NCBI GenBank assembly: GCA_033763475.1
Contig: JANRKM010000012.1
Coordinates: forward strand, 1-24,317
Length of the DNA stretch: 24,317 nucleotides
From: Kofleriaceae bacterium
GTDB taxonomy: Bacteria; Myxococcota_A; Polyangia; Haliangiales; Haliangiaceae
Direction of reading: 5' to 3'
Part shown: positions 1 through 24,317 of the stretch, piece by piece
How the letters are laid out: every line of letters begins with the position of its first letter
Numbering within the stretch: the stretch's first letter is position 1
Translations under genes and position numbers: made by a program
Notes under the pieces: generated by a model
What the model was told of the DNA's origin: nothing
The model's database searches: none
The model's input: the letters and a program-made list of their open reading frames with translations, nothing else

Positions 1-4
1 GCTG

Positions 5-62
5 TGTGTCCGGGTTCCCGGACGCGATGTCCGGATGCCGGCCGGACACCGGACGTTCGACC
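5..62. repeat. Copy A of a ~55-bp palindromic GTCCGG/CCGGAC-rich repeat. The 24-nt core ccggacgcgatgtccggatgccgg is identical to copy B at 6638..6692.
   Basis: Direct alignment of 5..62 with 6638..6692 gives about 85% identity. Both contain TGTCCGG-N3-CCGGAC(G) half-site pairs. Confidence 0.7.
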
Positions 63-172
63 TAGAGGCCAAGACCCGCGTCGGACACGTTTCGGACACC
101 CACCACGATGAAGCTCGCCATCGCCAAGGCATCCACAATCAACCTCGGTCAGGGTCACCGGTGGTTTCGACC

Positions 173-544
173 ATGGGCGAGAACGCGCGCGAGGCGAGAG
201 AGTCGGTCTCGGACGCCGCGCGCCGGGCGCAGGATCGAGCGGGCGAGTTCGCGCGCGGAGCCGGCGACCAGGCGCGTCGCATCCGGCGGCGCAGCAGCGA
301 CCTGTATCGCGCCAATCCGATCGCGGTCGGCACGGCGTTGCTAGCGACCGGCACGATCATCGGGCTTGCGTTGCCGCGGACGAGACTGGAAGACGACTTG
401 ATCGGCGACAAGCGTGATGATGTCGTCGACAAGGGGAAGGAGCTCGCTCACCAGGCGCTCGGCAAGGCGAGCGAGAAGGTCAAGAACCTGGGAGGCGACG
501 AAGAGAGCCAGCGCGTCACCAAGCCCGGCGACGATTTTCACTAG
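173..544 (+). CDS. Hypothetical small membrane-anchored protein. One central TM helix (IAVGTALLATGTIIGLAL) between charged, helix-forming segments. Start is uncertain: ATG 173 sits inside the track ORF 35..544.
   Basis: ORF 35..544 is in frame. The region upstream of Met173 is Arg/His-rich and looks non-coding. There is a single hydrophobic segment with a K/E/D-rich C-terminus. The palindromic repeat lies directly upstream at 5..62. Confidence 0.4.
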   Translation: MGENAREARESVSDAARRAQDRAGEFARGAGDQARRIRRRSSDLYRANPIAVGTALLATGTIIGLALPRTRLEDDLIGDKRDDVVDKGKELAHQALGKASEKVKNLGGDEESQRVTKPGDDFH

Positions 545-693
545 GACCGCGCCGCTGAGGATCTGACCGGTTAACGCAGCCACCTTGAGGTGCCGTGGCG
601 TCCCAGCGGTTGGAGTTGGATAGGCACGGCCGAGCTTCTCTCGAGCACGCGTGCCTCGACCTTGGTGTTGATGCGCGCCTCGCGCACCCTGAG

Positions 694-1080
694 TCAGCGC
701 ATCTGCACGGTCGCCGGGGCGAGCCCCGGGGCCGTCACGGTGTATGCCGCGGTCGCGGTAGGAGGCACCGGACTGGACGGGTCGGGCGCCGCGACCTTGG
801 TCGGTACGATCAGGTTGATGCCGATGCCGACAGCGCCGACGCCGCCGAGCAGATAGCCGAAATATGCGTCCCCGGCGCTACCAAACGCACAACCAACGCT
901 CTCGCACTCCGAGTCGTCCAGGAAAGCGCTGACGAGCAGGGCCGCGCCGGTCGCTACGAGCAGGCCATTCGCGACGTAGCCGCCCTTCTTGGCCTGCGGG
1001 CTGCGTCCGAAGTAGCAGCCCGTTGACGGGGCAAGGGAGGCGACGAGGGCGAGCGACGCGATGGCATGGAGTGCACGCAT
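694..1080 (-). CDS. Small lipoprotein with a glycine-zipper motif (Rick_17kDa_Anti / Gly-zipper-like; GYLLGGVGAVGIGINLI)
   Basis: N-terminal signal peptide MRALHAIASLALVASLAPSTGC with Cys at position 22 as a lipobox-like site. Strong GC3 codon bias. The GxxxG-repeat hydrophobic segment is typical of 17-kDa surface-antigen-type lipoproteins. Confidence 0.5.
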   Translation of the reverse strand: MRALHAIASLALVASLAPSTGCYFGRSPQAKKGGYVANGLLVATGAALLVSAFLDDSECESVGCAFGSAGDAYFGYLLGGVGAVGIGINLIVPTKVAAPDPSSPVPPTATAAYTVTAPGLAPATVQMR

Positions 1081-1137
1081 GCCGCGACGGGCTGCAACCG
1101 ATGGACCATCGAGGCTTCGCGGGGTTGCGCGTGAAGC

Positions 1138-2136
1138 GTGCTGCGCATGGCGCGAACTAACGGGCGATTTTCAACGCGGTGCGGAGCTCGTGGTAACCGC
1201 GAGACGCCGTTCTTGCGCGTGGAGAACAACCAGGTGACGGATCTCGTCGAGGTCGAGACGCTCGATCACGTGTTCGTGCAGCTGCGGCTGTCGTATCGCG
1301 TGGACTTCGAGGGTGACCCGCTGCGGTGGTTCAACGTCGAGAACCACGTGAAGTTCCTGTGCGACCACGTGCGCTCGGTGCTGAAGGGCAAGATCCGGAA
1401 GGTGGCGATCGAGGCGTTCTATGCGTGCTCGACCGACCGCATCCGCGATCTGATCCTCGGCGTCCCGGCGGATGGTAAGCGCCCGGGGCTGCCGTTCCCC
1501 AACGGCATGCGCATCGTCGATGTCGACGTCCTCCTCGACGAGGCGCTGCTCGACCAGAGCCAGCACGAGGTCGTGCGCTCGAACATCGCGATGTCGAACC
1601 TCGGGCGCGAGCTCGCGGTGACCAAGCAGCGCGAGGCCATCGCGCGCGAGACCGCCGAGGTGAAGGCTCTCACGGCCGTTCGCCACGACGAGCTCTCGCG
1701 CGAGCTGGCCGCGAGCGAGCTCGCCACCGTGCTCGCGAAGCTGACCAACACGTTGCGCGAGACCGACGAGCGCAAGAAGGTCGTGGAGGCGGAGCAGACG
1801 ATCGAGGTCATCAAGCTGGAGAAGCGACTCGAGCGCGTGAAGCGCGAGCGCGAGCAGGAGCTGACGTTCTTCTCGCGCGAGCAGGACAAGCGCATCGAGC
1901 TGCTGCGGGCCGAGGCCGAGACCGCCGTCCAGCGGTTCACGGCAGCGTCGGGCAACTTCAGCGAGGCGCTGCTCCAGCTCGGCCGGCACGAGACGCTGGT
2001 CAAGGTCGCGCAGGGGTGGGGTGTGCAGCGGGTGATCGAGGGCGAGTCGCTCGGCGATACGCTGTCGCGGTTGTTCAACCACACGCTGCTCAAGCCGCTC
2101 GTTGACAAGCTCACGCTTGGCGATGAGACGGACTAA
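1138..2136 (+). CDS. SPFH (band-7 / flotillin / vault-shoulder-like) domain protein with a long C-terminal coiled coil
   Basis: The segment HVRSVLKGKIRKVAIEAFYACSTDRIRDLILG...MRIVDVDVL matches the C-terminal half of SPFH domains. It is followed by about 150 aa of heptad-like E/R/K/A-rich sequence. The N-terminal beta-strands of a full SPFH domain appear to be absent. Exact start is uncertain. Confidence 0.4.
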   Translation: MLRMARTNGRFSTRCGARGNRETPFLRVENNQVTDLVEVETLDHVFVQLRLSYRVDFEGDPLRWFNVENHVKFLCDHVRSVLKGKIRKVAIEAFYACSTDRIRDLILGVPADGKRPGLPFPNGMRIVDVDVLLDEALLDQSQHEVVRSNIAMSNLGRELAVTKQREAIARETAEVKALTAVRHDELSRELAASELATVLAKLTNTLRETDERKKVVEAEQTIEVIKLEKRLERVKREREQELTFFSREQDKRIELLRAEAETAVQRFTAASGNFSEALLQLGRHETLVKVAQGWGVQRVIEGESLGDTLSRLFNHTLLKPLVDKLTLGDETD

Positions 2137-2697
2137 CGAGGAAGCTCGGCGATCGCGAACGCGACGCCGGGCACCAAGCGCGGGCGCGCCACGTCGCCAT
2201 CGCGTAGCGTGTGCATGGTGGCGTAGTCCGTGGCTGACAGGTCCGTGTAGACCTCGATCGTCATGTTCTTCACGTTGACGATCCAGTACTCGGGCACGCC
2301 CGCCTCTGCATAGATCTCGAGCTTGGTCCTGCGGTCCTTGCGGAGCGAGGAGTTGCTGACCTCGATCAGCAGGAGCACGGCGGTGGGATGCCCACGCGGA
2401 CGATCCGCAGGCACGATCACGAGGTCAGGCTCGGGCTCCGACCATTCACTGGCCGCGAACGGCAGCGCAGGCCGGACGTTCAGCGACGGCTCGATGCTCC
2501 GCACCAGACGGTTCGTCAACCACTCGACGATGTCGCCGTGGGGCTCTCCCTGCGGACTCATCGCGACGATGACTCCGCAGCAGCTCCACCTTGTCGGACT
2601 TGCCGAGGATGCCGACCTCGACCATGTGGTCGTACTCGGCGCGCGAGAGGGGTCGCATGGCCTCGACGAGCTCGGGATCAACCATCGCTGACAGCAT
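2133..2697 (-). pseudogene. Uma2-family (DUF820) putative endonuclease, interrupted by a +1 frameshift near 2575–2595
   Basis: The N-terminus MLSAMVDPELVEAMRPLSRAEYDHMVEVGILGKSDKVELLR is in the frame of ORF 2446..3315. The rest of the protein is in the frame of ORF 2133..2744: VIVAMSPQGEPHGDIVEWLTNRL...PDLVIVPAD...VLLLIEVSNSSLRKDRRTKLEIYAEAGVPEYWIVN. Together these make a complete Uma2 signature (GEL..MSP..HG; PDL...E..S.S....D...K...Y...GV.EYW.V). Removing one base at 'cggAgtc' restores the frame. Confidence 0.6.
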
Positions 2698-2767
2698 ACA
2701 GCCTCCATGCGGCCGCGTCGGGTGCGTCCTGCGTGCCCGCGCAAGCCGTGAGAACCACATGCGGGCG

Positions 2768-2849
2768 CGTCCGGAGCGTTCCGATCTCGGACGGGCTGTC
2801 CGGTAACCGGACATCTTGTGCAAGTTGGTGAGTGTCCGGCGTTCGGACA
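2768..2849. promoter_or_regulatory. Divergent intergenic region carrying two 17-bp palindromes 36 bp apart, plus a flanking CGTCCGGA/TCGGACG inverted repeat: a candidate operator pair. The palindromes are TGTCCGGtaaCCGGACA at 2797–2813 (perfect) and TGTCCGGcgtTCGGACA at 2833–2849 (one mismatch).
   Basis: The palindromes were read directly from the sequence. They lie between the Uma2 start (2697, minus strand) and the lipoprotein start (2998, plus strand). Their centres are about 3.4 helical turns apart. Confidence 0.5.
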
Positions 2850-2997
2850 ATAGTGCCGGGGCCACTGGTCGCGGCATCTCCAAAGTCGAGTGCCTTGTCC
2901 CGGTCATGGGGATTCCGGCGACATGGCCGGAAATGTCGGGGGCAAAGCAGGCCTTTGCCGGCATTGTCCCTGGCTGGCATGGTCTATCGTCCACGCG

Positions 2998-4368
2998 ATG
3001 AAGAAGCTGCTTTGTCTCGTTACGTTGATGGCGTGTAGTGACCCGAGCGAACAGCAGCCGGTCGATGCCCCCTCCGGGGATGATAGCCAGATCGTCACCG
3101 ACGGACCGACCGACCGGCCCGTTACGGTGACGGTCATGGATGAGGGCGTCGGCGTCGCGGGCGTCAGCGTCTACTTCCAGCAGCCGGACCATACGGTCTT
3201 CACGAAGGTGGTGACCAACGCTTCGGGTGTGGCGGCCACCGTGGTCGCCGGCGGTGGCGCGGTCACCGTCGTCGATCCGTTCGCCAACAACACGCTGGCC
3301 GGAGCCCCGTCGCACTCGCTCAGGACCTACCTCGGGGTGCAGCCGGGCGACGAGCTCCTCGTGGTGGGTGACGATGACGGCGAGAACGCGACCGTGACGG
3401 TGACGATCCCGGCGATCAAGGACTTCGCCTTTGCCAATCTAGAGTCGTCGTGCGGCGGCACCACCCTCGAAGCGCTCACGGGCACCCAGGTCGAGCTCTA
3501 TGGCTGCGATGGCATGGCGGACCTCGTCGTCGTCGCGTACGACGAGCTCTCCAATCCGCTCGGCTACCTCTACAAGGCCAACGTCGCGATCACCGATCAG
3601 GGCACGGTGAACCTCGGCAGCGAGACGTACACCGCCGTCCCCAATGCGTCGTTCTCATACGCGAGCATCCCGGCGGCGTTCGGGAACGTGTTTGGTACCA
3701 ACACGCTCGTCTCTCCTCGCGGCACGATCTTCGCCACGACCTCCGGGTCCTCGCTCACCGCGGGCGCGGCCTCGGTCACGAAGCGACGTCCGCTGGTGAC
3801 GTCCACGACCTCGGTGCAGCAACTGGGATTCGATTCCGCGAGCCCGACGATGTCGGCGCACACCGTGTTCCACTGGCAACCGGCCGCGGCCGCGCACGCC
3901 TTCGACGGCACCGGCAAGTTCCTGCCCGACTTCACGGCGGCACCGAGCTACACGGCGGCGACCCGGCAGGTGTCGTGGACCTCGAGTGGCGGTGTACCGC
4001 CCGACCTCACATTCGTGTCGATCGACGCGGTCCGCAACTCCGCCGAAACGATGTTCTGGCAGTGGAAGCTGATCGCGCCCTACACCGCGACGACGTTGAC
4101 CCTCCCCGCGCTGCCCACGGAGATCGCGCAGTACGTGCCGCTTGCGACTGACTCGGTCGAGCTCGTCGAGCTCGGCGCCGCGAAGCTCCCCGGCGGCTAC
4201 GCGGCGGCGCGCCCGCTGTACTTCGCCAACCTGGACGGCCCCCCGATCACCGGCACGAGCGGCACGATCTCGCTGGTCTCCTACTCCGAGCCGAACACGG
4301 TGCGCACCACGGGACCGACGAAGGTCAAGGCCGCGATCAAGGCCAAGGCCCCGCGCGCCCGTCGCTGA
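2998..4368 (+). CDS. Large S/T/G/V-rich lipoprotein (hypothetical), predicted beta-rich. Track ORF 2890..4368; the likely start is ATG 2998.
   Basis: MKKLLCLVTLMACSDPSEQQ gives a signal peptide with Cys at +13 (lipobox-like LMAC). High GC3. Low-complexity T/S/V-rich body. K/A-rich C-terminal tail KVKAAIKAKAPRARR. Confidence 0.55.
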   Translation: MKKLLCLVTLMACSDPSEQQPVDAPSGDDSQIVTDGPTDRPVTVTVMDEGVGVAGVSVYFQQPDHTVFTKVVTNASGVAATVVAGGGAVTVVDPFANNTLAGAPSHSLRTYLGVQPGDELLVVGDDDGENATVTVTIPAIKDFAFANLESSCGGTTLEALTGTQVELYGCDGMADLVVVAYDELSNPLGYLYKANVAITDQGTVNLGSETYTAVPNASFSYASIPAAFGNVFGTNTLVSPRGTIFATTSGSSLTAGAASVTKRRPLVTSTTSVQQLGFDSASPTMSAHTVFHWQPAAAAHAFDGTGKFLPDFTAAPSYTAATRQVSWTSSGGVPPDLTFVSIDAVRNSAETMFWQWKLIAPYTATTLTLPALPTEIAQYVPLATDSVELVELGAAKLPGGYAAARPLYFANLDGPPITGTSGTISLVSYSEPNTVRTTGPTKVKAAIKAKAPRARR

Positions 4369-4525
4369 GCTTTCGTCACGTTCTCATCGACCTGCGTCGC
4401 TAGGGCTGCCGCGCTTCTCGAGAAAGAACGTGCGCTGCGCCGACGGCGAAGAACATCGCAACGTCTCGAGCAAGCGGCGCTGCACCCCCGGGGGCATCGT
4501 GCGCCACCAGTTCTCGTGGGGCGAC

Positions 4526-4631
4526 GAGGGTCAGACACTACTTCCACTACTAGCTGCTACTAGCTGCGCTGGTCACGCGAGTCGCTGTCCGGTGCCGGAC
4601 AAGTAAGTAGTGAAAGTAGTGTCTGACCCTG
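4526..4631. mobile_element. 106-bp MITE-like element or structured-RNA candidate with 24–25-bp terminal inverted repeats. Left arm gagGGTCAGACACTACTTCCACTAC, right arm GTAGTGAAAGTAGTGTCTGACCctg, one internal mismatch. The 56-bp loop contains a TAGCTGC direct repeat and the TGTCCGGtgCCGGACA palindrome (4586–4601).
   Basis: The inverted repeat was read directly. The arms are AT-richer than the surrounding DNA. The element sits in the non-coding gap downstream of the 2998..4368 gene. Confidence 0.5.
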
Positions 4632-4869
4632 CAGCTCCTGCAGCTCGTCGAGCGATGCCGAGCTCGAGGAGGTCCTCCGCGTCGCCGCGCACGCGCCGCG
4701 GGTGCCAGGGCGACTCGACGCCGGCTAGGGAATCCATCTCCGTTCTATGGTCCGCGCCGAGGAACACGACGCCGCGCTGGCCTGCCTCCAAGCCCCGGGC
4801 TGCGCGTGGAGCTCACGTCGACCGAGATCATGAGGGTCGCCGCGGGCGGCGTCGTGGGACGATGGGATC

Positions 4870-5376
4870 ATGAGCGTGGGCGTACCAAGATCGCTGGCGC
4901 GCGTCGCGCTTCTCCTCTTCGCGTGTGGACCGACAGAGCGCGCGAGTACGACGACACGACCGACGAGCCCAACGCGAGGGGCTGGACAGCGCAGCGCTCG
5001 GCTCGTCATTCAGACCACGTGGCACGAGCTCGAAGCCCCGCAGACAAGAGCACTCACCTCGGAGCTCGACGACTGCTTCGGTCGCGGGTTCAACCTCCAG
5101 GCCGTGCTCGATCGACTTCCCCGCGAGGGCCGCGATACCCTGCGCACGGCCGCATGCGCAGATCTTCACGTTTCCCGCCAAACTATACTGGGTGGCCGAG
5201 ATCCAGATCCCACTCGCGCTCGCCGGTGTCGTCCCGCGCCCATCGCGCAGCAGGTAATCGCAAGATCGCTTCGTGCTGCTTTCTGTAACCAGCTGCGCCA
5301 GCGCGTCGGCCGATGCGATCAACCGATTGCGAATCCGAGCCGAGGCAGGTCCTATCGGCTCGCGCATTTGTTGTAA
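4870..5376 (+). CDS. Possible small lipoprotein (MSVGVPRSLARVALLLFACGPTE...). Weak call, and the true 3' end is uncertain.
   Basis: Signal-peptide-like N-terminus with Cys at position 19. GC3 bias is good only over the first ~90 codons. The region has reduced GC, and the antisense ORF 4828..5427 is equally open. Confidence 0.2.
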   Translation: MSVGVPRSLARVALLLFACGPTERASTTTRPTSPTRGAGQRSARLVIQTTWHELEAPQTRALTSELDDCFGRGFNLQAVLDRLPREGRDTLRTAACADLHVSRQTILGGRDPDPTRARRCRPAPIAQQVIARSLRAAFCNQLRQRVGRCDQPIANPSRGRSYRLAHLL

Positions 5377-5493
5377 CGTGGTCACTCGTCGCATGTGTGG
5401 CGCTCGTGCAACGGCAACCAATGGCACCGCAGGTCGACGGCGAGATCACAGATGCACGGGTGCCTGGTGCGTAACTTGCTCGGGCACCGATCG

Positions 5494-6465
5494 ATGAAGC
5501 GTCGCGCGAGCGGAGTGATCCTCGCAGCGTGGCTCGTCGTGGGTTGCGCGAGGCAGCACCGCTACGTGAATCGCCCCGAGCAACCCGAGGAGGCCCTCGC
5601 CGCCGTCCAGCGCGAAGCGACCGAGCGCGGCCTGAAGCGCATCGGGCACCGTGCGTCGGCAGAGATCTATGTCGTCCCCGAACAGCGTGATCCGACGGGC
5701 TCACGATCCGTTTCGAGGGACGACGCGTCGTCGTGTACCGGATGGCCGTACTTCAGTCCCGAGCGATGTCTGTTCGTCCGTGCATTCCCGGCCACCGACG
5801 GTGGAAGCGTGGTCGAGATCGCGGGTGCGAACCTGGCGATCACCGAGGAGATGTTCCCCGGGGTACCGAGCCGGCGATTTGATCCCTTCCTCGTGCCACG
5901 CAAGCCGCTCGTCACGGACCTGAACATCCGCGTCGGAGTCGGGTCGTCATCGGAGAACGGCGTGTACCTCCGGATCGAGCCCGCGTTCTCCGTCGGCTGG
6001 CGAGTGCTCGAGTGGGGCGAGCGCTCGGCCCTCACGGGCGTCCGCACGGGCCTCATTCCTGGACTCGGCGTGGGCCTCGCCATGGATGCACGCGGCACCG
6101 CCCTGCGGCCAGAGCTCCACGTCGAGCTCGACCGGCAGCGCGCAGTCGATCCCGCCCCTGGCCGCACGATCCCACTCGGGCCCCGATCCGCTGTCGGGCT
6201 CTCGATCGCGGCGCTGATCGGCCTCGACGATGACCGTGGCGCGGTCGAGATTGGTGCGGACGCCCACGTCTGGCCGTGGGGCGGTGTGTTCGCGCGGGCG
6301 GGCTACGAGCTTCGATCGAGCTCGAACACGTACTTCGTGGCCGGGGTGCAGACCGACGGCGTCGCCACGGTGGTCGCCGCGGGCGTCTCGCTGCTGATCA
6401 TCGGCATCGTGTCGCTAGGTGACGTGGAGTGGAGCATTCCGTGCAGCCGATGTGAGAACCCGTAA
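5494..6465 (+). CDS. Hypothetical lipoprotein with a hydrophobic C-terminal segment. Track ORF 5395..6465; the start was chosen at ATG 5494.
   Basis: MKRRASGVILAAWLVVGCARQ gives a textbook lipobox, LVVGC. Strong GC3. The C-terminus VATVVAAGVSLLIIGIVSLG looks like a TM or anchor segment. Confidence 0.5.
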   Translation: MKRRASGVILAAWLVVGCARQHRYVNRPEQPEEALAAVQREATERGLKRIGHRASAEIYVVPEQRDPTGSRSVSRDDASSCTGWPYFSPERCLFVRAFPATDGGSVVEIAGANLAITEEMFPGVPSRRFDPFLVPRKPLVTDLNIRVGVGSSSENGVYLRIEPAFSVGWRVLEWGERSALTGVRTGLIPGLGVGLAMDARGTALRPELHVELDRQRAVDPAPGRTIPLGPRSAVGLSIAALIGLDDDRGAVEIGADAHVWPWGGVFARAGYELRSSSNTYFVAGVQTDGVATVVAAGVSLLIIGIVSLGDVEWSIPCSRCENP

Positions 6466-6488
6466 GCCGGTTCGCGCGGGCGCAGCCG

Positions 6489-6516
6489 ACAGCGCGGTCA
6501 ATTGCGCGCTGTCGCG
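6489..6516 (+). terminator. Perfect 10-bp GC-rich hairpin (CGACAGCGCG-gtcaatt-CGCGCTGTCG), 24 nt after the stop of the 5494..6465 gene. Terminator-like, but with no U-tract.
   Basis: Inverted repeat read directly. Its position is immediately 3' of a plus-strand gene. Confidence 0.3.
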
Positions 6517-6637
6517 GGCTTGGGCTTCGATCAGGCAATGGTAATAGGCGTTGTTGGTCTCGGCATCGGGCCGGGAGGCGCGCGGTTGCGCTCGCGATGA
6601 CCCTCATGCCGATGCAATGTCTAGAGGTTGCGTCGCT

Positions 6638-6692
6638 GCGTGTCCGTGCTCCGGACGCGATGTCCGGATGCCGGACGGACAGTCCGTCGACC
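6638..6692. repeat. Copy B of the palindromic GTCCGG/CCGGAC repeat. Contains TGTCCGG-atg-CCGGACG and CGGAC-a-GTCCG. It lies in a convergent intergenic region.
   Basis: Aligns with 5..62 (24-nt identical core). It sits between the 3' ends of the 5494..6465 (+) and 6842..7384 (−) genes. Confidence 0.7.
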
Positions 6693-6841
6693 CTGCGTGG
6701 TGAGGCGGCCGAAGCACCTCGCGCAGCACGTCCAAGCTCGGCGTATGCCAGCACGCGTGAAGCGCATAAGTGAAACTATGCGCCCTTGTTGCGCATCGGT
6801 CTCTGGCGCGAGACGCCATCGGCGTGACGAAAACACTACGC

Positions 6842-7384
6842 CTACGGGCTATCCATCATCCGCAGCAGCGCCGTCGTCGTGTTCCAGTTCCGGATCGTCA
6901 TCTGCTTGTAGACGGGGAGCGCCGCCACCTTGCCCATCCGGCTCTGCGTGCGTTTCGCCTCGAGCCGCGCGTAGTACAGCACCCCGCGTCCGGGCCACAC
7001 CTGGTCGACGCCGTCCTTGCGCGGCATCATCTCGGCCACCGCAGCCCCCGAGAGCGGCGGCATCAGGAACAGCACGTCATAGCGGTACTTCGCCGCCTGC
7101 GTGCCGAACCCCTCCGGCGCCTTGTCCACGATCGTGCGCATTTCGGACAGTGACCGCACGACCAGCGTCGCCTCGTACGCGAACGTCTTGGCGAGCATGG
7201 CCGCGATCTTCGTCAGGACGACGGCTTCTTTCGCGGCCGCCGAGAACACCACGTTGCCGCTCTGGATGTACGTGCCCACGTCGGTGAAGCCCTGCTTCTC
7301 GAAGCAGGCCTTCAGGTCCGTCATCTTGATCACGTTGTTGCCGCCGACATTGATGCCGCGCAGCAAGGCCACGTACCGCACCAT
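6842..7384 (-). CDS. DUF1697 family protein
   Basis: MVRYVALLRGINVGGNNVIKMTDLKACFEKQGFTDVGTYIQSGNVVF is the canonical DUF1697 N-terminal signature. The ORF is clean, at 180 aa. Its start codon is 2 nt after the stop of the upstream gene, so the two are translationally coupled. Confidence 0.8.
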   Translation of the reverse strand: MVRYVALLRGINVGGNNVIKMTDLKACFEKQGFTDVGTYIQSGNVVFSAAAKEAVVLTKIAAMLAKTFAYEATLVVRSLSEMRTIVDKAPEGFGTQAAKYRYDVLFLMPPLSGAAVAEMMPRKDGVDQVWPGRGVLYYARLEAKRTQSRMGKVAALPVYKQMTIRNWNTTTALLRMMDSP

Positions 7385-7386
7385 CG

Positions 7387-7735
7387 TTAGCGGTTCCGCT
7401 GGTGCAAGATGATCGAGTTTCCTTCGCTATCGAGGATGATGTCGCCCAGGAAGCGCACGCCCGCTGCCTGCAGCCGCCCAGGGGTGGCATCGAGGTCGCT
7501 CACCTGCCGTTCGGCGCCGCCAGCCCGCGCGTGAAGCCGAGCAGATCCATCGTAGAAGTTGCGCGCACGCTTCGGGTCCTCGACCTCGAACATCGTGAAC
7601 GCGACCTTCTGGAACTCTGGCTTCTTGGCCTTCGCCGGCTTGGCCTTCGCTCTCGGGGTGGCCTTCTTCGCGACCGCCTTGGTTTTGGGCTTCACCGCCT
7701 TCGCCCTCGTTACCTTCATCGCCATGCGAGGGGTG
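7387..7735 (-). CDS. Fusion of a histone-H1-like K/A/P-rich N-terminal region with a short VOC (glyoxalase/bleomycin-resistance-like) module. Track ORF 7387..8232; the start was chosen at MAMKV (7735).
   Basis: MAMKVTRAKAVKPKTKAVAKKATPRAKAKPAKAKKPEF is an H1/AlgP-like tail. It is followed by FTMFEVEDPKRARNFYDG...VSDLDATPGRLQAAGVRFLGDIILDSEGNSIIL, which carries the beta1-alpha1 and C-terminal DPxGN-like motifs of VOC domains. The part of the track ORF upstream of 7735 is antisense to the CdnL-like gene and was rejected. Confidence 0.5.
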
Positions 7736-7878
7736 ATACCACTCGAGGCGTGGAGCCCTTGGTCAAACCGGTGGTCTGTGCGTGTGGAGATCGCGCATTC
7801 GCGGTGCGCATCGCGTAGCAACGTCAACGCTTCGATCGCGGTGGCGAGGATCGCCGCCACGTCCGAGATGCGATATGG

Positions 7879-8817
7879 ATGGCCATGCTTCAGGTCGGTC
7901 AAGCCGTCGTGGTTCGAGGTCGTGGGCTCGGCACCGTCGCGAGTGTTCGCGATGACGCGATCATCGTTGCCGAACAGGATCTCGAACCGGGCGAGGAGAG
8001 CCAGTTCGAGATCCCGGTGGAACGTGCTGGCGACGCAATCCGCGCCGTCGCGACGCCGGGGGAAGCCGAGCGCGCGCTCGCGCTCATTGCGACGCGGCCC
8101 GAGCGCTTGCCCGCCGACGAACGCAGCATCGCGTATCGTCGTGCGTTCAAGCGCGGCGACCTCGACGAACAAGCGCGCATGCTCGCGGCGATGTATCGCG
8201 GTCCGGCCGAAACACCGGAGCGGCAGTACCAAGATCTCATTGAGCGAAGCGTTTTTGGCGAGCTGGCCCTCGTGCTCAACACTTCACGGAAAGCGCTGCG
8301 CGCACGGATTCGTGCGGCGGCCCTCGGGGAACCTCCACCCCGCTCACTAGGACTCGCCGATCGCGGGAACGAACTCGCGGCGGTCACGGTTCCGCCGATC
8401 GATGGCTTTGATGCGATCGGCGCGTTCGCGGTCGACGCGAAAATCGGGGTTGGCGAAGCGAATGCGGACGTCGTTCTACCGGCTGAACCTGGCATCTGGC
8501 TTGCGTATGCTGTGCGTGACGAGGACGCCGATGATTTTTCCGAGCTTGTGGCCGTCCACGTGACGCGGATCGGCGAGTTCGCAGAACTTCGTCGACGTGC
8601 GAAGAAAGCGGGCAAGGCTCCGTTCGAGGGCGCGCACATGTCGATCTTCGACGAAGCTGTCGTCGATGACCGCGAAGTTGTCGACCGTATGCTTCAAGCT
8701 GACTGCGAGATCGTTGATGGGCGTAGCGCGTCGCTCGGGCTCGGCGGCGACGGCATCGCAGAGGTTCGAGTTGCGCGCGATGGCGACCGCGCGATCTGCG
8801 TCCGTGTTCTCCTCTGA
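7879..8817 (+). CDS. CarD/CdnL/TRCF-family RNA-polymerase-interacting protein (a divergent CdnL paralogue) with an extra ~150-aa C-terminal domain, tentatively DUF4241-like
   Basis: The N-terminal ~160 aa align with CdnL. LQVGQAVVVRGRGLGTV matches FKTGDKAVYPGQGVGEV. RLPADERSIAYRRAFKRGDLDEQARMLAAMY matches TWNRRYREYMEKIKTGSVFEIAEVLRDLY. PERQYQDLIERSVFGELALVL matches the CdnL C-terminal helix. The C-terminal part (DGFDAIGAFAVD...GLGGDGIAEVRVARDGDRAICVRVLL) is an additional domain. Confidence 0.6.
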   Translation: MAMLQVGQAVVVRGRGLGTVASVRDDAIIVAEQDLEPGEESQFEIPVERAGDAIRAVATPGEAERALALIATRPERLPADERSIAYRRAFKRGDLDEQARMLAAMYRGPAETPERQYQDLIERSVFGELALVLNTSRKALRARIRAAALGEPPPRSLGLADRGNELAAVTVPPIDGFDAIGAFAVDAKIGVGEANADVVLPAEPGIWLAYAVRDEDADDFSELVAVHVTRIGEFAELRRRAKKAGKAPFEGAHMSIFDEAVVDDREVVDRMLQADCEIVDGRSASLGLGGDGIAEVRVARDGDRAICVRVLL

Positions 8818-8830
8818 GCCCAGACGCGTC

Positions 8831-9298
8831 CTACGCGGCGCGCTTGGCCGACGACGACGCAGCGCCCGCGAGGTCGAGTCGGCGCAGCGCATTGACGAGC
8901 TTCGGCATGTCTGCCTTGCCCATCAGCCGCCGCCACGTCTTCTCGGCCTCCATCGTTCCGGCGAGCGCCCAGCGCAGCGCCATCCTTCCGCTCTGCCACT
9001 TCGGCGGCGCGAGCGCGATCGCCGTCGCCTCCGATCGCAGCTCGTCGATCCGGACACACCGTGCGCGGAGGTGGACCTCGGCGAGCGGCTGGCTGCGCTC
9101 GCCCGCGATCTCGGTAAGCAGCGTGTGCCGAACCGGGTAGTAGACGCGTCCGGCTTGCTGGGTCTGCATGCGAACCGCACACGAGCCAAGGATCGCGAGG
9201 TGACGCGCTGCTTCGGCGATCCCGATCGCCCCCGTCTCGACCTCCGACGCCGGCACCGGCAAAGCGTGCGCGTGGACCCACTCGCCGTCGATGCTCAT
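8831..9298 (-). CDS. Hypothetical protein, 155 aa, family not recognised
   Basis: Strong GC3 coding bias on the minus strand. The overlapping plus-strand ORF 8597..9610 is Arg-rich noise. It is convergent with the CdnL-like gene. The 12-mer TATGCGCCCTTG lies 18 nt upstream of its start. Confidence 0.4.
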   Translation of the reverse strand: MSIDGEWVHAHALPVPASEVETGAIGIAEAARHLAILGSCAVRMQTQQAGRVYYPVRHTLLTEIAGERSQPLAEVHLRARCVRIDELRSEATAIALAPPKWQSGRMALRWALAGTMEAEKTWRRLMGKADMPKLVNALRRLDLAGAASSSAKRAA

Positions 9299-9566
9299 GC
9301 GATCGAGCGCGAAGTTATGCGCCCTTGCCGACCGATGTCGACGACGTCGAGCTGCAGCAACATCGCGAGAACCTCGAACACCGGCGAGCCCGCTGGGAAG
9401 TCGCGACGGTCGACGAGATCCTCGCGTACTACGCAGTGCCCGCGCGATCGCGCCCGAAGACCCCGTAGTACGCGTGCGTGGCGCACCGTAGGCGCTGACC
9501 GCTCGGTGCGCGTGCGCAACCTCGCGTGCGCTGACGCGCGGAGGCCCTGGGCGCGCGGCGCGACGC

Positions 9567-10448
9567 TTGCTCGCTGTGCCCTCCCGTGCACACCGTGCCG
9601 GCCGTCGTGATTGCGTCGCTGCTCGGCTCGGTCACGCACGCGGAGGAGTCACCACCGTTGCCTCCCCAGCCGCCTCCGGAGACACGCGCGGCTCGTACAC
9701 GGGCGGGTTGTGGGCGTGGGGCTCGATCGGCAGCTGGCTCCACTACCGCGCGATGATCGGCAACAACCTGAGCCAGTTCGGCGTAGACGCCGGTCAGCTC
9801 GACATGGGATTGCGCACGTATTCGGCTGCGGTGTGGTGGACGACGTCGAACTTCAACCTGTACGAAGCGTACGGCGACTTCGAGGGCCACAAGCACGTCG
9901 CCGCGAGCGTGGGTGCCGCATTCACGCAGAGCCGCGAGGATGCGCAATCGCAGCCCGGCACCAACGCGCCCGAGAACGTGCAGATCCGCGTGTCCGACGG
10001 CCGCGTGATCTTCGATCCCGATGCGTTCGGCCCGGGCACGCAGATCACGCGCGCGACCTACCGCATGCTCGCGATCGACGGCGCCGTGAAGCGGCACGGG
10101 CTCTCGCTCGAAGGCGAGTGGTACTACCGCTGGGTCGACGACCTCGTCGTCCTGGGGCCGGTGCCGTTCACGCATCTGCGCGACACGGGGTTCCAGCTGC
10201 AGGCTGCGGTGATGGTGCGGCCGAAGCAGGTGATGGTGTATGCCGCGGGCTCGAAGATCTTCGGCGAGTACGGAGATCCGTGGGACATCGGCCTCGGCGT
10301 GAACTACTACCCGTTCCACAACCGCGCGATGCGGCTGAACGGCGAGCTCATCATCGTCAACCGCTCCCCCGTCGGCAACCTCAACTCGCCGCTCGTCGTC
10401 GGTGCCGATGGCGTGATCGCCGTGGCCAACCTCGAGCTGTTCTTCTAA
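9567..10448 (+). CDS. Outer-membrane beta-barrel (porin-like) protein. The N-terminus is probably in another frame, with a signal-peptide-like segment at 9586..9680 in the +1 frame.
   Basis: Alternating amphipathic beta-strand patterns: GEWYYRWV, VMVYAAGSKIFG, WDIGLGVNYYPF, LIIVNRSP. The C-terminus ends ...VIAVANLELFF, a terminal-Phe barrel signature. The track frame has no signal peptide. The adjacent frame encodes VPAVVIASLLGSVTHA-EESPPLPPQPPPE, which would join TRGSYTGGLWAW... after a 1-nt indel near 9670–9690. Confidence 0.5.
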   Translation: MLAVPSRAHRAGRRDCVAARLGHARGGVTTVASPAASGDTRGSYTGGLWAWGSIGSWLHYRAMIGNNLSQFGVDAGQLDMGLRTYSAAVWWTTSNFNLYEAYGDFEGHKHVAASVGAAFTQSREDAQSQPGTNAPENVQIRVSDGRVIFDPDAFGPGTQITRATYRMLAIDGAVKRHGLSLEGEWYYRWVDDLVVLGPVPFTHLRDTGFQLQAAVMVRPKQVMVYAAGSKIFGEYGDPWDIGLGVNYYPFHNRAMRLNGELIIVNRSPVGNLNSPLVVGADGVIAVANLELFF

Positions 10449-10460
10449 CGGCGGCGTTCC

Positions 10461-12464
10461 TTATGGTTCGGCGTCGTCGCTCGGCGTGACGTCGAACGGC
10501 GAATCCGACTCGACCTCGTCGGCGTCGTAGTCCCCCGTGTCGGGGAGCCGGCCGCGCTTGTTGGAGCCGAAGCCACCGAGGGCGCCGAACATCCCGCCCG
10601 ACGGCGTGCACGCGGCGACGGGCGCGGCCGGTAGCGCGCGGGCGGATCTGCGCAGCGTGCTGAACGAATGCCGCGCGACGGTGCCGTCGGTGCGGCCGAG
10701 GTAGATGTGGTCGCCCGCGAACACGAGGGACGTGGTGTTGGGCGCGGGCATGACGTCTGCGGACGATGCGCCCGGGCTCCACGCGACCAGCTTGCCGTCG
10801 GCGATCGCCGTGACGACGTCGCGCCCGTTCCACGCGATGGCCCGGTCCTGCGTGGCCTCGTGCGGGAACGCGAGCGAGGCGACGGGCTTGCCGGTCGTGG
10901 CATCCAGCACGGTGATGCCGCGCTCGTCGATGAACGCGACCCGCGCGCCATCGGGCGAGATGGCCGGGCCTTTGCCGCCGCATTCGTAGGGTGCCTCGAC
11001 GACGACCCGACGCTCGATCGCGTCGGCGATCGTGAGTTTGCGCGAGCCGTACATCGCGACGCGACGCCCGTCCGGCGTGGCGGATGCGTGGGCGTCACTG
11101 GTGAGATCCTCCGCGGGCGCCTCGGTGGCCCAGCGTTGTTTCAGCGTCTCGTCGAGCACGAACAACTGGCCGCTCGCCGTGTACCAGACGCCCCCGCCGG
11201 CGACCGGGCCCAGCTCGCGCACGAGGAGGCCGAGGCCGGTCCGGTCAGCGGACAGCGCGACATGATCGATTCGCGTCGCGCCGTGCCAGCGCTCGAGCAC
11301 AGTCTTGTCCCGCGGACGCAGCGTGAGCGCGACCAGCGTGACCTCGTCGTTCGTCGCGGTCGCCAGCACGTCGCGCGCGGGCCCGCCGAGCTCGATGATC
11401 GGCCGCGCGGTCTCGGTCGACCAGATCCACGCAGAGCCGTCGCCGAACGAGTGGGAGACGAGCATGCGCCCCGCGACGTCGAGCTCACGCACCTCGCCGC
11501 GCGTTCCCTCGATCTCTGCGAGCGGCTTCCAGTCGGAGGTGCGCCACAGATGCAACACGTTGTCGTTGCCGCCGAGCGCGAGCAGGTCACCACGCGGCGA
11601 CCAGGCGAGCGTGCGCACGTATGCCTGCGAGCCGCGCAGCGTGGTGACGGGCTCGCCGCCGGGCAGCGCGACCACGCGCACTTCCTCCTCGCACGCGATC
11701 GCGAGCCGATCGCTGGCGGCGTTGATCGCGAGTGCGCCTGGATTGCAGCTGAACGGCACCGACGCGAGGGTCTTGCCGTCGTCGACGCGGTAGACGTCGA
11801 CCTCCCAGTGATCGTGCTTGCCCGAGAACGTGCCGACGGCCAGCAGCGCATGGTCGGGAGACAGCCCGTAGATGCTCGTGTTGCCGAGCGCGAAGATGCG
11901 ATGGCGCTTGCCGGTCGCGAGGTCCCAGATGCCGACGGTTTGCTGCGAGCGGCCTGCGACGACCCACGTGCCGACGATCTCCGGCGACGCGTAGTGCCGC
12001 GAGTGCTCGAGGGCGATGCCCGGCTTGCGACTCGCGAGGTCGAACACGGTGAGCGGGGTCCCCTCCTCGCCGCCGACCACCGCGCGCGTGCCGTCGGAGG
12101 CTACGCGCCTGGCTGCGACTGCGGTGAATGGCGTGGTCTTTCCCGTGCGGACGTCGACGACGACGGGCTTGTCACCGGCGAGGAGGAGCGACTGCGCATC
12201 GAGGAACGCCACGCCGCTGGTCCACGGGAGCAGGCCTTCGGCCACCACGCGGCGCCTGCCGGTACGATCGAACGCGACGACCGATCCGCCCGCGGTGGTG
12301 ACGATGACGTCGTCACCGTGAAACCCGATGTGCTCGAGCGAGCCCGGCACGCGCCACTCCTCGGCGCCGAATACGGCGGCCACCGGATCGCGCTCCGGCG
12401 ACGAGGTGACCTGCGCGCTACCGCACGCCAGTAGGGTCGTAGATACGACGACAGCTCGCAGCAT
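10461..12464 (-). CDS. Lipoprotein with WD40-type beta-propeller repeats. Track ORF 10461..12773; the start was chosen at MLRAVVVSTTLLACG (12464).
   Basis: Signal peptide with lipobox LLAC. Multiple WD-like repeats: LAWSPRGDLLALGGNDNVLHLWRTSD, VSHSFGDGSAWIWS, ALSADRTGLGLLV and others. Strong GC3. The overlapping antisense ORF 10668..12434 was rejected. Confidence 0.65.
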   Translation of the reverse strand: MLRAVVVSTTLLACGSAQVTSSPERDPVAAVFGAEEWRVPGSLEHIGFHGDDVIVTTAGGSVVAFDRTGRRRVVAEGLLPWTSGVAFLDAQSLLLAGDKPVVVDVRTGKTTPFTAVAARRVASDGTRAVVGGEEGTPLTVFDLASRKPGIALEHSRHYASPEIVGTWVVAGRSQQTVGIWDLATGKRHRIFALGNTSIYGLSPDHALLAVGTFSGKHDHWEVDVYRVDDGKTLASVPFSCNPGALAINAASDRLAIACEEEVRVVALPGGEPVTTLRGSQAYVRTLAWSPRGDLLALGGNDNVLHLWRTSDWKPLAEIEGTRGEVRELDVAGRMLVSHSFGDGSAWIWSTETARPIIELGGPARDVLATATNDEVTLVALTLRPRDKTVLERWHGATRIDHVALSADRTGLGLLVRELGPVAGGGVWYTASGQLFVLDETLKQRWATEAPAEDLTSDAHASATPDGRRVAMYGSRKLTIADAIERRVVVEAPYECGGKGPAISPDGARVAFIDERGITVLDATTGKPVASLAFPHEATQDRAIAWNGRDVVTAIADGKLVAWSPGASSADVMPAPNTTSLVFAGDHIYLGRTDGTVARHSFSTLRRSARALPAAPVAACTPSGGMFGALGGFGSNKRGRLPDTGDYDADEVESDSPFDVTPSDDAEP

Positions 12465-12515
12465 GATGCCCGGCGAGTATCGCCGAGCCAGGGCCTCGGG
12501 CGGTACATCACATCG

Positions 12516-12800
12516 GTGACCATCTGGCAGTTCTCGACGCCACCGACCCAGCCGCGCTCCCCCGAGGTCGTCCTCGTTGCCTTCGGACGCGGCCCGCTCA
12601 CCGGTCCGCTCGAGCTGCCCGCGGCCGCTGCCGAGCTGTGCGAGCTGCGCACCATCGATCGGCGCGTCGCGCCCGACTGGTTCGATGCCTGGCGCGGCGG
12701 CTCGCTGCGCGCGATCGCCGAGAAGGACCTCGGCCCGCAGCTCGCCGACCTCGACGCCAGCGATCACGCGCACGTGATCACGAGCGCCCCCAAAGCACCC
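12516..12800 (+). CDS. Possible small protein or gene remnant (…DWFDAWRGGSLRAIAEKDLGPQLADLDASDHAHVIT…). The 3' end is uncertain because it runs into the palindrome-rich 12782..12886 segment.
   Basis: High GC3 in this frame between 12516 and about 12790. No recognisable family. It is divergent from the WD40 gene with only ~50 bp between the starts. Confidence 0.2.
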
Positions 12801-12886
12801 GCTGACCTCGGCTACCTATGCGCATCACTTTCGGAGCGCCCAGGTGGATCAGTTTGGGGGCGCCGGAATCACCTGGCTGGGCGCGG
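12782..12886 (+). promoter_or_regulatory. Interleaved palindromes in the leader region upstream of the YARHG gene. Stem 1 is GCGCCCCCAAA (12784–94) with TTTGGGGGCGC (12853–63). Stem 2 is GCGCCCAGGTGG (12836–47) with CACCTGGctGGGCGC (12870–84). CTATGCGCATCAC sits in the loop of stem 1. This gives a pseudoknot-like topology.
   Basis: Read directly. The 5' arm of stem 2 lies inside the loop of stem 1, and its 3' arm lies downstream of stem 1. The whole segment is ~130 nt upstream of ATG 13013. Confidence 0.4.
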
Positions 12887-13012
12887 TGGAATAGCCAGAT
12901 GCGGCAACACGTTCCGATGAGTGTCGAAGGCCGCCGTCCGTGCGCTCGTGTCCGGGTGCTCCGACGCGCGTGGTACGTTCGCGCTTGCTCGCACACGTCA
13001 CCCGGGTAACCC

Positions 13013-14394
13013 ATGAGAAGCGTGCTCCTGTTCACGTCGCTGGTCCCCCTCGCCGTGGTGGATGCGGCAAGTCCGATTCGACACGGTCCGCCTCCCCCCC
13101 GGGCGCGACGAGCCCGGCCATCCCGTCGGCTGGGACCGCCGCGCCCGCGGCGCCCGCGGGCACGGAGCCGAGGTTCGATCCGGCGACGATGTGCGAGTCG
13201 CGATGCCTCCTTTTGACCCAGCATCCGCTGGGCAACCTGGCCTTCGGAAACAGCTACTGCAAGGCCTGCGGCGACCGCGATCCGAAGGCCTGCGAGGGTG
13301 TCACTCCCTTCTTCGATTCCAACAGCTGTGCGGAGGCCGACGAGCTCAGGAACTGCATCTACGCGGCCTACGGCAACCCCTTCAAGAAGCCCAAGTGGCA
13401 GAAGCACTTCGCCAAGGAGCCTTGGTACAAGCCGAACCCCGCGTTCGACGAGTCCATGCTCTCCAAGGTCGCGCGGCAGAACGTCACGGAGCTGAAGAAG
13501 CTGGGGTGCACCGCGGTGCGCGCGAAGGCCAACGACGGCACCCCCGCGCATCCGTTGAACGAGCGCGGCGGCTGGAGCCTGCGCGAGGATCTCGACGGCG
13601 ACGGGATGCCGGAGAGCATCGAGGCCGAGAAGGCGCAGCTTCGCGTCGGGGAGCGGACGACCGAGACCGGGCTCGAGTCGTGGGACTACGAGAACGGCGA
13701 CATCTTCATCGTCGACCTCGACCGGTCCGACAAGCTGCGGGAGGTCGCCATCCTCAGGCGCGGCGACGACGACTACGCGGAGACGACGTTCTACCGCTAC
13801 GCCGACGGGAAGCTCTGGTCGTTGGGGGCCGTCGAGAACTGGGTGCAGCCCGGCGAGCTCGCGGGCGACGGCACGGTGAGCGAGACGTCCGGGCAGTGCG
13901 GCGTCACCCTCGTCGTGCGGTACGCGATCAGGAAGGGGGAGCTTCAGGAGATCGAGCGCAATGAGACGGGCAAGCGAGAGCCCGACTGCGAAGAGTCGGC
14001 GTGCCCGCACGTCTTCGTCGCGCAGGCGGACGGTCGTTTTCGCTACGTCGGCGAGATCCTGCGTGACCTCGTCGGATCCTCCGCGCGCGCCCGTCAGGCG
14101 CTGCCCCTGGCTGCGGCCGACGCCCATGACGGGAAGATCGTCGTGCGGATCTCCGAGCGCGAGAGCGAGACCACGTTCCTCGACGACATCTACCTGTCGG
14201 TAGGTGGCGTCCGAGTCGCGCCGAGCGCGTGTGCAGCGGGTCCCTCACCGTCGCCCCCCGCGGAGTGCGTGTCGGATGGGCTCATGCGACGCCTCGAGTA
14301 CGGCGACGACTTGCTCCTCGAGTTCATGGTCGGCCGTGTGCCCCACCGTGCCGAGGTGACGCTCTGGGGCACCGGCTACTATGTGCGGCGGTAG
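13013..14394 (+). CDS. Secreted YARHG-domain protein. A frameshift at a C7 homopolymer (13094–13100) separates the signal peptide from the body.
   Basis: MRSVLLFTSLVPLAVVDAAS (ORF 13013..13216) is a signal peptide. With one extra C in the C7 run it continues in frame as GPPPPPGATSPAIPSAGTAAPAAPAGTEP...MCESRC… (ORF 12940..14394). LRNCIYAAYGNPFKKPKWQKHFAKEPWYKPNPAFDESMLSKVARQNVTELKKL matches the YARHG domain consensus (lRNeIyARhGy.F....w...F....WY.pn). Confidence 0.6.
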
Positions 14395-15070
14395 CGTGCC
14401 CGGCACGGCTTCCGCGACCGCGGGGCGTGTCCGCGGTGGGCTCACCCTCATCCTCGTGGCGTGGATCGTCGACGCGATCGCCGGGGGAGCGCTCCGCACC
14501 GCGGAGCACGTCCTCCTCGCGGAGTTTCACGCGCACCCCGAGAGCGTGGCGCATCCGTCGTCCTGGTTTCCCGTCATCGATGCCGGGCAACTGGCGATCT
14601 ACCTCGCGGTCACGGTCATGCTGTGCGTCGGGATCGCTCGGATCGCCGGGCCACGTGAGTCGTCCCTCGGCGCCGGCGTGGCACGTGCCGCCGCCACGCT
14701 CCTCGTGGTCGACGCCGTCGCGGGCACCATGTGGCCGAGCGTCGCGGCCCGCATCCTCTCCGTCGACGCGATGATCAGCGCGATGCGCGTCGCCGGAATC
14801 GTCGGCGTGCTCAGCCGCGGCACCGCGCTCGTGTTGCTCGCGCTCTTGCTCCGGGTGGGGGCGCGACGGATCGGGCGCGACGTCGACACGCTCTCCTCTG
14901 CGACCGTTGGGTTGGTGGTCGTCAACTCGATCGTACGGTGGCAGATGAGCTCGCTCGAGACGCCGCTCGTTTGGGTGCTCCTCGAAGTGACGTGCGCCGG
15001 TGTGGCGCTGCTCTTCGTCTTGATCACCGTGCGGCTGCGGCGCGCCCTCGCCGCGACCCCCGGCACGTAA
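14381..15070 (+). CDS. Hypothetical polytopic membrane protein with about 5–6 TM helices. The start may be GTG 14396.
   Basis: Successive hydrophobic segments: LTLILVAWIVDAIAGGAL, LAIYLAVTVMLCVGIARIAG, AAATLLVVDAVAGTMW, VAGIVGVLSRGTALVLLALLL, VWVLLEVTCAGVALLFVLITV. The antisense ORF 14324..15214 is Arg/Asp-rich noise. Confidence 0.45.
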   Translation: MCGGSVPGTASATAGRVRGGLTLILVAWIVDAIAGGALRTAEHVLLAEFHAHPESVAHPSSWFPVIDAGQLAIYLAVTVMLCVGIARIAGPRESSLGAGVARAAATLLVVDAVAGTMWPSVAARILSVDAMISAMRVAGIVGVLSRGTALVLLALLLRVGARRIGRDVDTLSSATVGLVVVNSIVRWQMSSLETPLVWVLLEVTCAGVALLFVLITVRLRRALAATPGT

Positions 15071-15131
15071 GCTGGATACGCCGCGTTCGAGCTCGTCCAA
15101 CCGCGGCCGCAGGGCGCCTGAAGACGAGGTC

Positions 15132-15687
15132 ATGATGAACTCTCCGAACAGAATTCTCCCGGTCTTGGTGCTGGTCGTTGGCTGCTGGAGGCAGGGGGGC
15201 CGGTTCGCGCCCAACGCCGAACGCGCCCGCAGCGGGGGGCGAGCGCGTCGAGCCGACCCTCCTCGAGCCCGGTGACCGTGTGCGCGTCGACCTCGACGCG
15301 GACGGCACTGCCGAGTTGGTCGAGCTCGATGCGGCCGGCCAACTGCACATCGATGGACAGGCCATCACGTGCCGAGGCGCGCTGACCCACGAGCTCATCG
15401 ACTTGGATCCGAGGGACCCGCTCATGGAGGTGTGGGCCTACGCCGAGCTCGGCGACGACGATTGGGTGAACTGCTACTTCACGAAGGCCGGAGGGGGCGT
15501 CGACCAGCTGGAGCTCGCGCGGACGGAGGTCGACGATGAGGGCCGGATCCTAGACGCCGGCACCTGCTACAGCCCGCCCGGCGCCTACCGACACACGGCC
15601 AAGGGGTTCGAGGCCGTCAAGGACGCCGAGGCCGTCGGCGAGTTCGAGCCGGGAGCCGACTGTTGCGAAGGCCCCGACTGTCCGTGA
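15132..15687 (+). CDS. Lipoprotein with a frameshift at a G6 homopolymer (15194–15199). Cys-containing C-terminus …GADCCEGPDCP.
   Basis: ATG 15132 encodes MMNSPNRILPVLVLVVGC, a lipobox VVGC, in frame 0. The body (track ORF 15178..15687) is in the +1 frame. Deleting one G from the G6 run joins them as ...VVGCWRQGAGSRPTPNAPAAGGERVEPTLLEPGDRV…. Confidence 0.45.
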
Positions 15688-16480
15688 CTCGACGAACGGC
15701 CGCGGGGAGGCGAGCTGCGCGCGAGCGAACGTCCAGCGCGCGCACCATGGGCGAGGCCGCGCGCGGTACAGAGTGACCCTCCGAGGATAGGAATTTCAGG
15801 CTGCGCGCCGTGATCCGCGGAGGAGCGTCGGCCACCCTCGATGGCGCGCGGACGGGCCGCTGGACGGCCGGACTCGGGCGCGACAAGGCGTAGGGCAGCT
15901 CACGCTTCGTGCCGTTCGGCGCAGACGGGTCCCCTCCCCTTTTCGACCGGCCATCTCAGGCAGGGTCGTCGGGGGCGGGGGGATCGCCGTCGTGCCGGGC
16001 CCGCGCGGCGGCGGGAGCTGGTCGAACTGACCAATCGCCTCCCGTAAAACGGGGACGGCTATTCGCTATGCGCATCTAAGGGCCCTCGAATCCGAAAGTT
16101 GATCGAGCACGCACGATTTCGGATCGACAGGATCGCCCGATCGTGATCTACAGATCCTCTGAAGCCCGAGGCCCTCATCCGCACGAAATTCAACGCGCTC
16201 AAGGGCTCGATGGATGAGCGCATGACGCGGCTATGCGCACCCCGAACCCGAGCTATGCGCTATGCGCTGCACCTCGCCCAACACGAACATCGGCTCGAAC
16301 CACGGCCACACGATCTCGGTCACGCTCGCCGGATAAGGCTGATCACCGGTCGGGGCCGACCACGATCATCTCCGGTGGGGGCGACGGGGCCGACCGCTGC
16401 GCGCCCGCTGTCGTCTCGCGTTTCCGCGGAGGCTGCGCCGCTGCACCGCCGCGCGTGATCTCCGCGCCGCCCCCGCCGCC

Positions 16481-17509
16481 TCAACGTGGGTTGGCGACGC
16501 TGGCGATGAAGAGGCGCGCGCCGTTCACCCCGGGTAGCTCGAGCTCCTGGGGCTGCGGTCCTTCGGTCATCAGCTGGGAGAGGCGGTTCGTCAGGGGCTC
16601 GATCGCCTCCGGCGGTAGGAAGATCACCGCGCCGCGCATTCCTTCTCGCTTCTCGATCGACCACCCGGCCGGGCCGGGGCGGAAGCAGACGAGCGAATCG
16701 CCGCTGCGTGGTCCTCCGAACAGAACCATCTCCTCGCCGTGACGGACGCGGTGCTTGATTGCCATCAGCAGATCGGGGATGCAGGCTAGGTCGACGTGGA
16801 TGTCCAGCCGCTTGCCCCGGACCAGCCCCCCGTGCACCTCCCAATGCAGCGGAAGCTGGCCGCGCATACCGACCGACGCCGCTCTGCTCGCCATCGCTCG
16901 CTCCATGTCGACGAGGAAGCTCGCGTCGGCGAGGAAGCTGGGGCGTCCCGCGATCGTCTGCAGCAGCGGATCGCGCGCCCTCATCAGGTCGGAGAACGCG
17001 AGCACGTCCCATGATCGCGCCGTGTCGTGTTCGGCCACGTTCACGCCGACCATCTGCAGGTAGCCATGGTTGCCGTTGCGGGATCGGGTGGGGGCGAGCC
17101 CGACGTCCTCCACGAAGAGCACGTTGCAGATTTCATCGCGGGTAGCCGGCGCGACCAGCGGCATGCAATGCCCGGAACCGATGAAGGTCTCGGTCGTCGC
17201 CAGGTAATCGCGGATGCCTTGCATCCAGTGGAGCACCCATCCGAAGTCGAGCTGCGCCTCGACGGCGGGGATCCGACAGCTGAGCTCGAAGCCGAAGCCG
17301 GACACGTCGGGGTCGTCGGACTCCTTGTCCCAGAGCTCGGTGAAGCCCTGGCTGACCACCAGCCAGTGCGGGCTCGGCGCGCTCACGTGGACCGCCACCG
17401 CGCCGTTTAACGGCTCGGCCCCCTCGACCGGCGCGCACAAGACGATCTCCGCGCCCGGGTGCGCGGCGCGCACGCTGTTCTCCAGGGCGTCGAAGGGGTC
17501 CACGGTCAT
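16481..17509 (-). CDS. SUFU (suppressor-of-fused) family protein, bacterial type. These are frequently immunity proteins of polymorphic toxin systems.
   Basis: HVSAPSPHWLVVSQGFTELWDKESDDPDVSGFGFELSCRIP…WVLHWMQGIRDYL matches the bacterial SUFU core (HYVTYGLSELY.KESDDPE.SGFGFELTFRL…LARYVF). It is a clean 342-aa ORF with good GC3. Confidence 0.6.
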   Translation of the reverse strand: MTVDPFDALENSVRAAHPGAEIVLCAPVEGAEPLNGAVAVHVSAPSPHWLVVSQGFTELWDKESDDPDVSGFGFELSCRIPAVEAQLDFGWVLHWMQGIRDYLATTETFIGSGHCMPLVAPATRDEICNVLFVEDVGLAPTRSRNGNHGYLQMVGVNVAEHDTARSWDVLAFSDLMRARDPLLQTIAGRPSFLADASFLVDMERAMASRAASVGMRGQLPLHWEVHGGLVRGKRLDIHVDLACIPDLLMAIKHRVRHGEEMVLFGGPRSGDSLVCFRPGPAGWSIEKREGMRGAVIFLPPEAIEPLTNRLSQLMTEGPQPQELELPGVNGARLFIASVANPR

Positions 17510-17608
17510 CGGCGGAGGCTAGCGCGGCCCGGACGTCCGCGCCAGCTGGGCGTGCCGCGCGGGCAAGTAGGCACCGCCGCGTCGTGCTGCTCGACCGCGG
17601 CGGCGCGT

Positions 17609-18010
17609 TCAGCGGGCGCAGTTGAAGACCGCTTCGCACGCCGGGGTCGTGAGTGGATCGCAGGGGCTATTCACCGCGTCGTAGCAGTCGTGGAACTGCC
17701 CGACGGTGAGCGTGCAAGTGAAGCCCAGCAGCGCGCTGGTGCACTCCGCGACCGTACTGACGGTCACGGTCACGTTCCCACTGCATGTCTCCGACGCGCC
17801 GGGGCCGCCCGCCTGGTCGAGCGAGTAAGTACACAGGGCCTCCGCTTCGGCCTGTGTGAGGTCGGACAGCCGCTTGTTCGGGTCGACGGAAACGCCGGAG
17901 TCGATCACCGACCCGAACGCGCTGCAGCTCGCGCCGCAGGCGCCGCCAGCGATGTCGGCGCACGTATTGGTCTCGAGACAGGTCGCACACTCCGACAGCG
18001 CGCGCTCGGC
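17609..18010 (-). CDS. Cys-rich coding segment with 14 Cys in ~130 aa, and no identifiable start codon or signal peptide. It lies immediately upstream of the SUFU gene on the same strand.
   Basis: Strong GC3 bias in this minus frame: ...SECATCLETNTCADIAGGACGASCSAFG…CDPLTTPACEAVFNCAR*. The in-frame region upstream of ~18010 is Arg-rich and overlaps the 18130 membrane-protein gene. No alternative frame carries a signal peptide. Confidence 0.3.
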   Translation of the reverse strand, partial: AERALSECATCLETNTCADIAGGACGASCSAFGSVIDSGVSVDPNKRLSDLTQAEAEALCTYSLDQAGGPGASETCSGNVTVTVSTVAECTSALLGFTCTLTVGQFHDCYDAVNSPCDPLTTPACEAVFNCAR

Positions 18011-18129
18011 GTTTATGCGCTCGGGGCTCGCGTGCCCGGATCGCGATCGAGGGAGCCTGCGCGGTGGCGAGCGGCTCACCGGCTGAATGTATCGGGCACC
18101 CACGGGCCGGACTTCGCTACAACCCGCGG

Positions 18130-18708
18130 ATGTCGTTCGAGGACATCGCACGTCGGATGGAAGCGCGGCGGCAACAGGAGTCTGGTTTCGGGTTCCCGGA
18201 GGCCGCGCAGCCTGCACGCGAGCCCGCCCCGCCCAGCGCGCCCGCGCCACCGCGATCGCTCGGCGACGTCACGGGCGCGGCGGTGGTCCAGCTCGCGATC
18301 CTGACCGCGCTCGGCATGATCGTCAGCTATGTTGTTGCGTTCGTCGTGATCAAGCTCGGCGCTGGCGGCATCCGACCGGTGATCGGCATCCCTGGACTCA
18401 TGGTGGTGGGGCTCGCGTGGGCGTGGAGCAGCGAGCCCGTGCGCACGCCCGAACGCCTGGCGGAGCTCGGGGTGTCGGCGCTCGTCGGCACGGTGCTCGT
18501 CCTGGCGGCGTGGCCGAAGCCGCTCTCGTTGACCAGCGACTCGAAGCTCGACGCGAATGTCCACGATGGCGTCGCGACGTTGACCGTCGAGACCACGAAG
18601 CGGTTGACCGAGCTCCCTGGAATTTCGCAGCAGCTCGTGTGGTGGGCGCTGATCGGATGCGGGGCCGTCGCGGGCTGCGCGCTCGTACGCCTGCTCAAAC
18701 GAAGCTGA
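18130..18708 (+). CDS. Hypothetical membrane protein with ~4 TM helices. Track ORF 18064..18708; the start was chosen at MSFEDIARR.
   Basis: The N-terminus is charged, and there is a Pro/Ala-rich linker. Hydrophobic segments: AAVVQLAILTALGMIVSYVVAFVVIKL, IGIPGLMVVGLAWAW, VSALVGTVLVLAAW, LVWWALIGCGAVAGCALV. The antisense ORFs are noise. Confidence 0.45.
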   Translation: MSFEDIARRMEARRQQESGFGFPEAAQPAREPAPPSAPAPPRSLGDVTGAAVVQLAILTALGMIVSYVVAFVVIKLGAGGIRPVIGIPGLMVVGLAWAWSSEPVRTPERLAELGVSALVGTVLVLAAWPKPLSLTSDSKLDANVHDGVATLTVETTKRLTELPGISQQLVWWALIGCGAVAGCALVRLLKRS

Positions 18709-18781
18709 CGGGGCCCGGACTCTACGAGTTCGCGGCCACGTCGAGCGACGAAGCTCGCAAGCGCGACTGCGGTGCGTTCTT

Positions 18782-19807
18782 CTACGGCGTCGGCGGCTTC
18801 GACGGGTCGACGGTAAACGTGCCGATGTCCGTCGTCTTGCCCGCCTCGAGCGCGAGCCCTTTCATCAACGCGGGCGACGGCTGCGTCAGCACCACGAGCA
18901 CCGATGGGCCGGCCTTGGTCTCGATGCGGAATGAACCATCCGCGTTGGACATCGGCGGCATCCCCTCGAGAGAGATCCGCGTGCCGCCATCGGGGGTCGC
19001 GGGGATCACGATCACGCCGGTGTCGCCGAGCGGTTTGCCCTGCGCGTCGACGAGCTTGCCCACCACCACGGCGTTGGCGACGAGCACGATGTCGCGCTTC
19101 GCCGCCTGCCCCGCGACCACGGTGACCTTGGCCTCGGCGTTGCCGTCGCTGGAGCGCACGCGCAGCGTGTAGTCACCCGGATCGACGCGGCCGAGCTTGA
19201 AGGTGCCGCCGGTGAACGTGCGCGTCGTCTTCGTCGGGCCTTCGACGTCCAGCGTGAACAGCGCGACCGGCCCCTGGGCTCCGGTGACCGTGCCCGACAG
19301 CGACGTGACGCCCACGGCCTGGATCGCGAGCTTCGCGTCGGGCTCGACGCCGAGCTTGCGCCCACGCAGCGCGCCCTGTTGCGCCTCGGCGATCACCTCG
19401 TACTTCGCGTGCGGCAGGTTGCGCACCGCGAACCGGCCCTGCGCATCGGTGAGCACCGGCGGAAATTCACCGCCCTCGCTGCCCTCACCGTCGTCGCTCG
19501 TCGTGACGTGCGTCATCCGCGACGAGGACTTCTGCTCGCCATCCTTCTTCGCCCTCTGCTCCGCGGCTTCCTCTTCCTCGACCATGCCGCGGAGGAGCGC
19601 CTCGAGATCCTGATGCACGGAGACCCAGGCGTCGGCGAGCGGCTGTCCGTCGGGGCCGGTCACCACACCTTCGATCACGCCATTCGGAAGATCGTTCCTT
19701 AAGGATAAGACGAACAAGACCGCTTTCGGGCCGCGAGCGGTTCGCCACGGGGAGCGTCCTGGTGGCAGATCGCTCGTCACCGATGCCACGAACGTCATGC
19801 AGCTCAC
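18782..19807 (-). CDS. Protein with three carboxypeptidase-regulatory-like (CarbopepD_reg_2 / transthyretin-like) domains and an acidic insert. The start is uncertain and no signal peptide is seen.
   Basis: Repeated motifs GVVTGPDGQPLADAWVSV…TDAQGRFAVRNLPHAKYEV, GTVTGAQGPVA…GDYTLRV and GKLVDAQGKPLGDTGVIV…SNADGSFRIE. The insert is EEEEAAEQRAKKDGEQKSSS. There is a low-GC patch (19690–19730) inside the annotated 5' end. Confidence 0.55.
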   Translation of the reverse strand: MSCMTFVASVTSDLPPGRSPWRTARGPKAVLFVLSLRNDLPNGVIEGVVTGPDGQPLADAWVSVHQDLEALLRGMVEEEEAAEQRAKKDGEQKSSSRMTHVTTSDDGEGSEGGEFPPVLTDAQGRFAVRNLPHAKYEVIAEAQQGALRGRKLGVEPDAKLAIQAVGVTSLSGTVTGAQGPVALFTLDVEGPTKTTRTFTGGTFKLGRVDPGDYTLRVRSSDGNAEAKVTVVAGQAAKRDIVLVANAVVVGKLVDAQGKPLGDTGVIVIPATPDGGTRISLEGMPPMSNADGSFRIETKAGPSVLVVLTQPSPALMKGLALEAGKTTDIGTFTVDPSKPPTP

Positions 19808-19880
19808 GCTGCGTGCAGTCGTTCGTGCGGCGTCGCGCAGACCCGTCCGCTCGTCGAGCGGCGGTTGGCTCGGAGGCGCG

Positions 19881-20114
19881 TCAGCATCCCAGGTCGAGCT
19901 CGCCCTGCGCGGGCTCGGGTGGCGCGCGGGCCGCGGCGAGCCGTGGAGGGTCGGAGCGGATCCCGAGGTGCTCGAGGATGGCGGTGGTGACGGTCGGGGC
20001 GGTCAGGAAGGCCAGGACGCGGAGCTGATCGTCGCAGCGCGGACAGCGAGTGACGTCGTCACCGAACACGCGGCGCAGCAGGGCTGCCCAGTCGAGGCGG
20101 TAGGCTGGGCGCAC
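19881..20114 (-). pseudogene. C-terminal zinc-ribbon fragment of a transposase (IS family not determined). It is a remnant of only 77 codons.
   Basis: DWAALLRRVFGDDVTRCPRCDDQLRVLAFLTAPTVTTAILEHLGI matches the conserved C-terminal tail found on many bacterial transposases (…LLRRVF.VDVL.CP.CGGRMR…I..IL.HLGL). No catalytic domain is present upstream. Confidence 0.4.
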
Positions 20115-20248
20115 AACACGAGCACGGGACGCGCGCGAACGTATAGTGGGAAGTCGTCGAACAGGTTTGGCGTCACCTGCGCAGTATCCTTCGCGCTCCG
20201 CCCCGAGACGCCTGCGGCCTAGCCGAAAGTCGCAACGACGGACAAGCT

Positions 20249-20620
20249 GTGCGCGTCAGGATCGGTTGGGATGGTTCCGCCAATGCTCTGGCGTTCGCGA
20301 CCGACAATTTGCTGCAGTCATCCGAGAGCGTTCACGACATGGACATGCTCCATGACTTCATGTGGCTGGTGCGCACGGCCGGCGCTCTCAAGGTCGTCGT
20401 GCACGGTTTCAGTACCCCGGGCTTCATCAAGCCCGCCGAAGCCGATCAGTATCTCGCGTCCGTGTTGCAGGCCAGCGGCAGCGCACCGGACTCACACGGC
20501 AGCGAGTCGCTGGCAAACCTCGAAGGCCTCACCGACCGCCAGATGTTGCGCTCGGCTATCGCGCACGCGTCGACGGACATCAGATCGTCCTCCACTTCTC
20601 TCGCCCACTCCACGATGTGA
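20249..20620 (+). CDS. Hypothetical small protein in a lower-GC island. GTG start, 123 aa, family not recognised.
   Basis: GC3 of about 75% in this frame, with a clean stop. Local GC is lower than the flanks, consistent with foreign DNA. Confidence 0.25.
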   Translation: MRVRIGWDGSANALAFATDNLLQSSESVHDMDMLHDFMWLVRTAGALKVVVHGFSTPGFIKPAEADQYLASVLQASGSAPDSHGSESLANLEGLTDRQMLRSAIAHASTDIRSSSTSLAHSTM

Positions 20621-20735
20621 CGTTTACGCACACGGTGACAGTGTGACCTGGCTCGGCGTGCAGGCACAGCTATCTCTCTCGGTCCGGGCCCGCCGCTCGC
20701 AACTCGACACCGAGCTGGCCGATGTGCTGGCGCGG

Positions 20736-21056
20736 CTACCTACCGGTCATCGTGCGGAACCGACGCCACGCTCGACGCCACGGACGAGCCCAAACATAGA
20801 CGCGCAAGTAGTGCTCGATCGGAAAGCCCGTACCGCTGATCCAGAGATGGCCATCGACGCGGTCAACGAACAACGGTGCATTGCCGATCAGGCCGTGGTC
20901 GCGGTCACCAGTCTCGACGAACTGGCGCGTGTTGTAGAAAAATACCCAGCCCCACCGTCGTTCGATCGTATGTCGGTCGACGATCACGACGTCATGTGTG
21001 CTTGTAGCGCGCAAGTGGCTCTCAGCGATGAAACGCGCCTCGTCGTGAGTCAGCAT
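20736..21056 (-). CDS. Imm35 / YrhB-family immunity protein, an orphan immunity gene of polymorphic toxin systems. The track ORF 20736..21779 was trimmed to start at MLTHDE.
   Basis: MLTHDEARFIAESHL…DVVIVDRHTIERRWGWVFFYNTRQFVETGDRDHGLIGNAPLFVDRVDGHLWISGTGFPIEHYLRVY matches YrhB/Imm35 hallmarks (GWVFFY…; LAGNAPIIVDK.DG…TGTA.P.E.Y). The region has lower GC. The upstream part of the track ORF is Arg-rich and antisense to the integrase remnant. Confidence 0.7.
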   Translation of the reverse strand: MLTHDEARFIAESHLRATSTHDVVIVDRHTIERRWGWVFFYNTRQFVETGDRDHGLIGNAPLFVDRVDGHLWISGTGFPIEHYLRVYVWARPWRRAWRRFRTMTGR

Positions 21057-21339
21057 GGCGTCGACGACTATACTCTGCGCGCGGGCGCGACTCGGCTCGC
21101 GGCTTCGTGCTCGTGGAAACGGTTGCGACGCTTCTCGGGGCCAGCGTCGAGGAGAGCCCGGCACGCGAAAGCGGATAAGCGAATCGATGGATCGCGAGGC
21201 GCTGGTCCGCGTGCACACCGGTCCCGGTTCGTGGTGGCTGTCGAGCCACAAGACCATGCGCCGAGGTCGCGCGTCGATGCGCGAGGCCAAGCTGAGATAT
21301 CCGAGGTTTCGGGTGCCGATCGGCGACTCGAGGGATCCG

Positions 21340-22117
21340 GAGGCCTGAATTTCTGGGGAACGATTTTTCCCTCGACGGTGCCTTTCCGCATCCGCGGCCG
21401 CACGCGTGATCCGAAGACGCGCGAACGGCGCGAGGTGAACCGCGCGCTCCCTGACTGCAAGCGCGCAAGCGAGGCCGCGGCGATCGCGCGTGCCGAGCTT
21501 GCGAAGATCGCTGCGGGCGAGGCGCCCGTGCAGACGTCTGCACTGCGGTTCGCGGACTGGGCCGTAACCGTCCTCGAGCGCAAGCTCGCGATCGGCGCGA
21601 TCGTCAGCGCCGCGGGCCACGCGAAGTGGGATTGGGCGCTGCGCGTGCACCTGATTCCGGCGTTCGGTCAGATCCTTGTCGACAAGCTCACACGCGCCGA
21701 GCTCGTTGCGCCCGCTGCGCGCGCGGCGAGCTCGCGGATGTGAAGTGGGATGACGGCCTGTTGCTCGTGCGGCGCTCACACACGCACCGTAACGAGGTGA
21801 TGGACGAGACCAAGACCGGACGCGACCAGGTGATCGCGCTCGACCAGCGCCAGCTCGAGATCCTGCGCTGGCATGTCGCCGAGCTCGAGCGCGACAACGC
21901 GCGGCGGGCGAAGCGCCACCCCGCGGCCGCGGAGACGATGGCGGCGAGCGAGCTGCTGTTTCCGGCGATGCCTACGAAGTGGAACCACGGGGGCGGCTTC
22001 CGGTCGCCCTCGTGTCTCGAACGTGCGTTCCAGGCCGTCTCCGCGGCGCTGGGGCTCGCGTACGAGGTGACCCCTCGGGCGATGCGTCGGACCTACCGCA
22101 GCGCTCGCGAAAAGTGA
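21340..22117 (+). pseudogene. P4-like tyrosine recombinase (integrase) remnant. The N-terminal DUF4102 / SAM-like part is in frame 0 (to 21743). The catalytic-domain piece is in frame 2 (21700–22117). There is a ~400-nt internal deletion, and the terminal Tyr region is missing.
   Basis: The N-terminal part reads GLNFWGTIFPSTVPFRIRGRT…RASEAAAIARAELAKIAAGEAP then FADWAVTVLERKL…HLIPAFGQILVDKLTRAELV. The catalytic piece reads ELADVKWDDGLLLVRRSHTHRNEVMDETKTGRDQVIALDQRQLEILRWH…ELLFP…EVTPRAMRRTYRSA (R…K…[HxxR]-like), with a stop before the catalytic Tyr. The combined length is about 780 nt, against about 1200 nt for an intact gene. Confidence 0.55.
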
Positions 22118-22186
22118 CCCGCCTCTGCTCGTCGAAAATGACCCACCGAGCTTCGGTGGAGTACGTCGGCGATCGTCGCGGGCGTT

Positions 22187-22651
22187 GTGCAGAAGAAGCG
22201 CCCGTGTTCGATCTGCGGTTGCTGGTTCTCGACTGACGTTCGCGTAGGTCAGCGCCAGCGCACCTGTGGGAGCGACGCGTGTCAGCGCGAGTTGCATCGT
22301 CGAGCAGATCGACGGTGGCGCGCCAAGAATCCCAGTTACGACAGAGAGCGCCGCATGGGCGCGCAGCTCGAGAAGGCGCGAGCGGCAGCTACGGCGAAGG
22401 CGGCGGGGCTGCCGGTCGATAGCGCCGCAGTGCCGCCGTCACCGCATGCACCTGCGCCGACCTCCGGATTGCCCTGGGACCTCGTGCAAGACGAGATGGG
22501 GGTGGAAGCTCGTGTAATCATTTCGGGAGTGACGGGAGTTCTCGGGGTGTACGTGCAAGATGAGATACGTCGTCAAGTCCGCGATGTTGTTCCGGGAGTA
22601 GCGGGAGTTCTCGGCGGTAGCGCGCAAGACGAGATGGCCCCGGGAGGGTAG
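22187..22651 (+). CDS. Possible small Zn-ribbon protein (RPCSICGCWF…RTCGSDACQRELHRR). Its C-terminal half is encoded by 69-bp tandem repeats. The coding status is uncertain.
   Basis: GTG-start ORF with four Cys arranged CxxC…CxxxxC. The repeat-encoded peptide is VQDE(M/I)…GV(T/A)GVLG(V/G). GC is reduced across the repeats. The call is weak. Confidence 0.25.
   Translation: MQKKRPCSICGCWFSTDVRVGQRQRTCGSDACQRELHRRADRRWRAKNPSYDRERRMGAQLEKARAAATAKAAGLPVDSAAVPPSPHAPAPTSGLPWDLVQDEMGVEARVIISGVTGVLGVYVQDEIRRQVRDVVPGVAGVLGGSAQDEMAPGG
22483..22651 (+). repeat. About 2.45 copies of a 69-bp tandem direct repeat. The unit is cgtgcaagaYgagat…YcgggagtRRcgggagttctcggSgg.
   Basis: Unit 1 is 22483–22551, unit 2 is 22552–22620 and the partial unit 3 is 22621–22651. 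About 70% identity between full units, with conserved motif blocks at both ends. Confidence 0.6.
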
Positions 22652-23194
22652 AGGCAGCAGCGTGGCGGCGTGGAGATCGATCTGCATCAGCTCGCGTCGA
22701 CCTTGGCGCGCATGAGGTCCTTCGCGTAGCGGAGGACGATGTCGTCGTAAGGCTGGTTGTCGAGACGGCTTTACCACTCTCGCGAGGTCCCTCCTGTGTT
22801 CACGGTCGGAGAGACCGTGTCGAAGCGCACCTTCAAGGAGGACAAGCTCGCCAAGATCTACGACGCGGAGAGGTCACTTTCGCCGCTCTGGTCGCGGCAC
22901 TTCGGGCGGACGCTGCTCCGGGACCTCGTCATTCCGCCGCAGGCGATGGTGCTCGACACCACGTGGAATCGGAGACCGGCGTGCGCGTGGGCAACGGTCA
23001 GGTAACGCTGAGCTACCGGCCGTAGCTCAACCTCCAGCGCTCGCCTGGCTTGAAGCGATGGCGCGGAGCAAGCGCAGGAACGCCGGGTAGCGGCGCAGTG
23101 ATGATATGCCGCGACGACCGTCACCTCCGGAAGCGCGCAGACTCTGCGCGAACGAAGACGCGTGTGCTCGTCGCTGGCATGCCATGATCGACGC

Positions 23195-23986
23195 ATGCGC
23201 TCGGGAACTATGCTCGCGTCGGTCGCACTTCTGTCCCTCGTCGGTGGCCACGTCGGGGCCCAGGCGCCCAAGCCCGACTCCGCCAAGCCCGCCGCGCGCA
23301 AGGCCCAGGCCCCCATGCTCCCCAGGGCACCCGCACCGCCGAAGACGCTCCCGCGCGACGAGCTGCAGCGCATGCACATGCACGAGAACTTCGATCTCCT
23401 GCGCGCGATCGAGCGACTGTTGATCGTGGGCAAGCTCGAAGACGCCAAGCGGTTCGCGGCCGCGATCTCGGAGGCGCCTGATGCCCCGGCGCACGGGCCG
23501 TGGGCCGCGCACGTGGTCGCCGTGCGGGACCAGGCGGCCGCGCTCGCGCGCGCGACGACGGTCGACGAGGCGCTGAAGCTGGAGGCCTCGCTCGCCGCGG
23601 CGTGCGCCAGCTGCCACCTAGAGACCGGCGTCGCACCCGAGTTCCGCGTGTTCCCGGAGCCGCCCGACGCGCCGACCGTCGAGGCGCGGATGCTGCGCCA
23701 CCGGTGGGCCGCCGATCGCATGTGGGAGGGCATCATGGGCGGCGCCGACGAGCCGTGGCGCGCAGGCCTCGACGTGCTGGCGTCCGCGCCGCTCGACTGG
23801 GGACCCTCGTCCGCCGACCGGACCGCGCACGCGCGCAACCTGCAGCGGCTGGCCAGTCAGGCGCGGACGCAGAAGCACGCTACGACCAAGACGCGCGCGA
23901 CGGCGTACGGCGAGATCCTGACGACCTGCGCGGCGTGCCACACGGCCCAGCCGGCGGCGCGCGCCGGCTCCGTGCCGCGTCGGTGA
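23195..23986 (+). CDS. Secreted dihaem c-type cytochrome with two CXXCH motifs (CASCH, CAACH). The architecture is a tandem of class-II (cytochrome c′/c556-like) modules.
   Basis: MRSGTMLASVALLSLVGGHVGAQA gives a signal peptide. The track ORF begins at GTG 23162. There are two ~110-aa helical modules, each ending in a CXXCH. The antisense ORFs are Arg-rich noise. Confidence 0.5.
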   Translation: MRSGTMLASVALLSLVGGHVGAQAPKPDSAKPAARKAQAPMLPRAPAPPKTLPRDELQRMHMHENFDLLRAIERLLIVGKLEDAKRFAAAISEAPDAPAHGPWAAHVVAVRDQAAALARATTVDEALKLEASLAAACASCHLETGVAPEFRVFPEPPDAPTVEARMLRHRWAADRMWEGIMGGADEPWRAGLDVLASAPLDWGPSSADRTAHARNLQRLASQARTQKHATTKTRATAYGEILTTCAACHTAQPAARAGSVPRR

Positions 23987-24317
23987 GCCGCGAGGGTGGC
24001 GCGCCGCGAGACCGCGCAGCTGCTGCAGCTCTGCGCGTGGACATCAACCACGCGTGCGTCGAGCGCTGTGGCTCGCAGGCCTACCAGCAGCTCGAACAGT
24101 GGGGGGCTGCACCACGCCCCAGTGGCCTTACAGTGATGGAGTAGGTGGTCTGTACCGTCAGGCTACGATGACCGCATGAGGGTCCTCGTTGGTGCGATCT
24201 CGGTGGCGGTGATTCGCCCGCGAGGCAGGCGCCGACGGGGCCGGTGTCGACGAGTCCGGCCGCCCCGAGTGTTGCGAGTACGTTGCCGCTGGTGGGGCGC
24301 GGCATGCGCTCACGAAC

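Follow-up and report, generated by a model that had tools for sequence, protein, structure and literature searches.

The stretch of DNA analyzed here (the window) is a whole contig of 24,317 nucleotides from a Kofleriaceae bacterium (GCA_033763475.1, JANRKM010000012.1), and it begins 4 nt before a module of dyad-symmetric sites. A reading from sequence only had proposed seven palindromes of the TGTCCGG…CCGGACA type, and all seven lie in the window where it had placed them. The arms, which it described as a constant 7 bp, are less uniform than that: the exact pattern TGTCCGG-N1-5-CCGGACA, with perfect 7-bp arms, occurs at just two sites, and what all window sites share is a 5-bp core, GTCCG...CGGAC, with the conserved form GTCCG-N5-CGGAC. 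The 24-nt identical core that it reported for two duplicated copies is borne out, as CCGGACGCGATGTCCGGATGCCGG at 18–41 and 6651–6674. Table 1 also includes features absent from that earlier list, namely the dyad at 2769–2792, the palindrome at 6674–6688, the half-sites at 82–98, and the hairpin element at 4528–4629.

Table 1. Dyad sites and associated features in the window. MAG, metagenome-assembled genome; RAYT, REP-associated tyrosine transposase; numbers with L denote loci in relatives.
Feature	Position	Strand	Remarks
Cassette copy 1, dyad module	7..54	+	Matches the double-dyad pattern beside RAYT-like genes in Kofleriaceae MAGs
Dyad TGTCCGGGTTCCCGGAC	7-23		Copy 1
Dyad TGTCCGGATGCCGGCCGGACA	28-48		Copy 1; N9 variant between the 5-bp cores
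Extra CCGGAC	49-54		Copy 1; follows dyad 28-48
Two direct CGGACA half-sites (CGGACAcgtttCGGACA)	82..98	+	Like dyad modules of many cassettes, e.g. L148, L156, L161
One cassette array unit ATCAACCTCGGTCAGGGTCACC (reverse complement ...ACCGAGGTTGAT)	138..159	+	Distal side of the dyads
Solo cluster, three dyads	2769..2849	+	Between a frameshifted Uma2 gene and a lipoprotein gene
Dyad GTCCGGAGCGTTCCGATCTCGGAC	2769-2792		Resembles the 'GTCCGG..gatctCGGAC' type of L197/L201/L202
Perfect 17-mer dyad	2797-2813		
Dyad TGTCCGGCGTTCGGACA	2833-2849		6-bp arms
Hairpin element, 102 nt	4528..4629	+	24-nt inverted arms GGGTCAGACACTACTTCCACTACT / AGTAGTGAAAGTAGTGTCTGACCC
Perfect 16-mer dyad	4586-4601		Near the tip of the 4528-4629 hairpin
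RAYT-like gene remnant	6514..6574	-	Codons ~26-46: RPDAETNNAYYHCLIEAQAR
Decayed leader, cassette copy 2	6575..6640	-	Collinear alignment with L194; conserved box kept (CGCAACCTCTAG)
Cassette copy 2, dyad module	6641..6688	+	Three palindromes
Dyad TGTCCGTGCTCCGGAC	6641-6656		Copy 2
Dyad TGTCCGGATGCCGGAC	6661-6676		Copy 2
Third palindrome GACGGACAGTCCGTC	6674-6688		Copy 2

The palindromes are in clear excess over a shuffled control. GTCCG-N4-6-CGGAC occurs eight times in the window against 0.65 ± 0.78 expected from 1000 dinucleotide shuffles (shuffle maximum 4), and the stricter GTCCGG-N2-4-CCGGAC four times against 0.04. Six of the eight matches are intergenic although coding sequence makes up ~78% of the window (binomial P = 0.002), and these six all fall within the first 6.7 kb; the two coding matches (11239 and 23809) are about what chance would give. 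A chance origin of the dyads is ruled out by the excess and by the intergenic bias.

The window dyads are 15–17 nt long with arms of up to 6–7 bp, and they fold well as single-stranded DNA. The cluster at 2769–2849, near which a position weight matrix (PWM) scan found no promoter motif, folds with -25.3 kcal/mol (z -4.8), and the 4528–4629 element with a dG of -33.3 (z -6.2). The arm motif of the latter is also found upstream of a RAYT-like gene in a relative (L226). Such GC-rich stems could in principle act as intrinsic terminators or mRNA-stabilizing 3' hairpins, given that the cluster at 6641–6688 sits between convergent genes and that some solo dyads in other MAGs follow stop codons. Terminators are nonetheless ruled out, as no T-run follows any dyad and a scan of positions 1–7000 flags only an unrelated site at 6778–6796. 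Moreover, the perfect palindromes are identical on both strands, there is no Rfam match, and the dyads of the cassettes described below are upstream of a promoter-like motif and thus outside that transcript. We consider this class of explanation highly improbable.

When a genome collection was scanned for the double-dyad pattern, 27 loci were found, many at contig ends and 18 of them labelled Kofleriaceae, Myxococcales or Deltaproteobacteria; in three MAGs the match adjoins a gene for a 297-aa protein. Positional statistics were compiled from 82 cassette loci of relatives and from 242 kb outside them. The cassette has a consistent order: array, dyads, a 41–43 nt spacer, a sigma-54-type motif, the gene, and an inverted array. 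Each array is composed of a variable number of short direct-repeat units with the core CCGGGGTT, and it is these units, not the dyads, that stand symmetrically on either side of the gene, inverted relative to each other. There are usually two or three dyads per cassette, ~20 bp apart. Forty-nine dyads lie at -300 to 0 relative to the gene, with a peak at -130 to -80, compared with one inside it and four downstream; outside the -300 to 0 zone there are eight in 242 kb, which is the chance level. Of 43 dyads, 42 have a spacer of exactly 5 nt between the cores, and its sequence is free. The 5-bp half-sites are one helical turn apart, with (C/T) at -1 and (A/G) at +1 as flanks. The half-site is unchanged across proteins that are 50–60% identical.

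The promoter-like motif TGGC-N7-TTGC (-24/-12), with sigma-54 spacing, is present ~25 nt before the start codon in ~60 of 79 loci; ~30% of these sites have TTGA, not TTGC, at -12, and the sigma-54 assignment is a consensus match. In 38 of 52 loci the last half-site stands 41–43 nt from the -24 GG while the sequence in between varies, and dyads and motif co-occur (both in 52 loci, neither in 3; Fisher P 0.011). Dyads are also found apart from any RAYT-like gene: several MAGs have solos or doublets where the gap between two genes is short, next to the 5' end of a gene or the 3' end alike, and in some instances directly past stop codons (L140, L128). Most doublets in other MAGs are intergenic, and of 19 such solos and doublets three have a sigma-54-type motif within 250 nt (expected, 3.4). 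Unrelated viral contigs carry tandem arrays of the same palindrome.

The cassette protein (~297 aa) is HUH/Tyr transposase-like and has more than 2,000 homologues, the majority of them from Kofleriaceae/Myxococcota metagenomes. N58-H59-(H60)-H61 (NHHH, HUH) and Y119 within VYxxxNPV are invariant (22 and 35 sequences). The best Foldseek match of an AF2 model (pLDDT 89.4) is TnpA-REP (4ER8_A, probability 1.0; target-normalized TM 0.72, rmsd 2.4 Å over 148 columns), followed by the TnpA proteins of ISDra2 and IS608; as modelled, the protein has a Y1 transposase fold closest to that of E. coli TnpA-REP. All 22 members tested match NCBIfam REP_Tyr_transpos (NF047646; best E 6.7e-16), although the one member for which a bit score is given, the first, scored 29 bits, below the cutoff of 80. 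Pfam Y1_Tnp (PF01797) is matched weakly, in 6 of 22 members, and a sequence-profile search of the PDB with the cassette protein gave no match. The protein carries a C-terminal extension of ~150 aa. A domesticated RAYT is expected once per genome and an IS in several copies; at least six near-identical 5' ends are present in one MAG (F1F2.bin.256), and there is one gene copy in each of two 20-kb stretches from Mb-scale contigs.

The composite copies in the window are homologous to the cassette 5' regions, and copy 2 adjoins a transposase remnant. Copy 2 is collinear with L194 across the dyads, box, promoter, and N-terminus. Its gene remnant, detected by tblastn and by hmmsearch (E 4.5e-4), aligns with L194 by blastn (85% over 61 nt, E 2e-13) and has matches in more than 40 loci; ~75 nt of N-terminal coding sequence is deleted and the remaining gene is missing. 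In the leader, alignment with L194 shows the sigma-54-type motif to be destroyed by a ~12-nt deletion; a PWM scan found no promoter there, and by PWM the motif is absent at every dyad copy within the window. The segment at 6640–6676, which the sequence-only reading took for a 3' or convergent element, is instead the upstream region of a decayed minus-strand transposase gene. That at 7–55, assigned to the promoter side of a gene at 173–544, faces a gene that would lie beyond the contig end, and the array unit at 138–159 has the position and orientation expected if the transposase gene lay left of the contig start. Two of the four dyad clusters in the window are thus demonstrably cassette fragments.

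The choice originally offered was between REP-like hairpins and operators of a dimeric regulator, with the remark that simple operators would not account for all sites, and both ideas survive in sharpened form, although dispersed-hairpin behavior was not seen in the 82 loci. We favor, with middling confidence, the view that the dyads are duplex protein-binding (enhancer or operator) sites of the cassette that were spread here by cassette copying and decay. Their one-sided placement, the strict 5-nt spacer, the fixed 41–43 nt to the sigma-54-type motif, and the lack of enrichment elsewhere argue for duplex binding sites. The module would be part of the control region 5' to a RAYT/TIRYT-like gene, in a cassette that is common among Myxococcota, Kofleriaceae included, with a dimeric activator binding the duplex dyads as an enhancer-binding-protein-type upstream site controlling the sigma-54-type promoter; alternatively, the cassette's own protein may be the binder, with the dyads as its operator. 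Judged from sequence, the promoter would depend on sigma-54 and the duplex dyads would be bound by protein. The dyads would be present in this contig because cassette 5' regions were copied into it and then decayed: the copy at 5–159 would have been cut by the contig end, that at 6514–6692 fused to a dead transposase remnant, and the sites at 2769–2849 and 4586–4601 (inside the hairpin element) would be promoter-less solo relics, presumably devoid of present function.

Sigma-54 upstream activator sites, such as the NtrC sites at glnAp2 and the NifA UAS TGT-N10-ACA, provide a natural comparison. The cassette dyads are like them in being tandem ~15–17 bp sites, about two helical turns apart, upstream of TGGC-N7-TTGC; exact spacing to the -24 GG/-12 GC is seen in the cassettes of relatives, but not in the window copies. 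The dyad centers are ~55–100 bp upstream of the -24 GG, whereas activator sites usually lie further away, at -100 to -150. Only the 16-mer at 4586 fits TGT-N10-ACA, and we know of no activator site that the dyad sequence matches.

Operator-like geometry, with 5-bp half-sites one helical turn apart, would also suit a host regulon. Here a dimeric regulator encoded on the chromosome would recognize TGTCCGG-N3-CCGGACA at many promoters, of which the cassette has just one, and the solos would regulate Uma2, lipoprotein, and neighboring genes. The sites at 2797–2849 are in a divergent intergenic region, and the tandem arrays in viral contigs suggest a protein-binding site. However, the motif is at chance frequency in the 242 kb of related genomes outside cassettes, two of the four window clusters derive from cassettes, the Uma2 gene beside 2769–2849 is frameshifted, and other solos lie just past stop codons and share no promoter motif. 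A regulon of this kind therefore seems improbable; as cassette-borne copies and relics, the palindromes would constitute neither a free-standing regulon nor a terminator family.

The link to a RAYT-like gene makes the repeats REP-like by association, and the repeat family is a variant of the known REPtron/TIRtron kind. REPtrons combine REP/BIME or REPIN repeats with a RAYT, as for E. coli TnpA-REP/yafM and Pseudomonas REPIN-RAYT (Nunvar 2010, PMC2817692; Bertels 2017, PMC5581495). The dyads resemble them as short GC-rich extragenic palindromes (six of eight in the window) beside an HUH/Tyr transposase-like gene with a fold nearest TnpA-REP, forming doublets or clusters in alternating orientation, with copies in intergenic DNA. 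REPs are imperfect palindromes of ~20–40 nt that form a stem-loop, typically in more than 100 copies per genome; the dyads are 15–17 nt with 5–7 bp arms, and dispersal above chance is not seen in most carrier genomes, as judged from the 242 kb around cassettes of relatives. The GTC lies inside the dyad stem and there is no unpaired GTAG/CGTC tag. REPs usually flank the RAYT on both sides in inverted orientation, whereas the dyads are one-sided and at a fixed distance from a promoter-like motif. The cassette protein differs through its extension and its score below the NCBIfam cutoff.

The main rival to duplex binding sites is of the REP/REPIN type: the RAYT-like HUH transposase would recognize the dyads as single-stranded hairpins, nick them, and copy them, with the gene-side copy acting as the 'master' REP and the solos and doublets as its transposed progeny. 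This is a real but doubtful possibility. It is consistent with the transposase-like neighbor, for which the closest solved structure is a complex of TnpA-REP with a REP hairpin, with intergenic solos and doublets at 5' and 3' ends without a promoter motif (window and MAGs), with matches at the ends of contigs, where repeats present in many copies would be expected, and with the ~10-fold intergenic enrichment and good single-strand folding of the window dyads. Against it, the dyads keep to one side of the gene and are at chance density elsewhere, the conserved stem is 5 bp with a spacer fixed in length and free in sequence, they co-occur with the promoter motif at a rigid spacing, and the elements placed like REPs or TIRs, inverted on the two sides of the gene, are the CCGGGGTT array units. 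Furthermore, REPs normally co-diverge with their RAYT, whereas the half-site remains constant.

Other transposase-associated repeats were compared similarly. In the published descriptions consulted, TIRtrons have the TIR motif GGGGWSAS (Di Nocera 2013, PMC3733652), and some subclasses of TnpA-Y1 lack REPs and possess a large C-terminal domain (Quentin 2018, PMC6006769). By these descriptions, the cassette is TIRtron-like in having a RAYT-like gene flanked by inverted repeats other than classical REPs, with flanking units whose distances from the gene are similar and whose core, CCGGGGTTAG in this cassette, is G-rich, and a protein that, like TIRYTs, is longer than RAYTs. In place of one long TIR, however, it is flanked by arrays in which the number of short units varies, and an internal dyad module with a sigma-54-type motif is not among the TIRtron features described there. 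IS200/IS605 elements (IS608, ISDra2) share the Y1 HUH fold and a hairpin-forming sequence upstream of the gene, but have similar hairpins at either end, oriented alike on the strand and beside fixed cleavage sites, whereas the cassette dyads are at the 5' side (49 upstream versus 4 downstream) and within the flanking arrays. The CGTC/TGTC-tagged REPs, as described in PMC3733652, also start with (C/T)GTC and have a short stem and a 4–5 nt loop, often as dimers; their tag is unpaired, their stems of 8–9 bp start with A/T pairs, and they have no associated transposase, unlike the dyads, with GTC in the stem and a tie to a transposase-like gene.

Some observations run counter to the duplex-site interpretation that we prefer. 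The gene-less, motif-less solos and doublets in intergenic gaps of MAGs and of the window, at 5' and 3' ends, look like a small mobile unit inserting and not like decay of whole cassettes. The solved family member, TnpA-REP, binds single-stranded hairpins, and the window arms, at 6–7 bp, exceed the 5-bp core in length and form good folds as single-stranded DNA.

We tentatively propose, as one possibility, that there is a large uncharacterized clade of RAYT/TIRYT-like Y1 transposases in Myxococcota, transcribed from a sigma-54 promoter that is driven by a GTCCG-N5-CGGAC dyad enhancer at a rigid 41–43 nt offset. If so, expression of a single-strand DNA transposase, possibly a domesticated one, would be wired into the host enhancer-binding-protein signaling network, and copies of the enhancer module that the cassette leaves behind, like those in this contig, could give the genome new binding sites for activators.

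All seven palindromes listed by the sequence-only reading are present in the window (G+C 68%), and its duplicated element of about 55 bp is borne out by a 24-mer common to copy 1 and copy 2, the two dyad modules at the ends of the window's first 6.7 kb. The constant 7 bp arms that it described hold only for the sites at 2797–2813 and 4586–4601, the two matches to an exact TGTCCGG-N1-5-CCGGACA search of the window (none expected); the others have arms of 5–7 bp around the 5 bp core that the remaining sites have in common, GTCCG...CGGAC, and we refer to palindromes with this core as dyads. Matches to GTCCG-N4-6-CGGAC number eight in the window, compared with 0.65 ± 0.78 in 1000 dinucleotide shuffles (maximum 4), and six of the eight are intergenic where about 78% of the DNA is coding (P = 0.002); all six are located in the first 6.7 kb. 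Sites beyond those previously listed are included in the table. A metagenome scan with the 24-mer core CCGGACGCGATGTCCGGATGCCGG gave no matches, an Rfam search found no matching family, and a literature search with the motif string returned irrelevant matches only. The NifA upstream site (TGT-N10-ACA) and the MrpC site (GTGTC-N8-GACAC) fit the 16-mer at 4586 only, and not the common N5-core form. The output of a generic repeat finder run on the whole window was mostly GC-rich noise. Three tandem 69-nt units, approximately 70–78% identical, occupy 22466–22635.

Coordinates of dyad modules and related features in the window, and loci carrying the hairpin that follows the transposase-like gene
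Feature	Position or locus	Sequence or form	Remark
Copy 1	5–62	24-mer core at 18–41	
Two direct half-sites	82–98	CGGACA	additional to the seven palindromes
Single array unit, far side of copy 1	138–159	reverse complement ACCGAGGTTGAT	place and orientation exactly as in intact cassettes
Dyad	2769–2792		additional to the seven palindromes
Three-dyad cluster	2769–2849	first dyad GTCCGG-N13-CGGAC, ending gatctCGGAC	resembles module type of loci L197, L201 and L202
102-nt hairpin element	4528–4629	24-nt inverted arms GGGTCAGACACTACTTCCACTACT / AGTAGTGAAAGTAGTGTCTGACCC	dG -33.3 kcal/mol, z -6.2
Copy 2	6638–6692	24-mer core at 6651–6674	
Palindrome	6674–6688		additional to the seven palindromes
Hairpin after RAYT-like stop codon	L172, L176, L180, L183, L203, L209, L217, L218, L225, L227 and others	CGCCGTCGCGGCG(TGG)	

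GTDB species-representative genomes were scanned with GTCCG-N4-5-CCGGAC-N4-TGTCCGG-N3-CCGG, and 27 double-dyad loci were recovered, 18 of them labelled Kofleriaceae, Myxococcales or Deltaproteobacteria and several positioned at contig ends; because the scan imposes the stem and the 4-nt linker, their conservation among these loci reflects locus selection. The Streptomyces, Actinomycetota and Thermoanaerobaculia matches are within long ORFs and appear to be chance occurrences. In the Kofleriaceae MAG F1F2.bin.256 a near-identical segment is found on six contigs, with the double dyad about 70–100 nt upstream of a 297-aa ORF (gene calls outside the window being crude GC3-based ORF calls). The same dyad arrangement accompanies a gene 54% identical to this ORF in another MAG (L147), and in a third (L137) a gene with 24% identity has dyads on both sides. 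Four loci with myxobacterial-type double dyads (L122, L130, L135 and L140) come from MAGs labelled 'uncultured Rickettsiales' (SRP077602), a label that looks doubtful in view of these dyads and a G+C content of 65–72%. A scan of viral contigs with the simple palindrome gave at least 120 matches and was uninformative on the origin of the window's sites. Viral contigs carry the palindrome TGTCCGGAAACCGGACA seven times in tandem with a period of 20–22 nt in IMGVR_UViG_3300024518_000011 (L073, 6316–6460), and in two copies 164–176 nt apart in each of several others (L037, L049, L055, L056 and L075); it seems to serve there as an array. A Symbiobacterium thermophilum MAG, from an unrelated phylum, has three tandem GTCCGG-N3-CCGGAC sequences with differing loops directly past a gene end (L144, 7415–7466).

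Few 'domesticated transposase' genes are as common in bacteria as those of the RAYT and TIRYT types. The 297-aa ORF matches NCBIfam NF047646, 'REP-associated tyrosine transposase', weakly but along the full length of the profile (E 7.6e-7; 29 bits against a cutoff of 80). Its homologues number over 2,277 and come mostly from soil metagenomes; JGI names several of them 'putative transposase' or 'REP-associated tyrosine transposase'. In a 22-sequence alignment of the family the N-H-(H)-H (HUH) motif and Y119 within VYxxxNPV are invariant, as is WPG, and NF047646 is matched by all 22 members (best E 6.7e-16) and Pfam Y1_Tnp, weakly, by six. A sequence-profile search of the PDB with the family gave no match. 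When an AF2 model (pLDDT 89.4) was used for fold comparison, the best match was 4ER8_A, E. coli TnpA-REP in complex with a REP hairpin (target-normalised TM 0.72, rmsd 2.4 A, 148 columns), followed by the ISDra2, IS608 and IS200 TnpA proteins. Because of the motifs, the NF047646 matches and the fold match, the N-terminal half of the protein is taken to be a genuine Y1 HUH transposase domain; residues ~150–297 form a helical extension.

A metagenome search with the family alignment provided 80 loci, many of them contigs of 1–2.5 kb holding little beyond the gene, and as these were chosen by protein only they are free of pattern-selection bias. Over 82 loci, 49 GTCCG-N3-7-CGGAC dyads fall within 300 nt 5' of the start codon, with a peak at -130 to -80, compared with one in the gene and four within 400 nt downstream; the remaining 242 kb contain eight, which is the chance density, and at least three of these are in partial duplicates of the upstream region. 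Of 43 dyads, 42 have a spacer of exactly 5 nt, unconstrained in sequence, between the 5 bp cores; the next commonest spacer classes are 9 and 16 nt. About 25 nt before the start codon, approximately 60 of 79 loci have T-G-G-C-N6-C-T-T-G-(C/A)-T, in which the T preceding GG, the C following it and the CT preceding TG had not been prescribed in the motif search; its spacing is that of the sigma-54 -24/-12 consensus, a consensus match only. In a subgroup of loci the motif lies some 68–78 nt before the start. In 38 of 52 loci the last half-site and the GG of the -24 element are 41–43 nt apart, with intervening sequence that differs between loci. Dyads and motif are both present in 52 loci and both absent from three, while seven have dyads with a sub-threshold motif and one shows the reverse (Fisher P 0.011).

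Outside the dyads, short units with the core CCGGGGTT (then A/G) form direct-repeat arrays of variable number (L150–L229), 120–400 nt either side of the RAYT-like gene and as the reverse complement downstream. Upstream the forward orientation predominates (3.2 per kb versus 0.18 reverse) and downstream the reverse (2.3 per kb versus 0.23 forward), and these opposite strand biases therefore define inverted arrays that bracket the gene. Between genomes the units vary in sequence outside the core, and it may be the array units, not the dyads, that the transposase really uses as substrates. A small conserved hairpin lies 50–70 nt after the RAYT-like stop codon (table), replaced in a second subgroup by GCTGC(C/G)GCATTCCGGA.

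From this arrangement we consider it plausible, with moderate confidence, that within the cassette the dyads are duplex protein-binding sites, and that in the window they are copies or relics of cassette 5' regions. Each would serve as an enhancer-type upstream site or as an operator, and the regulated target would be the cassette's own sigma-54-type promoter. Consistent with this, the dyads are placed on one side of the gene, its symmetric flanks being formed by the array units and not by dyads; the spacer is strict in length and free in sequence, such that the 5 bp half-sites are one helical turn apart; tandem dyads are about 20 bp apart; the offset to the promoter motif is rigid; dyads and motif are lost together; and dyads are nearly absent elsewhere in the carrier genomes. 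As regards position, the dyads in the relatives would qualify as sigma-54 upstream sites. It is possible, although we think it rather unlikely, that they are instead hairpins of REP type, used as single strands by the Y1 transposase. The nearest structural relative of the protein does bind REP hairpins, the window's arms extend to 6–7 bp and fold well, repeats occur at contig ends, and doublets with neither cassette nor promoter motif are found in short intergenic gaps, at both 5' and 3' gene ends, in several MAGs and in the window; however, the dyads differ from REPs in copy number (in testable relatives), in the unpaired tag and in two-sided flanking. Duplex sites and REP hairpins are not mutually exclusive. 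That the dyads are operators of a host regulon is very doubtful, because away from cassettes the motif is at chance density, and a sigma-54 PWM showed no enrichment near solo dyads in other MAGs or in the window. Terminators were also considered and rejected: there are no T-runs, a terminator scan of positions 1–7000 flags no dyad, and in cassettes the dyads are upstream of the promoter motif.

Returning to the window with the dyads as cassette 5' elements, the family profile matches 6418–6603 on the minus strand (profile positions 27–54, E 4.5e-4), and at the nucleotide level 6514–6574 matches RAYT-like coding sequence from over 40 loci, at best with 85% identity across 61 nt (E 2e-13). In a global alignment, copy 2 is collinear with one such locus, L194, over the dyads, a conserved box CGCAACCTCTAG, the promoter motif, the start codon and codons ~26–46, having lost 12 nt of the promoter motif and about 75 nt after the start codon. 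The gene fragment and this collinearity together identify copy 2, as judged from sequence, as the region upstream of a minus-strand transposase-like gene that is now dead, so that what had been read as a 3' element between convergent genes is on the 5' side of that gene. The window is one complete contig; copy 1 begins 4 nt from its left end, and the gene belonging to copy 1 would lie beyond that end.

The solo sites are less straightforward. BLAST similarity of the three-dyad cluster is confined to the dyads themselves (E 0.002–0.04) and no promoter motif was found after it; it is probably a third cassette relic. Some 25 nt before the lipoprotein ATG (2998), at 2973–2997, is CTGGCATGGTCTATCGT, which has a good -24-like TGGCA at a cassette-typical distance, lacks the -12 TTGC and has a PWM score of 2; it may be a decayed cassette promoter or coincidence. 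The dyad at 4586–4601 is close to the tip of the 102-nt hairpin element. One further copy of the arm motif GTCAGACACTACT..CACTACT is present at L226, 129–151, some 200 nt 5' of a RAYT-like gene, and the hairpin element may be a MITE-like miniature derivative of a cassette end. A sigma-54-type motif, CCTGGTGCGTAACTTGCTCGG (5463–5483, PWM score 13.8), lies 28 nt before the ATG of a lipoprotein-like gene (5494) with the geometry of RAYT-like cassettes and no upstream dyads.

The contig's first 6.7 kb looks like a decaying, rearranged region, in which only a stump of the transposase-like gene is present. The Uma2 gene (2133–2700, minus strand) is frameshifted, with its N-terminal MVDPELVEAMRPLSRAEYDHMVEVGILGKSDKVELL in one frame and the rest (GVIVAMSPQGEPHGDIVEW...) in another, which points to a pseudogene or to an error of assembly. 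The MVP-shoulder gene (1138–2136, 332 aa) lacks the N-terminal Vault_3 part of its homologues (411–579 aa). Window 1200–2122 shares 91.5% identity with a contig from a JGI metagenome (L231, 10153–11098, 946 nt) with both flanks unrelated, and this gene segment is thus in different contexts in the two genomes. Empty-site comparisons gave no orthologous intergenic region, either through the lipoprotein homologues (50% identity, no synteny) or through the 946-nt segment with its unrelated flanks.

The closest published kinds are REPtrons, which combine REP/REPIN sequences with a RAYT (PMC2817692, PMC5581495), TIRtrons with TIRYTs, RAYT-like genes whose flanking inverted repeats share a G-rich GGGGWSAS (PMC3733652), and TnpA-Y1 subclasses with large C-terminal domains and no REPs (PMC6006769). 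The portions of this literature that were searched contain no mention of Myxococcota, and describe neither the dyad module nor a sigma-54-type promoter; a search on sigma-54 or enhancer-binding proteins with tyrosine transposases or IS200 gave nothing relevant among the matches listed. The cassette represents a Myxococcota clade of very large size, in which the non-coding architecture of inverted unit arrays, dyad module and sigma-54-type motif is rigid and conserved; this makes a dyad-binding protein, RpoN dependence and the transposase substrate (dyads or array units) testable. For annotation, the cassette repeats explain contig breaks at these palindromes, and the palindromes in the window would be signs of cassette copies, dead or truncated, within a decaying, rearranged region (probably so for the solo sites) rather than a host regulon.

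Follow-up and report, generated by a model that had tools for sequence, protein, structure and literature searches.

What do the palindromes lying between a Uma2-family gene and a lipoprotein-type gene in a Kofleriaceae genome do, and which of the two genes do they serve? We studied them within the window, which spans an entire contig (24,317 bp, 68% GC) from a metagenome-assembled Kofleriaceae genome, and compared it with related loci, numbered here with the prefix L. From this comparison of sequences, we consider the palindromes most likely to be upstream activator sites for a sigma-54-dependent promoter directed to the left, along the minus strand, at the Uma2 gene.

Palindromic units and the probable promoter element facing Uma2

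The palindromic units occupy a 300-nt gap between two divergent genes. To the left lies the Uma2-family gene (2133-2698, minus strand), which encodes a PD-(D/E)XK nuclease-like protein and has candidate ATG codons at 2698-2696 and 2685-2683. To the right lies the lipoprotein-type gene (2998-4368, plus strand), with its ATG at 2998 and an N-terminus reading MKKLLCLVTLMACS. The original prediction placed two palindromes, one perfect and one near-perfect, with their centres 36 bp apart, between a frameshifted Uma2 gene and a lipoprotein gene, and the sequence bears out both the palindromes and their location. Unit B2, TGTCCGGtaaCCGGACA (2797-2813, minus strand), is a perfect 7-3-7 palindrome centred on 2805, at about -93 from the predicted start site. 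Unit B3, TGTCCGGcgtTCGGACA (2833-2849, minus strand), is the distal palindrome, centred on 2841 at about -129, and carries one C-to-T change that leaves a G.T pair. The neighbouring gene matches Pfam Uma2 with E = 6e-29 and switches frame near 2575, since tblastn with the intact 184-aa orthologue P0006 aligns to 2685-2575 and 2576-2145 in different frames. The frame switch, at 2570-2580, reflects either a pseudogene or an assembly error.

A further inverted repeat had been described just upstream of the two palindromes. It is present at 2768-2793 (CGTCCGGA...TCGGACG), though not as a separate feature: it is a conserved composite unit belonging to the same family, and we refer to it as B1. On the minus strand B1 reads CGTCCG-agatc-GGAACG-ctc-CGGACG, in which a unit whose right half-site is weak comes before an additional right half-site. 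As the proximal unit it is centred at about -73 relative to the predicted start site, and its additional half-site lies at about -58. A unit in general consists of the half-sites (T/C)GTCCG and CGGAC(A/G), 11 bp apart. With up to two mismatches allowed, the pattern TGTCCGGNNNCCGGACA occurs six times in the window against a mean of 0.26 in dinucleotide shuffles, none of which (0 of 100) reaches six. The centres of B1 and B2 lie about 20 bp apart, or two helical turns, and it is these two units that form the conserved pair. The 36-bp step from B2 to B3, taken originally as the key spacing, is off the usual 20-21 bp register, and B3 is specific to the window contig, being absent from the orthologous loci L211 and L212.

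Downstream of B1 on the minus strand comes a spacer (2739-2767, minus strand; cgcccgcatgtggttctcacggcttgcgc) that measures 30 nt when the G after CCGGAC is included. This length belongs to the commonest class in the family (28-31 nt), and the spacer sequence resembles those of L193, L210 and L174 (..GGTTtCGCG..GTTGCGC). The spacer leads into a sigma-54-type element, GGGCAC-gcagg-ACGC (2738-2724, minus strand), with its GG at 2737-2736 and its GC at 2725-2724. Compared with TGGCAC-N5-TTGC, the element has the GG-N10-GC and the GGCAC core, while T-26 is replaced by G and TT by AC. Using a promoter matrix built from 37 array-linked sites, we obtained a score of 5.8 for this element, a value near the 90th percentile for random stretches of 200 nt; no other candidate lies near the units, and this one stands at the canonical distance from them. 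Given the weak -12 and the matrix score, the case for the window promoter rests on position and conservation rather than on strength. The predicted start site falls near 2712 (minus strand), and a GGAGG ribosome-binding site (2706-2702, minus strand) precedes the ATG at 2698. The complete order on the minus strand is thus B3, B2, B1, the 30-nt spacer, GG-N10-GC, GGAGG and ATG.

The region just past the -12 element contains one half of a 22-nt direct repeat (2706-2727 and 2758-2779, 86% identical), which is also visible in L211. The minus-strand stretch at this point, ACGCACCCGACGCGGCCGCATG, echoes the end of B1 and the start of the spacer (ACGCTCCGGACGCGCCCGCATG). This repeat copy may act as a weak extra half-site over the start site.

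In the mechanism that we propose, each unit would bind a dimer of a predicted NtrC-family AAA+ enhancer-binding protein with a C-terminal helix-turn-helix, and on two or three neighbouring units these dimers would come together as the active hexamer. Since the proximal unit ends 30 nt ahead of the -24 element, the activator, once bound, would be kept on a fixed helix face, from which it would contact RNA polymerase carrying sigma-54 at GGGCAC-N5-ACGC and drive open-complex formation. We infer that protein binds at the units and that its effect is an activating one; the inducing signal would plausibly be DNA damage or nucleic-acid stress. The 24-kb contig contains no rpoN gene and no gene for an enhancer-binding protein (GAFTGA). 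Sigma-54 activators are encoded in relatives, RtcR in L211 and an FHA-type protein in L217, and we assume that the sigma-54 machinery is present in the genome of the window as well.

The regulatory target of the units, as predicted from this arrangement, is the Uma2 gene only. The lipoprotein-type gene appears to be a neighbour only. A homologue of this gene is found in a 21-kb locus, L121, that contains no palindromic units, and the promoter matrix scan finds no -24/-12 element facing the gene in the window. On these two grounds, we rejected its regulation by the units. The gene has a sequence of its own that is shared with a homologue: GGTCTATCGT is located 7-10 nt before its ATG (window 2975-2997) and is common to the 50%-identical homologue in L121 (9960-10000), where an ECF sigma-factor gene lies divergently upstream. 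GGTCTATCGT may be the -10 element of a leaderless or ECF-type promoter.

Orthologous Uma2 loci and the condition of the window copy

We fetched the orthologous Uma2 loci L211, L212, L214 and L215 by protein similarity alone, independently of the motif. L211 carries an intact Uma2 gene with 89% amino-acid identity to that of the window, on a 536-kb contig, and the identity in L212 is 74%; L214 comes from Kofleriaceae and L215 from Myxococcales. All four loci have a distal unit, a composite proximal unit and a spacer of about 30 nt. The consensus of the composite unit in these orthologues is CGTCCG-N5-xGGAxx-N3-CGGAC(G/A), and the same composite architecture as in B1 is also seen in L020. An equivalent of B2, (C/T)GTCCG-N5-CGGACA, is found in L211, L212, L214, L207 and L124. 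The GG-N10-GC is kept in three of the four protein-fetched loci, with no clear one in L215. The -12 element varies: L211 has GGCAC-N5-CCGC, and the corresponding tetranucleotide is ACGC in L212, CGGC in L214 and GTGC in L020. A GGAGG-N4-ATGCTG block is conserved in L211, L212 and L214. Uma2 genes are also found downstream of arrays of units that were retrieved by DNA pattern (L207, L124 and L020), with the same layout as in the window.

The comparison with L211 further shows what has happened around the window copy. In L211, the Uma2 gene is followed by a gene of 237 aa, a vault-like (MVP) gene of 831 aa, rtcB and then rtcR. In the window, the 237-aa gene between Uma2 and the vault-like gene is absent, and the vault-like (MVP_shoulder) gene is reduced to its C-terminal 317 codons (1201-2130), which are 92% identical. 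In L211 (region 11461-16894), the vault-like gene lies directly downstream of rtcB and beside rtcR, an unusual position within an RNA-repair operon.

Units recur in three further non-coding stretches of the window. Array A (5-55), with two or three units, opens the contig, and its promoter, if it has one, would fall beyond the contig end. It is a paralogue of array C (6641-6681, minus strand), which has two units between convergent genes; the two arrays have the exact 24-mer CCGGACGCGATGTCCGGATGCCGG in common and are about 88% identical over about 50 nt. The third stretch contains a single unit, D (TGTCCGGtgCCGGACA, 4586-4601), with a 2-nt centre. An nhmmer profile made from 13 other cassettes (arrays with their promoters) matches array A and, on the minus strand, arrays B and C, at E-values of about 1e-4 to 2e-4, with individual values of 9e-5 for A and 1.7e-4 for C. 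At array C, a cGGCAT (about 6611-6606, minus strand) follows 29 nt on, but the -12 position reads TCAT, not TTGC. The promoter matrix finds no valid site at array C and none near arrays A and D. In array C we probably see an orphaned or decayed version of the promoter cassette. Counting against the sigma-54 reading are the weak -12 element facing Uma2, the promoterless state of A, C and D, the place of C between convergent genes and the off-register position of B3.

Two observations on these stretches stand beside the main question. Array C is directed at the 3' end of a gene (5395-6465). Unit D sits in the middle of a 100-nt inverted-repeat element (4529-4629) that resembles a MITE, with 16-nt terminal inverted repeats (GGGTCAGACACTACTT and AAGTAGTGTCTGACCC) and internal CTACTAGCTG repeats, and this element is located in a 1-kb stretch (4369-5394) without a convincing gene.

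In this contig, then, a single cassette that appears intact precedes a damaged gene, alongside orphaned copies of the array, and the Uma2 locus looks partly decayed in view of its frameshifted Uma2 gene, truncated vault-like gene and promoterless array copies. The Uma2 frameshift and the shortened vault-like gene mean that the window copy may be non-functional. A reading in which the palindromes are enhancer sites by descent, now a dead relic within a decaying Uma2 cassette and regulating nothing, builds on this damage, on the missing 237-aa gene and on the orphan state of C and D, with the -12 GC lost in C. We consider it unlikely, though it is the alternative that survives best. B1, B2, the spacer, GG-N10-GC, GGAGG and ATG of the window are all intact and about 89% identical to those of the intact locus L211, and the frameshift could be an assembly error, as the genome is assembled from a metagenome. 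Moreover, the ACGC form of the -12 element is common to L212, and L211 has CCGC; the three closest orthologues have CGC in common, which indicates that the window variant is ancestral and not fresh damage.

Arrays in other genomes and their orientation to sigma-54-type sites

We also looked for arrays by DNA pattern in other genomes. A scan of species-representative genomes with CGGACGNNNTGTCCGGNNNCCGG picked up two-unit elements in Kofleriaceae and Myxococcales; the matches listed were mostly chance ones, in actinomycetes, and about 10 Kofleriaceae/Myxococcales loci were informative. Metagenome contigs, scanned with a pattern in which 26 bases were specified, yielded 89 loci. By crude gene calls, 31 arrays lie in tandem, 8 in divergent and 5 in convergent gene contexts. 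All-against-all clustering of the flanking ORFs yielded no family common to more than 7 of about 100 loci. We therefore rejected a conserved partner such as a transposase, a regulator or a partition protein, given that no flanking family is more widely shared and that genes for enhancer-binding proteins are not found next to the arrays with any consistency.

In many cases TGGCAC-N5-TTGC comes after the array, and the arrays have a strong orientation relative to sigma-54-like sites, which we defined as GG-N10-GC with four of the six other consensus positions matched. Among 89 non-redundant arrays, a site of this kind that points away from the array stands within 150 nt in 37, and one that points toward it in 4. 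When only high-GC arrays with complete 100-nt flanks are considered, sites point away in 33 of 132 flanks and toward the array in 1 of 132, against a background of 3.2% (binomial P of about 3e-20). Positions that were not part of the filter also fit the sigma-54 consensus, with G after TGGCAC in 23 of 37 sites and T after GC in 30 of 37. Measured between the last unit and the T of TGGCAC, the distances group at 28-31 and 38-44 nt, and further distances are found near 51-53, 61-63 and 72-77 nt, in steps of about one helical turn. About half of the arrays found by pattern have no detectable -24/-12 element, and some of those without one lie in predicted phage contigs.

This geometry bears on the type of regulator. 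In the original prediction, the palindromes were read as tandem operators for a repressor that binds cooperatively. Under such a model, a dimeric repressor would close one or both of two divergent sigma-70 promoters. The notion of tandem dyad sites for several protein dimers in a promoter region holds up in our reading; the repressor does not, and we consider it very unlikely. Dyad-symmetric sites in a gap between divergent genes are what such a model expects, and a half-site-like sequence, ACGCACCCGACG, occurs just downstream of the -12 element, within the direct repeat at 2706-2727 and 2758-2779. Some enhancer-binding proteins, PexR for example, also repress at other promoters (PMC12754779). 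However, a scan of 2600-3100 finds no sigma-70-like promoter that a repressor could overlap; the consensus used was that of E. coli, which has limited weight in a 68% GC myxobacterium. In addition, the units lie at about -58 to -129 relative to a -24/-12 element, which is an activator geometry, and in dozens of loci arrays stand at a fixed, helically phased distance upstream of such elements. The divergent arrangement is itself not conserved and is peculiar to the window contig: the gene that ends immediately ahead of the distal unit in L211 and L212 is co-directional. L121, the locus with the lipoprotein homologue, lacks units. Set against this repressor model, the activator reading is the one to which we hold; within it, we infer both the cooperativity of the units and the sign of their regulation.

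Could the palindromes act through structure instead? The presence of copies in four non-coding places first suggested a REP-like repeat, that is, hairpins for mRNA stabilisation, termination or use as transposase targets, and we rejected it for its low copy number in long related loci, its orientation and its uncompensated stems; of all the readings considered it is the least probable. The units do share with REP/BIME elements that they are short GC-rich palindromes clustered in non-coding DNA, with paralogous copies within the contig: there are four clusters in 7 kb, of which A and C are paralogous and one lies between convergent genes. The loop of the window units varies among 2, 3, 4 and 12 nt, many pattern matches are at contig ends, and the stretch with the units, taken as single-stranded DNA, folds with z = -3.95, although strong folding is to be expected of any palindrome. 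The arrays differ from REP/BIME elements in being low in copy in those loci, in being oriented and phased upstream of promoters, and in having half-sites that are conserved without maintenance of the stem. In long related loci there is usually one array per 10-14 kb, and a low copy number of this kind fits a regulon and not a genome-wide repeat. The variants CGTCCGC..CCGGACA in L211 and CGTCCGG..GCGGACA in L212 break inner or outer pairs without compensation yet keep GTCCG and CGGAC, albeit in a small sample. In long-loop units the half-sites stay one extra helical turn apart, and composite units keep a half-site one extra turn away. Half-sites retained without stem compensation, and their location upstream of the start site, speak for a protein that recognises duplex DNA rather than for a role as hairpins. 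Finally, no T-tract or intrinsic terminator is found in 2600-3100, the scans produced no Rfam match and no tRNA, and no Y1 (RAYT-type) transposase is among the Pfam families listed for genes flanking the arrays.

A number of arrays look different from that of the window. Contigs catalogued as viral (L134/L219, L154 and L198/L221) have arrays of 3-7 identical TGTCCGGAAACCGGACA or TGTCCGGTTTCCGGACA units, with a lower GC content and no sigma-54 promoter nearby. These arrays may represent a different use of the palindrome, for example as iterons or a centromere-like site. In the viral collection, the true pattern has 3 matches against 0 and 1 for scrambled palindromes, numbers too small to carry weight. 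A group of syntenic contigs (L141, L142, L143, L161, L162, L179 and L196) encodes a weak match to a Rep_1 / G2P-like replication protein and has two-unit arrays in two separate intergenic gaps; this group is possibly an integrated rolling-circle element.

A candidate recombination-repair regulon and its nearest known relatives

The genes that follow the arrays give the feature its wider interest; taken alone, it is a regulatory site of an ordinary kind. The first genes downstream of array-linked promoters encode RadC (4), RecA (3), PriA (2), Uma2 (2) and a ChlI/ComM-like protein (1), and an HHH_3 protein is also among them. The cassette precedes recA, radC, priA and Uma2-family genes in many Haliangiales and Polyangia contigs. 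We fetched three recA loci (L216, L217 and L218) by protein alone; the RecA of L164 is closest to Haliangiales/Polyangia proteins. The recA gene of L216 is preceded by units and by GGGCGC-N5-TTGC at the canonical distance, and that of L218 by three units with GGGCAC-N5-TTGC 42 nt on. L217 has units in front of recA but no clear promoter.

We tentatively propose, with the odds somewhat against us, that Haliangiales/Polyangia run a sigma-54 recombination-repair regulon comprising recA, radC, priA, the neighbourhood of the 5'-3' exonuclease or ComM gene, and Uma2, under one undescribed activator that would have the window palindromes among its targets. This activator would recognise tandem (T/C)GTCCG-N5-CGGAC(A/G) at about -64 and -85 and, in some cases, at -106 as well. 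LexA is the classical repressor of recA, and it would be unusual for recA to have a promoter that requires both sigma-54 and an ATP-dependent activator; the regulon, if it exists, would parallel the LexA SOS system but be driven by an activator. Uma2 nucleases, which are poorly understood, would gain a physiological context from it, and with a defined motif and a fixed promoter geometry the question of the regulon is directly testable.

The units resemble the sites of known NtrC-family activators, such as TGCACC-N5-GGTGCA for NtrC, TGT-N10-ACA for NifA and TGTC-N10-GACA for GlrR/QseF. In both cases two or three dyads stand on a fixed helix face tens of bp upstream of GG-N10-GC, and both have TGTC/GACA-type half-sites; our unit reads TGTC-N9-GACA or TGT-N11-ACA. 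Unlike the known sites, the units described here lie unusually close to the promoter, with the centre of the proximal one at about -64 to -73. A CRP-family site of the MrpC type (GTGTC-N8-GACAC) was considered and set aside, as the spacing of the unit is N9 rather than N8 and the sigma-54 context fits better.

The closest published parallel that we found is also from a myxobacterium. At the sigma-54 promoter of katB in M. xanthus, the enhancer-binding protein PexR binds a tandem set of three interrupted palindromes located upstream (PMC12754779). This arrangement is like that of the window, whereas the PexR palindrome is CACCG-N6-CGGTG and its regulon serves peroxide defence, not recA, radC, priA and Uma2. 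In the literature searched, the coverage of which was incomplete, we found no description of the (T/C)GTCCG-N5-CGGAC(A/G) motif or of a sigma-54 regulon of recA, radC, priA and Uma2. A 2025 survey reports that COG2003 (radC) is enriched among computationally predicted sigma-54 targets (PMC12316311). LexA-independent responses to DNA damage in myxobacteria are still being worked out; DdiA has been described, and several sigma-54-dependent regulators change in abundance after mitomycin C (PMC12288472).

Another system of potential relevance is the rtcBA promoter, which is controlled by RtcR, depends on sigma-54 and responds to nucleic-acid damage. In L211, rtcB and rtcR lie 3.4-5 kb from Uma2, and this vicinity suggested RtcR as the protein that binds the units. 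We rejected this candidate, as the gap between rtcB and rtcR in L211 contains no unit; in contrast to the cassettes, the rtcB promoter region of L211 has CGGATAAGCTATTATCCG instead. No rtcB is found among the genes downstream of arrays. In the rtcR-rtcB gap of E. coli K-12 (NC_000913.3; L213, locus 5081-5268), CTCCGGTTACGGACG is located about 60 nt before the sigma-54 promoter of rtcB, TTCTGGCACGACGGTTGCA. The E. coli CTCCGGTTACGGACG resembles one unit of the window motif.

In the cassette-bearing recA loci L216 (1-2856), L218 (1-1075) and L164 (309-1053), a 5'-3' exonuclease gene is repeatedly divergent from recA, and a ComM-like (ChlI/Mg_chelatase) gene lies nearby. In L217, a gene for an FHA-domain sigma-54 activator (5442-7146) is found 1.3 kb downstream of the unit-carrying recA. 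Ser/Thr protein kinase genes are divergent from radC at L047 (2231-4768) and L150 (6983-9532), and it is possible that the FHA-type activator and the Ser/Thr kinases are signalling partners.

Follow-up and report, generated by a model that had tools for sequence, protein, structure and literature searches.

The 104-bp inverted repeat described here is read, with a probability of roughly 0.8, as a non-autonomous, gene-less member of the terminal inverted repeat (TIR) family of a Y1/HUH transposase element of the TIRYT/TIRtron kind, in Myxococcota. It lies in the 24,317-bp stretch of DNA that was analysed (hereafter the window), which is the entire contig of a Kofleriaceae (Myxococcota) MAG. The arms match those of transposase-bearing units found at other loci and the window itself has no transposase; the element would therefore be a MITE- or REPIN-like derivative that depends on an enzyme encoded elsewhere. 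The window copy has kept both arms and one hairpin, and contains no gene.

The repeat consists of two 25-nt arms, which match at 24 of 25 positions (96% complementary) and are separated by a 54-nt spacer (Table 1). Since the bases at 4526 and 4631 are both g and do not pair, the element comprises 104 bp. A sequence-only reading of this DNA had reported a 106-bp element with 24-bp arms around a 56-bp interior; the inverted repeat, the near-perfect match of its ends and the arrangement of two arms around an interior are real, whereas the limits (4526 and 4631), the arm length and the length of the interior were each slightly off. The remainder of its structural description holds. The arms (12/25 and 11/25 G+C, about 46%) are richer in AT than the host DNA (68% GC over the window); the TAGCTGC direct repeat belongs to an exact 10-nt tandem duplication; the GTCCGG palindrome is present, as TGTCCGG-TG-CCGGACA; and the borders show no target-site duplication, with flanks reading cgacg/AGGG on the left and CCCT/gcagc on the right.

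Table 1. Features of the element in the window (positions are those of the whole stretch; a dot marks features without strand).
Feature	Position	Strand	Remarks
Putative non-autonomous TIR element, whole	4527..4630	.	104 bp
Left terminal inverted repeat, AGGGTCAGACACTACTTCCACTACT	4527..4551	+	starts AGGGTCAG, 7/8 of GGGGWSAS
Right terminal inverted repeat	4606..4630	-	reverse complement AGGGTCAGACACTACTTTCACTACT; one C/T mismatch with the left arm, at arm position 18
Two tandem 9-mers in the left arm, CACTACTTC + CACTACTAG	4536..4553	+	iteron-like in appearance
Two tandem 9-mers in the right arm	4604..4621	-	reverse complements CACTACTTT and CACTACTTA; AAGTAGTG twice, at 9-nt spacing
Exact 10-nt tandem duplication, CTACTAGCTG twice	4547..4566	+	adds a third, degenerate unit to the left arm
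Subterminal hairpin/palindrome, TGTCCGG-TG-CCGGACA	4586..4601	.	4 nt inward of the right arm; core motif (T)TGTCCG

Among inverted repeats spanning up to 300 bp, the 24-kb window has none that is longer or better than this one. Searching with a 22-nt arm query at up to three mismatches returns two sites in the window, which are the element's own arms, and nothing in 100 dinucleotide-preserving shuffles; no further copy of the element is found in the 24-kb window. The predicted folding energies of the two strands are -69.9 and -69 kcal/mol, with z-scores against shuffled sequences of -6.5 and -7.1. Compared with the family described below, the outer 17 nt of the arms are identical to the consensus, but the element as a whole is atypical: it measures 104 bp against the usual 87, each of its arms belongs to the A1/T22 type, and only one GTCCG hairpin is present. 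Because the arms begin with A, they match the TIRtron motif GGGGWSAS at seven of eight positions. Duplications at the arm border resembling the 10-mer of the window element are also present in one relative (L007).

The element starts 158 nt past the stop codon of a strongly coding gene (2998-4368, + strand; locus tag SFX73_00555), whose product is a 456-aa lipoprotein-like protein (MDX2086298.1). It lies inside a 1.1-kb gap, from 4369 to about 5493, that has no coding-like ORF; GC3 of the ORFs in the gap is 0.65-0.71, compared with 0.80-0.94 in real genes. No promoter-like or terminator-like site was found between 4300 and 5500, and neither Rfam at gathering thresholds nor a tRNA scan gave a match. 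A permissive Rfam scan returned a sole match, to the plant miRNA hairpin MIR918, at 25 bits against a threshold of 268, which is meaningless. A transposase gene or remnant is absent from the window, as judged by tblastn and by a profile run against the six-frame translation, and the window ORFs that were scanned gave no integrase or recombinase domain. The flanking 456-aa protein is only 50% and 44% identical to its nearest homologues; at the locus of one such homologue (L038) the gene order differs and there are no arms.

The arms belong to a dispersed family. Outside the window, 28 loci from a Myxococcales MAG and from metagenomes contain the arm RGGGTCAGACACTACTTNCACYACTTG, 61 times in all; these 61 arms were gathered at up to three mismatches and have the consensus RGGGTCAGACACTACTTGCACYACTTG. 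In metagenomes, an exact-pattern scan turned up 27 loci, of which the single sample Ga0316628 accounts for 19. Scanning species-representative genomes with GGGTCAGACACTACTTYCAC gave one locus (L001), in the Myxococcales MAG; this pattern was copied from the window arms, with TTYCAC, and misses the majority variant TTGCAC. Since TTGCAC is the commonest variant, the genome scan will have missed most genomic copies. At L001, two left and two right arms surround a core unlike that of the window element. No arm match was found in the plasmid collection, and seven 16-mer matches in viral contigs were set aside as chance, being in low-GC DNA and not extending along the arm.

The usual form of the family is an inverted arm pair of 86-87 bp around some 33 variable nucleotides; arms also occur as singlets and in clusters of the ++--, +--, ++ and -- types. 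Apart from two pairs of loci the flanks are non-homologous, so that at least 17 distinct sites are occupied in the one sample Ga0316628. The copies are nearly always intergenic, and many are wedged between convergent genes, a few nucleotides from the stop codons. No target-site duplication was seen in about 20 relatives, and no conserved insertion target was found beside the 61 arms collected. When the arm starts are compared with GGGGWSAS, 15 of 61 read GGGGTCAG (8/8) and 45 of 61 read AGGGTCAG (7/8).

Two features of the arm pairs bear on what has been conserved. Of 21 pairs, 13 have C in one arm and T in the other at position 22, and 11 show an A/G difference between the arms at position 1. 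These two differences go together, indicating that the two ends of the 87-bp elements are not equivalent. Across 14 oriented elements, compensatory changes were found at none of 27 arm pairs, substitutions simply breaking the pairing, and position 22 never forms a standard pair. The lack of compensatory change indicates that the arms are kept as a sequence with a built-in asymmetry and not as a helix. This pattern fits recognition of one DNA strand by a protein better than selection on an RNA helix.

Full-length units with these arms encode a transposase. Units of 1.22 kb at two loci, L027 (68-1290) and L009 (33-1257), are bounded by a + and a - arm (68-83 and 1275-1290 in L027; 33-48 and 1242-1257 in L009) and enclose a Y1 gene; at a third locus, L012, the N-terminus of another transposase copy lies behind two arms. 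At its 3' end the transposase gene extends into the arm, so that the protein ends in, for example, ...VVQVVSDP; on the other side, a conserved 76-aa ORF separates the gene from the 5' TIR. The encoded protein, of about 300 aa, matches Pfam Y1_Tnp at 25.5 bits (gathering cut-off 23) and Bac_DnaA_C at 18.8-24.9 bits, under the cut-off of 31.5. Its best NCBIfam match is REP_Tyr_transpos (NF047646), at 47.2 bits, which is below the RAYT equivalog cut-off of 80. A total of 483 homologues were found, many of them labelled 'REP element-mobilizing transposase RayT' by JGI; the named NCBI homologues come from Myxococcota/Kofleriaceae MAGs. One homologue (P0007) is 76% identical. In the 27 homologues, of the 483, that were aligned, there is no variation at H60 and H62, which belong to the HUH motif, or at the catalytic tyrosine Y118, which lies in AYIHNNPVRAG.

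The C-terminal part of the protein points to DnaA. A profile made from the alignment matches the DnaA chains 2hcb and 1l8q over this part (E = 5e-4), while a phmmer search of the transposase against PDB sequences gave no match. For an AlphaFold model (mean pLDDT 80), the top structural match is 4er8, the complex of E. coli RAYT with REP (E = 2e-5), followed by 3pvp, the DNA-binding domain of M. tuberculosis DnaA (TM 0.76), with 1j1v also matched, and then by the ISDra2 and IS608 transposases. On these profile and model comparisons, the associated protein is predicted to be a RAYT-like Y1/HUH transposase with a DnaA-domain-IV-like C-terminus.

The ends of the transposase-bearing units share a further element with the window copy. 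In the lineage of L027, L009 and L012 a hairpin of the form GTCCG-N4-6-CGGAC (or GGCCG...CGGAC) is found at every end that flanks a transposase, 2-8 nt inward of a 27-nt arm. Over its right half the window element can be aligned with these ends, including the hairpin (blastn, 90% over 50 nt). On this alignment, the GTCCGG palindrome of the window element is assigned as the family's subterminal hairpin and is not incidental. Each end is built of an outer RGGGTCAGAC, two tandem CACYACTTN 9-mers and, in this lineage, a GTCCG-loop-CGGAC hairpin; the tandem 9-mers of the left arm in the window are a candidate protein-binding site.

More distant relatives show a related organization. Homologues that are 49-50% identical, from Kofleriaceae and other MAGs (L036, L039 and L040), are also bounded by inverted arms, in which the outer GGGTCRGAC and the inner ...CAACTT are kept and the middle differs. 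The arm of L036, from a Kofleriaceae MAG, is AGGGTCAGACGCCATCTAGACAACTT and starts AGGGTCAG (7/8 of GGGGWSAS); that of L039 is GGGGTCAGACGCCAGTTGCGCAACTT and starts GGGGTCAG (8/8); that of L040 is GGGGTCGGACACAACTTCCACAACTT and starts GGGGTCGG (7/8, with G at the A position), and its TIRs escape the exact GGGGWSAS pattern. Compared with the window's family, the two tandem 9-mers of L040 show an identical change, from CACTACTT to CACAACTT, as would be expected of two sites for one and the same protein domain. Within about 10 kb of the L036, L039 and L040 genes no further arm copies were seen; the window's family has expanded. Taken across these loci, the arms track the transposase lineage.

By analogy with characterized Y1 enzymes, the window element would probably be moved in trans and via single-stranded DNA. 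The absence of a target-site duplication is then expected, and is not a weakness, because the parent enzyme is of the Y1/HUH type. In the mechanism that we propose, which is modelled on IS608/ISDra2 and on TnpA_REP of E. coli, a TIRYT encoded elsewhere in the genome would recognize the ends when they are single-stranded, for instance at a replication fork, guided to them by the hairpin and the terminal motif. Cleavage at the borders of the element would proceed via a 5'-phosphotyrosine intermediate, and the piece would be reinserted without duplication of the target. The C-terminal helix-turn-helix may bind double-stranded 9-mers in or beside the arms, again by analogy. Once inserted downstream of a gene, the stable hairpin may affect the transcript, which would be a secondary effect.

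The ends may also carry sites for the DnaA-domain-IV-like domain, in the form of the tandem CACYACTTN 9-mers, of DnaA-box-like 9-mers inside the arms, or of both; we regard this proposal as tentative and rather doubtful. Copies of (T)TGTCCG/CGGACA(A) abound in the variable cores. Seventeen 9-mers with at most one mismatch from TTRTCCRCA, the DnaA-box consensus, are found in 21 cores, compared with a mean of 0.67 and a maximum of 3 in shuffled sequences, for a pattern that was chosen after the data were seen. Such 9-mers are about 25-fold denser in the elements than in the flanks; two perfect TTATCCACA boxes form an inverted pair in L019, TTGTCCACA is present in L006, and the best box of the window copy, TTGTCCGGC, has two mismatches. 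The residues that align with the recognition stretch of DnaA differ, being SQQ in the family and DHT in DnaA in the profile alignment. Hypothetically, the tandem 9-mers of the arms could be an alternative site for the DnaA-like domain.

The element could instead be an immobile relic, derived from a TIRYT, with its transposase lost or the copy decayed, and now neutral intergenic DNA. This would be in keeping with a 24-kb contig that has no TIRYT, with the atypical build of the element (104 bp, an extra 10-nt duplication, a single hairpin), with the unusually long non-coding gap around it, and with the report that TIRtrons and TIR families are found together in only a limited number of genomes (Di Nocera, PMC3733652). 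However, the close match of the arms to one another and of their outer 17 nt to the consensus argues for a recent origin or continued constraint, and one contig without the gene is a poor guide to the MAG as a whole; a relic is on balance unlikely, while still deserving some weight. A host function for the structure, for which the family would be maintained (a stabilizer of transcript 3' ends, a terminator or a small RNA), is suggested by the very stable hairpin on both strands (z about -7), by the position downstream of a strongly coding gene, by the many relatives that lie a few nucleotides from stop codons, often between convergent genes, and by a passage in PMC3733652 which mentions REPs that are reported to act as RNA elements. 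The large stem-loop sRNA or terminator that had been entertained from sequence is not borne out: the stem is followed by GCAGCTCC, with no T/U tract, no terminator- or promoter-like site was found between 4300 and 5500, the one permissive Rfam match is meaningless, and the arm pairs show none of the compensatory changes, or the standard pair at position 22, that a helix would lead one to look for. The link to a transposase gene, moreover, accounts for the dispersal without any host function, and we hold such a function to be improbable.

The sequence-only reading had also proposed a miniature transposable element. This is supported in that the element belongs to a dispersed family whose relatives carry a transposase, but the parent is a Y1/HUH and not a DDE enzyme. 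A classical MITE, that is, an internally deleted DDE insertion sequence moving by cut-and-paste, would have the 25-nt terminal inverted repeats, small size and lack of coding capacity observed here; yet no target-site duplication is found in the window copy or in about 20 relatives, every full-length element found with these arms codes for a Y1/HUH enzyme, and the arms fit the TIRYT motif, which leaves this origin very improbable. Even less credible is a site for site-specific recombination of the attC (integron) or dif/att type. The imperfect inverted repeat of about 100 bp has a size typical of attC, but the ends are AGGGTCAG and CTGACCCT and not the attC cores RYYYAAC and GTTRRRY, the scanned window ORFs include no integrase or recombinase domain, and the copies are dispersed singly without cassette arrays; this suggestion, too, had been made from sequence and gained no support. 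Retron msd, attC and CRISPR assignments were dropped for want of a reverse transcriptase, an integrase and a repeat array, and because the ends do not fit.

If the ends do carry sites for the DnaA-like domain, the system may combine a single-strand HUH transposase with anchoring by double-strand, DnaA-like recognition of 9-mers, or it may recruit the host DnaA; either route would tie the repeat family to replication. [quoted passage not shown]

Correia elements carry a TA target-site duplication. Together with NEMIS, ERIC and RUP (listed in PMC3733652), they resemble the present family in their length of about 100 bp, their TIRs of 15-30 bp, their intergenic location and their strong hairpin; they differ in being ascribed to DDE transposases, whereas the family here has a Y1 parent and no target-site duplication. 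The IS200/IS605 elements (IS608, ISDra2) share the Y1/HUH fold, the subterminal hairpins and the lack of target-site duplication, and their single-strand 'peel and paste' transposition is, by analogy, the best available mechanistic model for the window element. However, their ends are not inverted repeats of one another, unlike the 27-nt TIRs seen here, and no conserved target tetra- or pentanucleotide is found beside the arms of this family. Membership of IS200/IS605 was rejected because TIRs are present.

A further comparison is with the REPIN/RAYT system (Bertels & Rainey 2011, PMC3116915; Nunvar 2010, PMC2817692). Like REPINs, the family has two inverted units of about 25 nt and a spacer that together form a hairpin of about 100 bp, and its copies are non-autonomous, extragenic and without target-site duplication; its transposase is a Y1/HUH enzyme of the RAYT clade, with 4er8 as the best structural match of the model. 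In contrast to a REP, the arm of 25-27 nt is built of direct 9-mers and is not a GTAG- (or CGTC-) tagged palindrome, nor is it self-complementary: GTAG lies inside the arm 9-mers and not as a hairpin tag, and the only palindrome is the separate GTCCG hairpin. The protein differs from RAYTs in scoring 47 bits against the 80-bit NCBIfam equivalog cut-off and in its extra DnaA-like domain. High REP abundance has been reported only for RAYT groups 2 and 3 (PMC5581495). An assignment to REPIN/RAYT in the strict sense was rejected, the arm not being a GTAG-tagged palindrome and the protein falling under the equivalog cut-off.

The closest likeness is to the TIRYT genes and their TIRtron units, which were described as RAYT-like genes flanked by long TIRs and not by REPs (Di Nocera, De Gregorio & Rocco 2013, PMC3733652). 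Many TIRtron TIRs have the sequence GGGGWSAS in common, and there are TIR families of moderate abundance, made up of singles, dimers and clusters; examples of TIRYT genes are ORFs 1152 and 4509 of Stenotrophomonas maltophilia K279a and ORF 1552 of Koribacter versatilis (PMC3733652). TnpA_Y1 subclass 2.1, which has a C-terminal Bac_DnaA_C/HTH (HTH_23/HTH_28-like) domain, probably corresponds to the TIRYTs; no REP-like structures were found beside its genes, its TIR motif was unlike DnaA boxes, and the role of its DnaA-like domain was left open (Quentin et al. 2018, PMC6006769). In the searchable literature the term TIRYT occurs in these two papers only, with no biochemistry on any TIRYT, and the main text of neither names Myxococcota or Kofleriaceae.

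The family described here agrees with these accounts in several respects. Long inverted repeats enclose a RAYT-like Y1 gene, with RGGGTCAG in the place of GGGGWSAS; the 3' end of the transposase gene overlaps the TIR; and the C-terminal helix-turn-helix is Bac_DnaA_C-like, as in subclass 2.1. The arms, seen as singles, dimers and clusters over 28 loci, at least 17 of them distinct in one metagenome, may in addition form a repeat family within a genome, like those described. Since the arms start with RGGGTCAG, the family fits the TIRYT/TIRtron kind. It differs from the TIRtrons described so far in its host, which is Myxococcota/Kofleriaceae, in the GTCCG-loop-CGGAC hairpin added to its ends and the DnaA-box-like 9-mers of its internal regions, and in the conserved 76-aa ORF that separates the 5' TIR from the gene for the transposase. 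The TIRYT type of repeat is thus a kind already known, to which the family of the window element adds a Myxococcota lineage.

The gene-less elements gathered from the metagenome loci could be oriented with respect to one another. In the alignment of 14 such elements of 77–87 bp (loci L002–L026), position 22 of the arm forms a standard pair in none; usually one arm has C there and its partner has T. The state of this position is linked to the G or A found at arm position 1. The elements thus have a fixed polarity, although their terminal inverted repeats (TIRs) are near-perfect. Two related metagenome loci, L007 (982–1110) and L021 (3947–4050), share an element and its right flank at approximately 84% identity, while their left flanks gave no alignment. 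L007 also features tandem duplications of 24 bp at the left border and 10 bp at the right border.

Where the unit encodes TIRYT, the RAYT-like transposase, a second, small ORF is present in loci L027 and L009. The two 76-aa products are 74% identical and have no Pfam match. A 74-aa gene is likewise found upstream of the TIRYT homologue P0007; because of this gene and the conserved ORF, the TIRtron of this lineage may be a two-gene unit.

Features of the window and of the related loci.
Locus	Position	Strand	Feature
Window	1138–2136	+	MVP_shoulder protein, 332 aa (Pfam MVP_shoulder, major-vault-protein shoulder domain, 73.9 bits)
Window	2133–2744	-	Uma2 endonuclease, neighbour of the MVP_shoulder gene
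L027	958–1188	-	76-aa ORF between 5' arm and TIRYT gene
L009	923–1153	-	76-aa ORF between 5' arm and TIRYT gene
L036	10971–11117		three 49-bp tandem repeats immediately after the Kofleriaceae TIRtron
L001	6133–6230		second inverted-repeat family, CGAAATGGGGTCRGACCCCATTCCGG, adjoining the TIR cluster
L025	1595–1652		AGGGTCAGACCCT pair, similar to the second family of L001
L019	448–526		family member with two perfect DnaA boxes of the E. coli type, in inverted orientation, as its core: TGTGGATAA ... TTATCCACA

The element of the window lies in a 1.1-kb gap (4369–5493) separating two co-directional genes, which is unusually long for a bacterial intergenic region. None of the ORFs within it is coding-like (GC3 0.65–0.71 vs 0.80–0.94 in neighbouring genes), and the gap may be decayed sequence. 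Further neighbours of the MVP_shoulder gene encode DUF1697, WD40, YARHG and SUFU-like proteins.

Every 49-bp unit of L036 ends in CACTACTTGTTGCA, which includes a 9-mer common to the arms of the window family, and the second family of L001 has a GGGGTCRGAC core in common with the adjoining TIR cluster. Besides the DnaA boxes of L019, TCATCCACA and TTATCTACA adjoin the arms in L020, and L006 carries TTGTCCACA.

Follow-up and report, generated by a model that had tools for sequence, protein, structure and literature searches.

In mycobacteria and myxobacteria, the initiation of transcription is regulated by the CdnL/CarD factors, which are essential. CdnL, as well as the CarD of mycobacteria and Thermus, is a stand-alone CarD_CdnL_TRCF protein of about 160 aa (PDB 2lwj, 4kbm, 4l5g, and 4xax). 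The myxobacterial CarD combines a CdnL-like N-terminal domain with an HMGA-like DNA-binding tail, H1-like in Anaeromyxobacter, and works together with CarG. To our knowledge, only these two myxobacterial architectures, i.e., the stand-alone CdnL and the CarD with a basic tail, have been discussed until now. The H1-like tail of Anaeromyxobacter CarD is interchangeable with the HMGA domain, and the CarD/CarG pair is confined to Cystobacterineae (PMC2919716). The residues of M. xanthus (Mx) CdnL contacting the β subunit of RNA polymerase (RNAP), F36, M49, and P51, correspond to Y34, R47, and P49 of the mycobacterial protein (Mt); the basic stretch R90/R91/R93 is essential, and the W88A substitution is tolerated (PMC4182748).

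The window analyzed in this work (a stretch of 24,317 nucleotides from a Kofleriaceae contig) harbors a member of a protein family that joins, in Myxococcota, a complete but divergent CarD/CdnL module to a distant DUF4241-homologous domain. The features of the locus are the following:

7879–8817, plus strand: gene of the CdnL-like/DUF4241-like protein (312 aa from the ATG at 7879, 310 aa from the ATG at 7885)
7885–8328, plus strand: N-terminal CarD/CdnL module (Foldseek, family profile, hhalign)
8332–8814, plus strand: C-terminal DUF4241-like alpha/beta domain (residues 152–312, structured from about residue 177)
7726–7878, no strand: divergent spacer of 153 bp, with an imperfect palindrome and two invariant blocks
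7800–7815, spacer: imperfect palindrome CGCGGTGCGCATCGCG
7811–7822, spacer: block TCGCGTAGCAAC, invariant in the window and in loci L003, L004, and L005
7867–7878, directly upstream of the start codon of the CdnL-like gene: block GATGCGATATGG, invariant in the same four sequences
7387–7725, minus strand: degraded VOC gene with a K/A/P-rich tail (NCBI SFX73_00570), 112-aa ORF
7612–7725, minus strand: N-terminal K/A/P-rich tail of the VOC remnant
7504–7548, minus strand: out-of-frame stretch of the VOC remnant, 15 codons
6842–7384, minus strand: intact DUF1697 gene, 180 aa (PF08002, E=3.4e-39)

In the AlphaFold2 model of the full-length protein (pLDDT 92.3), residues ~5–57 form a Tudor-like RID-type beta domain and residues ~60–150 a five-helix CarD_C-type domain. 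The top seven Foldseek matches in the PDB are all CarD/CdnL proteins (Thermus CarD, Mtb CarD, M. xanthus CdnL, and the Streptomyces homologue), with E-values from 1e-6 to 1e-4, TMt of 0.5–0.73, and ~160 aligned columns. Furthermore, the family-wide profile (A7) retrieved from the PDB M. xanthus CdnL (2lwj, E=1.7e-18, positions 2–150 against 5–162, covering both subdomains), Mtb CarD (4kbm, E=1e-10), and Thermus CarD (4e-4), and the hhalign comparison of the N-terminal module with CarD/CdnL gave a probability of 97.1% (E=5e-11). Since fold, profile search, and hhalign all point to it, the N-terminus is assigned to the CarD/CdnL family, as the preliminary description had proposed, and the first ~150 residues of the 312-aa protein represent a divergent but complete CarD/CdnL module. 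The direct scans of the protein against Pfam, NCBIfam, PADLOC, and PHROGs gave zero matches; the CarD-family models (PF02559 for RID and PF21095 for CarD_C) did not match at E<=1. Two relatives are recognized by the Pfam RID model, i.e., P0183, at 26.3 bits and above the gathering score of CarD_TRCF_RID, and P0226, at 22.7 bits and named CarD family transcriptional regulator by NCBI. Probing the PDB with phmmer or with the near-clade profile did not retrieve CarD; the best match of these searches, Bfr2, was judged spurious. The hhalign comparison of the near-clade alignment (A1) with Mtb CarD was weak (probability 26%, with W85 against R82), and A1 was replaced by the broader A7.

The C-terminal region, which ends with ...GLGGDGIAEVRVARDGDRAICVRVLL, carries residues that are nearly invariant family-wide (G205, W207, H227, D258, and G290-D291-G292). 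The preliminary description had tentatively considered this extra domain of ~150 aa as DUF4241-like, and our data are in agreement with this: it is a distant DUF4241 homologue, recognizable through the broad family profile only. The broad-family alignment including the window sequence (A6), compared with a DUF4241 alignment (A8), gave an hhalign probability of 97.8% (E=8.9e-13, 134 columns), and one of 94.2% when compared with a single verified DUF4241 member; the reference DUF4241 ORF scores 34.6 bits against a cut-off of 27 and is a true member. The link is transitive, because DUF4241 escapes detection when the near-clade profile is used by itself (probability 2.4%). The Pfam model PF14025 did not match the window C-domain, and in the relatives only a stretch of 15 residues, GxGDGxYPV, scores (11–18 bits, cut-off 27); a word-indexed protein search with A6 did not reach DUF4241 proteins. 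A literature search for DUF4241 retrieved zero mentions and hence zero function.

The family consists of 108 representatives. About 60 of them, further clusters at 50% identity, have the same two-module layout, and all the named ones are Myxococcota MAGs; the family also comprises stand-alone DUF4241-like members without the N-terminal module. Genome and metagenome scans, carried out with patterns specific to the near clade, gave one and three loci, respectively.

The residues known to be important in CdnL were located by sequence alignment, without structural superposition, using two mutually consistent alignments, A7 and the HMM alignment to 2lwj. The F36, M49, and P51 residues of M. xanthus CdnL align, in sequence alignment only, to E32, E44, and P46, so that just the Pro is kept. 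Both Glu residues are invariant across the near clade, which counts against a docking on RNAP, given that F36A alone abolishes RNAP-β binding in M. xanthus and phenocopies the deletion (PMC4182748). For the Trp wedge that opens the second C-domain helix (W85 in Mt, W88 in Mx), the aligned residue is A79; the near-clade members have A, T, or L there. A Trp is present in 7 of the 30 broad-family members, and the family thus grades into canonical CdnL. R90, R91, and R93 align to E81, R82, and I84, of which R82 is the sole conserved residue, followed on the same helix by R87, R88, K91, and R92. The residues conserved family-wide are G7, G16, P46, and R55, together with L102, Y106, E122, and E128 in the core of the helical domain. 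The profile alignment also places VRGRG where M. xanthus CdnL has YPGQG; this replacement, as a divergence at normally conserved positions, had been noted in the preliminary description. The Trp, the RNAP-β contacts, and the basic residues confirm that canonical CdnL positions are diverged.

On the whole, the explanation that we favor, with moderate confidence, is that of a CdnL-DUF4241 fusion maintained by selection, with unlinked neighbors, and putatively acting as a specialized factor tethered to RNAP. According to it, the CdnL-type module would still dock on the β lobe of RNAP and would in this way bring the DUF4241-type domain to the enzyme, to serve there as a module for sensing or for binding a partner; the protein would more likely act as a specialized or competing accessory factor. 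A stabilization of the open complex in the manner of the housekeeping CdnL is probably absent, because the protein lacks the Trp wedge, retains only part of the essential basic stretch, and has invariant Glu residues in place of two RNAP-β contacts.

A different reading of the same substitutions is that the fold has been repurposed, i.e., that RNAP binding has been lost and the protein works away from RNAP, the principal role falling to the DUF4241-type domain, with the N-terminal module serving as a scaffold or as a binder of other partners. The presence of E32 and E44 in place of hydrophobic contact residues, of A79 in place of the wedge, and of R82 alone out of a stretch that is essential in M. 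xanthus (PMC4182748) fits this reading, as do the position of the window protein below every Pfam CarD threshold and the existence of the stand-alone DUF4241-like members. However, both CdnL subdomains are retained by purifying selection (dN/dS 0.13 in the N-terminal half, residues 1–150), the eight positions listed above are kept throughout the family, the Trp persists in some members grading into canonical CdnL, and its replacement in M. xanthus CdnL (W88A) is tolerated (PMC4182748). We regard the repurposing as rather unlikely. Returning to the RNAP-tethered factor, its most extended version is distinctly speculative and, in our opinion, doubtful: the CdnL-DUF4241 proteins might be accessory factors tethered to RNAP throughout Myxococcota, in which a wedge-less anchor would compete with CdnL, or modulate it, at the β lobe, and the DUF4241-type domain, with its His, acidic, and GDG site, would be a switch responsive to a ligand or partner. 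If true, this would provide the first functional context for DUF4241.

As far as the divergently transcribed neighbor is concerned, the N-terminal 38 residues of the 112-aa ORF include 12 K, 10 A, and 4 P and are in frame; they are followed by a truncated VOC remnant, and 2 nt separate its TAA (7387–7389) from the ATG (7384) with which the DUF1697 gene starts. Both the fusion of a K/A/P-rich tail to a truncated VOC and its close coupling to DUF1697, already noted from the sequence, are thus confirmed. The scan of the remnant against Pfam and NCBIfam gave zero direct match; its homologues, 140–171 aa long, are complete VOC proteins (PF00903) that carry a tail of this kind. When its DNA was aligned to L006, a locus from a related MAG, three lesions emerged: a 1-nt insertion (+1 frameshift) and deletions of 100 nt and 30 nt. 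Together they remove ~43 codons, put 15 codons out of frame, and leave the paired beta-alpha-beta-beta-beta modules incomplete. Conversely, the DUF1697 gene matches PF08002 over model positions 1–137 of 137 (134.8 bits, cut-off 24.4), and a gapless alignment gives 82% identity to its counterpart following the intact tail-VOC gene in L006. The VOC part thus appears decayed in the window, while DUF1697 is intact. A second related MAG (L017) likewise harbors an intact tail-VOC gene adjoining DUF1697. The literature search on DUF1697 gave incidental mentions only, and a function was not found.

The bicistrons of L006 (P0020) and L017 (P0021) share with that of the window the type of tail, the VOC core sequences, and the junction of 0–2 nt to DUF1697 (82% identical). 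In the window copy, unlike in them, 43 codons are lost, 15 are out of frame, and the downstream genes in conserved synteny (a 532-aa gene and CBAH) are absent; the upstream neighbor differs at each locus. In this family of VOC enzymes, which travels with DUF1697, the K/A-rich N-terminal tail characterizes a clade.

The preliminary description had suggested that the two divergent genes may form a split CarD-like regulatory pair, that is, a two-polypeptide equivalent of CarD in which the H1-like-tail protein supplies DNA binding to the CdnL-like one. Both elements are in fact present, divergent around the 153-bp spacer, the tail is still in frame in the remnant, and the precedent of Anaeromyxobacter, with its interchangeable H1-like tail, is available (PMC2919716). 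Nevertheless, the adjacency is missing at every other locus examined, from either side: no VOC or DUF1697 neighbor of the CdnL-like gene was found in any of the 11 informative distinct contigs (readable flanks in L001/L002, L004/L005, L007, L011/L012, L013–15, and L019; only about 200 bp upstream in L003 and L018), and a CdnL-like neighbor is absent at both intact tail-VOC/DUF1697 loci. Hence, the pair is conserved as neighbors in none of the related genomes examined. Moreover, the tail extends the N-terminus of VOC enzymes from a clade whose constant partner is DUF1697, a frameshift and two deletions have disrupted the VOC part, the closest homologues do not keep the spacer palindrome in their upstream regions, and the contig belongs to Kofleriaceae, CarD/CarG being confined to Cystobacterineae (PMC2919716). 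The pair can accordingly be considered very improbable. The CdnL-like gene has no conserved gene partner, its adjacency to the tail-VOC gene being specific to the window contig, and VOC-DUF1697 is a bicistron unrelated to it and conserved on its own, with unrelated genes beside it at other loci; two seemingly meaningful neighbors are thus an accidental juxtaposition.

The spacer itself (7726–7878), previously estimated at ~140 bp, measures 153 bp. Of the two TGCGCAT motifs reported in it, one is exact (7805–7811), and the other is CGCGCAT (7793–7799); both are part of the imperfect palindrome CGCGGTGCGCATCGCG, which was not conserved upstream of the closest CdnL-like homologues. TGCGCAT is over-represented in the window (15 occurrences versus 4.5 expected) and is therefore not specific to the spacer. 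Scans of the spacer for sigma-70-like sites, terminator-like sites, and Rfam matches were all negative.

Concerning the CdnL-like gene, its first ATG (7879) is replaced by ATA in L004 and the ATG at 7885 is more conserved, so the latter is likely the start codon. NCBI calls a truncated protein of 236 aa starting at residue 77 (P0005), and the same public annotation passes the decayed VOC gene as a normal hypothetical protein. A total of 17 close homologues was found, and residues 1–76 are conserved in 16 homologues, with identity down to 51%. The dN/dS is about 0.16 in both halves (0.16–0.19 versus L004, L003, and L018), and GC3 is 0.68 versus 0.82–0.94 in most neighbors. An antisense 281-aa ORF (7387–8232) was rejected as a gene, being merely the frame of the VOC remnant running across the spacer into the CdnL-like gene. 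That the 312-aa ORF might be a pseudogene or have arisen by chance in high-GC DNA, with the 236-aa call alone being real, as the NCBI start, the low GC3, and the antisense ORFs commonly overlapping genes in the window could suggest, is extremely unlikely in view of the conservation of the first 76 residues, their confident RID-type fold (AlphaFold2 model and Foldseek), the low dN/dS of residues 1–150, and a profile match to CdnL that begins at residue 2. The region 7879/7885–8817 is a real, functional gene under selection and a member of a Myxococcota family.

In comparison with the known systems, the C-terminal domain shares with the stand-alone DUF4241 (PF14025) proteins (for example, the Brevibacillus laterosporus ORF L020:1492-2028, Priestia megaterium WP_180896719.1, and Ruminococcus albus WP_013483560.1) its length and the order of motifs, i.e., a G-x-W strand, a conserved His, an acidic residue with a Gly strand (vDSG/vEGA), G-D-G close to the C-terminus, and a hydrophobic strand at the end. 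Identity is ~17%, the window clade lacks the aromatic residue that follows GDG (GDGxY), and the window domain, undetectable by the Pfam model, sits behind a CdnL module, whereas the references are free-standing. The family might in this respect represent a handle on DUF4241.

With the myxobacterial CarD, the protein shares a CarD/CdnL-type N-terminal module extended at the C-terminus and a myxobacterial host. However, the addition is a folded DUF4241-type domain instead of a basic low-complexity tail, the basic tail found nearby belongs to a separate, unlinked protein, and Kofleriaceae lie outside the group reported to harbor CarD/CarG (PMC2919716). Among the scanned ORFs of the 24,317-nt window, no CarG was identified.

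With CdnL and the mycobacterial and Thermus CarD, it shares the two-subdomain fold, profile homology across residues 2–150, the Pro (Mx P51, Mt P49), and one Arg of the basic stretch. It differs from them in the additional DUF4241-like domain of ~150 residues, in the replacement of the Trp wedge by A79, of Mx F36 and M49 by Glu, and of YPGQG by VRGRG, and in falling under all Pfam thresholds. The canonical RNAP-contact and wedge residues being systematically changed, the family is a natural experiment on the CdnL fold without them, and it represents, after CdnL and CarD, a third architecture in the myxobacterial CarD_CdnL_TRCF repertoire.

The genes located at 6842-8817 of the window are the following:

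6842-7384, minus strand: DUF1697 gene, 180 aa (PF08002, E=3.4e-39, full model)
7387-7725, minus strand: VOC remnant ORF, 112 aa (P0018 = SFX73_00570, exact match)
7879-8817, plus strand: CdnL-like gene, 312-aa ORF (P0005 = SFX73_00575, exact-match protein)

The N-terminus of the 312-aa protein had been assigned to the CarD/CdnL family in the preliminary description, which quoted the C-terminal end of the ORF exactly. Probing Pfam, NCBIfam, PADLOC, and PHROGs with this protein did not retrieve any match, and direct sequence searches of the PDB did not recover any CarD/CdnL entry. An AlphaFold2 model built from the alignment of close homologues (pLDDT 92.3, pTM 0.77) was compared with the PDB using Foldseek; over about 160 aligned columns, with E 1e-6 to 1e-4 and TMt <=0.73, its seven best matches were to Thermus CarD, Mtb CarD, M. 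xanthus CdnL, and a Streptomyces homologue. Moreover, the profile of the N-module from 30 family members reached via the C-domain search matched M. xanthus CdnL with E=1.7e-18 across both subdomains, Mtb CarD with 1e-10, and Thermus CarD with 4e-4, and hhalign of the N-module against Mtb CarD (sequence checked to be identical to 4kbm_B) gave 97.1% probability. Among the relatives, P0183 scores above Pfam's own cut-off for CarD_TRCF_RID, and P0226 is named CarD family transcriptional regulator by NCBI. According to these data, the membership of the window protein in the CarD/CdnL family is established, the protein itself being too divergent for curated models; fold comparison, profile search, and hhalign all uphold the original assignment.

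Concerning the C-terminal domain, its profile was run in an exhaustive HMM search, which retrieved 108 representatives at E<=1e-3, most of them 300-350 aa long with the domain at the C-terminus; about 60 also match the N-module profile of the window family. Pfam detected CarD RID or CarD_C in a few representatives, and its commonest match on the C-domain was DUF4241, limited to a 15-residue GxGDGxYPV stretch and below threshold. A tblastn search of plasmids with one remote C-domain gave a weak match in Brevibacillus laterosporus, where the ORF is a genuine DUF4241 protein (34.6 bits vs a cut-off of 27), with homologues annotated as DUF4241 on Priestia, Bacillus, and Ruminococcus plasmids. The broad C-domain alignment, with the window sequence as row one, was then compared by hhalign with the single Brevibacillus protein (94.2% probability) and with a four-sequence DUF4241 alignment (97.8%, E=8.9e-13, 134 columns, i.e., the whole domain). 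The profile of the near clade (the closest homologues of the window protein) alone reaches only 2.4% against the same alignment, in the same register; the homology to DUF4241 is therefore transitive but, judging from these profile comparisons, solid, and the tentative DUF4241 call of the preliminary description turned out to be right. The two share a G-x-W strand, a His (H227), D258, the GDG motif (290-292), and an acidic-Gly strand (vDSG in DUF4241, E250-G-A in the window C-domain). No mention of DUF4241 was found in the literature searched.

Different arrangements of these domains were also observed. P0171 (458 aa) and P0176 (457 aa) harbor two consecutive CdnL-like N-modules followed by the DUF4241-like domain, and P0174 (594 aa), P0190 (561 aa), and P0200 (581 aa) have about 280 additional residues C-terminal to it. 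On Ruminococcus albus pRUMAL01 (L023, 2147-3420), the DUF4241 protein has an N-terminal extension of about 115 residues, and its gene shares 4 nt with the start of a gene for a macro-domain protein, with a TnpB gene adjoining. On a Priestia megaterium plasmid (L021, 1254-3031), the DUF4241 gene lies close to spoIIP and to the gene for a sigma factor of the sigma-70 family.

The window protein has 17 close homologues (51-88% identity), most of which bear the COG name for CarD/CdnL/TRCF regulators (JGI labels); all named family members stem from MAGs of Myxococcota (Kofleriaceae, Haliangiales, Polyangiaceae, Myxococcaceae, and Myxococcota bacterium). The dN/dS of the CdnL-like gene is 0.16-0.19 against three homologues; the closest two give 0.13 over residues 1-150 and 0.19-0.20 over residues 151-312. 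The NCBI call SFX73_00575 (236 aa) starts about 76 codons too late, which cuts off the whole RID-type domain (7879-8106). Conserved among homologues and confidently folded in the model, the omitted region has a dN/dS of 0.13, the value for residues 1-150 implying that these 76 residues are under selection; the conserved start is the second ATG (7885). The GC3 of the gene is 0.68, in a neighbourhood where most genes have 0.82-0.94; the closest homologues are similarly low (0.69-0.74; L003 and L004) and more distant ones normal (0.84-0.93), the codon usage of the former clade being atypical.

The residues of the N-module were mapped by HMM alignment to 2lwj, MAFFT alignment, and column counts, all of them sequence-based, and were interpreted with the help of the mutational data on M. 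xanthus CdnL (PMC4182748). The RNAP-beta contacts Mx F36/M49/P51 (Mtb Y34/R47/P49) would correspond to E32/E44/P46, with E32 and E44 invariant across the near clade. For the conserved Trp (Mx W88, Mtb W85), the counterpart would be A79, Trp being present in 7 of 30 broader-family members, and the essential basic stretch R90/R91/R93 appears as E81/R82/I84, followed by R87, R88, K91, and R92 on the same helix. The replacement of YPGQG by VRGRG was present as described. In M. xanthus CdnL, RNAP-beta binding is lost with F36A, which has the phenotype of the deletion; R90A/R91A/R93A can no longer stabilise open complexes, and W88A is tolerated (PMC4182748). On this mapping, the CdnL fold is kept and its canonical functional surface is substantially altered. 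Since the protein lacks the wedge Trp and retains little of the essential basic stretch, it is unlikely to duplicate the open-complex-stabilising role of the housekeeping CdnL.

What is established for the CdnL-like protein is the identity of its two modules, how far the family extends, selection, and the absence of linkage to the VOC and DUF1697 genes. Beyond this, its CdnL-type module would anchor it on the RNAP beta lobe, and its DUF4241-type domain would serve in sensing or in binding a partner; the protein may be a competitor or a modulator of the housekeeping CdnL. We consider this overall account, anchoring included, somewhat probable, RNAP binding being its weakest link. The main rival, to which we assign a distinctly lower probability, is that RNAP binding itself was lost and the CdnL fold repurposed: Glu is invariant at two RNAP-beta contact positions, and F36A alone is enough to break binding in M. 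xanthus (PMC4182748).

Homologues of the 112-aa ORF number 322 and are, almost without exception, ordinary VOC proteins (PF00903) about 120 aa long. A small clade (P0019 from Kofleriaceae, P0020-P0024, and P0038; 140-171 aa) harbors a K/A-rich N-terminal tail similar to that of the window ORF (which starts MAMKVTRAKAVKPKTKAVAKKATPRAKAKPAKAKKPEF, with 12 K, 10 A, and 4 P among 38 residues). At both readable loci of this clade (L006 and L017), DUF1697 comes 0-2 nt after the K/A-tail VOC gene, and two more genes complete a conserved four-gene synteny (L006 6001-9672, L017 1675-5317): the third encodes a 532-aa protein with a faint DUF5122 match, the fourth a hydrolase of the CBAH/AAT family. Upstream lie unrelated genes, for Thioredoxin_7 at one locus and for a methyltransferase at the other. 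DUF1697 is absent beside a tail-less VOC relative (one locus). The window retains only the tail-VOC remnant and DUF1697, the latter intact, with 82% identity to its L006 counterpart. The DNA alignment of the VOC copy to L006:6001-6459 revealed three lesions: 1 nt is inserted after NFYD, 100 nt are deleted, and a further 30 nt are deleted elsewhere. The insertion and the 100-nt deletion amount to a net -99 nt, so that 15 codons (7504-7548) are out of frame, reading GSARLHARAGGAERQ where relatives read DLLGFTRGLAAPNG..., before the original frame resumes. As read from the alignment, an intact VOC fold cannot be formed, and the three lesions upstream of an intact DUF1697 indicate that the remnant is a decayed member of a tail-VOC/DUF1697 bicistron. 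Thus, of the truncated VOC with a K/A/P tail proposed previously, tail and truncation are borne out, in a decayed gene rather than a functional fusion. Despite the lesions, the ORF still ends 2 nt ahead of DUF1697 (TAA stop to ATG); its being kept open up to that point is compatible with retained translational coupling. The restored frame may reflect selection for such coupling or may be due to chance (1 in 3), and the lesions and the restoration may also be an assembly artefact.

The preliminary description had further proposed that the CdnL-like and tail-bearing proteins form a "split CarD" regulatory pair. No VOC or DUF1697 gene was found near the CdnL-like gene at L001, L002, L007, L004/L005, L011/L012, L013-L015, L019, L003, and L018 (the last two covered by about 200 bp of upstream sequence only), and neither of the two intact tail-VOC/DUF1697 loci has a CdnL-like neighbour; with linkage absent from both sides, the pair is not conserved as neighbours. 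The divergent arrangement is best read as a local rearrangement, which would have put a damaged VOC-DUF1697 pair, its usual downstream synteny lost, beside an independently transcribed CdnL-like gene. L001, L002, and L007, a more distant clade of the gene, share an upstream block (FHA/sigma-54 activator, TPR protein, and a divergent 350-360-aa protein without Pfam matches, then the CdnL-like gene); succinate-dehydrogenase-like genes lie downstream in L001 and L002.

The spacer, described as about 140 bp with paired TGCGCAT motifs, measures 153 bp and contains the exact motif once (7805-7811), the other copy being CGCGCAT (7793-7799); an imperfect palindrome (7800-7815) is associated with them. 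TGCGCAT occurs 15 times window-wide vs 4.5 expected, and the palindrome lacks conservation in the upstream regions of the nearest CdnL-like homologues. Two blocks, TCGCGTAGCAAC (7811-7822) and GATGCGATATGG (7867-7878, abutting the start codon of the CdnL-like gene), are invariant in the window, L003, L004, and L005, the remaining spacer diverging; these blocks could function as part of a promoter, an operator, or a leader. Scans of the spacer for a sigma-70-like site, a terminator, or an Rfam family found none.

Elsewhere, the window harbors ORFs for a protein with a major-vault-protein "shoulder" domain (1138-2136, plus strand; PF11978, E=1e-20), a 770-aa WD40 beta-propeller protein (10461-12773, minus strand), and a SUFU-family protein (16481-17509, minus strand; PF05076, E=2e-17). 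The large ORFs 2890-4368, 5395-6465, 8831-9298, 9567-10448, 12778-14127, 18087-19172, and 20271-21743 have no Pfam match.

For specialists, the CdnL-DUF4241 architecture is of moderate interest; the "split CarD" alternative, which would have been more striking, is not supported. The architecture is not captured in domain databases and, against literature covering DUF4241, DUF1697, and CdnL/myxobacteria/histone H1, is a new architectural variant in the CarD_CdnL_TRCF family. The window protein is distinct from stand-alone CdnL, to which it adds a DUF4241-like domain, and from CarD, which carries an HMGA- or H1-like tail (PMC2919716) where the window protein has the DUF4241-like domain.

Follow-up and report, generated by a model that had tools for sequence, protein, structure and literature searches.

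Single-base indels arise most readily at homopolymers, which are also the usual site of platform indel errors, and in Neisseria the repeats of pilC (poly-G/C) and opa (CTCTT) lie in the signal-peptide region. It is well documented that homopolymer indels break up gene calls (PMC9262707); phase variation of Neisseria pilC proceeds by poly-C tracts in the reading frame, and the PhasomeIt cut-off for phase-variable G tracts in that genus is G≥9 (PMC5953494). The window, by which we mean the whole stretch of DNA analysed here, spans all 24,317 bp of one contig from an NCBI MAG with the label “Kofleriaceae bacterium” (genome G+C, 68%); judging from locus-tag numbers under the prefix SFX73, only about 110 genes precede it. 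Two of its lipoprotein genes, separated by one intact gene, each have the signal peptide in one ORF and the body in a second, differently framed ORF; this split had been stated in the preliminary description, and translation of the ORFs bears it out. The features of the first gene are as follows.

13013–13060, + strand: gene 1 signal-peptide segment, MRSVLLFTSLVPLAVV, in a frame offset by one base from that of the body (ORF list, translation)
13052–13062, + strand: predicted break of gene 1, with one base missing from GCCGTGGTG^GA, or two extra
13063–13065, + strand: gene 1 lipobox Cys codon TGC, in the body frame and aligned with the lipobox Cys of homologues P0002–P0009
13060–14394, + strand: gene 1 mature part (Pfam, homologues, NCBI product)
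13094–13100, + strand: C7 run, read in the body frame as TCC CCC CCG (Ser-Pro-Pro in the tether); not the break

ATG 13013, the first start codon after the in-frame stop, opens a 67-aa ORF (MRSVLLFTSLVPLAVV...) whose frame differs from that of the YARHG ORF at 12940–14394; read from the sequence, GC3 in the signal-peptide frame up to 13060 is 15/16. The mature part is laid out as a tether, a YARHG domain (Pfam PF13308, body residues 85–147, E=1.4e-12, 47.8 bits against a gathering score of 27 bits), a central domain resembling gene 2, and a further domain at the C-terminus. The in-frame start GTG 12940 was rejected, as it gives no hydrophobic segment, and in the deposit the gene is called only from TTG 13213 (MDX2086308.1, 393 aa). 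Lipoprotein signals were judged by sequence pattern (positively charged N-terminus, hydrophobic core, [LVI][ASTVI][GAS]C), and gene 1 fits the pattern only after a one-base repair, as MR-SVLLFTSLVPLAVVGC. All 12 full-length homologues recovered (P0002–P0009, L007, L009, L010, and L011) are intact lipoproteins, and identities to gene 1 of 34–37% over the full length were seen among homologues. The lipobox Cys is aligned in 8 of 8 homologues P0002–P0009, and it is also present in loci L007, L009, L010, and L011, with lipoboxes LFGC, LLGC, VLAC, or MSAC. The description of these neighbors as exported proteins holds for both, but gene 1 is a lipoprotein like gene 2 and not a generic secreted protein.

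The split of gene 1 had been assigned to the C7 run. The run exists, as does the G6 run at 15194–15199, and it is also true that lengthening C7 to C8, or shortening this G6 to G5, fuses signal peptide to body. These repairs are not unique, however: a single-base insertion at any of 203 positions (13013–13215) fuses gene 1, and deletion of any one of 138 bases (15136–15275) fuses gene 2. A homopolymer able to repair a split gene thus need not be the place where it broke, and for gene 1 the place was found by homology, through the lipobox Cys. Up to and including 13051 the hydrophobic core must be read in the signal-peptide frame, since the body frame would put Arg-Arg at 13051–13056, and the Cys codon at 13063 is already in the body frame upstream of C7; therefore the missing base is predicted to lie within 13052–13062, and not in C7. 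The Cys codon is 29 nt upstream of the run, and the break would fall 32–48 nt before it. Moreover, the codon likelihood has its maximum at 13061–13070, while under a general codon model a join at C7 falls behind the best join by 7.2 natural-log units and behind the lipobox join by 4.7; under a tether-composition codon model it scores −8.0. A join at the C5 run at 13045–13049 was also tried and rejected; it gives LVPPRRGGC, with no usable lipobox, and scores −9.3. From sequence and alignment, then, the predicted break of gene 1 is firmly placed just 5′ of the lipobox Cys codon, and the assignment to C7 fails. With one base restored, the gene would read MRSVLLFTSLVPLAVV-G-C and then GKSD (...PLAVVGC/GKSD), for example through GTGGTGGGATGC at 13055–13065. 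Since the break is outside C7, neither a homopolymer miscall nor slipped-strand switching at that run explains gene 1.

Downstream of gene 1 are the intervening gene and gene 2.

14381–15070, + strand: intervening intact gene, hydrophobic, probably a membrane protein (ORF, GC3 0.88)
15132–15185, + strand: gene 2 signal peptide with lipobox, MMNSPNRILPVLVLVVGC, from an ATG with a GAGG Shine-Dalgarno-like motif 4 nt upstream
15187–15687, + strand: gene 2 mature part (homologues P0012, P0014, and P0015; NCBI product)
15186–15275, + strand: interval within which the one surplus base of gene 2 must fall, 1–90 nt 3′ of the Cys codon
15194–15199, + strand: first G6 run, body frame AGG GGG GCC
15234–15239, + strand: second G6 run, body frame GCG GGG GGC (Ala-Gly-Gly)

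The intervening gene has no Pfam match and belongs to no known family. Its start is uncertain, the 229-aa product from ATG 14381 differing from the deposited product in an exact look-up, and its accession is presumably MDX2086309, going by the run of accession numbers. The order lipoprotein–membrane protein–lipoprotein is not common to the homologues of genes 1 and 2, and in homologous locus L003 the gene upstream is unrelated to the membrane protein of the window.

Gene 2 encodes a small Cys-rich lipoprotein with the C-terminal end CCEGPDCP. ATG 15132 opens a 47-aa ORF (MMNSPNRILPVLVLVVGC...) in a frame other than that of the body (15178–15687), and this ORF fits the lipoprotein pattern directly (MMNSPNR-ILPVLVLVVGC); the same LVVGC lipobox is found in the intact lipoprotein at 5494–6465. 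An in-frame start for the body was sought and rejected, there being stops at 15133–15138 and only TTG 15178 after them; in the deposit the gene is called from GTG 15280 only (MDX2086310.1, 135 aa). Gene 2 is paralogous to the central domain of gene 1 (E=9e-5). No Pfam model covers the paralogue family (P0012, P0014, and P0015), and an AF2 model of gene 2 (pLDDT 78.7) has no PDB match with E<0.07. Homologues P0012 and P0014 both carry the signal peptide and the lipobox Cys in frame. In gene 2 the Cys is read in the signal-peptide frame, which reaches a stop at 15273–15275, so the extra base must lie within 15186–15275. The preliminary description put it in the first G6, which is plausible as one of three candidate sites; the second G6 had been overlooked, and the third candidate is T15186, whose removal gives C-G-G-R where gene 2 homologues read C-G-G-S/K after the lipobox Cys. 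Taken in the order T15186, first G6, second G6, the scores are −3.5, −3.0, and −0.7 in the general codon model and 0, −1.6, and −6.2 in the tether-composition model. The models disagree: the general one favors the second G6, while the tether model, together with the +2 residue of the homologues, favors a site just after the Cys.

With signal peptide and body each intact in a frame of its own, it could be argued that the sequence is correct and that expression itself brings the two frames together, through programmed ribosomal frameshifting (−1 in gene 1, +1 in gene 2) or transcriptional slippage; CCC-CCC-C could in principle permit a tRNA-Pro slip. We regard this as already close to refuted. 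The sequence has no X XXY YYZ heptamer at 13052–13062 and no known +1 motif at 15183–15200, the two genes would need shifts in opposite directions, and the homologues are all encoded in one frame, so that the two-frame arrangement is not conserved. A shift at C7, moreover, would skip the conserved lipobox Cys, and the runs fall far short of the 9 or more A/T bases at which transcriptional slippage typically occurs.

Slipped-strand phase variation, in which the G6 runs of gene 2 and a short run in gene 1 would toggle lipoprotein export within the population, had been offered as one of two possible causes, the other being sequencing error. It has some attractions: G6→G5 at either 15194–15199 or 15234–15239 restores gene 2, the first of these runs trails the best join by only 1.6–3.0 log units, depending on the model, homopolymers readily gain or lose single bases, the 5′ location recalls classic contingency loci, and the undecayed bodies are what a reversible switch would be expected to leave. 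We nevertheless consider it unlikely, as it shows none of the testable hallmarks (tract length, enrichment, homologue tracts). With the gene 1 break outside C7, switching of this kind could apply to one gene of the pair at most. Tract-length cut-offs for phase variation are somewhat lower in species other than Neisseria, and C7 is at best borderline for a hypermutable tract. Both C7 and G6 are shorter than the G≥9 that PhasomeIt applies to Neisseria (PMC5953494). The runs are not enriched either, with 9 G6/C6 words against 12.8 ± 4.5 expected from dinucleotide shuffles and 1 G7/C7 word against 3.2 ± 2.2. Nor do the homologues carry such tracts, a check that had been suggested: they are in frame, but within their first 240 nt the homologue genes of loci L001–L004 contain no run of at least 6 bases, and L003 has only a G5 at the aligned Ala-Gly-Gly of the second G6. 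In our view, C7 and the G6 runs simply follow from the Pro and Gly codons of the tethers at 68% G+C, and are not switches. We know of no precedent for phase variation in Myxococcota. Were the frameshifts real and reversible, an uncultured Kofleriaceae would be switching the export of two paralogous surface lipoproteins through very short G runs or micro-repeats beside the lipobox. This would be contingency-locus behavior in a free-living, high-G+C, non-pathogen lineage from which none is known, and we hold it to be very improbable.

The most likely explanation, and one in which we have middling confidence, is that both breaks are non-programmed errors of the draft consensus rather than real alleles. 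Genes 1 and 2 would be ordinary paralogous lipoprotein genes, each with a signal peptide, a lipobox Cys, a disordered Pro/Ala/Gly tether, and folded domains, and the MAG consensus would have put each one base out of frame in the signal-peptide/lipobox/tether stretch, gene 1 being one base short 5′ of the Cys codon and gene 2 having one base extra 3′ of it. Such lesions could be miscalled indels, or could come from an assembly path that joined strain variants chimerically where these genes evolve fastest, and the organism itself would make both lipoproteins normally. Sequencing error, one half of the original proposal, is still live, as is assembly error. Every full-length homologue of either gene has an in-frame signal peptide and lipobox; the bodies are undecayed, with open ORFs, GC3 of 0.84–0.87, and conserved columns kept; and both signal-peptide ORFs retain a start codon, hydrophobic core, and lipobox. 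A single break with no decay is the appearance of an error or of a very young lesion. Both breaks, moreover, lie where the gene is least constrained: homologue tethers vary freely in length and sequence, and it is there that indels between strains, and with them chimeric assembly paths, would be concentrated. Also in keeping with a faulty consensus are the absence of switch hallmarks, the runs being neither enriched nor present in homologues, and the fragmentation of the MAG, which fits a draft and presumably short-read bin.

What counts against an error is the quality of the rest of the contig, together with a gene 1 break that is not at a homopolymer. Across 10 kb of confident ORFs, no frame breaks were found at 15 runs of at least 5 bases or at 2 runs of at least 6, and PGAP flagged no pseudogenes among 15 consecutive genes; errors are therefore not widespread in the contig, and a pair of them only 2.2 kb apart or less exceeds the expectation from a uniform low error rate. 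A GC3 frame plot with HMM segmentation, tried for pinning the breaks and counting other frameshifts, proved too coarse, and such a plot misleads here in that the high Pro/Ala/Gly content of tethers raises GC at codon position 2 and that at least one ORF judged protein-like by eye, at 7879–8817 and with no Pfam match, has weak GC3. Elsewhere in the window, the ORFs at 20223–22117, recombinase-like by eye, gave nothing in a Pfam search.

The otherwise accurate look of the contig, with 15 runs of at least 5 bases unbroken and no pseudogene flags nearby, favors real indels instead. The two paralogous lipoprotein genes of the cluster would then be present in the sampled population as recent null alleles, young pseudogenes that are either fixed or polymorphic. 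Indel errors are rare in a short-read consensus, two functionally linked paralogues could be lost together, and the gene 1 lesion lies in GTGGTGG, a micro-repeat of the sort that allows small slips in replication. We think this possible but doubtful, and we would say the same of its corollary that the signal peptide is translated alone, with each body either not synthesized or synthesized but not exported. No more decay is seen in the 1.3-kb and 0.5-kb bodies or in the intervening gene, and random inactivating indels would rarely both strike the signal-peptide/lipobox boundary (11 nt of a 1.38-kb gene; 90 nt of a 0.56-kb gene). A related strain with the allele, or any second copy of the locus, was not found: protein searches gave the deposit itself and relatives of at most 42% identity, exact-product look-ups gave none, a scan of a genome collection gave distant YARHG proteins only, and two metagenome DNA scans were without a match. 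The locus tag and accessions of the locus were not found in the literature.

In any case, the public record masks both breaks, MDX2086308.1 and MDX2086310.1 being called as truncated, signal-less proteins, and a localization prediction made from that record would misclassify two lipoproteins as cytoplasmic. The biological import is small, and the case is an ordinary one. If the indels were real and heterogeneous, they would be a first hint of switchable surface lipoproteins in Myxococcota, but nothing here supports that.

Set against the known systems, the locus resembles translational phase variation of the pilC/opa kind in its 5′ change of frame, its exported or surface proteins, its neighboring paralogues, and its nearby G/C runs, but its tracts are 6–7 bases against at least 9, are neither enriched nor conserved, and in gene 1 do not include the site of the break. 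Like young frameshift pseudogenes of surface proteins, each gene has a one-base indel, a truncated product, and an ORF that is otherwise intact; unlike them, both lesions sit exactly at the signal-peptide/lipobox/tether boundary, with no secondary decay. From the gene-fragmenting indels of draft, long-read, or metagenome assemblies the locus differs in a gene 1 break off the homopolymer and in 15 other unbroken runs of at least 5 bases, which do not fit the pervasive long-read error pattern, but it shares with them the one-base split, the undecayed gene, the intact homologues, and the truncated calls (393 aa and 135 aa). Finally, although its nearest homologue among the Myxococcota YARHG lipoproteins (PF13308) is only 36–37% identical, gene 1 as repaired shares with the 12 homologues a signal peptide, a lipobox Cys, and a Pro/Ala/Ser-rich tether.

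The two split genes carry a signal peptide and a long coding body in different frames. In gene 1, which encodes a YARHG-domain lipoprotein, a 67-codon ORF from ATG 13013 (starting MRSVLLFTSLVPLAVV) stands out of frame with the long ORF 12940-14394, which holds the YARHG domain (PF13308, 47.8 bits, E=1.4e-12). In gene 2, which encodes a small Cys-rich lipoprotein, a 47-codon ORF from ATG 15132 (starting MMNSPNRILPVLVLVVGC, with a GAGG motif 4 nt 5′ of the ATG) is out of frame with the body at 15178-15687. The preliminary description was right about both splits, about the presence of a C7 run at 13094-13100 and a G6 run at 15194-15199, and about the fusion of each signal-peptide/body pair by C7 to C8 or G6 to G5. 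These tracts are no special solution to the split: gene 1 regains a full-length ORF starting at its signal-peptide ATG when one base is inserted at any of 203 positions (13013-13215), and gene 2 does so when any one of 138 bases (15136-15275) is deleted. In the public annotation both genes start internally, so that the frameshifts are hidden and the signal peptides lost; no pseudogene label is attached to either:

13213-14394 (+), gene 1 product MDX2086308.1, 393 aa, PGAP start at internal TTG 13213
15280-15687 (+), gene 2 product MDX2086310.1, 135 aa, PGAP start at internal GTG 15280

PGAP locus tags and protein accessions run in register from SFX73_00560 (MDX2086299) to SFX73_00630 (MDX2086313), and thus none of these 15 consecutive genes carries a pseudogene flag. 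The window is the entire 24,317-bp contig (68% G+C) of the NCBI metagenome-assembled genome "Kofleriaceae bacterium", locus-tag prefix SFX73, and the deposit's own products from it were matched at 99-100% identity; no second assembly of the same population was found in the protein, genome or metagenome collections searched. The 11 confident ORFs (10 kb; exact NCBI products, or a Pfam domain match inside one frame) contain 15 runs of at least 5 bases, 2 runs of at least 6 bases and no frame break. Hence the contig is not obviously error-prone in general, a control limited by the orphan sequence without Pfam matches that makes up much of the remainder. Real, very recent null alleles would be consistent with an otherwise clean contig, but they require a positional coincidence, and we regard them as possible rather than likely. 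In the stretches 4400-5400, 7400-9600, 19700-21400 and 22100-23100 the coding signal in GC3 is weak and Pfam gives no match; at least one ORF within them, 7879-8817 (+), resembles a real protein by eye, so that codon usage varies along the contig and frames called from GC3 cannot be relied on there. The contig has no tRNA. Among its other genes, three further lipoprotein-like ones are intact:

694-1080 (-), lipoprotein-like gene, MRALHAIASLALVASLAPSTGC
1138-2136 (+), ORF with a major-vault-protein shoulder domain (PF11978, E=1.4e-20)
2133-2744 (-), Uma2-family endonuclease gene (PF05685, E=1.1e-28), convergent with the vault-shoulder ORF
5494-6465 (+), lipoprotein-like gene, MKRRASGVILAAWLVVGC, LVVGC lipobox identical to that of gene 2
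10461-12464 (-), lipoprotein-like gene, MLRAVVVSTTLLAC, WD40 beta-propeller
14381-15070, ORF between genes 1 and 2, intact, hydrophobic product of no known family
16481-17509 and 17609-18043 (-), SUFU-domain protein (PF05076, E=1.7e-17) and Cys-rich ORF

The SUFU-domain gene lies directly 3′ of the Cys-rich ORF, for which none of the frames shows a signal peptide; the arrangement is reminiscent of toxin/immunity pairs and would be a candidate for one. ORFs 20223-21743 (+) and 21455-22117 (+) overlap in different frames near 21700 and show recombinase-like motifs by eye, with no Pfam match even when joined by hand; the overlap could reflect a further break of frame or the degenerate remains of a mobile element.

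Full-length homologues of gene 1 share 34-37% identity, with alignment over the whole length in P0002-P0004 and over the central and C-terminal parts in P0005-P0008. All begin with a signal peptide and a lipobox cysteine (slash after the cysteine: AIAC/SKDD, ALGC/KGQ, TVGC/GRD and LTGC/AAP, for example), as do four further gene-1-like loci in the genome collection (LFGC/GGKK, from another Kofleriaceae metagenome-assembled genome, LLGC/GGGT, VLAC/AVG and MSAC/AGG). Gene 2 (15132-15687) is a paralogue of the gene-1 central domain (13600-14040; E=9e-5 over 169 residues). Its family, by exhaustive HMMER search, is small: P0012 at 42%, P0014 at 36% and the fragment P0015, a tiny and unannotated set. 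Both full-length relatives are lipoproteins (AAAC/GGSK and VVAC/GGKQ, respectively), and full-length members share six conserved cysteines and end in CCEGxDCP. AF2 predicts an all-beta fold for gene 2 (pLDDT 78.7), and no PDB structure matches it at E<0.07.

The location of the gene-1 break follows from the conserved cysteine. Past the signal peptide the body frame reads G-G-C-G-K-S-D-S-T-R-S-A-S-P-P, and its cysteine codon, TGC 13063-65, aligns with the lipobox cysteine of all homologues and sits 29 nt 5′ of C7; the body frame is therefore established before the tract. The hydrophobic core lies in the other frame to at least 13051, since the body frame reads Arg-Arg there, which together with the cysteine places the lesion within 13052-13062 (GCCGTGGTG^GA). 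It is either one missing base (giving ...PLAVVGC/GKSD) or two surplus ones (giving ...PLAVGC/GKSD); a VVGC lipobox is common to repaired gene 1, gene 2 and the intact lipoprotein at 5494-6465. When all possible joins were scored by codon usage trained on the confident contig ORFs, the maximum fell at 13061-13070, and the C7 join trailed the best join by 7.2 natural-log units and the lipobox-preserving one by 4.7; a second model, combining homologue tether amino-acid composition with contig synonymous codon usage, gave the C7 join -8.0. Even allowing for the far higher prior rate of indels in homopolymers, the cysteine and the likelihoods make it very probable that C7, put forward in the preliminary description, is not the gene-1 break site.

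For gene 2, the signal-peptide frame contains the cysteine codon TGC 15183-85 and stops at 15273-75, so that one surplus base must lie in 15186-15275. This interval also includes a second G6 run (15234-15239), overlooked in the preliminary description, 35 nt 3′ of the first.

Candidate surplus bases in gene 2, with mature N-terminus and scores under the general codon and tether models
T15186: C-G-G-R-G-A-G-S...; general -3.5; tether 0
G6 15194-99: C-W-R-Q-G-A-G-S...; general -3.0; tether -1.6
G6 15234-39: C-W-R-Q-G-G-R-F-A-P-N-A-E-R-A-R-S-G-G-E...; general -0.7; tether -6.2

The G6 run first cited is thus one of three candidates; the two models prefer different ones, the general codon model scoring G6 15234-15239 highest. 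The cysteine is followed by G, A, S or K in 14/14 homologues and by W in 0/14. A one-base change in G6, by mutation or error, is far likelier than insertion of a T between the C and the G. The chances that a G6 run is involved are roughly even.

Nor are the G/C tracts special. Against dinucleotide-preserving shuffles no enrichment of G/C runs was found on the contig (G6/C6 words, 9 observed versus 12.8 +/- 4.5; G7/C7, 1 versus 3.2 +/- 2.2). Read in the body frames, the runs encode Ser-Pro-Pro (C7), Arg-Gly-Ala (G6 15194-99) and Ala-Gly-Gly (G6 15234-39); they are Pro/Gly codons of the low-complexity tethers, in a genome rich in GC3. In the first 240 nt of the homologue genes at L001-L004 there is no run of at least 6 bases, and the gene-2 homologue L003 has G5 at the aligned Ala-Gly-Gly. 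Slipped-strand phase variation, one of the two causes that had been proposed, fails on the site of the break in gene 1 and on the length, enrichment and conservation of the tracts; for gene 1 the tract-based reading is refuted. Switching confined to gene 2 is unlikely, its tracts being 6 bases long against a cut-off of at least 9 for Neisseria G/C tracts (PMC5953494), and no testable hallmark of a repeat-driven switch was found. Programmed frameshifting is more improbable still, to the point of being negligible: no slippery motif was found, the two genes need opposite shift directions, and the two-frame arrangement is not conserved in homologues. A programmed feature is not evident at either gene, and the split of both is ordinary.

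Each gene has a single one-base lesion and is otherwise undecayed; the paralogous bodies keep their conserved residues and a strong codon bias, and both lesions fall in the least constrained stretch, comprising signal peptide, lipobox and tether. The undecayed genes, this location, the fragmented genome and the missing switch hallmarks make a non-programmed consensus error the favoured reading, with about an even chance of being correct. Such error would include a chimeric assembly path through strain variants in fast-evolving stretches, which would account for the position of both breaks.

In Neisseria pilC and opa the repeats lie in the signal-peptide region, and the likeness to genes 1 and 2 is limited to the 5′ position of the break. 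The pilC gene varies through poly-C tracts (PMC5953494); the parallel breaks down over the site of the gene-1 lesion and over the length, enrichment and conservation of the tracts. The closest likeness is to the gene-fragmenting indels of draft assemblies, in which homopolymer indels break up gene calls (PMC9262707), from which the present case departs in having its gene-1 lesion outside any homopolymer, on a contig that is clean elsewhere.

Follow-up and report, generated by a model that had tools for sequence, protein, structure and literature searches.

An orphan Imm35-family gene among remnants of several mobile elements in a Kofleriaceae contig

Did an Imm35-family gene that lies amid broken mobile DNA arrive as cargo of one integrative element, now decayed, or does it stand among the leftovers of several elements? 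The window analyzed here (24,317 bp) is a complete contig of a Kofleriaceae MAG from a soil metagenome assembly. A first-pass annotation had interpreted positions 19881–22660 as a single decayed integrative element with an orphan immunity gene. The region is instead everyday genomic debris, derived from at least three unrelated mobile elements, namely an IS91-family element, a tyrosine-integrase element, and an IS21-family element, with a truncated host gene adjoining. We consider it probable that the whole interval from 19694 to ~23100 is a graveyard of mobile DNA holding several elements in pieces, not one island. Since no transposase or integrase in the segment keeps its catalytic domain, nothing there is able to move by itself. 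As a genomic feature the finding is routine, for large myxobacterial genomes often contain decayed integrases, IS fragments, and immunity genes that lack a toxin.

Left edge and composition of the mosaic

The left edge of the mosaic is the 3' third of a gene for a CarboxypepD_reg-repeat protein (18782–19693, minus strand). Its orthologs in two MAGs, one of Haliangiales and one of Kofleriaceae (L004, L005), are approximately 887 aa long and align over residues ~593–886 only, to window positions 19693–18785, and the N-terminal ~595 codons were found nowhere in the contig. A search of genome contigs with the left-flank protein returned just two distant MAGs (55–59% identity, no synteny), and these two nearest relatives share with the contig just the CarboxypepD gene. 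The boundaries of an island, which were to be drawn by comparison with relatives, could not be defined from two such MAGs; the comparison exposed the truncated flanking gene instead.

This gene directly abuts a remnant of an IS91-family element (19703–20114, minus strand), consisting of the terminal 412 nt, i.e., the last 77 codons of tnpA (19881–20114, stop included) and 178 nt downstream. The remnant is 97.3% identical over 412 nt to the end of a related element (L095), and two further copies (L096, L097) gave the same result. The coding part aligns with the final 64 positions of NF052416, the ISCR/IS91 model (E = 9.5e-8), and shares 98.7% amino acid identity with residues 369–445 of an intact, 445-aa IS91-family transposase (P0282). 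The domains Zn_Tnp_IS91 (residues 15–93) and Y2_Tnp (residues 138–339) of this transposase are both missing from the window, as are all its other parts. Thus, the fragment and the 3' ends of intact IS91/ISCR rolling-circle elements share 97–98% identity, but it keeps only codons 369–445 and the downstream end, the catalytic domain being lost, and it is a remnant of a family member, not a functional member. The transposase C-terminal fragment reported earlier is therefore real and of the IS91 family, but 19881 does not hold as its left limit, since the remnant reaches 19703. In the mechanical call of ORF 18782–19807, the first ~35 codons are IS91-derived and the start lies within the IS sequence.

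The IS91 remnant is cut inside tnpA (codon ~368) and then joined to a 1.26-kb block (20115–21372), which holds an ORFan and the Imm35 gene and whose DNA has no match among the PLSDB plasmids. The ORFan (ORF20249, hypothetical protein SFX73_00645; 20249–20620, plus strand) is convergent with the Imm35 gene. Its own record is its only database match, it has no Pfam, NCBIfam, PHROG, or PADLOC match, and its AlphaFold single-sequence model is uninformative (pLDDT 39.7).

A lower-GC patch is present here, as noticed at first, but it is modest: the 500-nt windows between 20001 and 21250 have 62–65% GC, compared with the contig mean of 68%, and in 1.5-kb windows the dip (z = −1.9) only equals a value also reached at 6501–8000. 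The proposed check for compositional atypicality gave a divided answer. Codon composition is atypical for the Imm35 gene (59.8% GC, GC3 0.71), which lies below all host-like gene segments of the contig, and for the IS-borne Zn-ribbon gene described below, the only one with a lower GC3 (0.66), but the tetranucleotide distance of the region is unremarkable (z = 0.6). Host genes of the contig have GC3 values of 0.80–0.92; the integrase fragments are host-like (70% GC, GC3 0.84–0.89), and ORF20249 has a GC3 of 0.81.

The Imm35 gene and its missing toxin

The Imm35/YrhB-family gene (20736–21056, minus strand, 106 aa) is the sole recognizable intact non-IS gene of the segment. Family membership was judged by a profile score above the curated threshold together with the conserved W and [ST] residues. 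The product matches PF15567 over profile positions 1–83 of 85 (E = 2.2e-17, 63.4 bits against a cut-off of 27.5) and keeps all 21 columns that are invariant among its homologs, including W37, T30, T49, and T76, in full agreement with the initial identification. At NCBI it is named “YrhB domain-containing protein [Kofleriaceae bacterium]”; PGAP calls it as 173 aa, extending to 21257, with an over-extended start. Together with the ORF start in IS-derived DNA, this over-long YrhB call advises caution with the automatic annotation of the contig. A sigma-70-like promoter was not found for the gene by a promoter scan, which is weak for Myxococcota.

No toxin partner accompanies the gene, again as initially observed. 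Pfam searches of six-frame pieces covering 20003–21583, PADLOC, and tblastn with the toxin and Rhs end of a related locus (L093) were all negative, and the scanned ORFs of the contig contain no toxin domain. The position typical of Imm35 genes, directly after a co-oriented Tox-PL1/Ntox40 toxin gene, is not occupied in the contig. As the contig lacks a toxin, its Imm35 gene is an orphan. In L093, a homolog 44–48% identical to the contig's Imm35 lies immediately 3' of an Rhs toxin gene, whose product ends in a Tox-PL1 (PF15644) glutamine-deamidase domain. This arrangement agrees with the Imm35–Tox-PL1 association reported by Zhang et al. (2012; PMC3482391), and it supports both the immunity role of the contig's gene and its orphan status. 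The case for immunity is thus made by family membership and the gene neighborhood of one homolog. By analogy with that homolog, the protein would bind and neutralize a Tox-PL1-type toxin and, if expressed, could protect against such toxins from neighboring bacteria.

Compared with the Rhs/Tox-PL1–Imm35 pairs, the contig has the same immunity subfamily, with the invariant residues kept, but lacks the toxin gene and the Rhs sequence. The gene may be what is left, namely the immunity half, of an Rhs/polymorphic-toxin cassette that lost its toxin part by deletion, independently of the integrase. Such an origin is suggested by the homologs in L093 and L094, both of which begin at the stop of the Rhs-linked Tox-PL1 gene, and by the deletions that are rampant across the segment. 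It nevertheless seems rather doubtful, as searches upstream of the gene and in the rest of the contig detected no remnant of an Rhs core, of a PxxxxDPxGL-type junction, or of a Tox-PL1 domain.

An unlikely alternative is that the gene encodes a YrhB-like housekeeping or stress protein rather than an immunity protein. E. coli yrhB stands alone, and its product has been reported to be chaperone-like; likewise, no toxin lies near the contig's gene or near its closest homolog (L006). However, the foreign codon composition of the gene and its setting among mobile-element debris speak against a housekeeping role, as does the same-subfamily homolog found in the canonical immunity position after Rhs-Tox-PL1, and the Imm35 family itself was defined through its toxin neighborhood (Zhang et al., 2012; PMC3482391).

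An immunity gene remains the preferred reading, and known orphan immunity genes and loci offer a comparison. Polyimmunity loci (PMC3482391) and AID/rAID systems (bioRxiv 10.1101/471110) likewise combine toxin-less immunity genes on acquired DNA with a nearby tyrosine recombinase. In contrast to these, the contig has a single gene, not an array, and no flanking repeats, and its recombinase is a dead prophage-type integrase, with a breakpoint between integrase and Imm35. There is no tandem series of co-oriented immunity genes set apart by short spacers, the neighbor ORF20249 being convergent and unassigned; the only other immunity-type gene of the contig, SUFU (16481–17509), is 3.2 kb off behind unrelated genes. 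An rAID-like recombinase with an immunity array was accordingly ruled out. An orphan Imm35 gene is now documented in Kofleriaceae, and since its cognate toxin class, the Rhs-borne Tox-PL1 glutamine deamidases, can be named from the homolog, a testable cross-protection pair is available.

The integrase pseudogene and the single-island question

The integrase is represented by an N-terminal fragment without a start (21373–21704, plus strand) and a fragment of the C-terminal domain (21691–22099, plus strand). Residues 35–137 of the intact homologs (430–445 aa, best E = 4.6e-89) align to 21384–21704 in frame +3, and residues 262–388 to 21719–22099 in frame +2. The family HMM recovers positions 30–137 (E = 2e-43) and 258–384 (E = 6e-65), as well as a 13-residue scrap (positions 248–260) in the third frame at ~21691–21729. 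Positions 138–247 and 385–439 are gone, the latter having no match anywhere in the window. The gaps in the homolog alignment and in the HMM match imply that ~110–124 codons (330–370 nt) were lost internally, so that the split across two frames with an internal loss, as first described, is borne out, with the scrap in a third frame added to it. The absence of the catalytic Tyr was likewise seen correctly: the last ~55 codons, with the family motif GH..Y (H407, Y416), are missing. The family consensus places the first catalytic Arg (TGLRPS) and the GH..RHY motif, which bears the Tyr nucleophile, within the stretches that are gone, and no frame of the remnant, which is spread over three, contains the complete R..(H)xxR..H..Y catalytic set. 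A candidate for the C-terminus at 20199–20294 on the minus strand, a weak tblastn match (E = 0.01), was rejected, as the family HMM did not reproduce it.

Membership in the tyrosine recombinases follows from homology (phrog_1, E = 3.6e-27 for an intact homolog; PF00589, 34 bits in P0072). The label of a P4-type integrase, in contrast, has to be withdrawn, because none of the five intact homologs contains a DUF4102/Arm-DNA-bind_3 domain, and their PF00589 matches are weak and, in the closest ones, sub-threshold. No member of the integrase family was found in IMG/VR.

The intact relatives lie in integrative elements, and in two of them (L001 and L002) the integrase is the last gene before a tRNA-Val. 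Like the tRNA-targeting tyrosine integrases of prophages and integrative elements, the P4 type included, the remnant belongs to a tyrosine recombinase family, in its case one whose chromosomal members adjoin tRNA-Val, but it lacks the Tyr, the His, the first Arg, an att site, and a tRNA. ARAGORN detected no tRNA gene in the window, Rfam gave no match, blastn queries with the L001 and L002 tRNA-Val genes recovered no fragment, and att-like flanking direct repeats did not exceed chance, which upholds the original remark that neither an att site nor a tRNA was visible.

These data bear on the original proposal that one integrative element bore Imm35 as cargo, the IS fragments being later insertions into that island. 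In its favor, the Imm35 gene would lie on the element-body side of the integrase, judging by the gene order in L001 and L002; its low GC3 is compatible with prophage “moron” cargo, and recombinases adjoining immunity loci have been noted (Zhang et al., 2012; PMC3482391). On the other hand, the remnant lacks its own first ~30 codons: DNA similarity to L002 begins at 21373, homology to relatives in general starts at 21373–21384, and the N-terminal motif W..RW.D.IA...PGVWRR.DGG is not present. With its 5' end lost, the integrase is separated from Imm35 by a breakpoint plus ~320 nt of DNA that has no assignment. Furthermore, none of the five intact integrase loci has a homolog of Imm35 or ORF20249, in all five the integrase and its immediate upstream neighbor point the same way, the Imm35 subfamily was not found in the viral contigs of IMG/VR, and the locus has no att site or tRNA of its own. 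Breakpoint, composition, and comparison with relatives all argue against the arrival of Imm35 with the integrase element, and, with pieces of at least three elements in the segment, the single-element reading appears even less probable than a housekeeping role of the gene.

The IS21-family end and a probable order of events

The mosaic of several elements continues to the right of the integrase with the left end of a four-gene IS21-family element (22097–22694, plus strand), a separate element that had gone unrecognized and to which 22097–22660, previously counted as part of the integrative element, belongs. Its left inverted repeat (~22097–22145) contains two GA(A/G)AAnTGACCC repeats, end alignment of related elements places the terminus at 22094–22100, and the right end of one relative (L026) matches 22144–22098 inverted at 87% identity. 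One relative (L009) is 96.3% identical over 22127–22694, and all relatives cease matching at 22694. The Zn-ribbon gene (22187–22651) is intact and includes a 69-nt coding repeat of ~2.3 copies (22470–22640), which corresponds to a (V/A)QDE protein repeat conserved across the family; its product has no plasmid match. The ParB-like gene breaks off after codon 8 (22670–22694), and istA and istB are both absent from the window.

The relatives share with the IS21 family an IstA-like protein (full-length NF033546 alignment, 126–140 bits, below the cut-off of 160), IstB (224 bits against an NCBIfam cut-off of 200), inverted repeats of 45–58 nt with the motifs, and target-site duplications (TCTCG, 5 bp, in L014; TTCACGT, 7 bp, in L045). 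Unlike typical IS21 elements, they have two extra conserved genes before istA, encoding a Cys4-type Zn-ribbon protein and a CTPase-type ParB homolog, and total ~4.1 kb. The order ZnR-ParB-IstA-IstB is kept in 34 of 41 loci. In comparison with the intact relatives, the window retains only the first ~600 bp and the left repeat, the right end being gone. We tentatively regard 22097–22694 as a truncated member of an IS21-family lineage with four genes, in which the Zn-ribbon and ParB genes are integral and of which no description was found.

Between the IS21 breakpoint and a host-like cytochrome-type gene lies a short ORF (22751–23005, plus strand, GC3 0.85), which may be a gene fragment. It has no Pfam, NCBIfam, PHROG, or PADLOC match, and its sole plasmid match has E = 0.3. 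Its likeness to the N-terminus of a SAM-dependent methyltransferase, an impression by eye, found no support from any tool.

The integrase homology ends at most 3 nt from where the left inverted repeat of the IS21-family element begins. Judging from the junction positions alone, an integrative element with a Myxococcota-type integrase, whose intact kin lie at element ends beside tRNA-Val, would have stood first, and the IS21-family element would then have struck in or beside integrase codon ~388. Later deletions, some of them probably IS-mediated, would have left little of the three elements and would have removed part of the host gene along with any att site or tRNA. That some or all junctions are instead mis-assemblies at multi-copy IS, with the decay partly artefactual, is the least probable of the alternatives: the contig stems from a MAG, near-identical copies (96–98%) of both IS types occur in other samples, and many related contigs end at IS ends, but the breakpoints fall inside the IS copies (tnpA codon ~368, ParB codon 8) and not at the repeat boundaries where assemblers switch, the internal deletion and frameshifts of the integrase are not tied to any repeat, and six independent truncations within 3.4 kb are improbable as artefacts.

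Of the by-products of the analysis, the most interesting is this widespread IS21-family variant with its ParB-like and zinc-ribbon genes, which may deserve a study of its own. If the pair acts in transposition or its control, it would constitute a new accessory module for a DDE/AAA+ transposon. The Zn-ribbon family comprises 613 relatives, and the variant is abundant in soil and sediment metagenomes.

Composition and left edge of the segment

The window is a complete contig of a Kofleriaceae (Myxococcota) MAG (24,317 bp, with the sequence stopping at both window ends) and has a GC content of about 68%; a database protein with 100% identity establishes this origin. The segment between 19881 and 22660, described in the first-pass annotation as one decayed integrative element carrying an orphan Imm35/YrhB gene, is best read as remnants of three or more unrelated mobile elements lying end to end, together with two further blocks, a mosaic that would have been produced by insertion and repeated deletion. 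The single-element reading conflicts with this mixture and with the missing 5' end of the integrase gene beside Imm35. Given this missing end and the ~320 nt of unassigned DNA between the integrase and Imm35, the adjacency of the two genes is probably secondary. The source is a metagenome assembly, which is the main caveat on the junctions; nonetheless, a chimeric assembly is disfavoured, since the breakpoints fall within the IS copies and not at the element ends, and since the lesions of the integrase are independent of repeats.

The NCBI annotation of the contig includes a 'YrhB domain-containing protein' and 'hypothetical protein SFX73_00640/00645'. Real ORFs were judged by third-codon-position GC (GC3), which ranges between 0.80 and 0.92 for ordinary genes of the contig. 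The lower-GC patch noticed at first reading does exist (62-65% in 500-nt windows) but is modest: 1.5-kb windows over the dip give z=-1.9, a value equalled elsewhere in the contig, and tetranucleotide usage is unremarkable. Neither the IS91- nor the IS21-family fragment keeps a transposase.

At the left edge, the minus-strand fragment 19881-20114 covers the final 64 positions of the ISCR/IS91 model and, at 98.7% identity, corresponds to residues 369-445 of an intact transposase of the IS91 family that has both Zn_Tnp_IS91 and Y2_Tnp domains, confirming the transposase C-terminal fragment reported earlier. Three intact IS91-family copies (L095-L097) are 97-98% identical to the window DNA between 20114 and 19703, i.e., over the tnpA tail and 178 nt downstream. 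In one of them (L095), the 3' terminal region carries a ~200-nt tandem duplication (1822-2018 and 2033-2230, 79% identity), both copies of which are matched by the window remnant. The IS91-derived match overlaps the first ~35 codons of a mechanical ORF (18782-19807, minus strand), apparent start included; called as a gene from 19807, this ORF would give a chimeric product, because its start is IS91-derived. This CarboxypepD_reg ORF has orthologs in two MAGs (one Haliangiales, one Kofleriaceae), membrane-anchored proteins of ~887 aa, of which the window keeps the C-terminal third (residues ~593-886, at 19693-18785), the other ~595 codons being found nowhere in the contig. The mosaic therefore starts at a truncated host gene and not at a clean insertion site.

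The integrase remnant and its relatives

The joined integrase fragments matched 144 proteins (best E=4.6e-89, 60-73% identity), nearly all of them 430-445 aa long. By tblastn and the family HMM, HMM positions 30-137 are located at 21384-21704 (frame +3) and positions 258-384 at 21719-22099 (frame +2), with a scrap of 13 residues (HMM 248-260) in the third frame; positions 1-29, 138-247, and 385-439 have no match in the window. Judged by the family consensus, the first catalytic Arg was lost with these parts, as was the GH..RHY motif that contains the Tyr nucleophile. The earlier view of a decayed, frame-split integrase lacking the catalytic Tyr holds: the gene is a pseudogene, whose product cannot have been active since the catalytic residues were lost. 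The label 'P4-type' is unsupported, since the closest intact homologs lack the DUF4102/Arm-DNA-bind_3 domain and score only below the threshold for PF00589; these homologs match PHROG integrase families.

In two long chromosomal contigs, an inserted block ends with the integrase gene, beyond which lies a tRNA-Val gene whose 3' end faces the integrase; one of these blocks contains phage capsid and Mu gp45 genes, the other DnaB and HNH. Three more integrase loci show elements of the DnaB type, with no tRNA. In all five loci, the gene upstream of the integrase has the same orientation as the integrase itself, and homologs of Imm35 and of the ORFan at 20249-20620 (plus strand) are absent from each of them. 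The integrase family had no match in IMG/VR with the patterns used. As the first-pass annotation had stated for tRNAs, none is present in the window, and neither an Rfam family nor a fragment of tRNA-Val was detected. Two contigs with the same integrase (L090 and L091) share a gene set that looks circularly permuted, DnaB opening one contig and closing the other, a pattern suggestive of a circular or tandem element form of ~20 kb. A further PF00589 integrase, unrelated to the first, lies at the end of L090.

The Imm35 gene and its toxin-associated homologs

The Imm35 gene (PF15567; 20736-21056, minus strand; E=2.2e-17, 63.4 bits, cut-off 27.5) is as clear as first claimed, being intact and keeping all columns invariant among nine homologs. 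Its GC content (59.8%) and GC3 (0.71) are lower than in every host-like gene segment of the contig, which is consistent with foreign origin and contrasts with the host-like integrase fragments. The YrhB/Imm35 protein in its database version has 173 aa (20736-21257, minus strand) and the homologs have 91-109 aa; the domain begins at ATG 21056, and a start called too far upstream probably accounts for the preceding 67-residue Arg/Ser/Pro-rich extension. The final ~18 residues (WARPWRRAWRRFRTMTGR) resemble no homolog.

The absence of a toxin partner was also borne out: no toxin, Rhs core, or other toxin domain was found in any frame beside Imm35 or in the scanned contig ORFs. The closest homolog (P0122, locus L006) is surrounded by fragments of genes and transposases, also without a toxin. 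Another homolog, P0125 (44-48% identity to the window protein), begins where a 220-aa ORF has its stop codon; this ORF contains a PF15644 Gln_amidase (Tox-PL1) domain (E=8.6e-11) and in locus L093 is preceded by a 1,609-aa Rhs/YD-shell protein. The complete module of Rhs/YD-shell, Tox-PL1 glutamine deamidase, and Imm35 occupies L093 559-6294 (assembly GCA_044224185.1), and its order is repeated in L094. Imm35 was previously linked to Tox-PL1 and Ntox40 toxins, and a protease inhibitor role was proposed (Zhang et al., 2012, PMC3482391). The order in L093 is the canonical toxin-immunity arrangement and thus supports the immunity reading for this Imm35 subfamily. By homology, the window protein is a putative orphan immunity protein against Rhs-type Tox-PL1 toxins, and the L093 module provides a ready cognate pair for cross-protection tests. 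The orphan-immunity idea is established for polyimmunity loci (PMC3482391) and AID clusters (bioRxiv 10.1101/471110). The window locus has none of the array-type features and adds an unremarkable new case to phenomena that are already known. The contig also encodes a 342-aa SUFU protein (16481-17509, minus strand; PF05076, E=1.6e-17), 3.2 kb from Imm35, whose strand it shares, and without a recognised toxin as neighbour; this family is also classed as immunity proteins (Imm-SuFu).

The IS21-family left end

The right third of the segment, not recognised in the first-pass annotation as IS21-family, contains an intact Zn-ribbon gene (22187-22651). It belongs to a large family without a Pfam model (613 relatives at E<=0.001), in which the Cys4 zinc ribbon is invariant and (V/A)QDE motifs are repeated; these motifs account for a 69-nt tandem repeat at 22470-22640. 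Metagenome contigs show this gene at the head of a set of four genes with a shared orientation, followed by a ParB homolog (HTH_ParB; PDB ParB matches at E~6e-4), an IstA-like transposase (full-length NF033546 alignment, but at 126-140 bits, below the cut-off of 160), and IstB (NF038214, 224 bits, above the cut-off). In 64 of 70 loci, the next gene is the ParB-like one, and all four genes are present in 34 of the 41 loci with enough downstream sequence. Many contigs are ~4 kb long and start 100-270 nt ahead of the Zn-ribbon gene, a pattern expected of a repeated element. A complete copy measures ~4.1 kb and has inverted repeats of 45-58 nt that each contain two GAGAAnTGACCC motifs; target duplications are TCTCG in L014 and TTCACGT in L045.

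The left inverted repeat of the window copy aligns at 22094-22145, and the right end of the L026 copy matches 22144-22098 in inverted orientation. Since integrase homology ends at 22099, the integrase truncation and the IS end are one junction. On the other side, the L009 copy (96.3% identical) and all other relatives lose similarity precisely at 22694, after the first eight codons of the ParB-like gene. This four-gene lineage, very common in soil and sediment metagenomes (e.g., L013-L018, L022, L026, and L045), is the most interesting by-product of the analysis; neither a description of the lineage nor a paper linking a ParB-like gene to IS21 elements was found in the searchable literature, and its novelty is uncertain, as ISfinder lay outside the search. 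Elsewhere in the contig, a host-like ORF (23195-23986, plus strand; GC3 0.92) encodes a secreted protein with two CxxCH haem-binding motifs and only sub-threshold matches to cytochrome c families, and the ORF 1135-2136 (plus strand) contains a major-vault-protein 'shoulder' domain (PF11978, E=1.4e-20).
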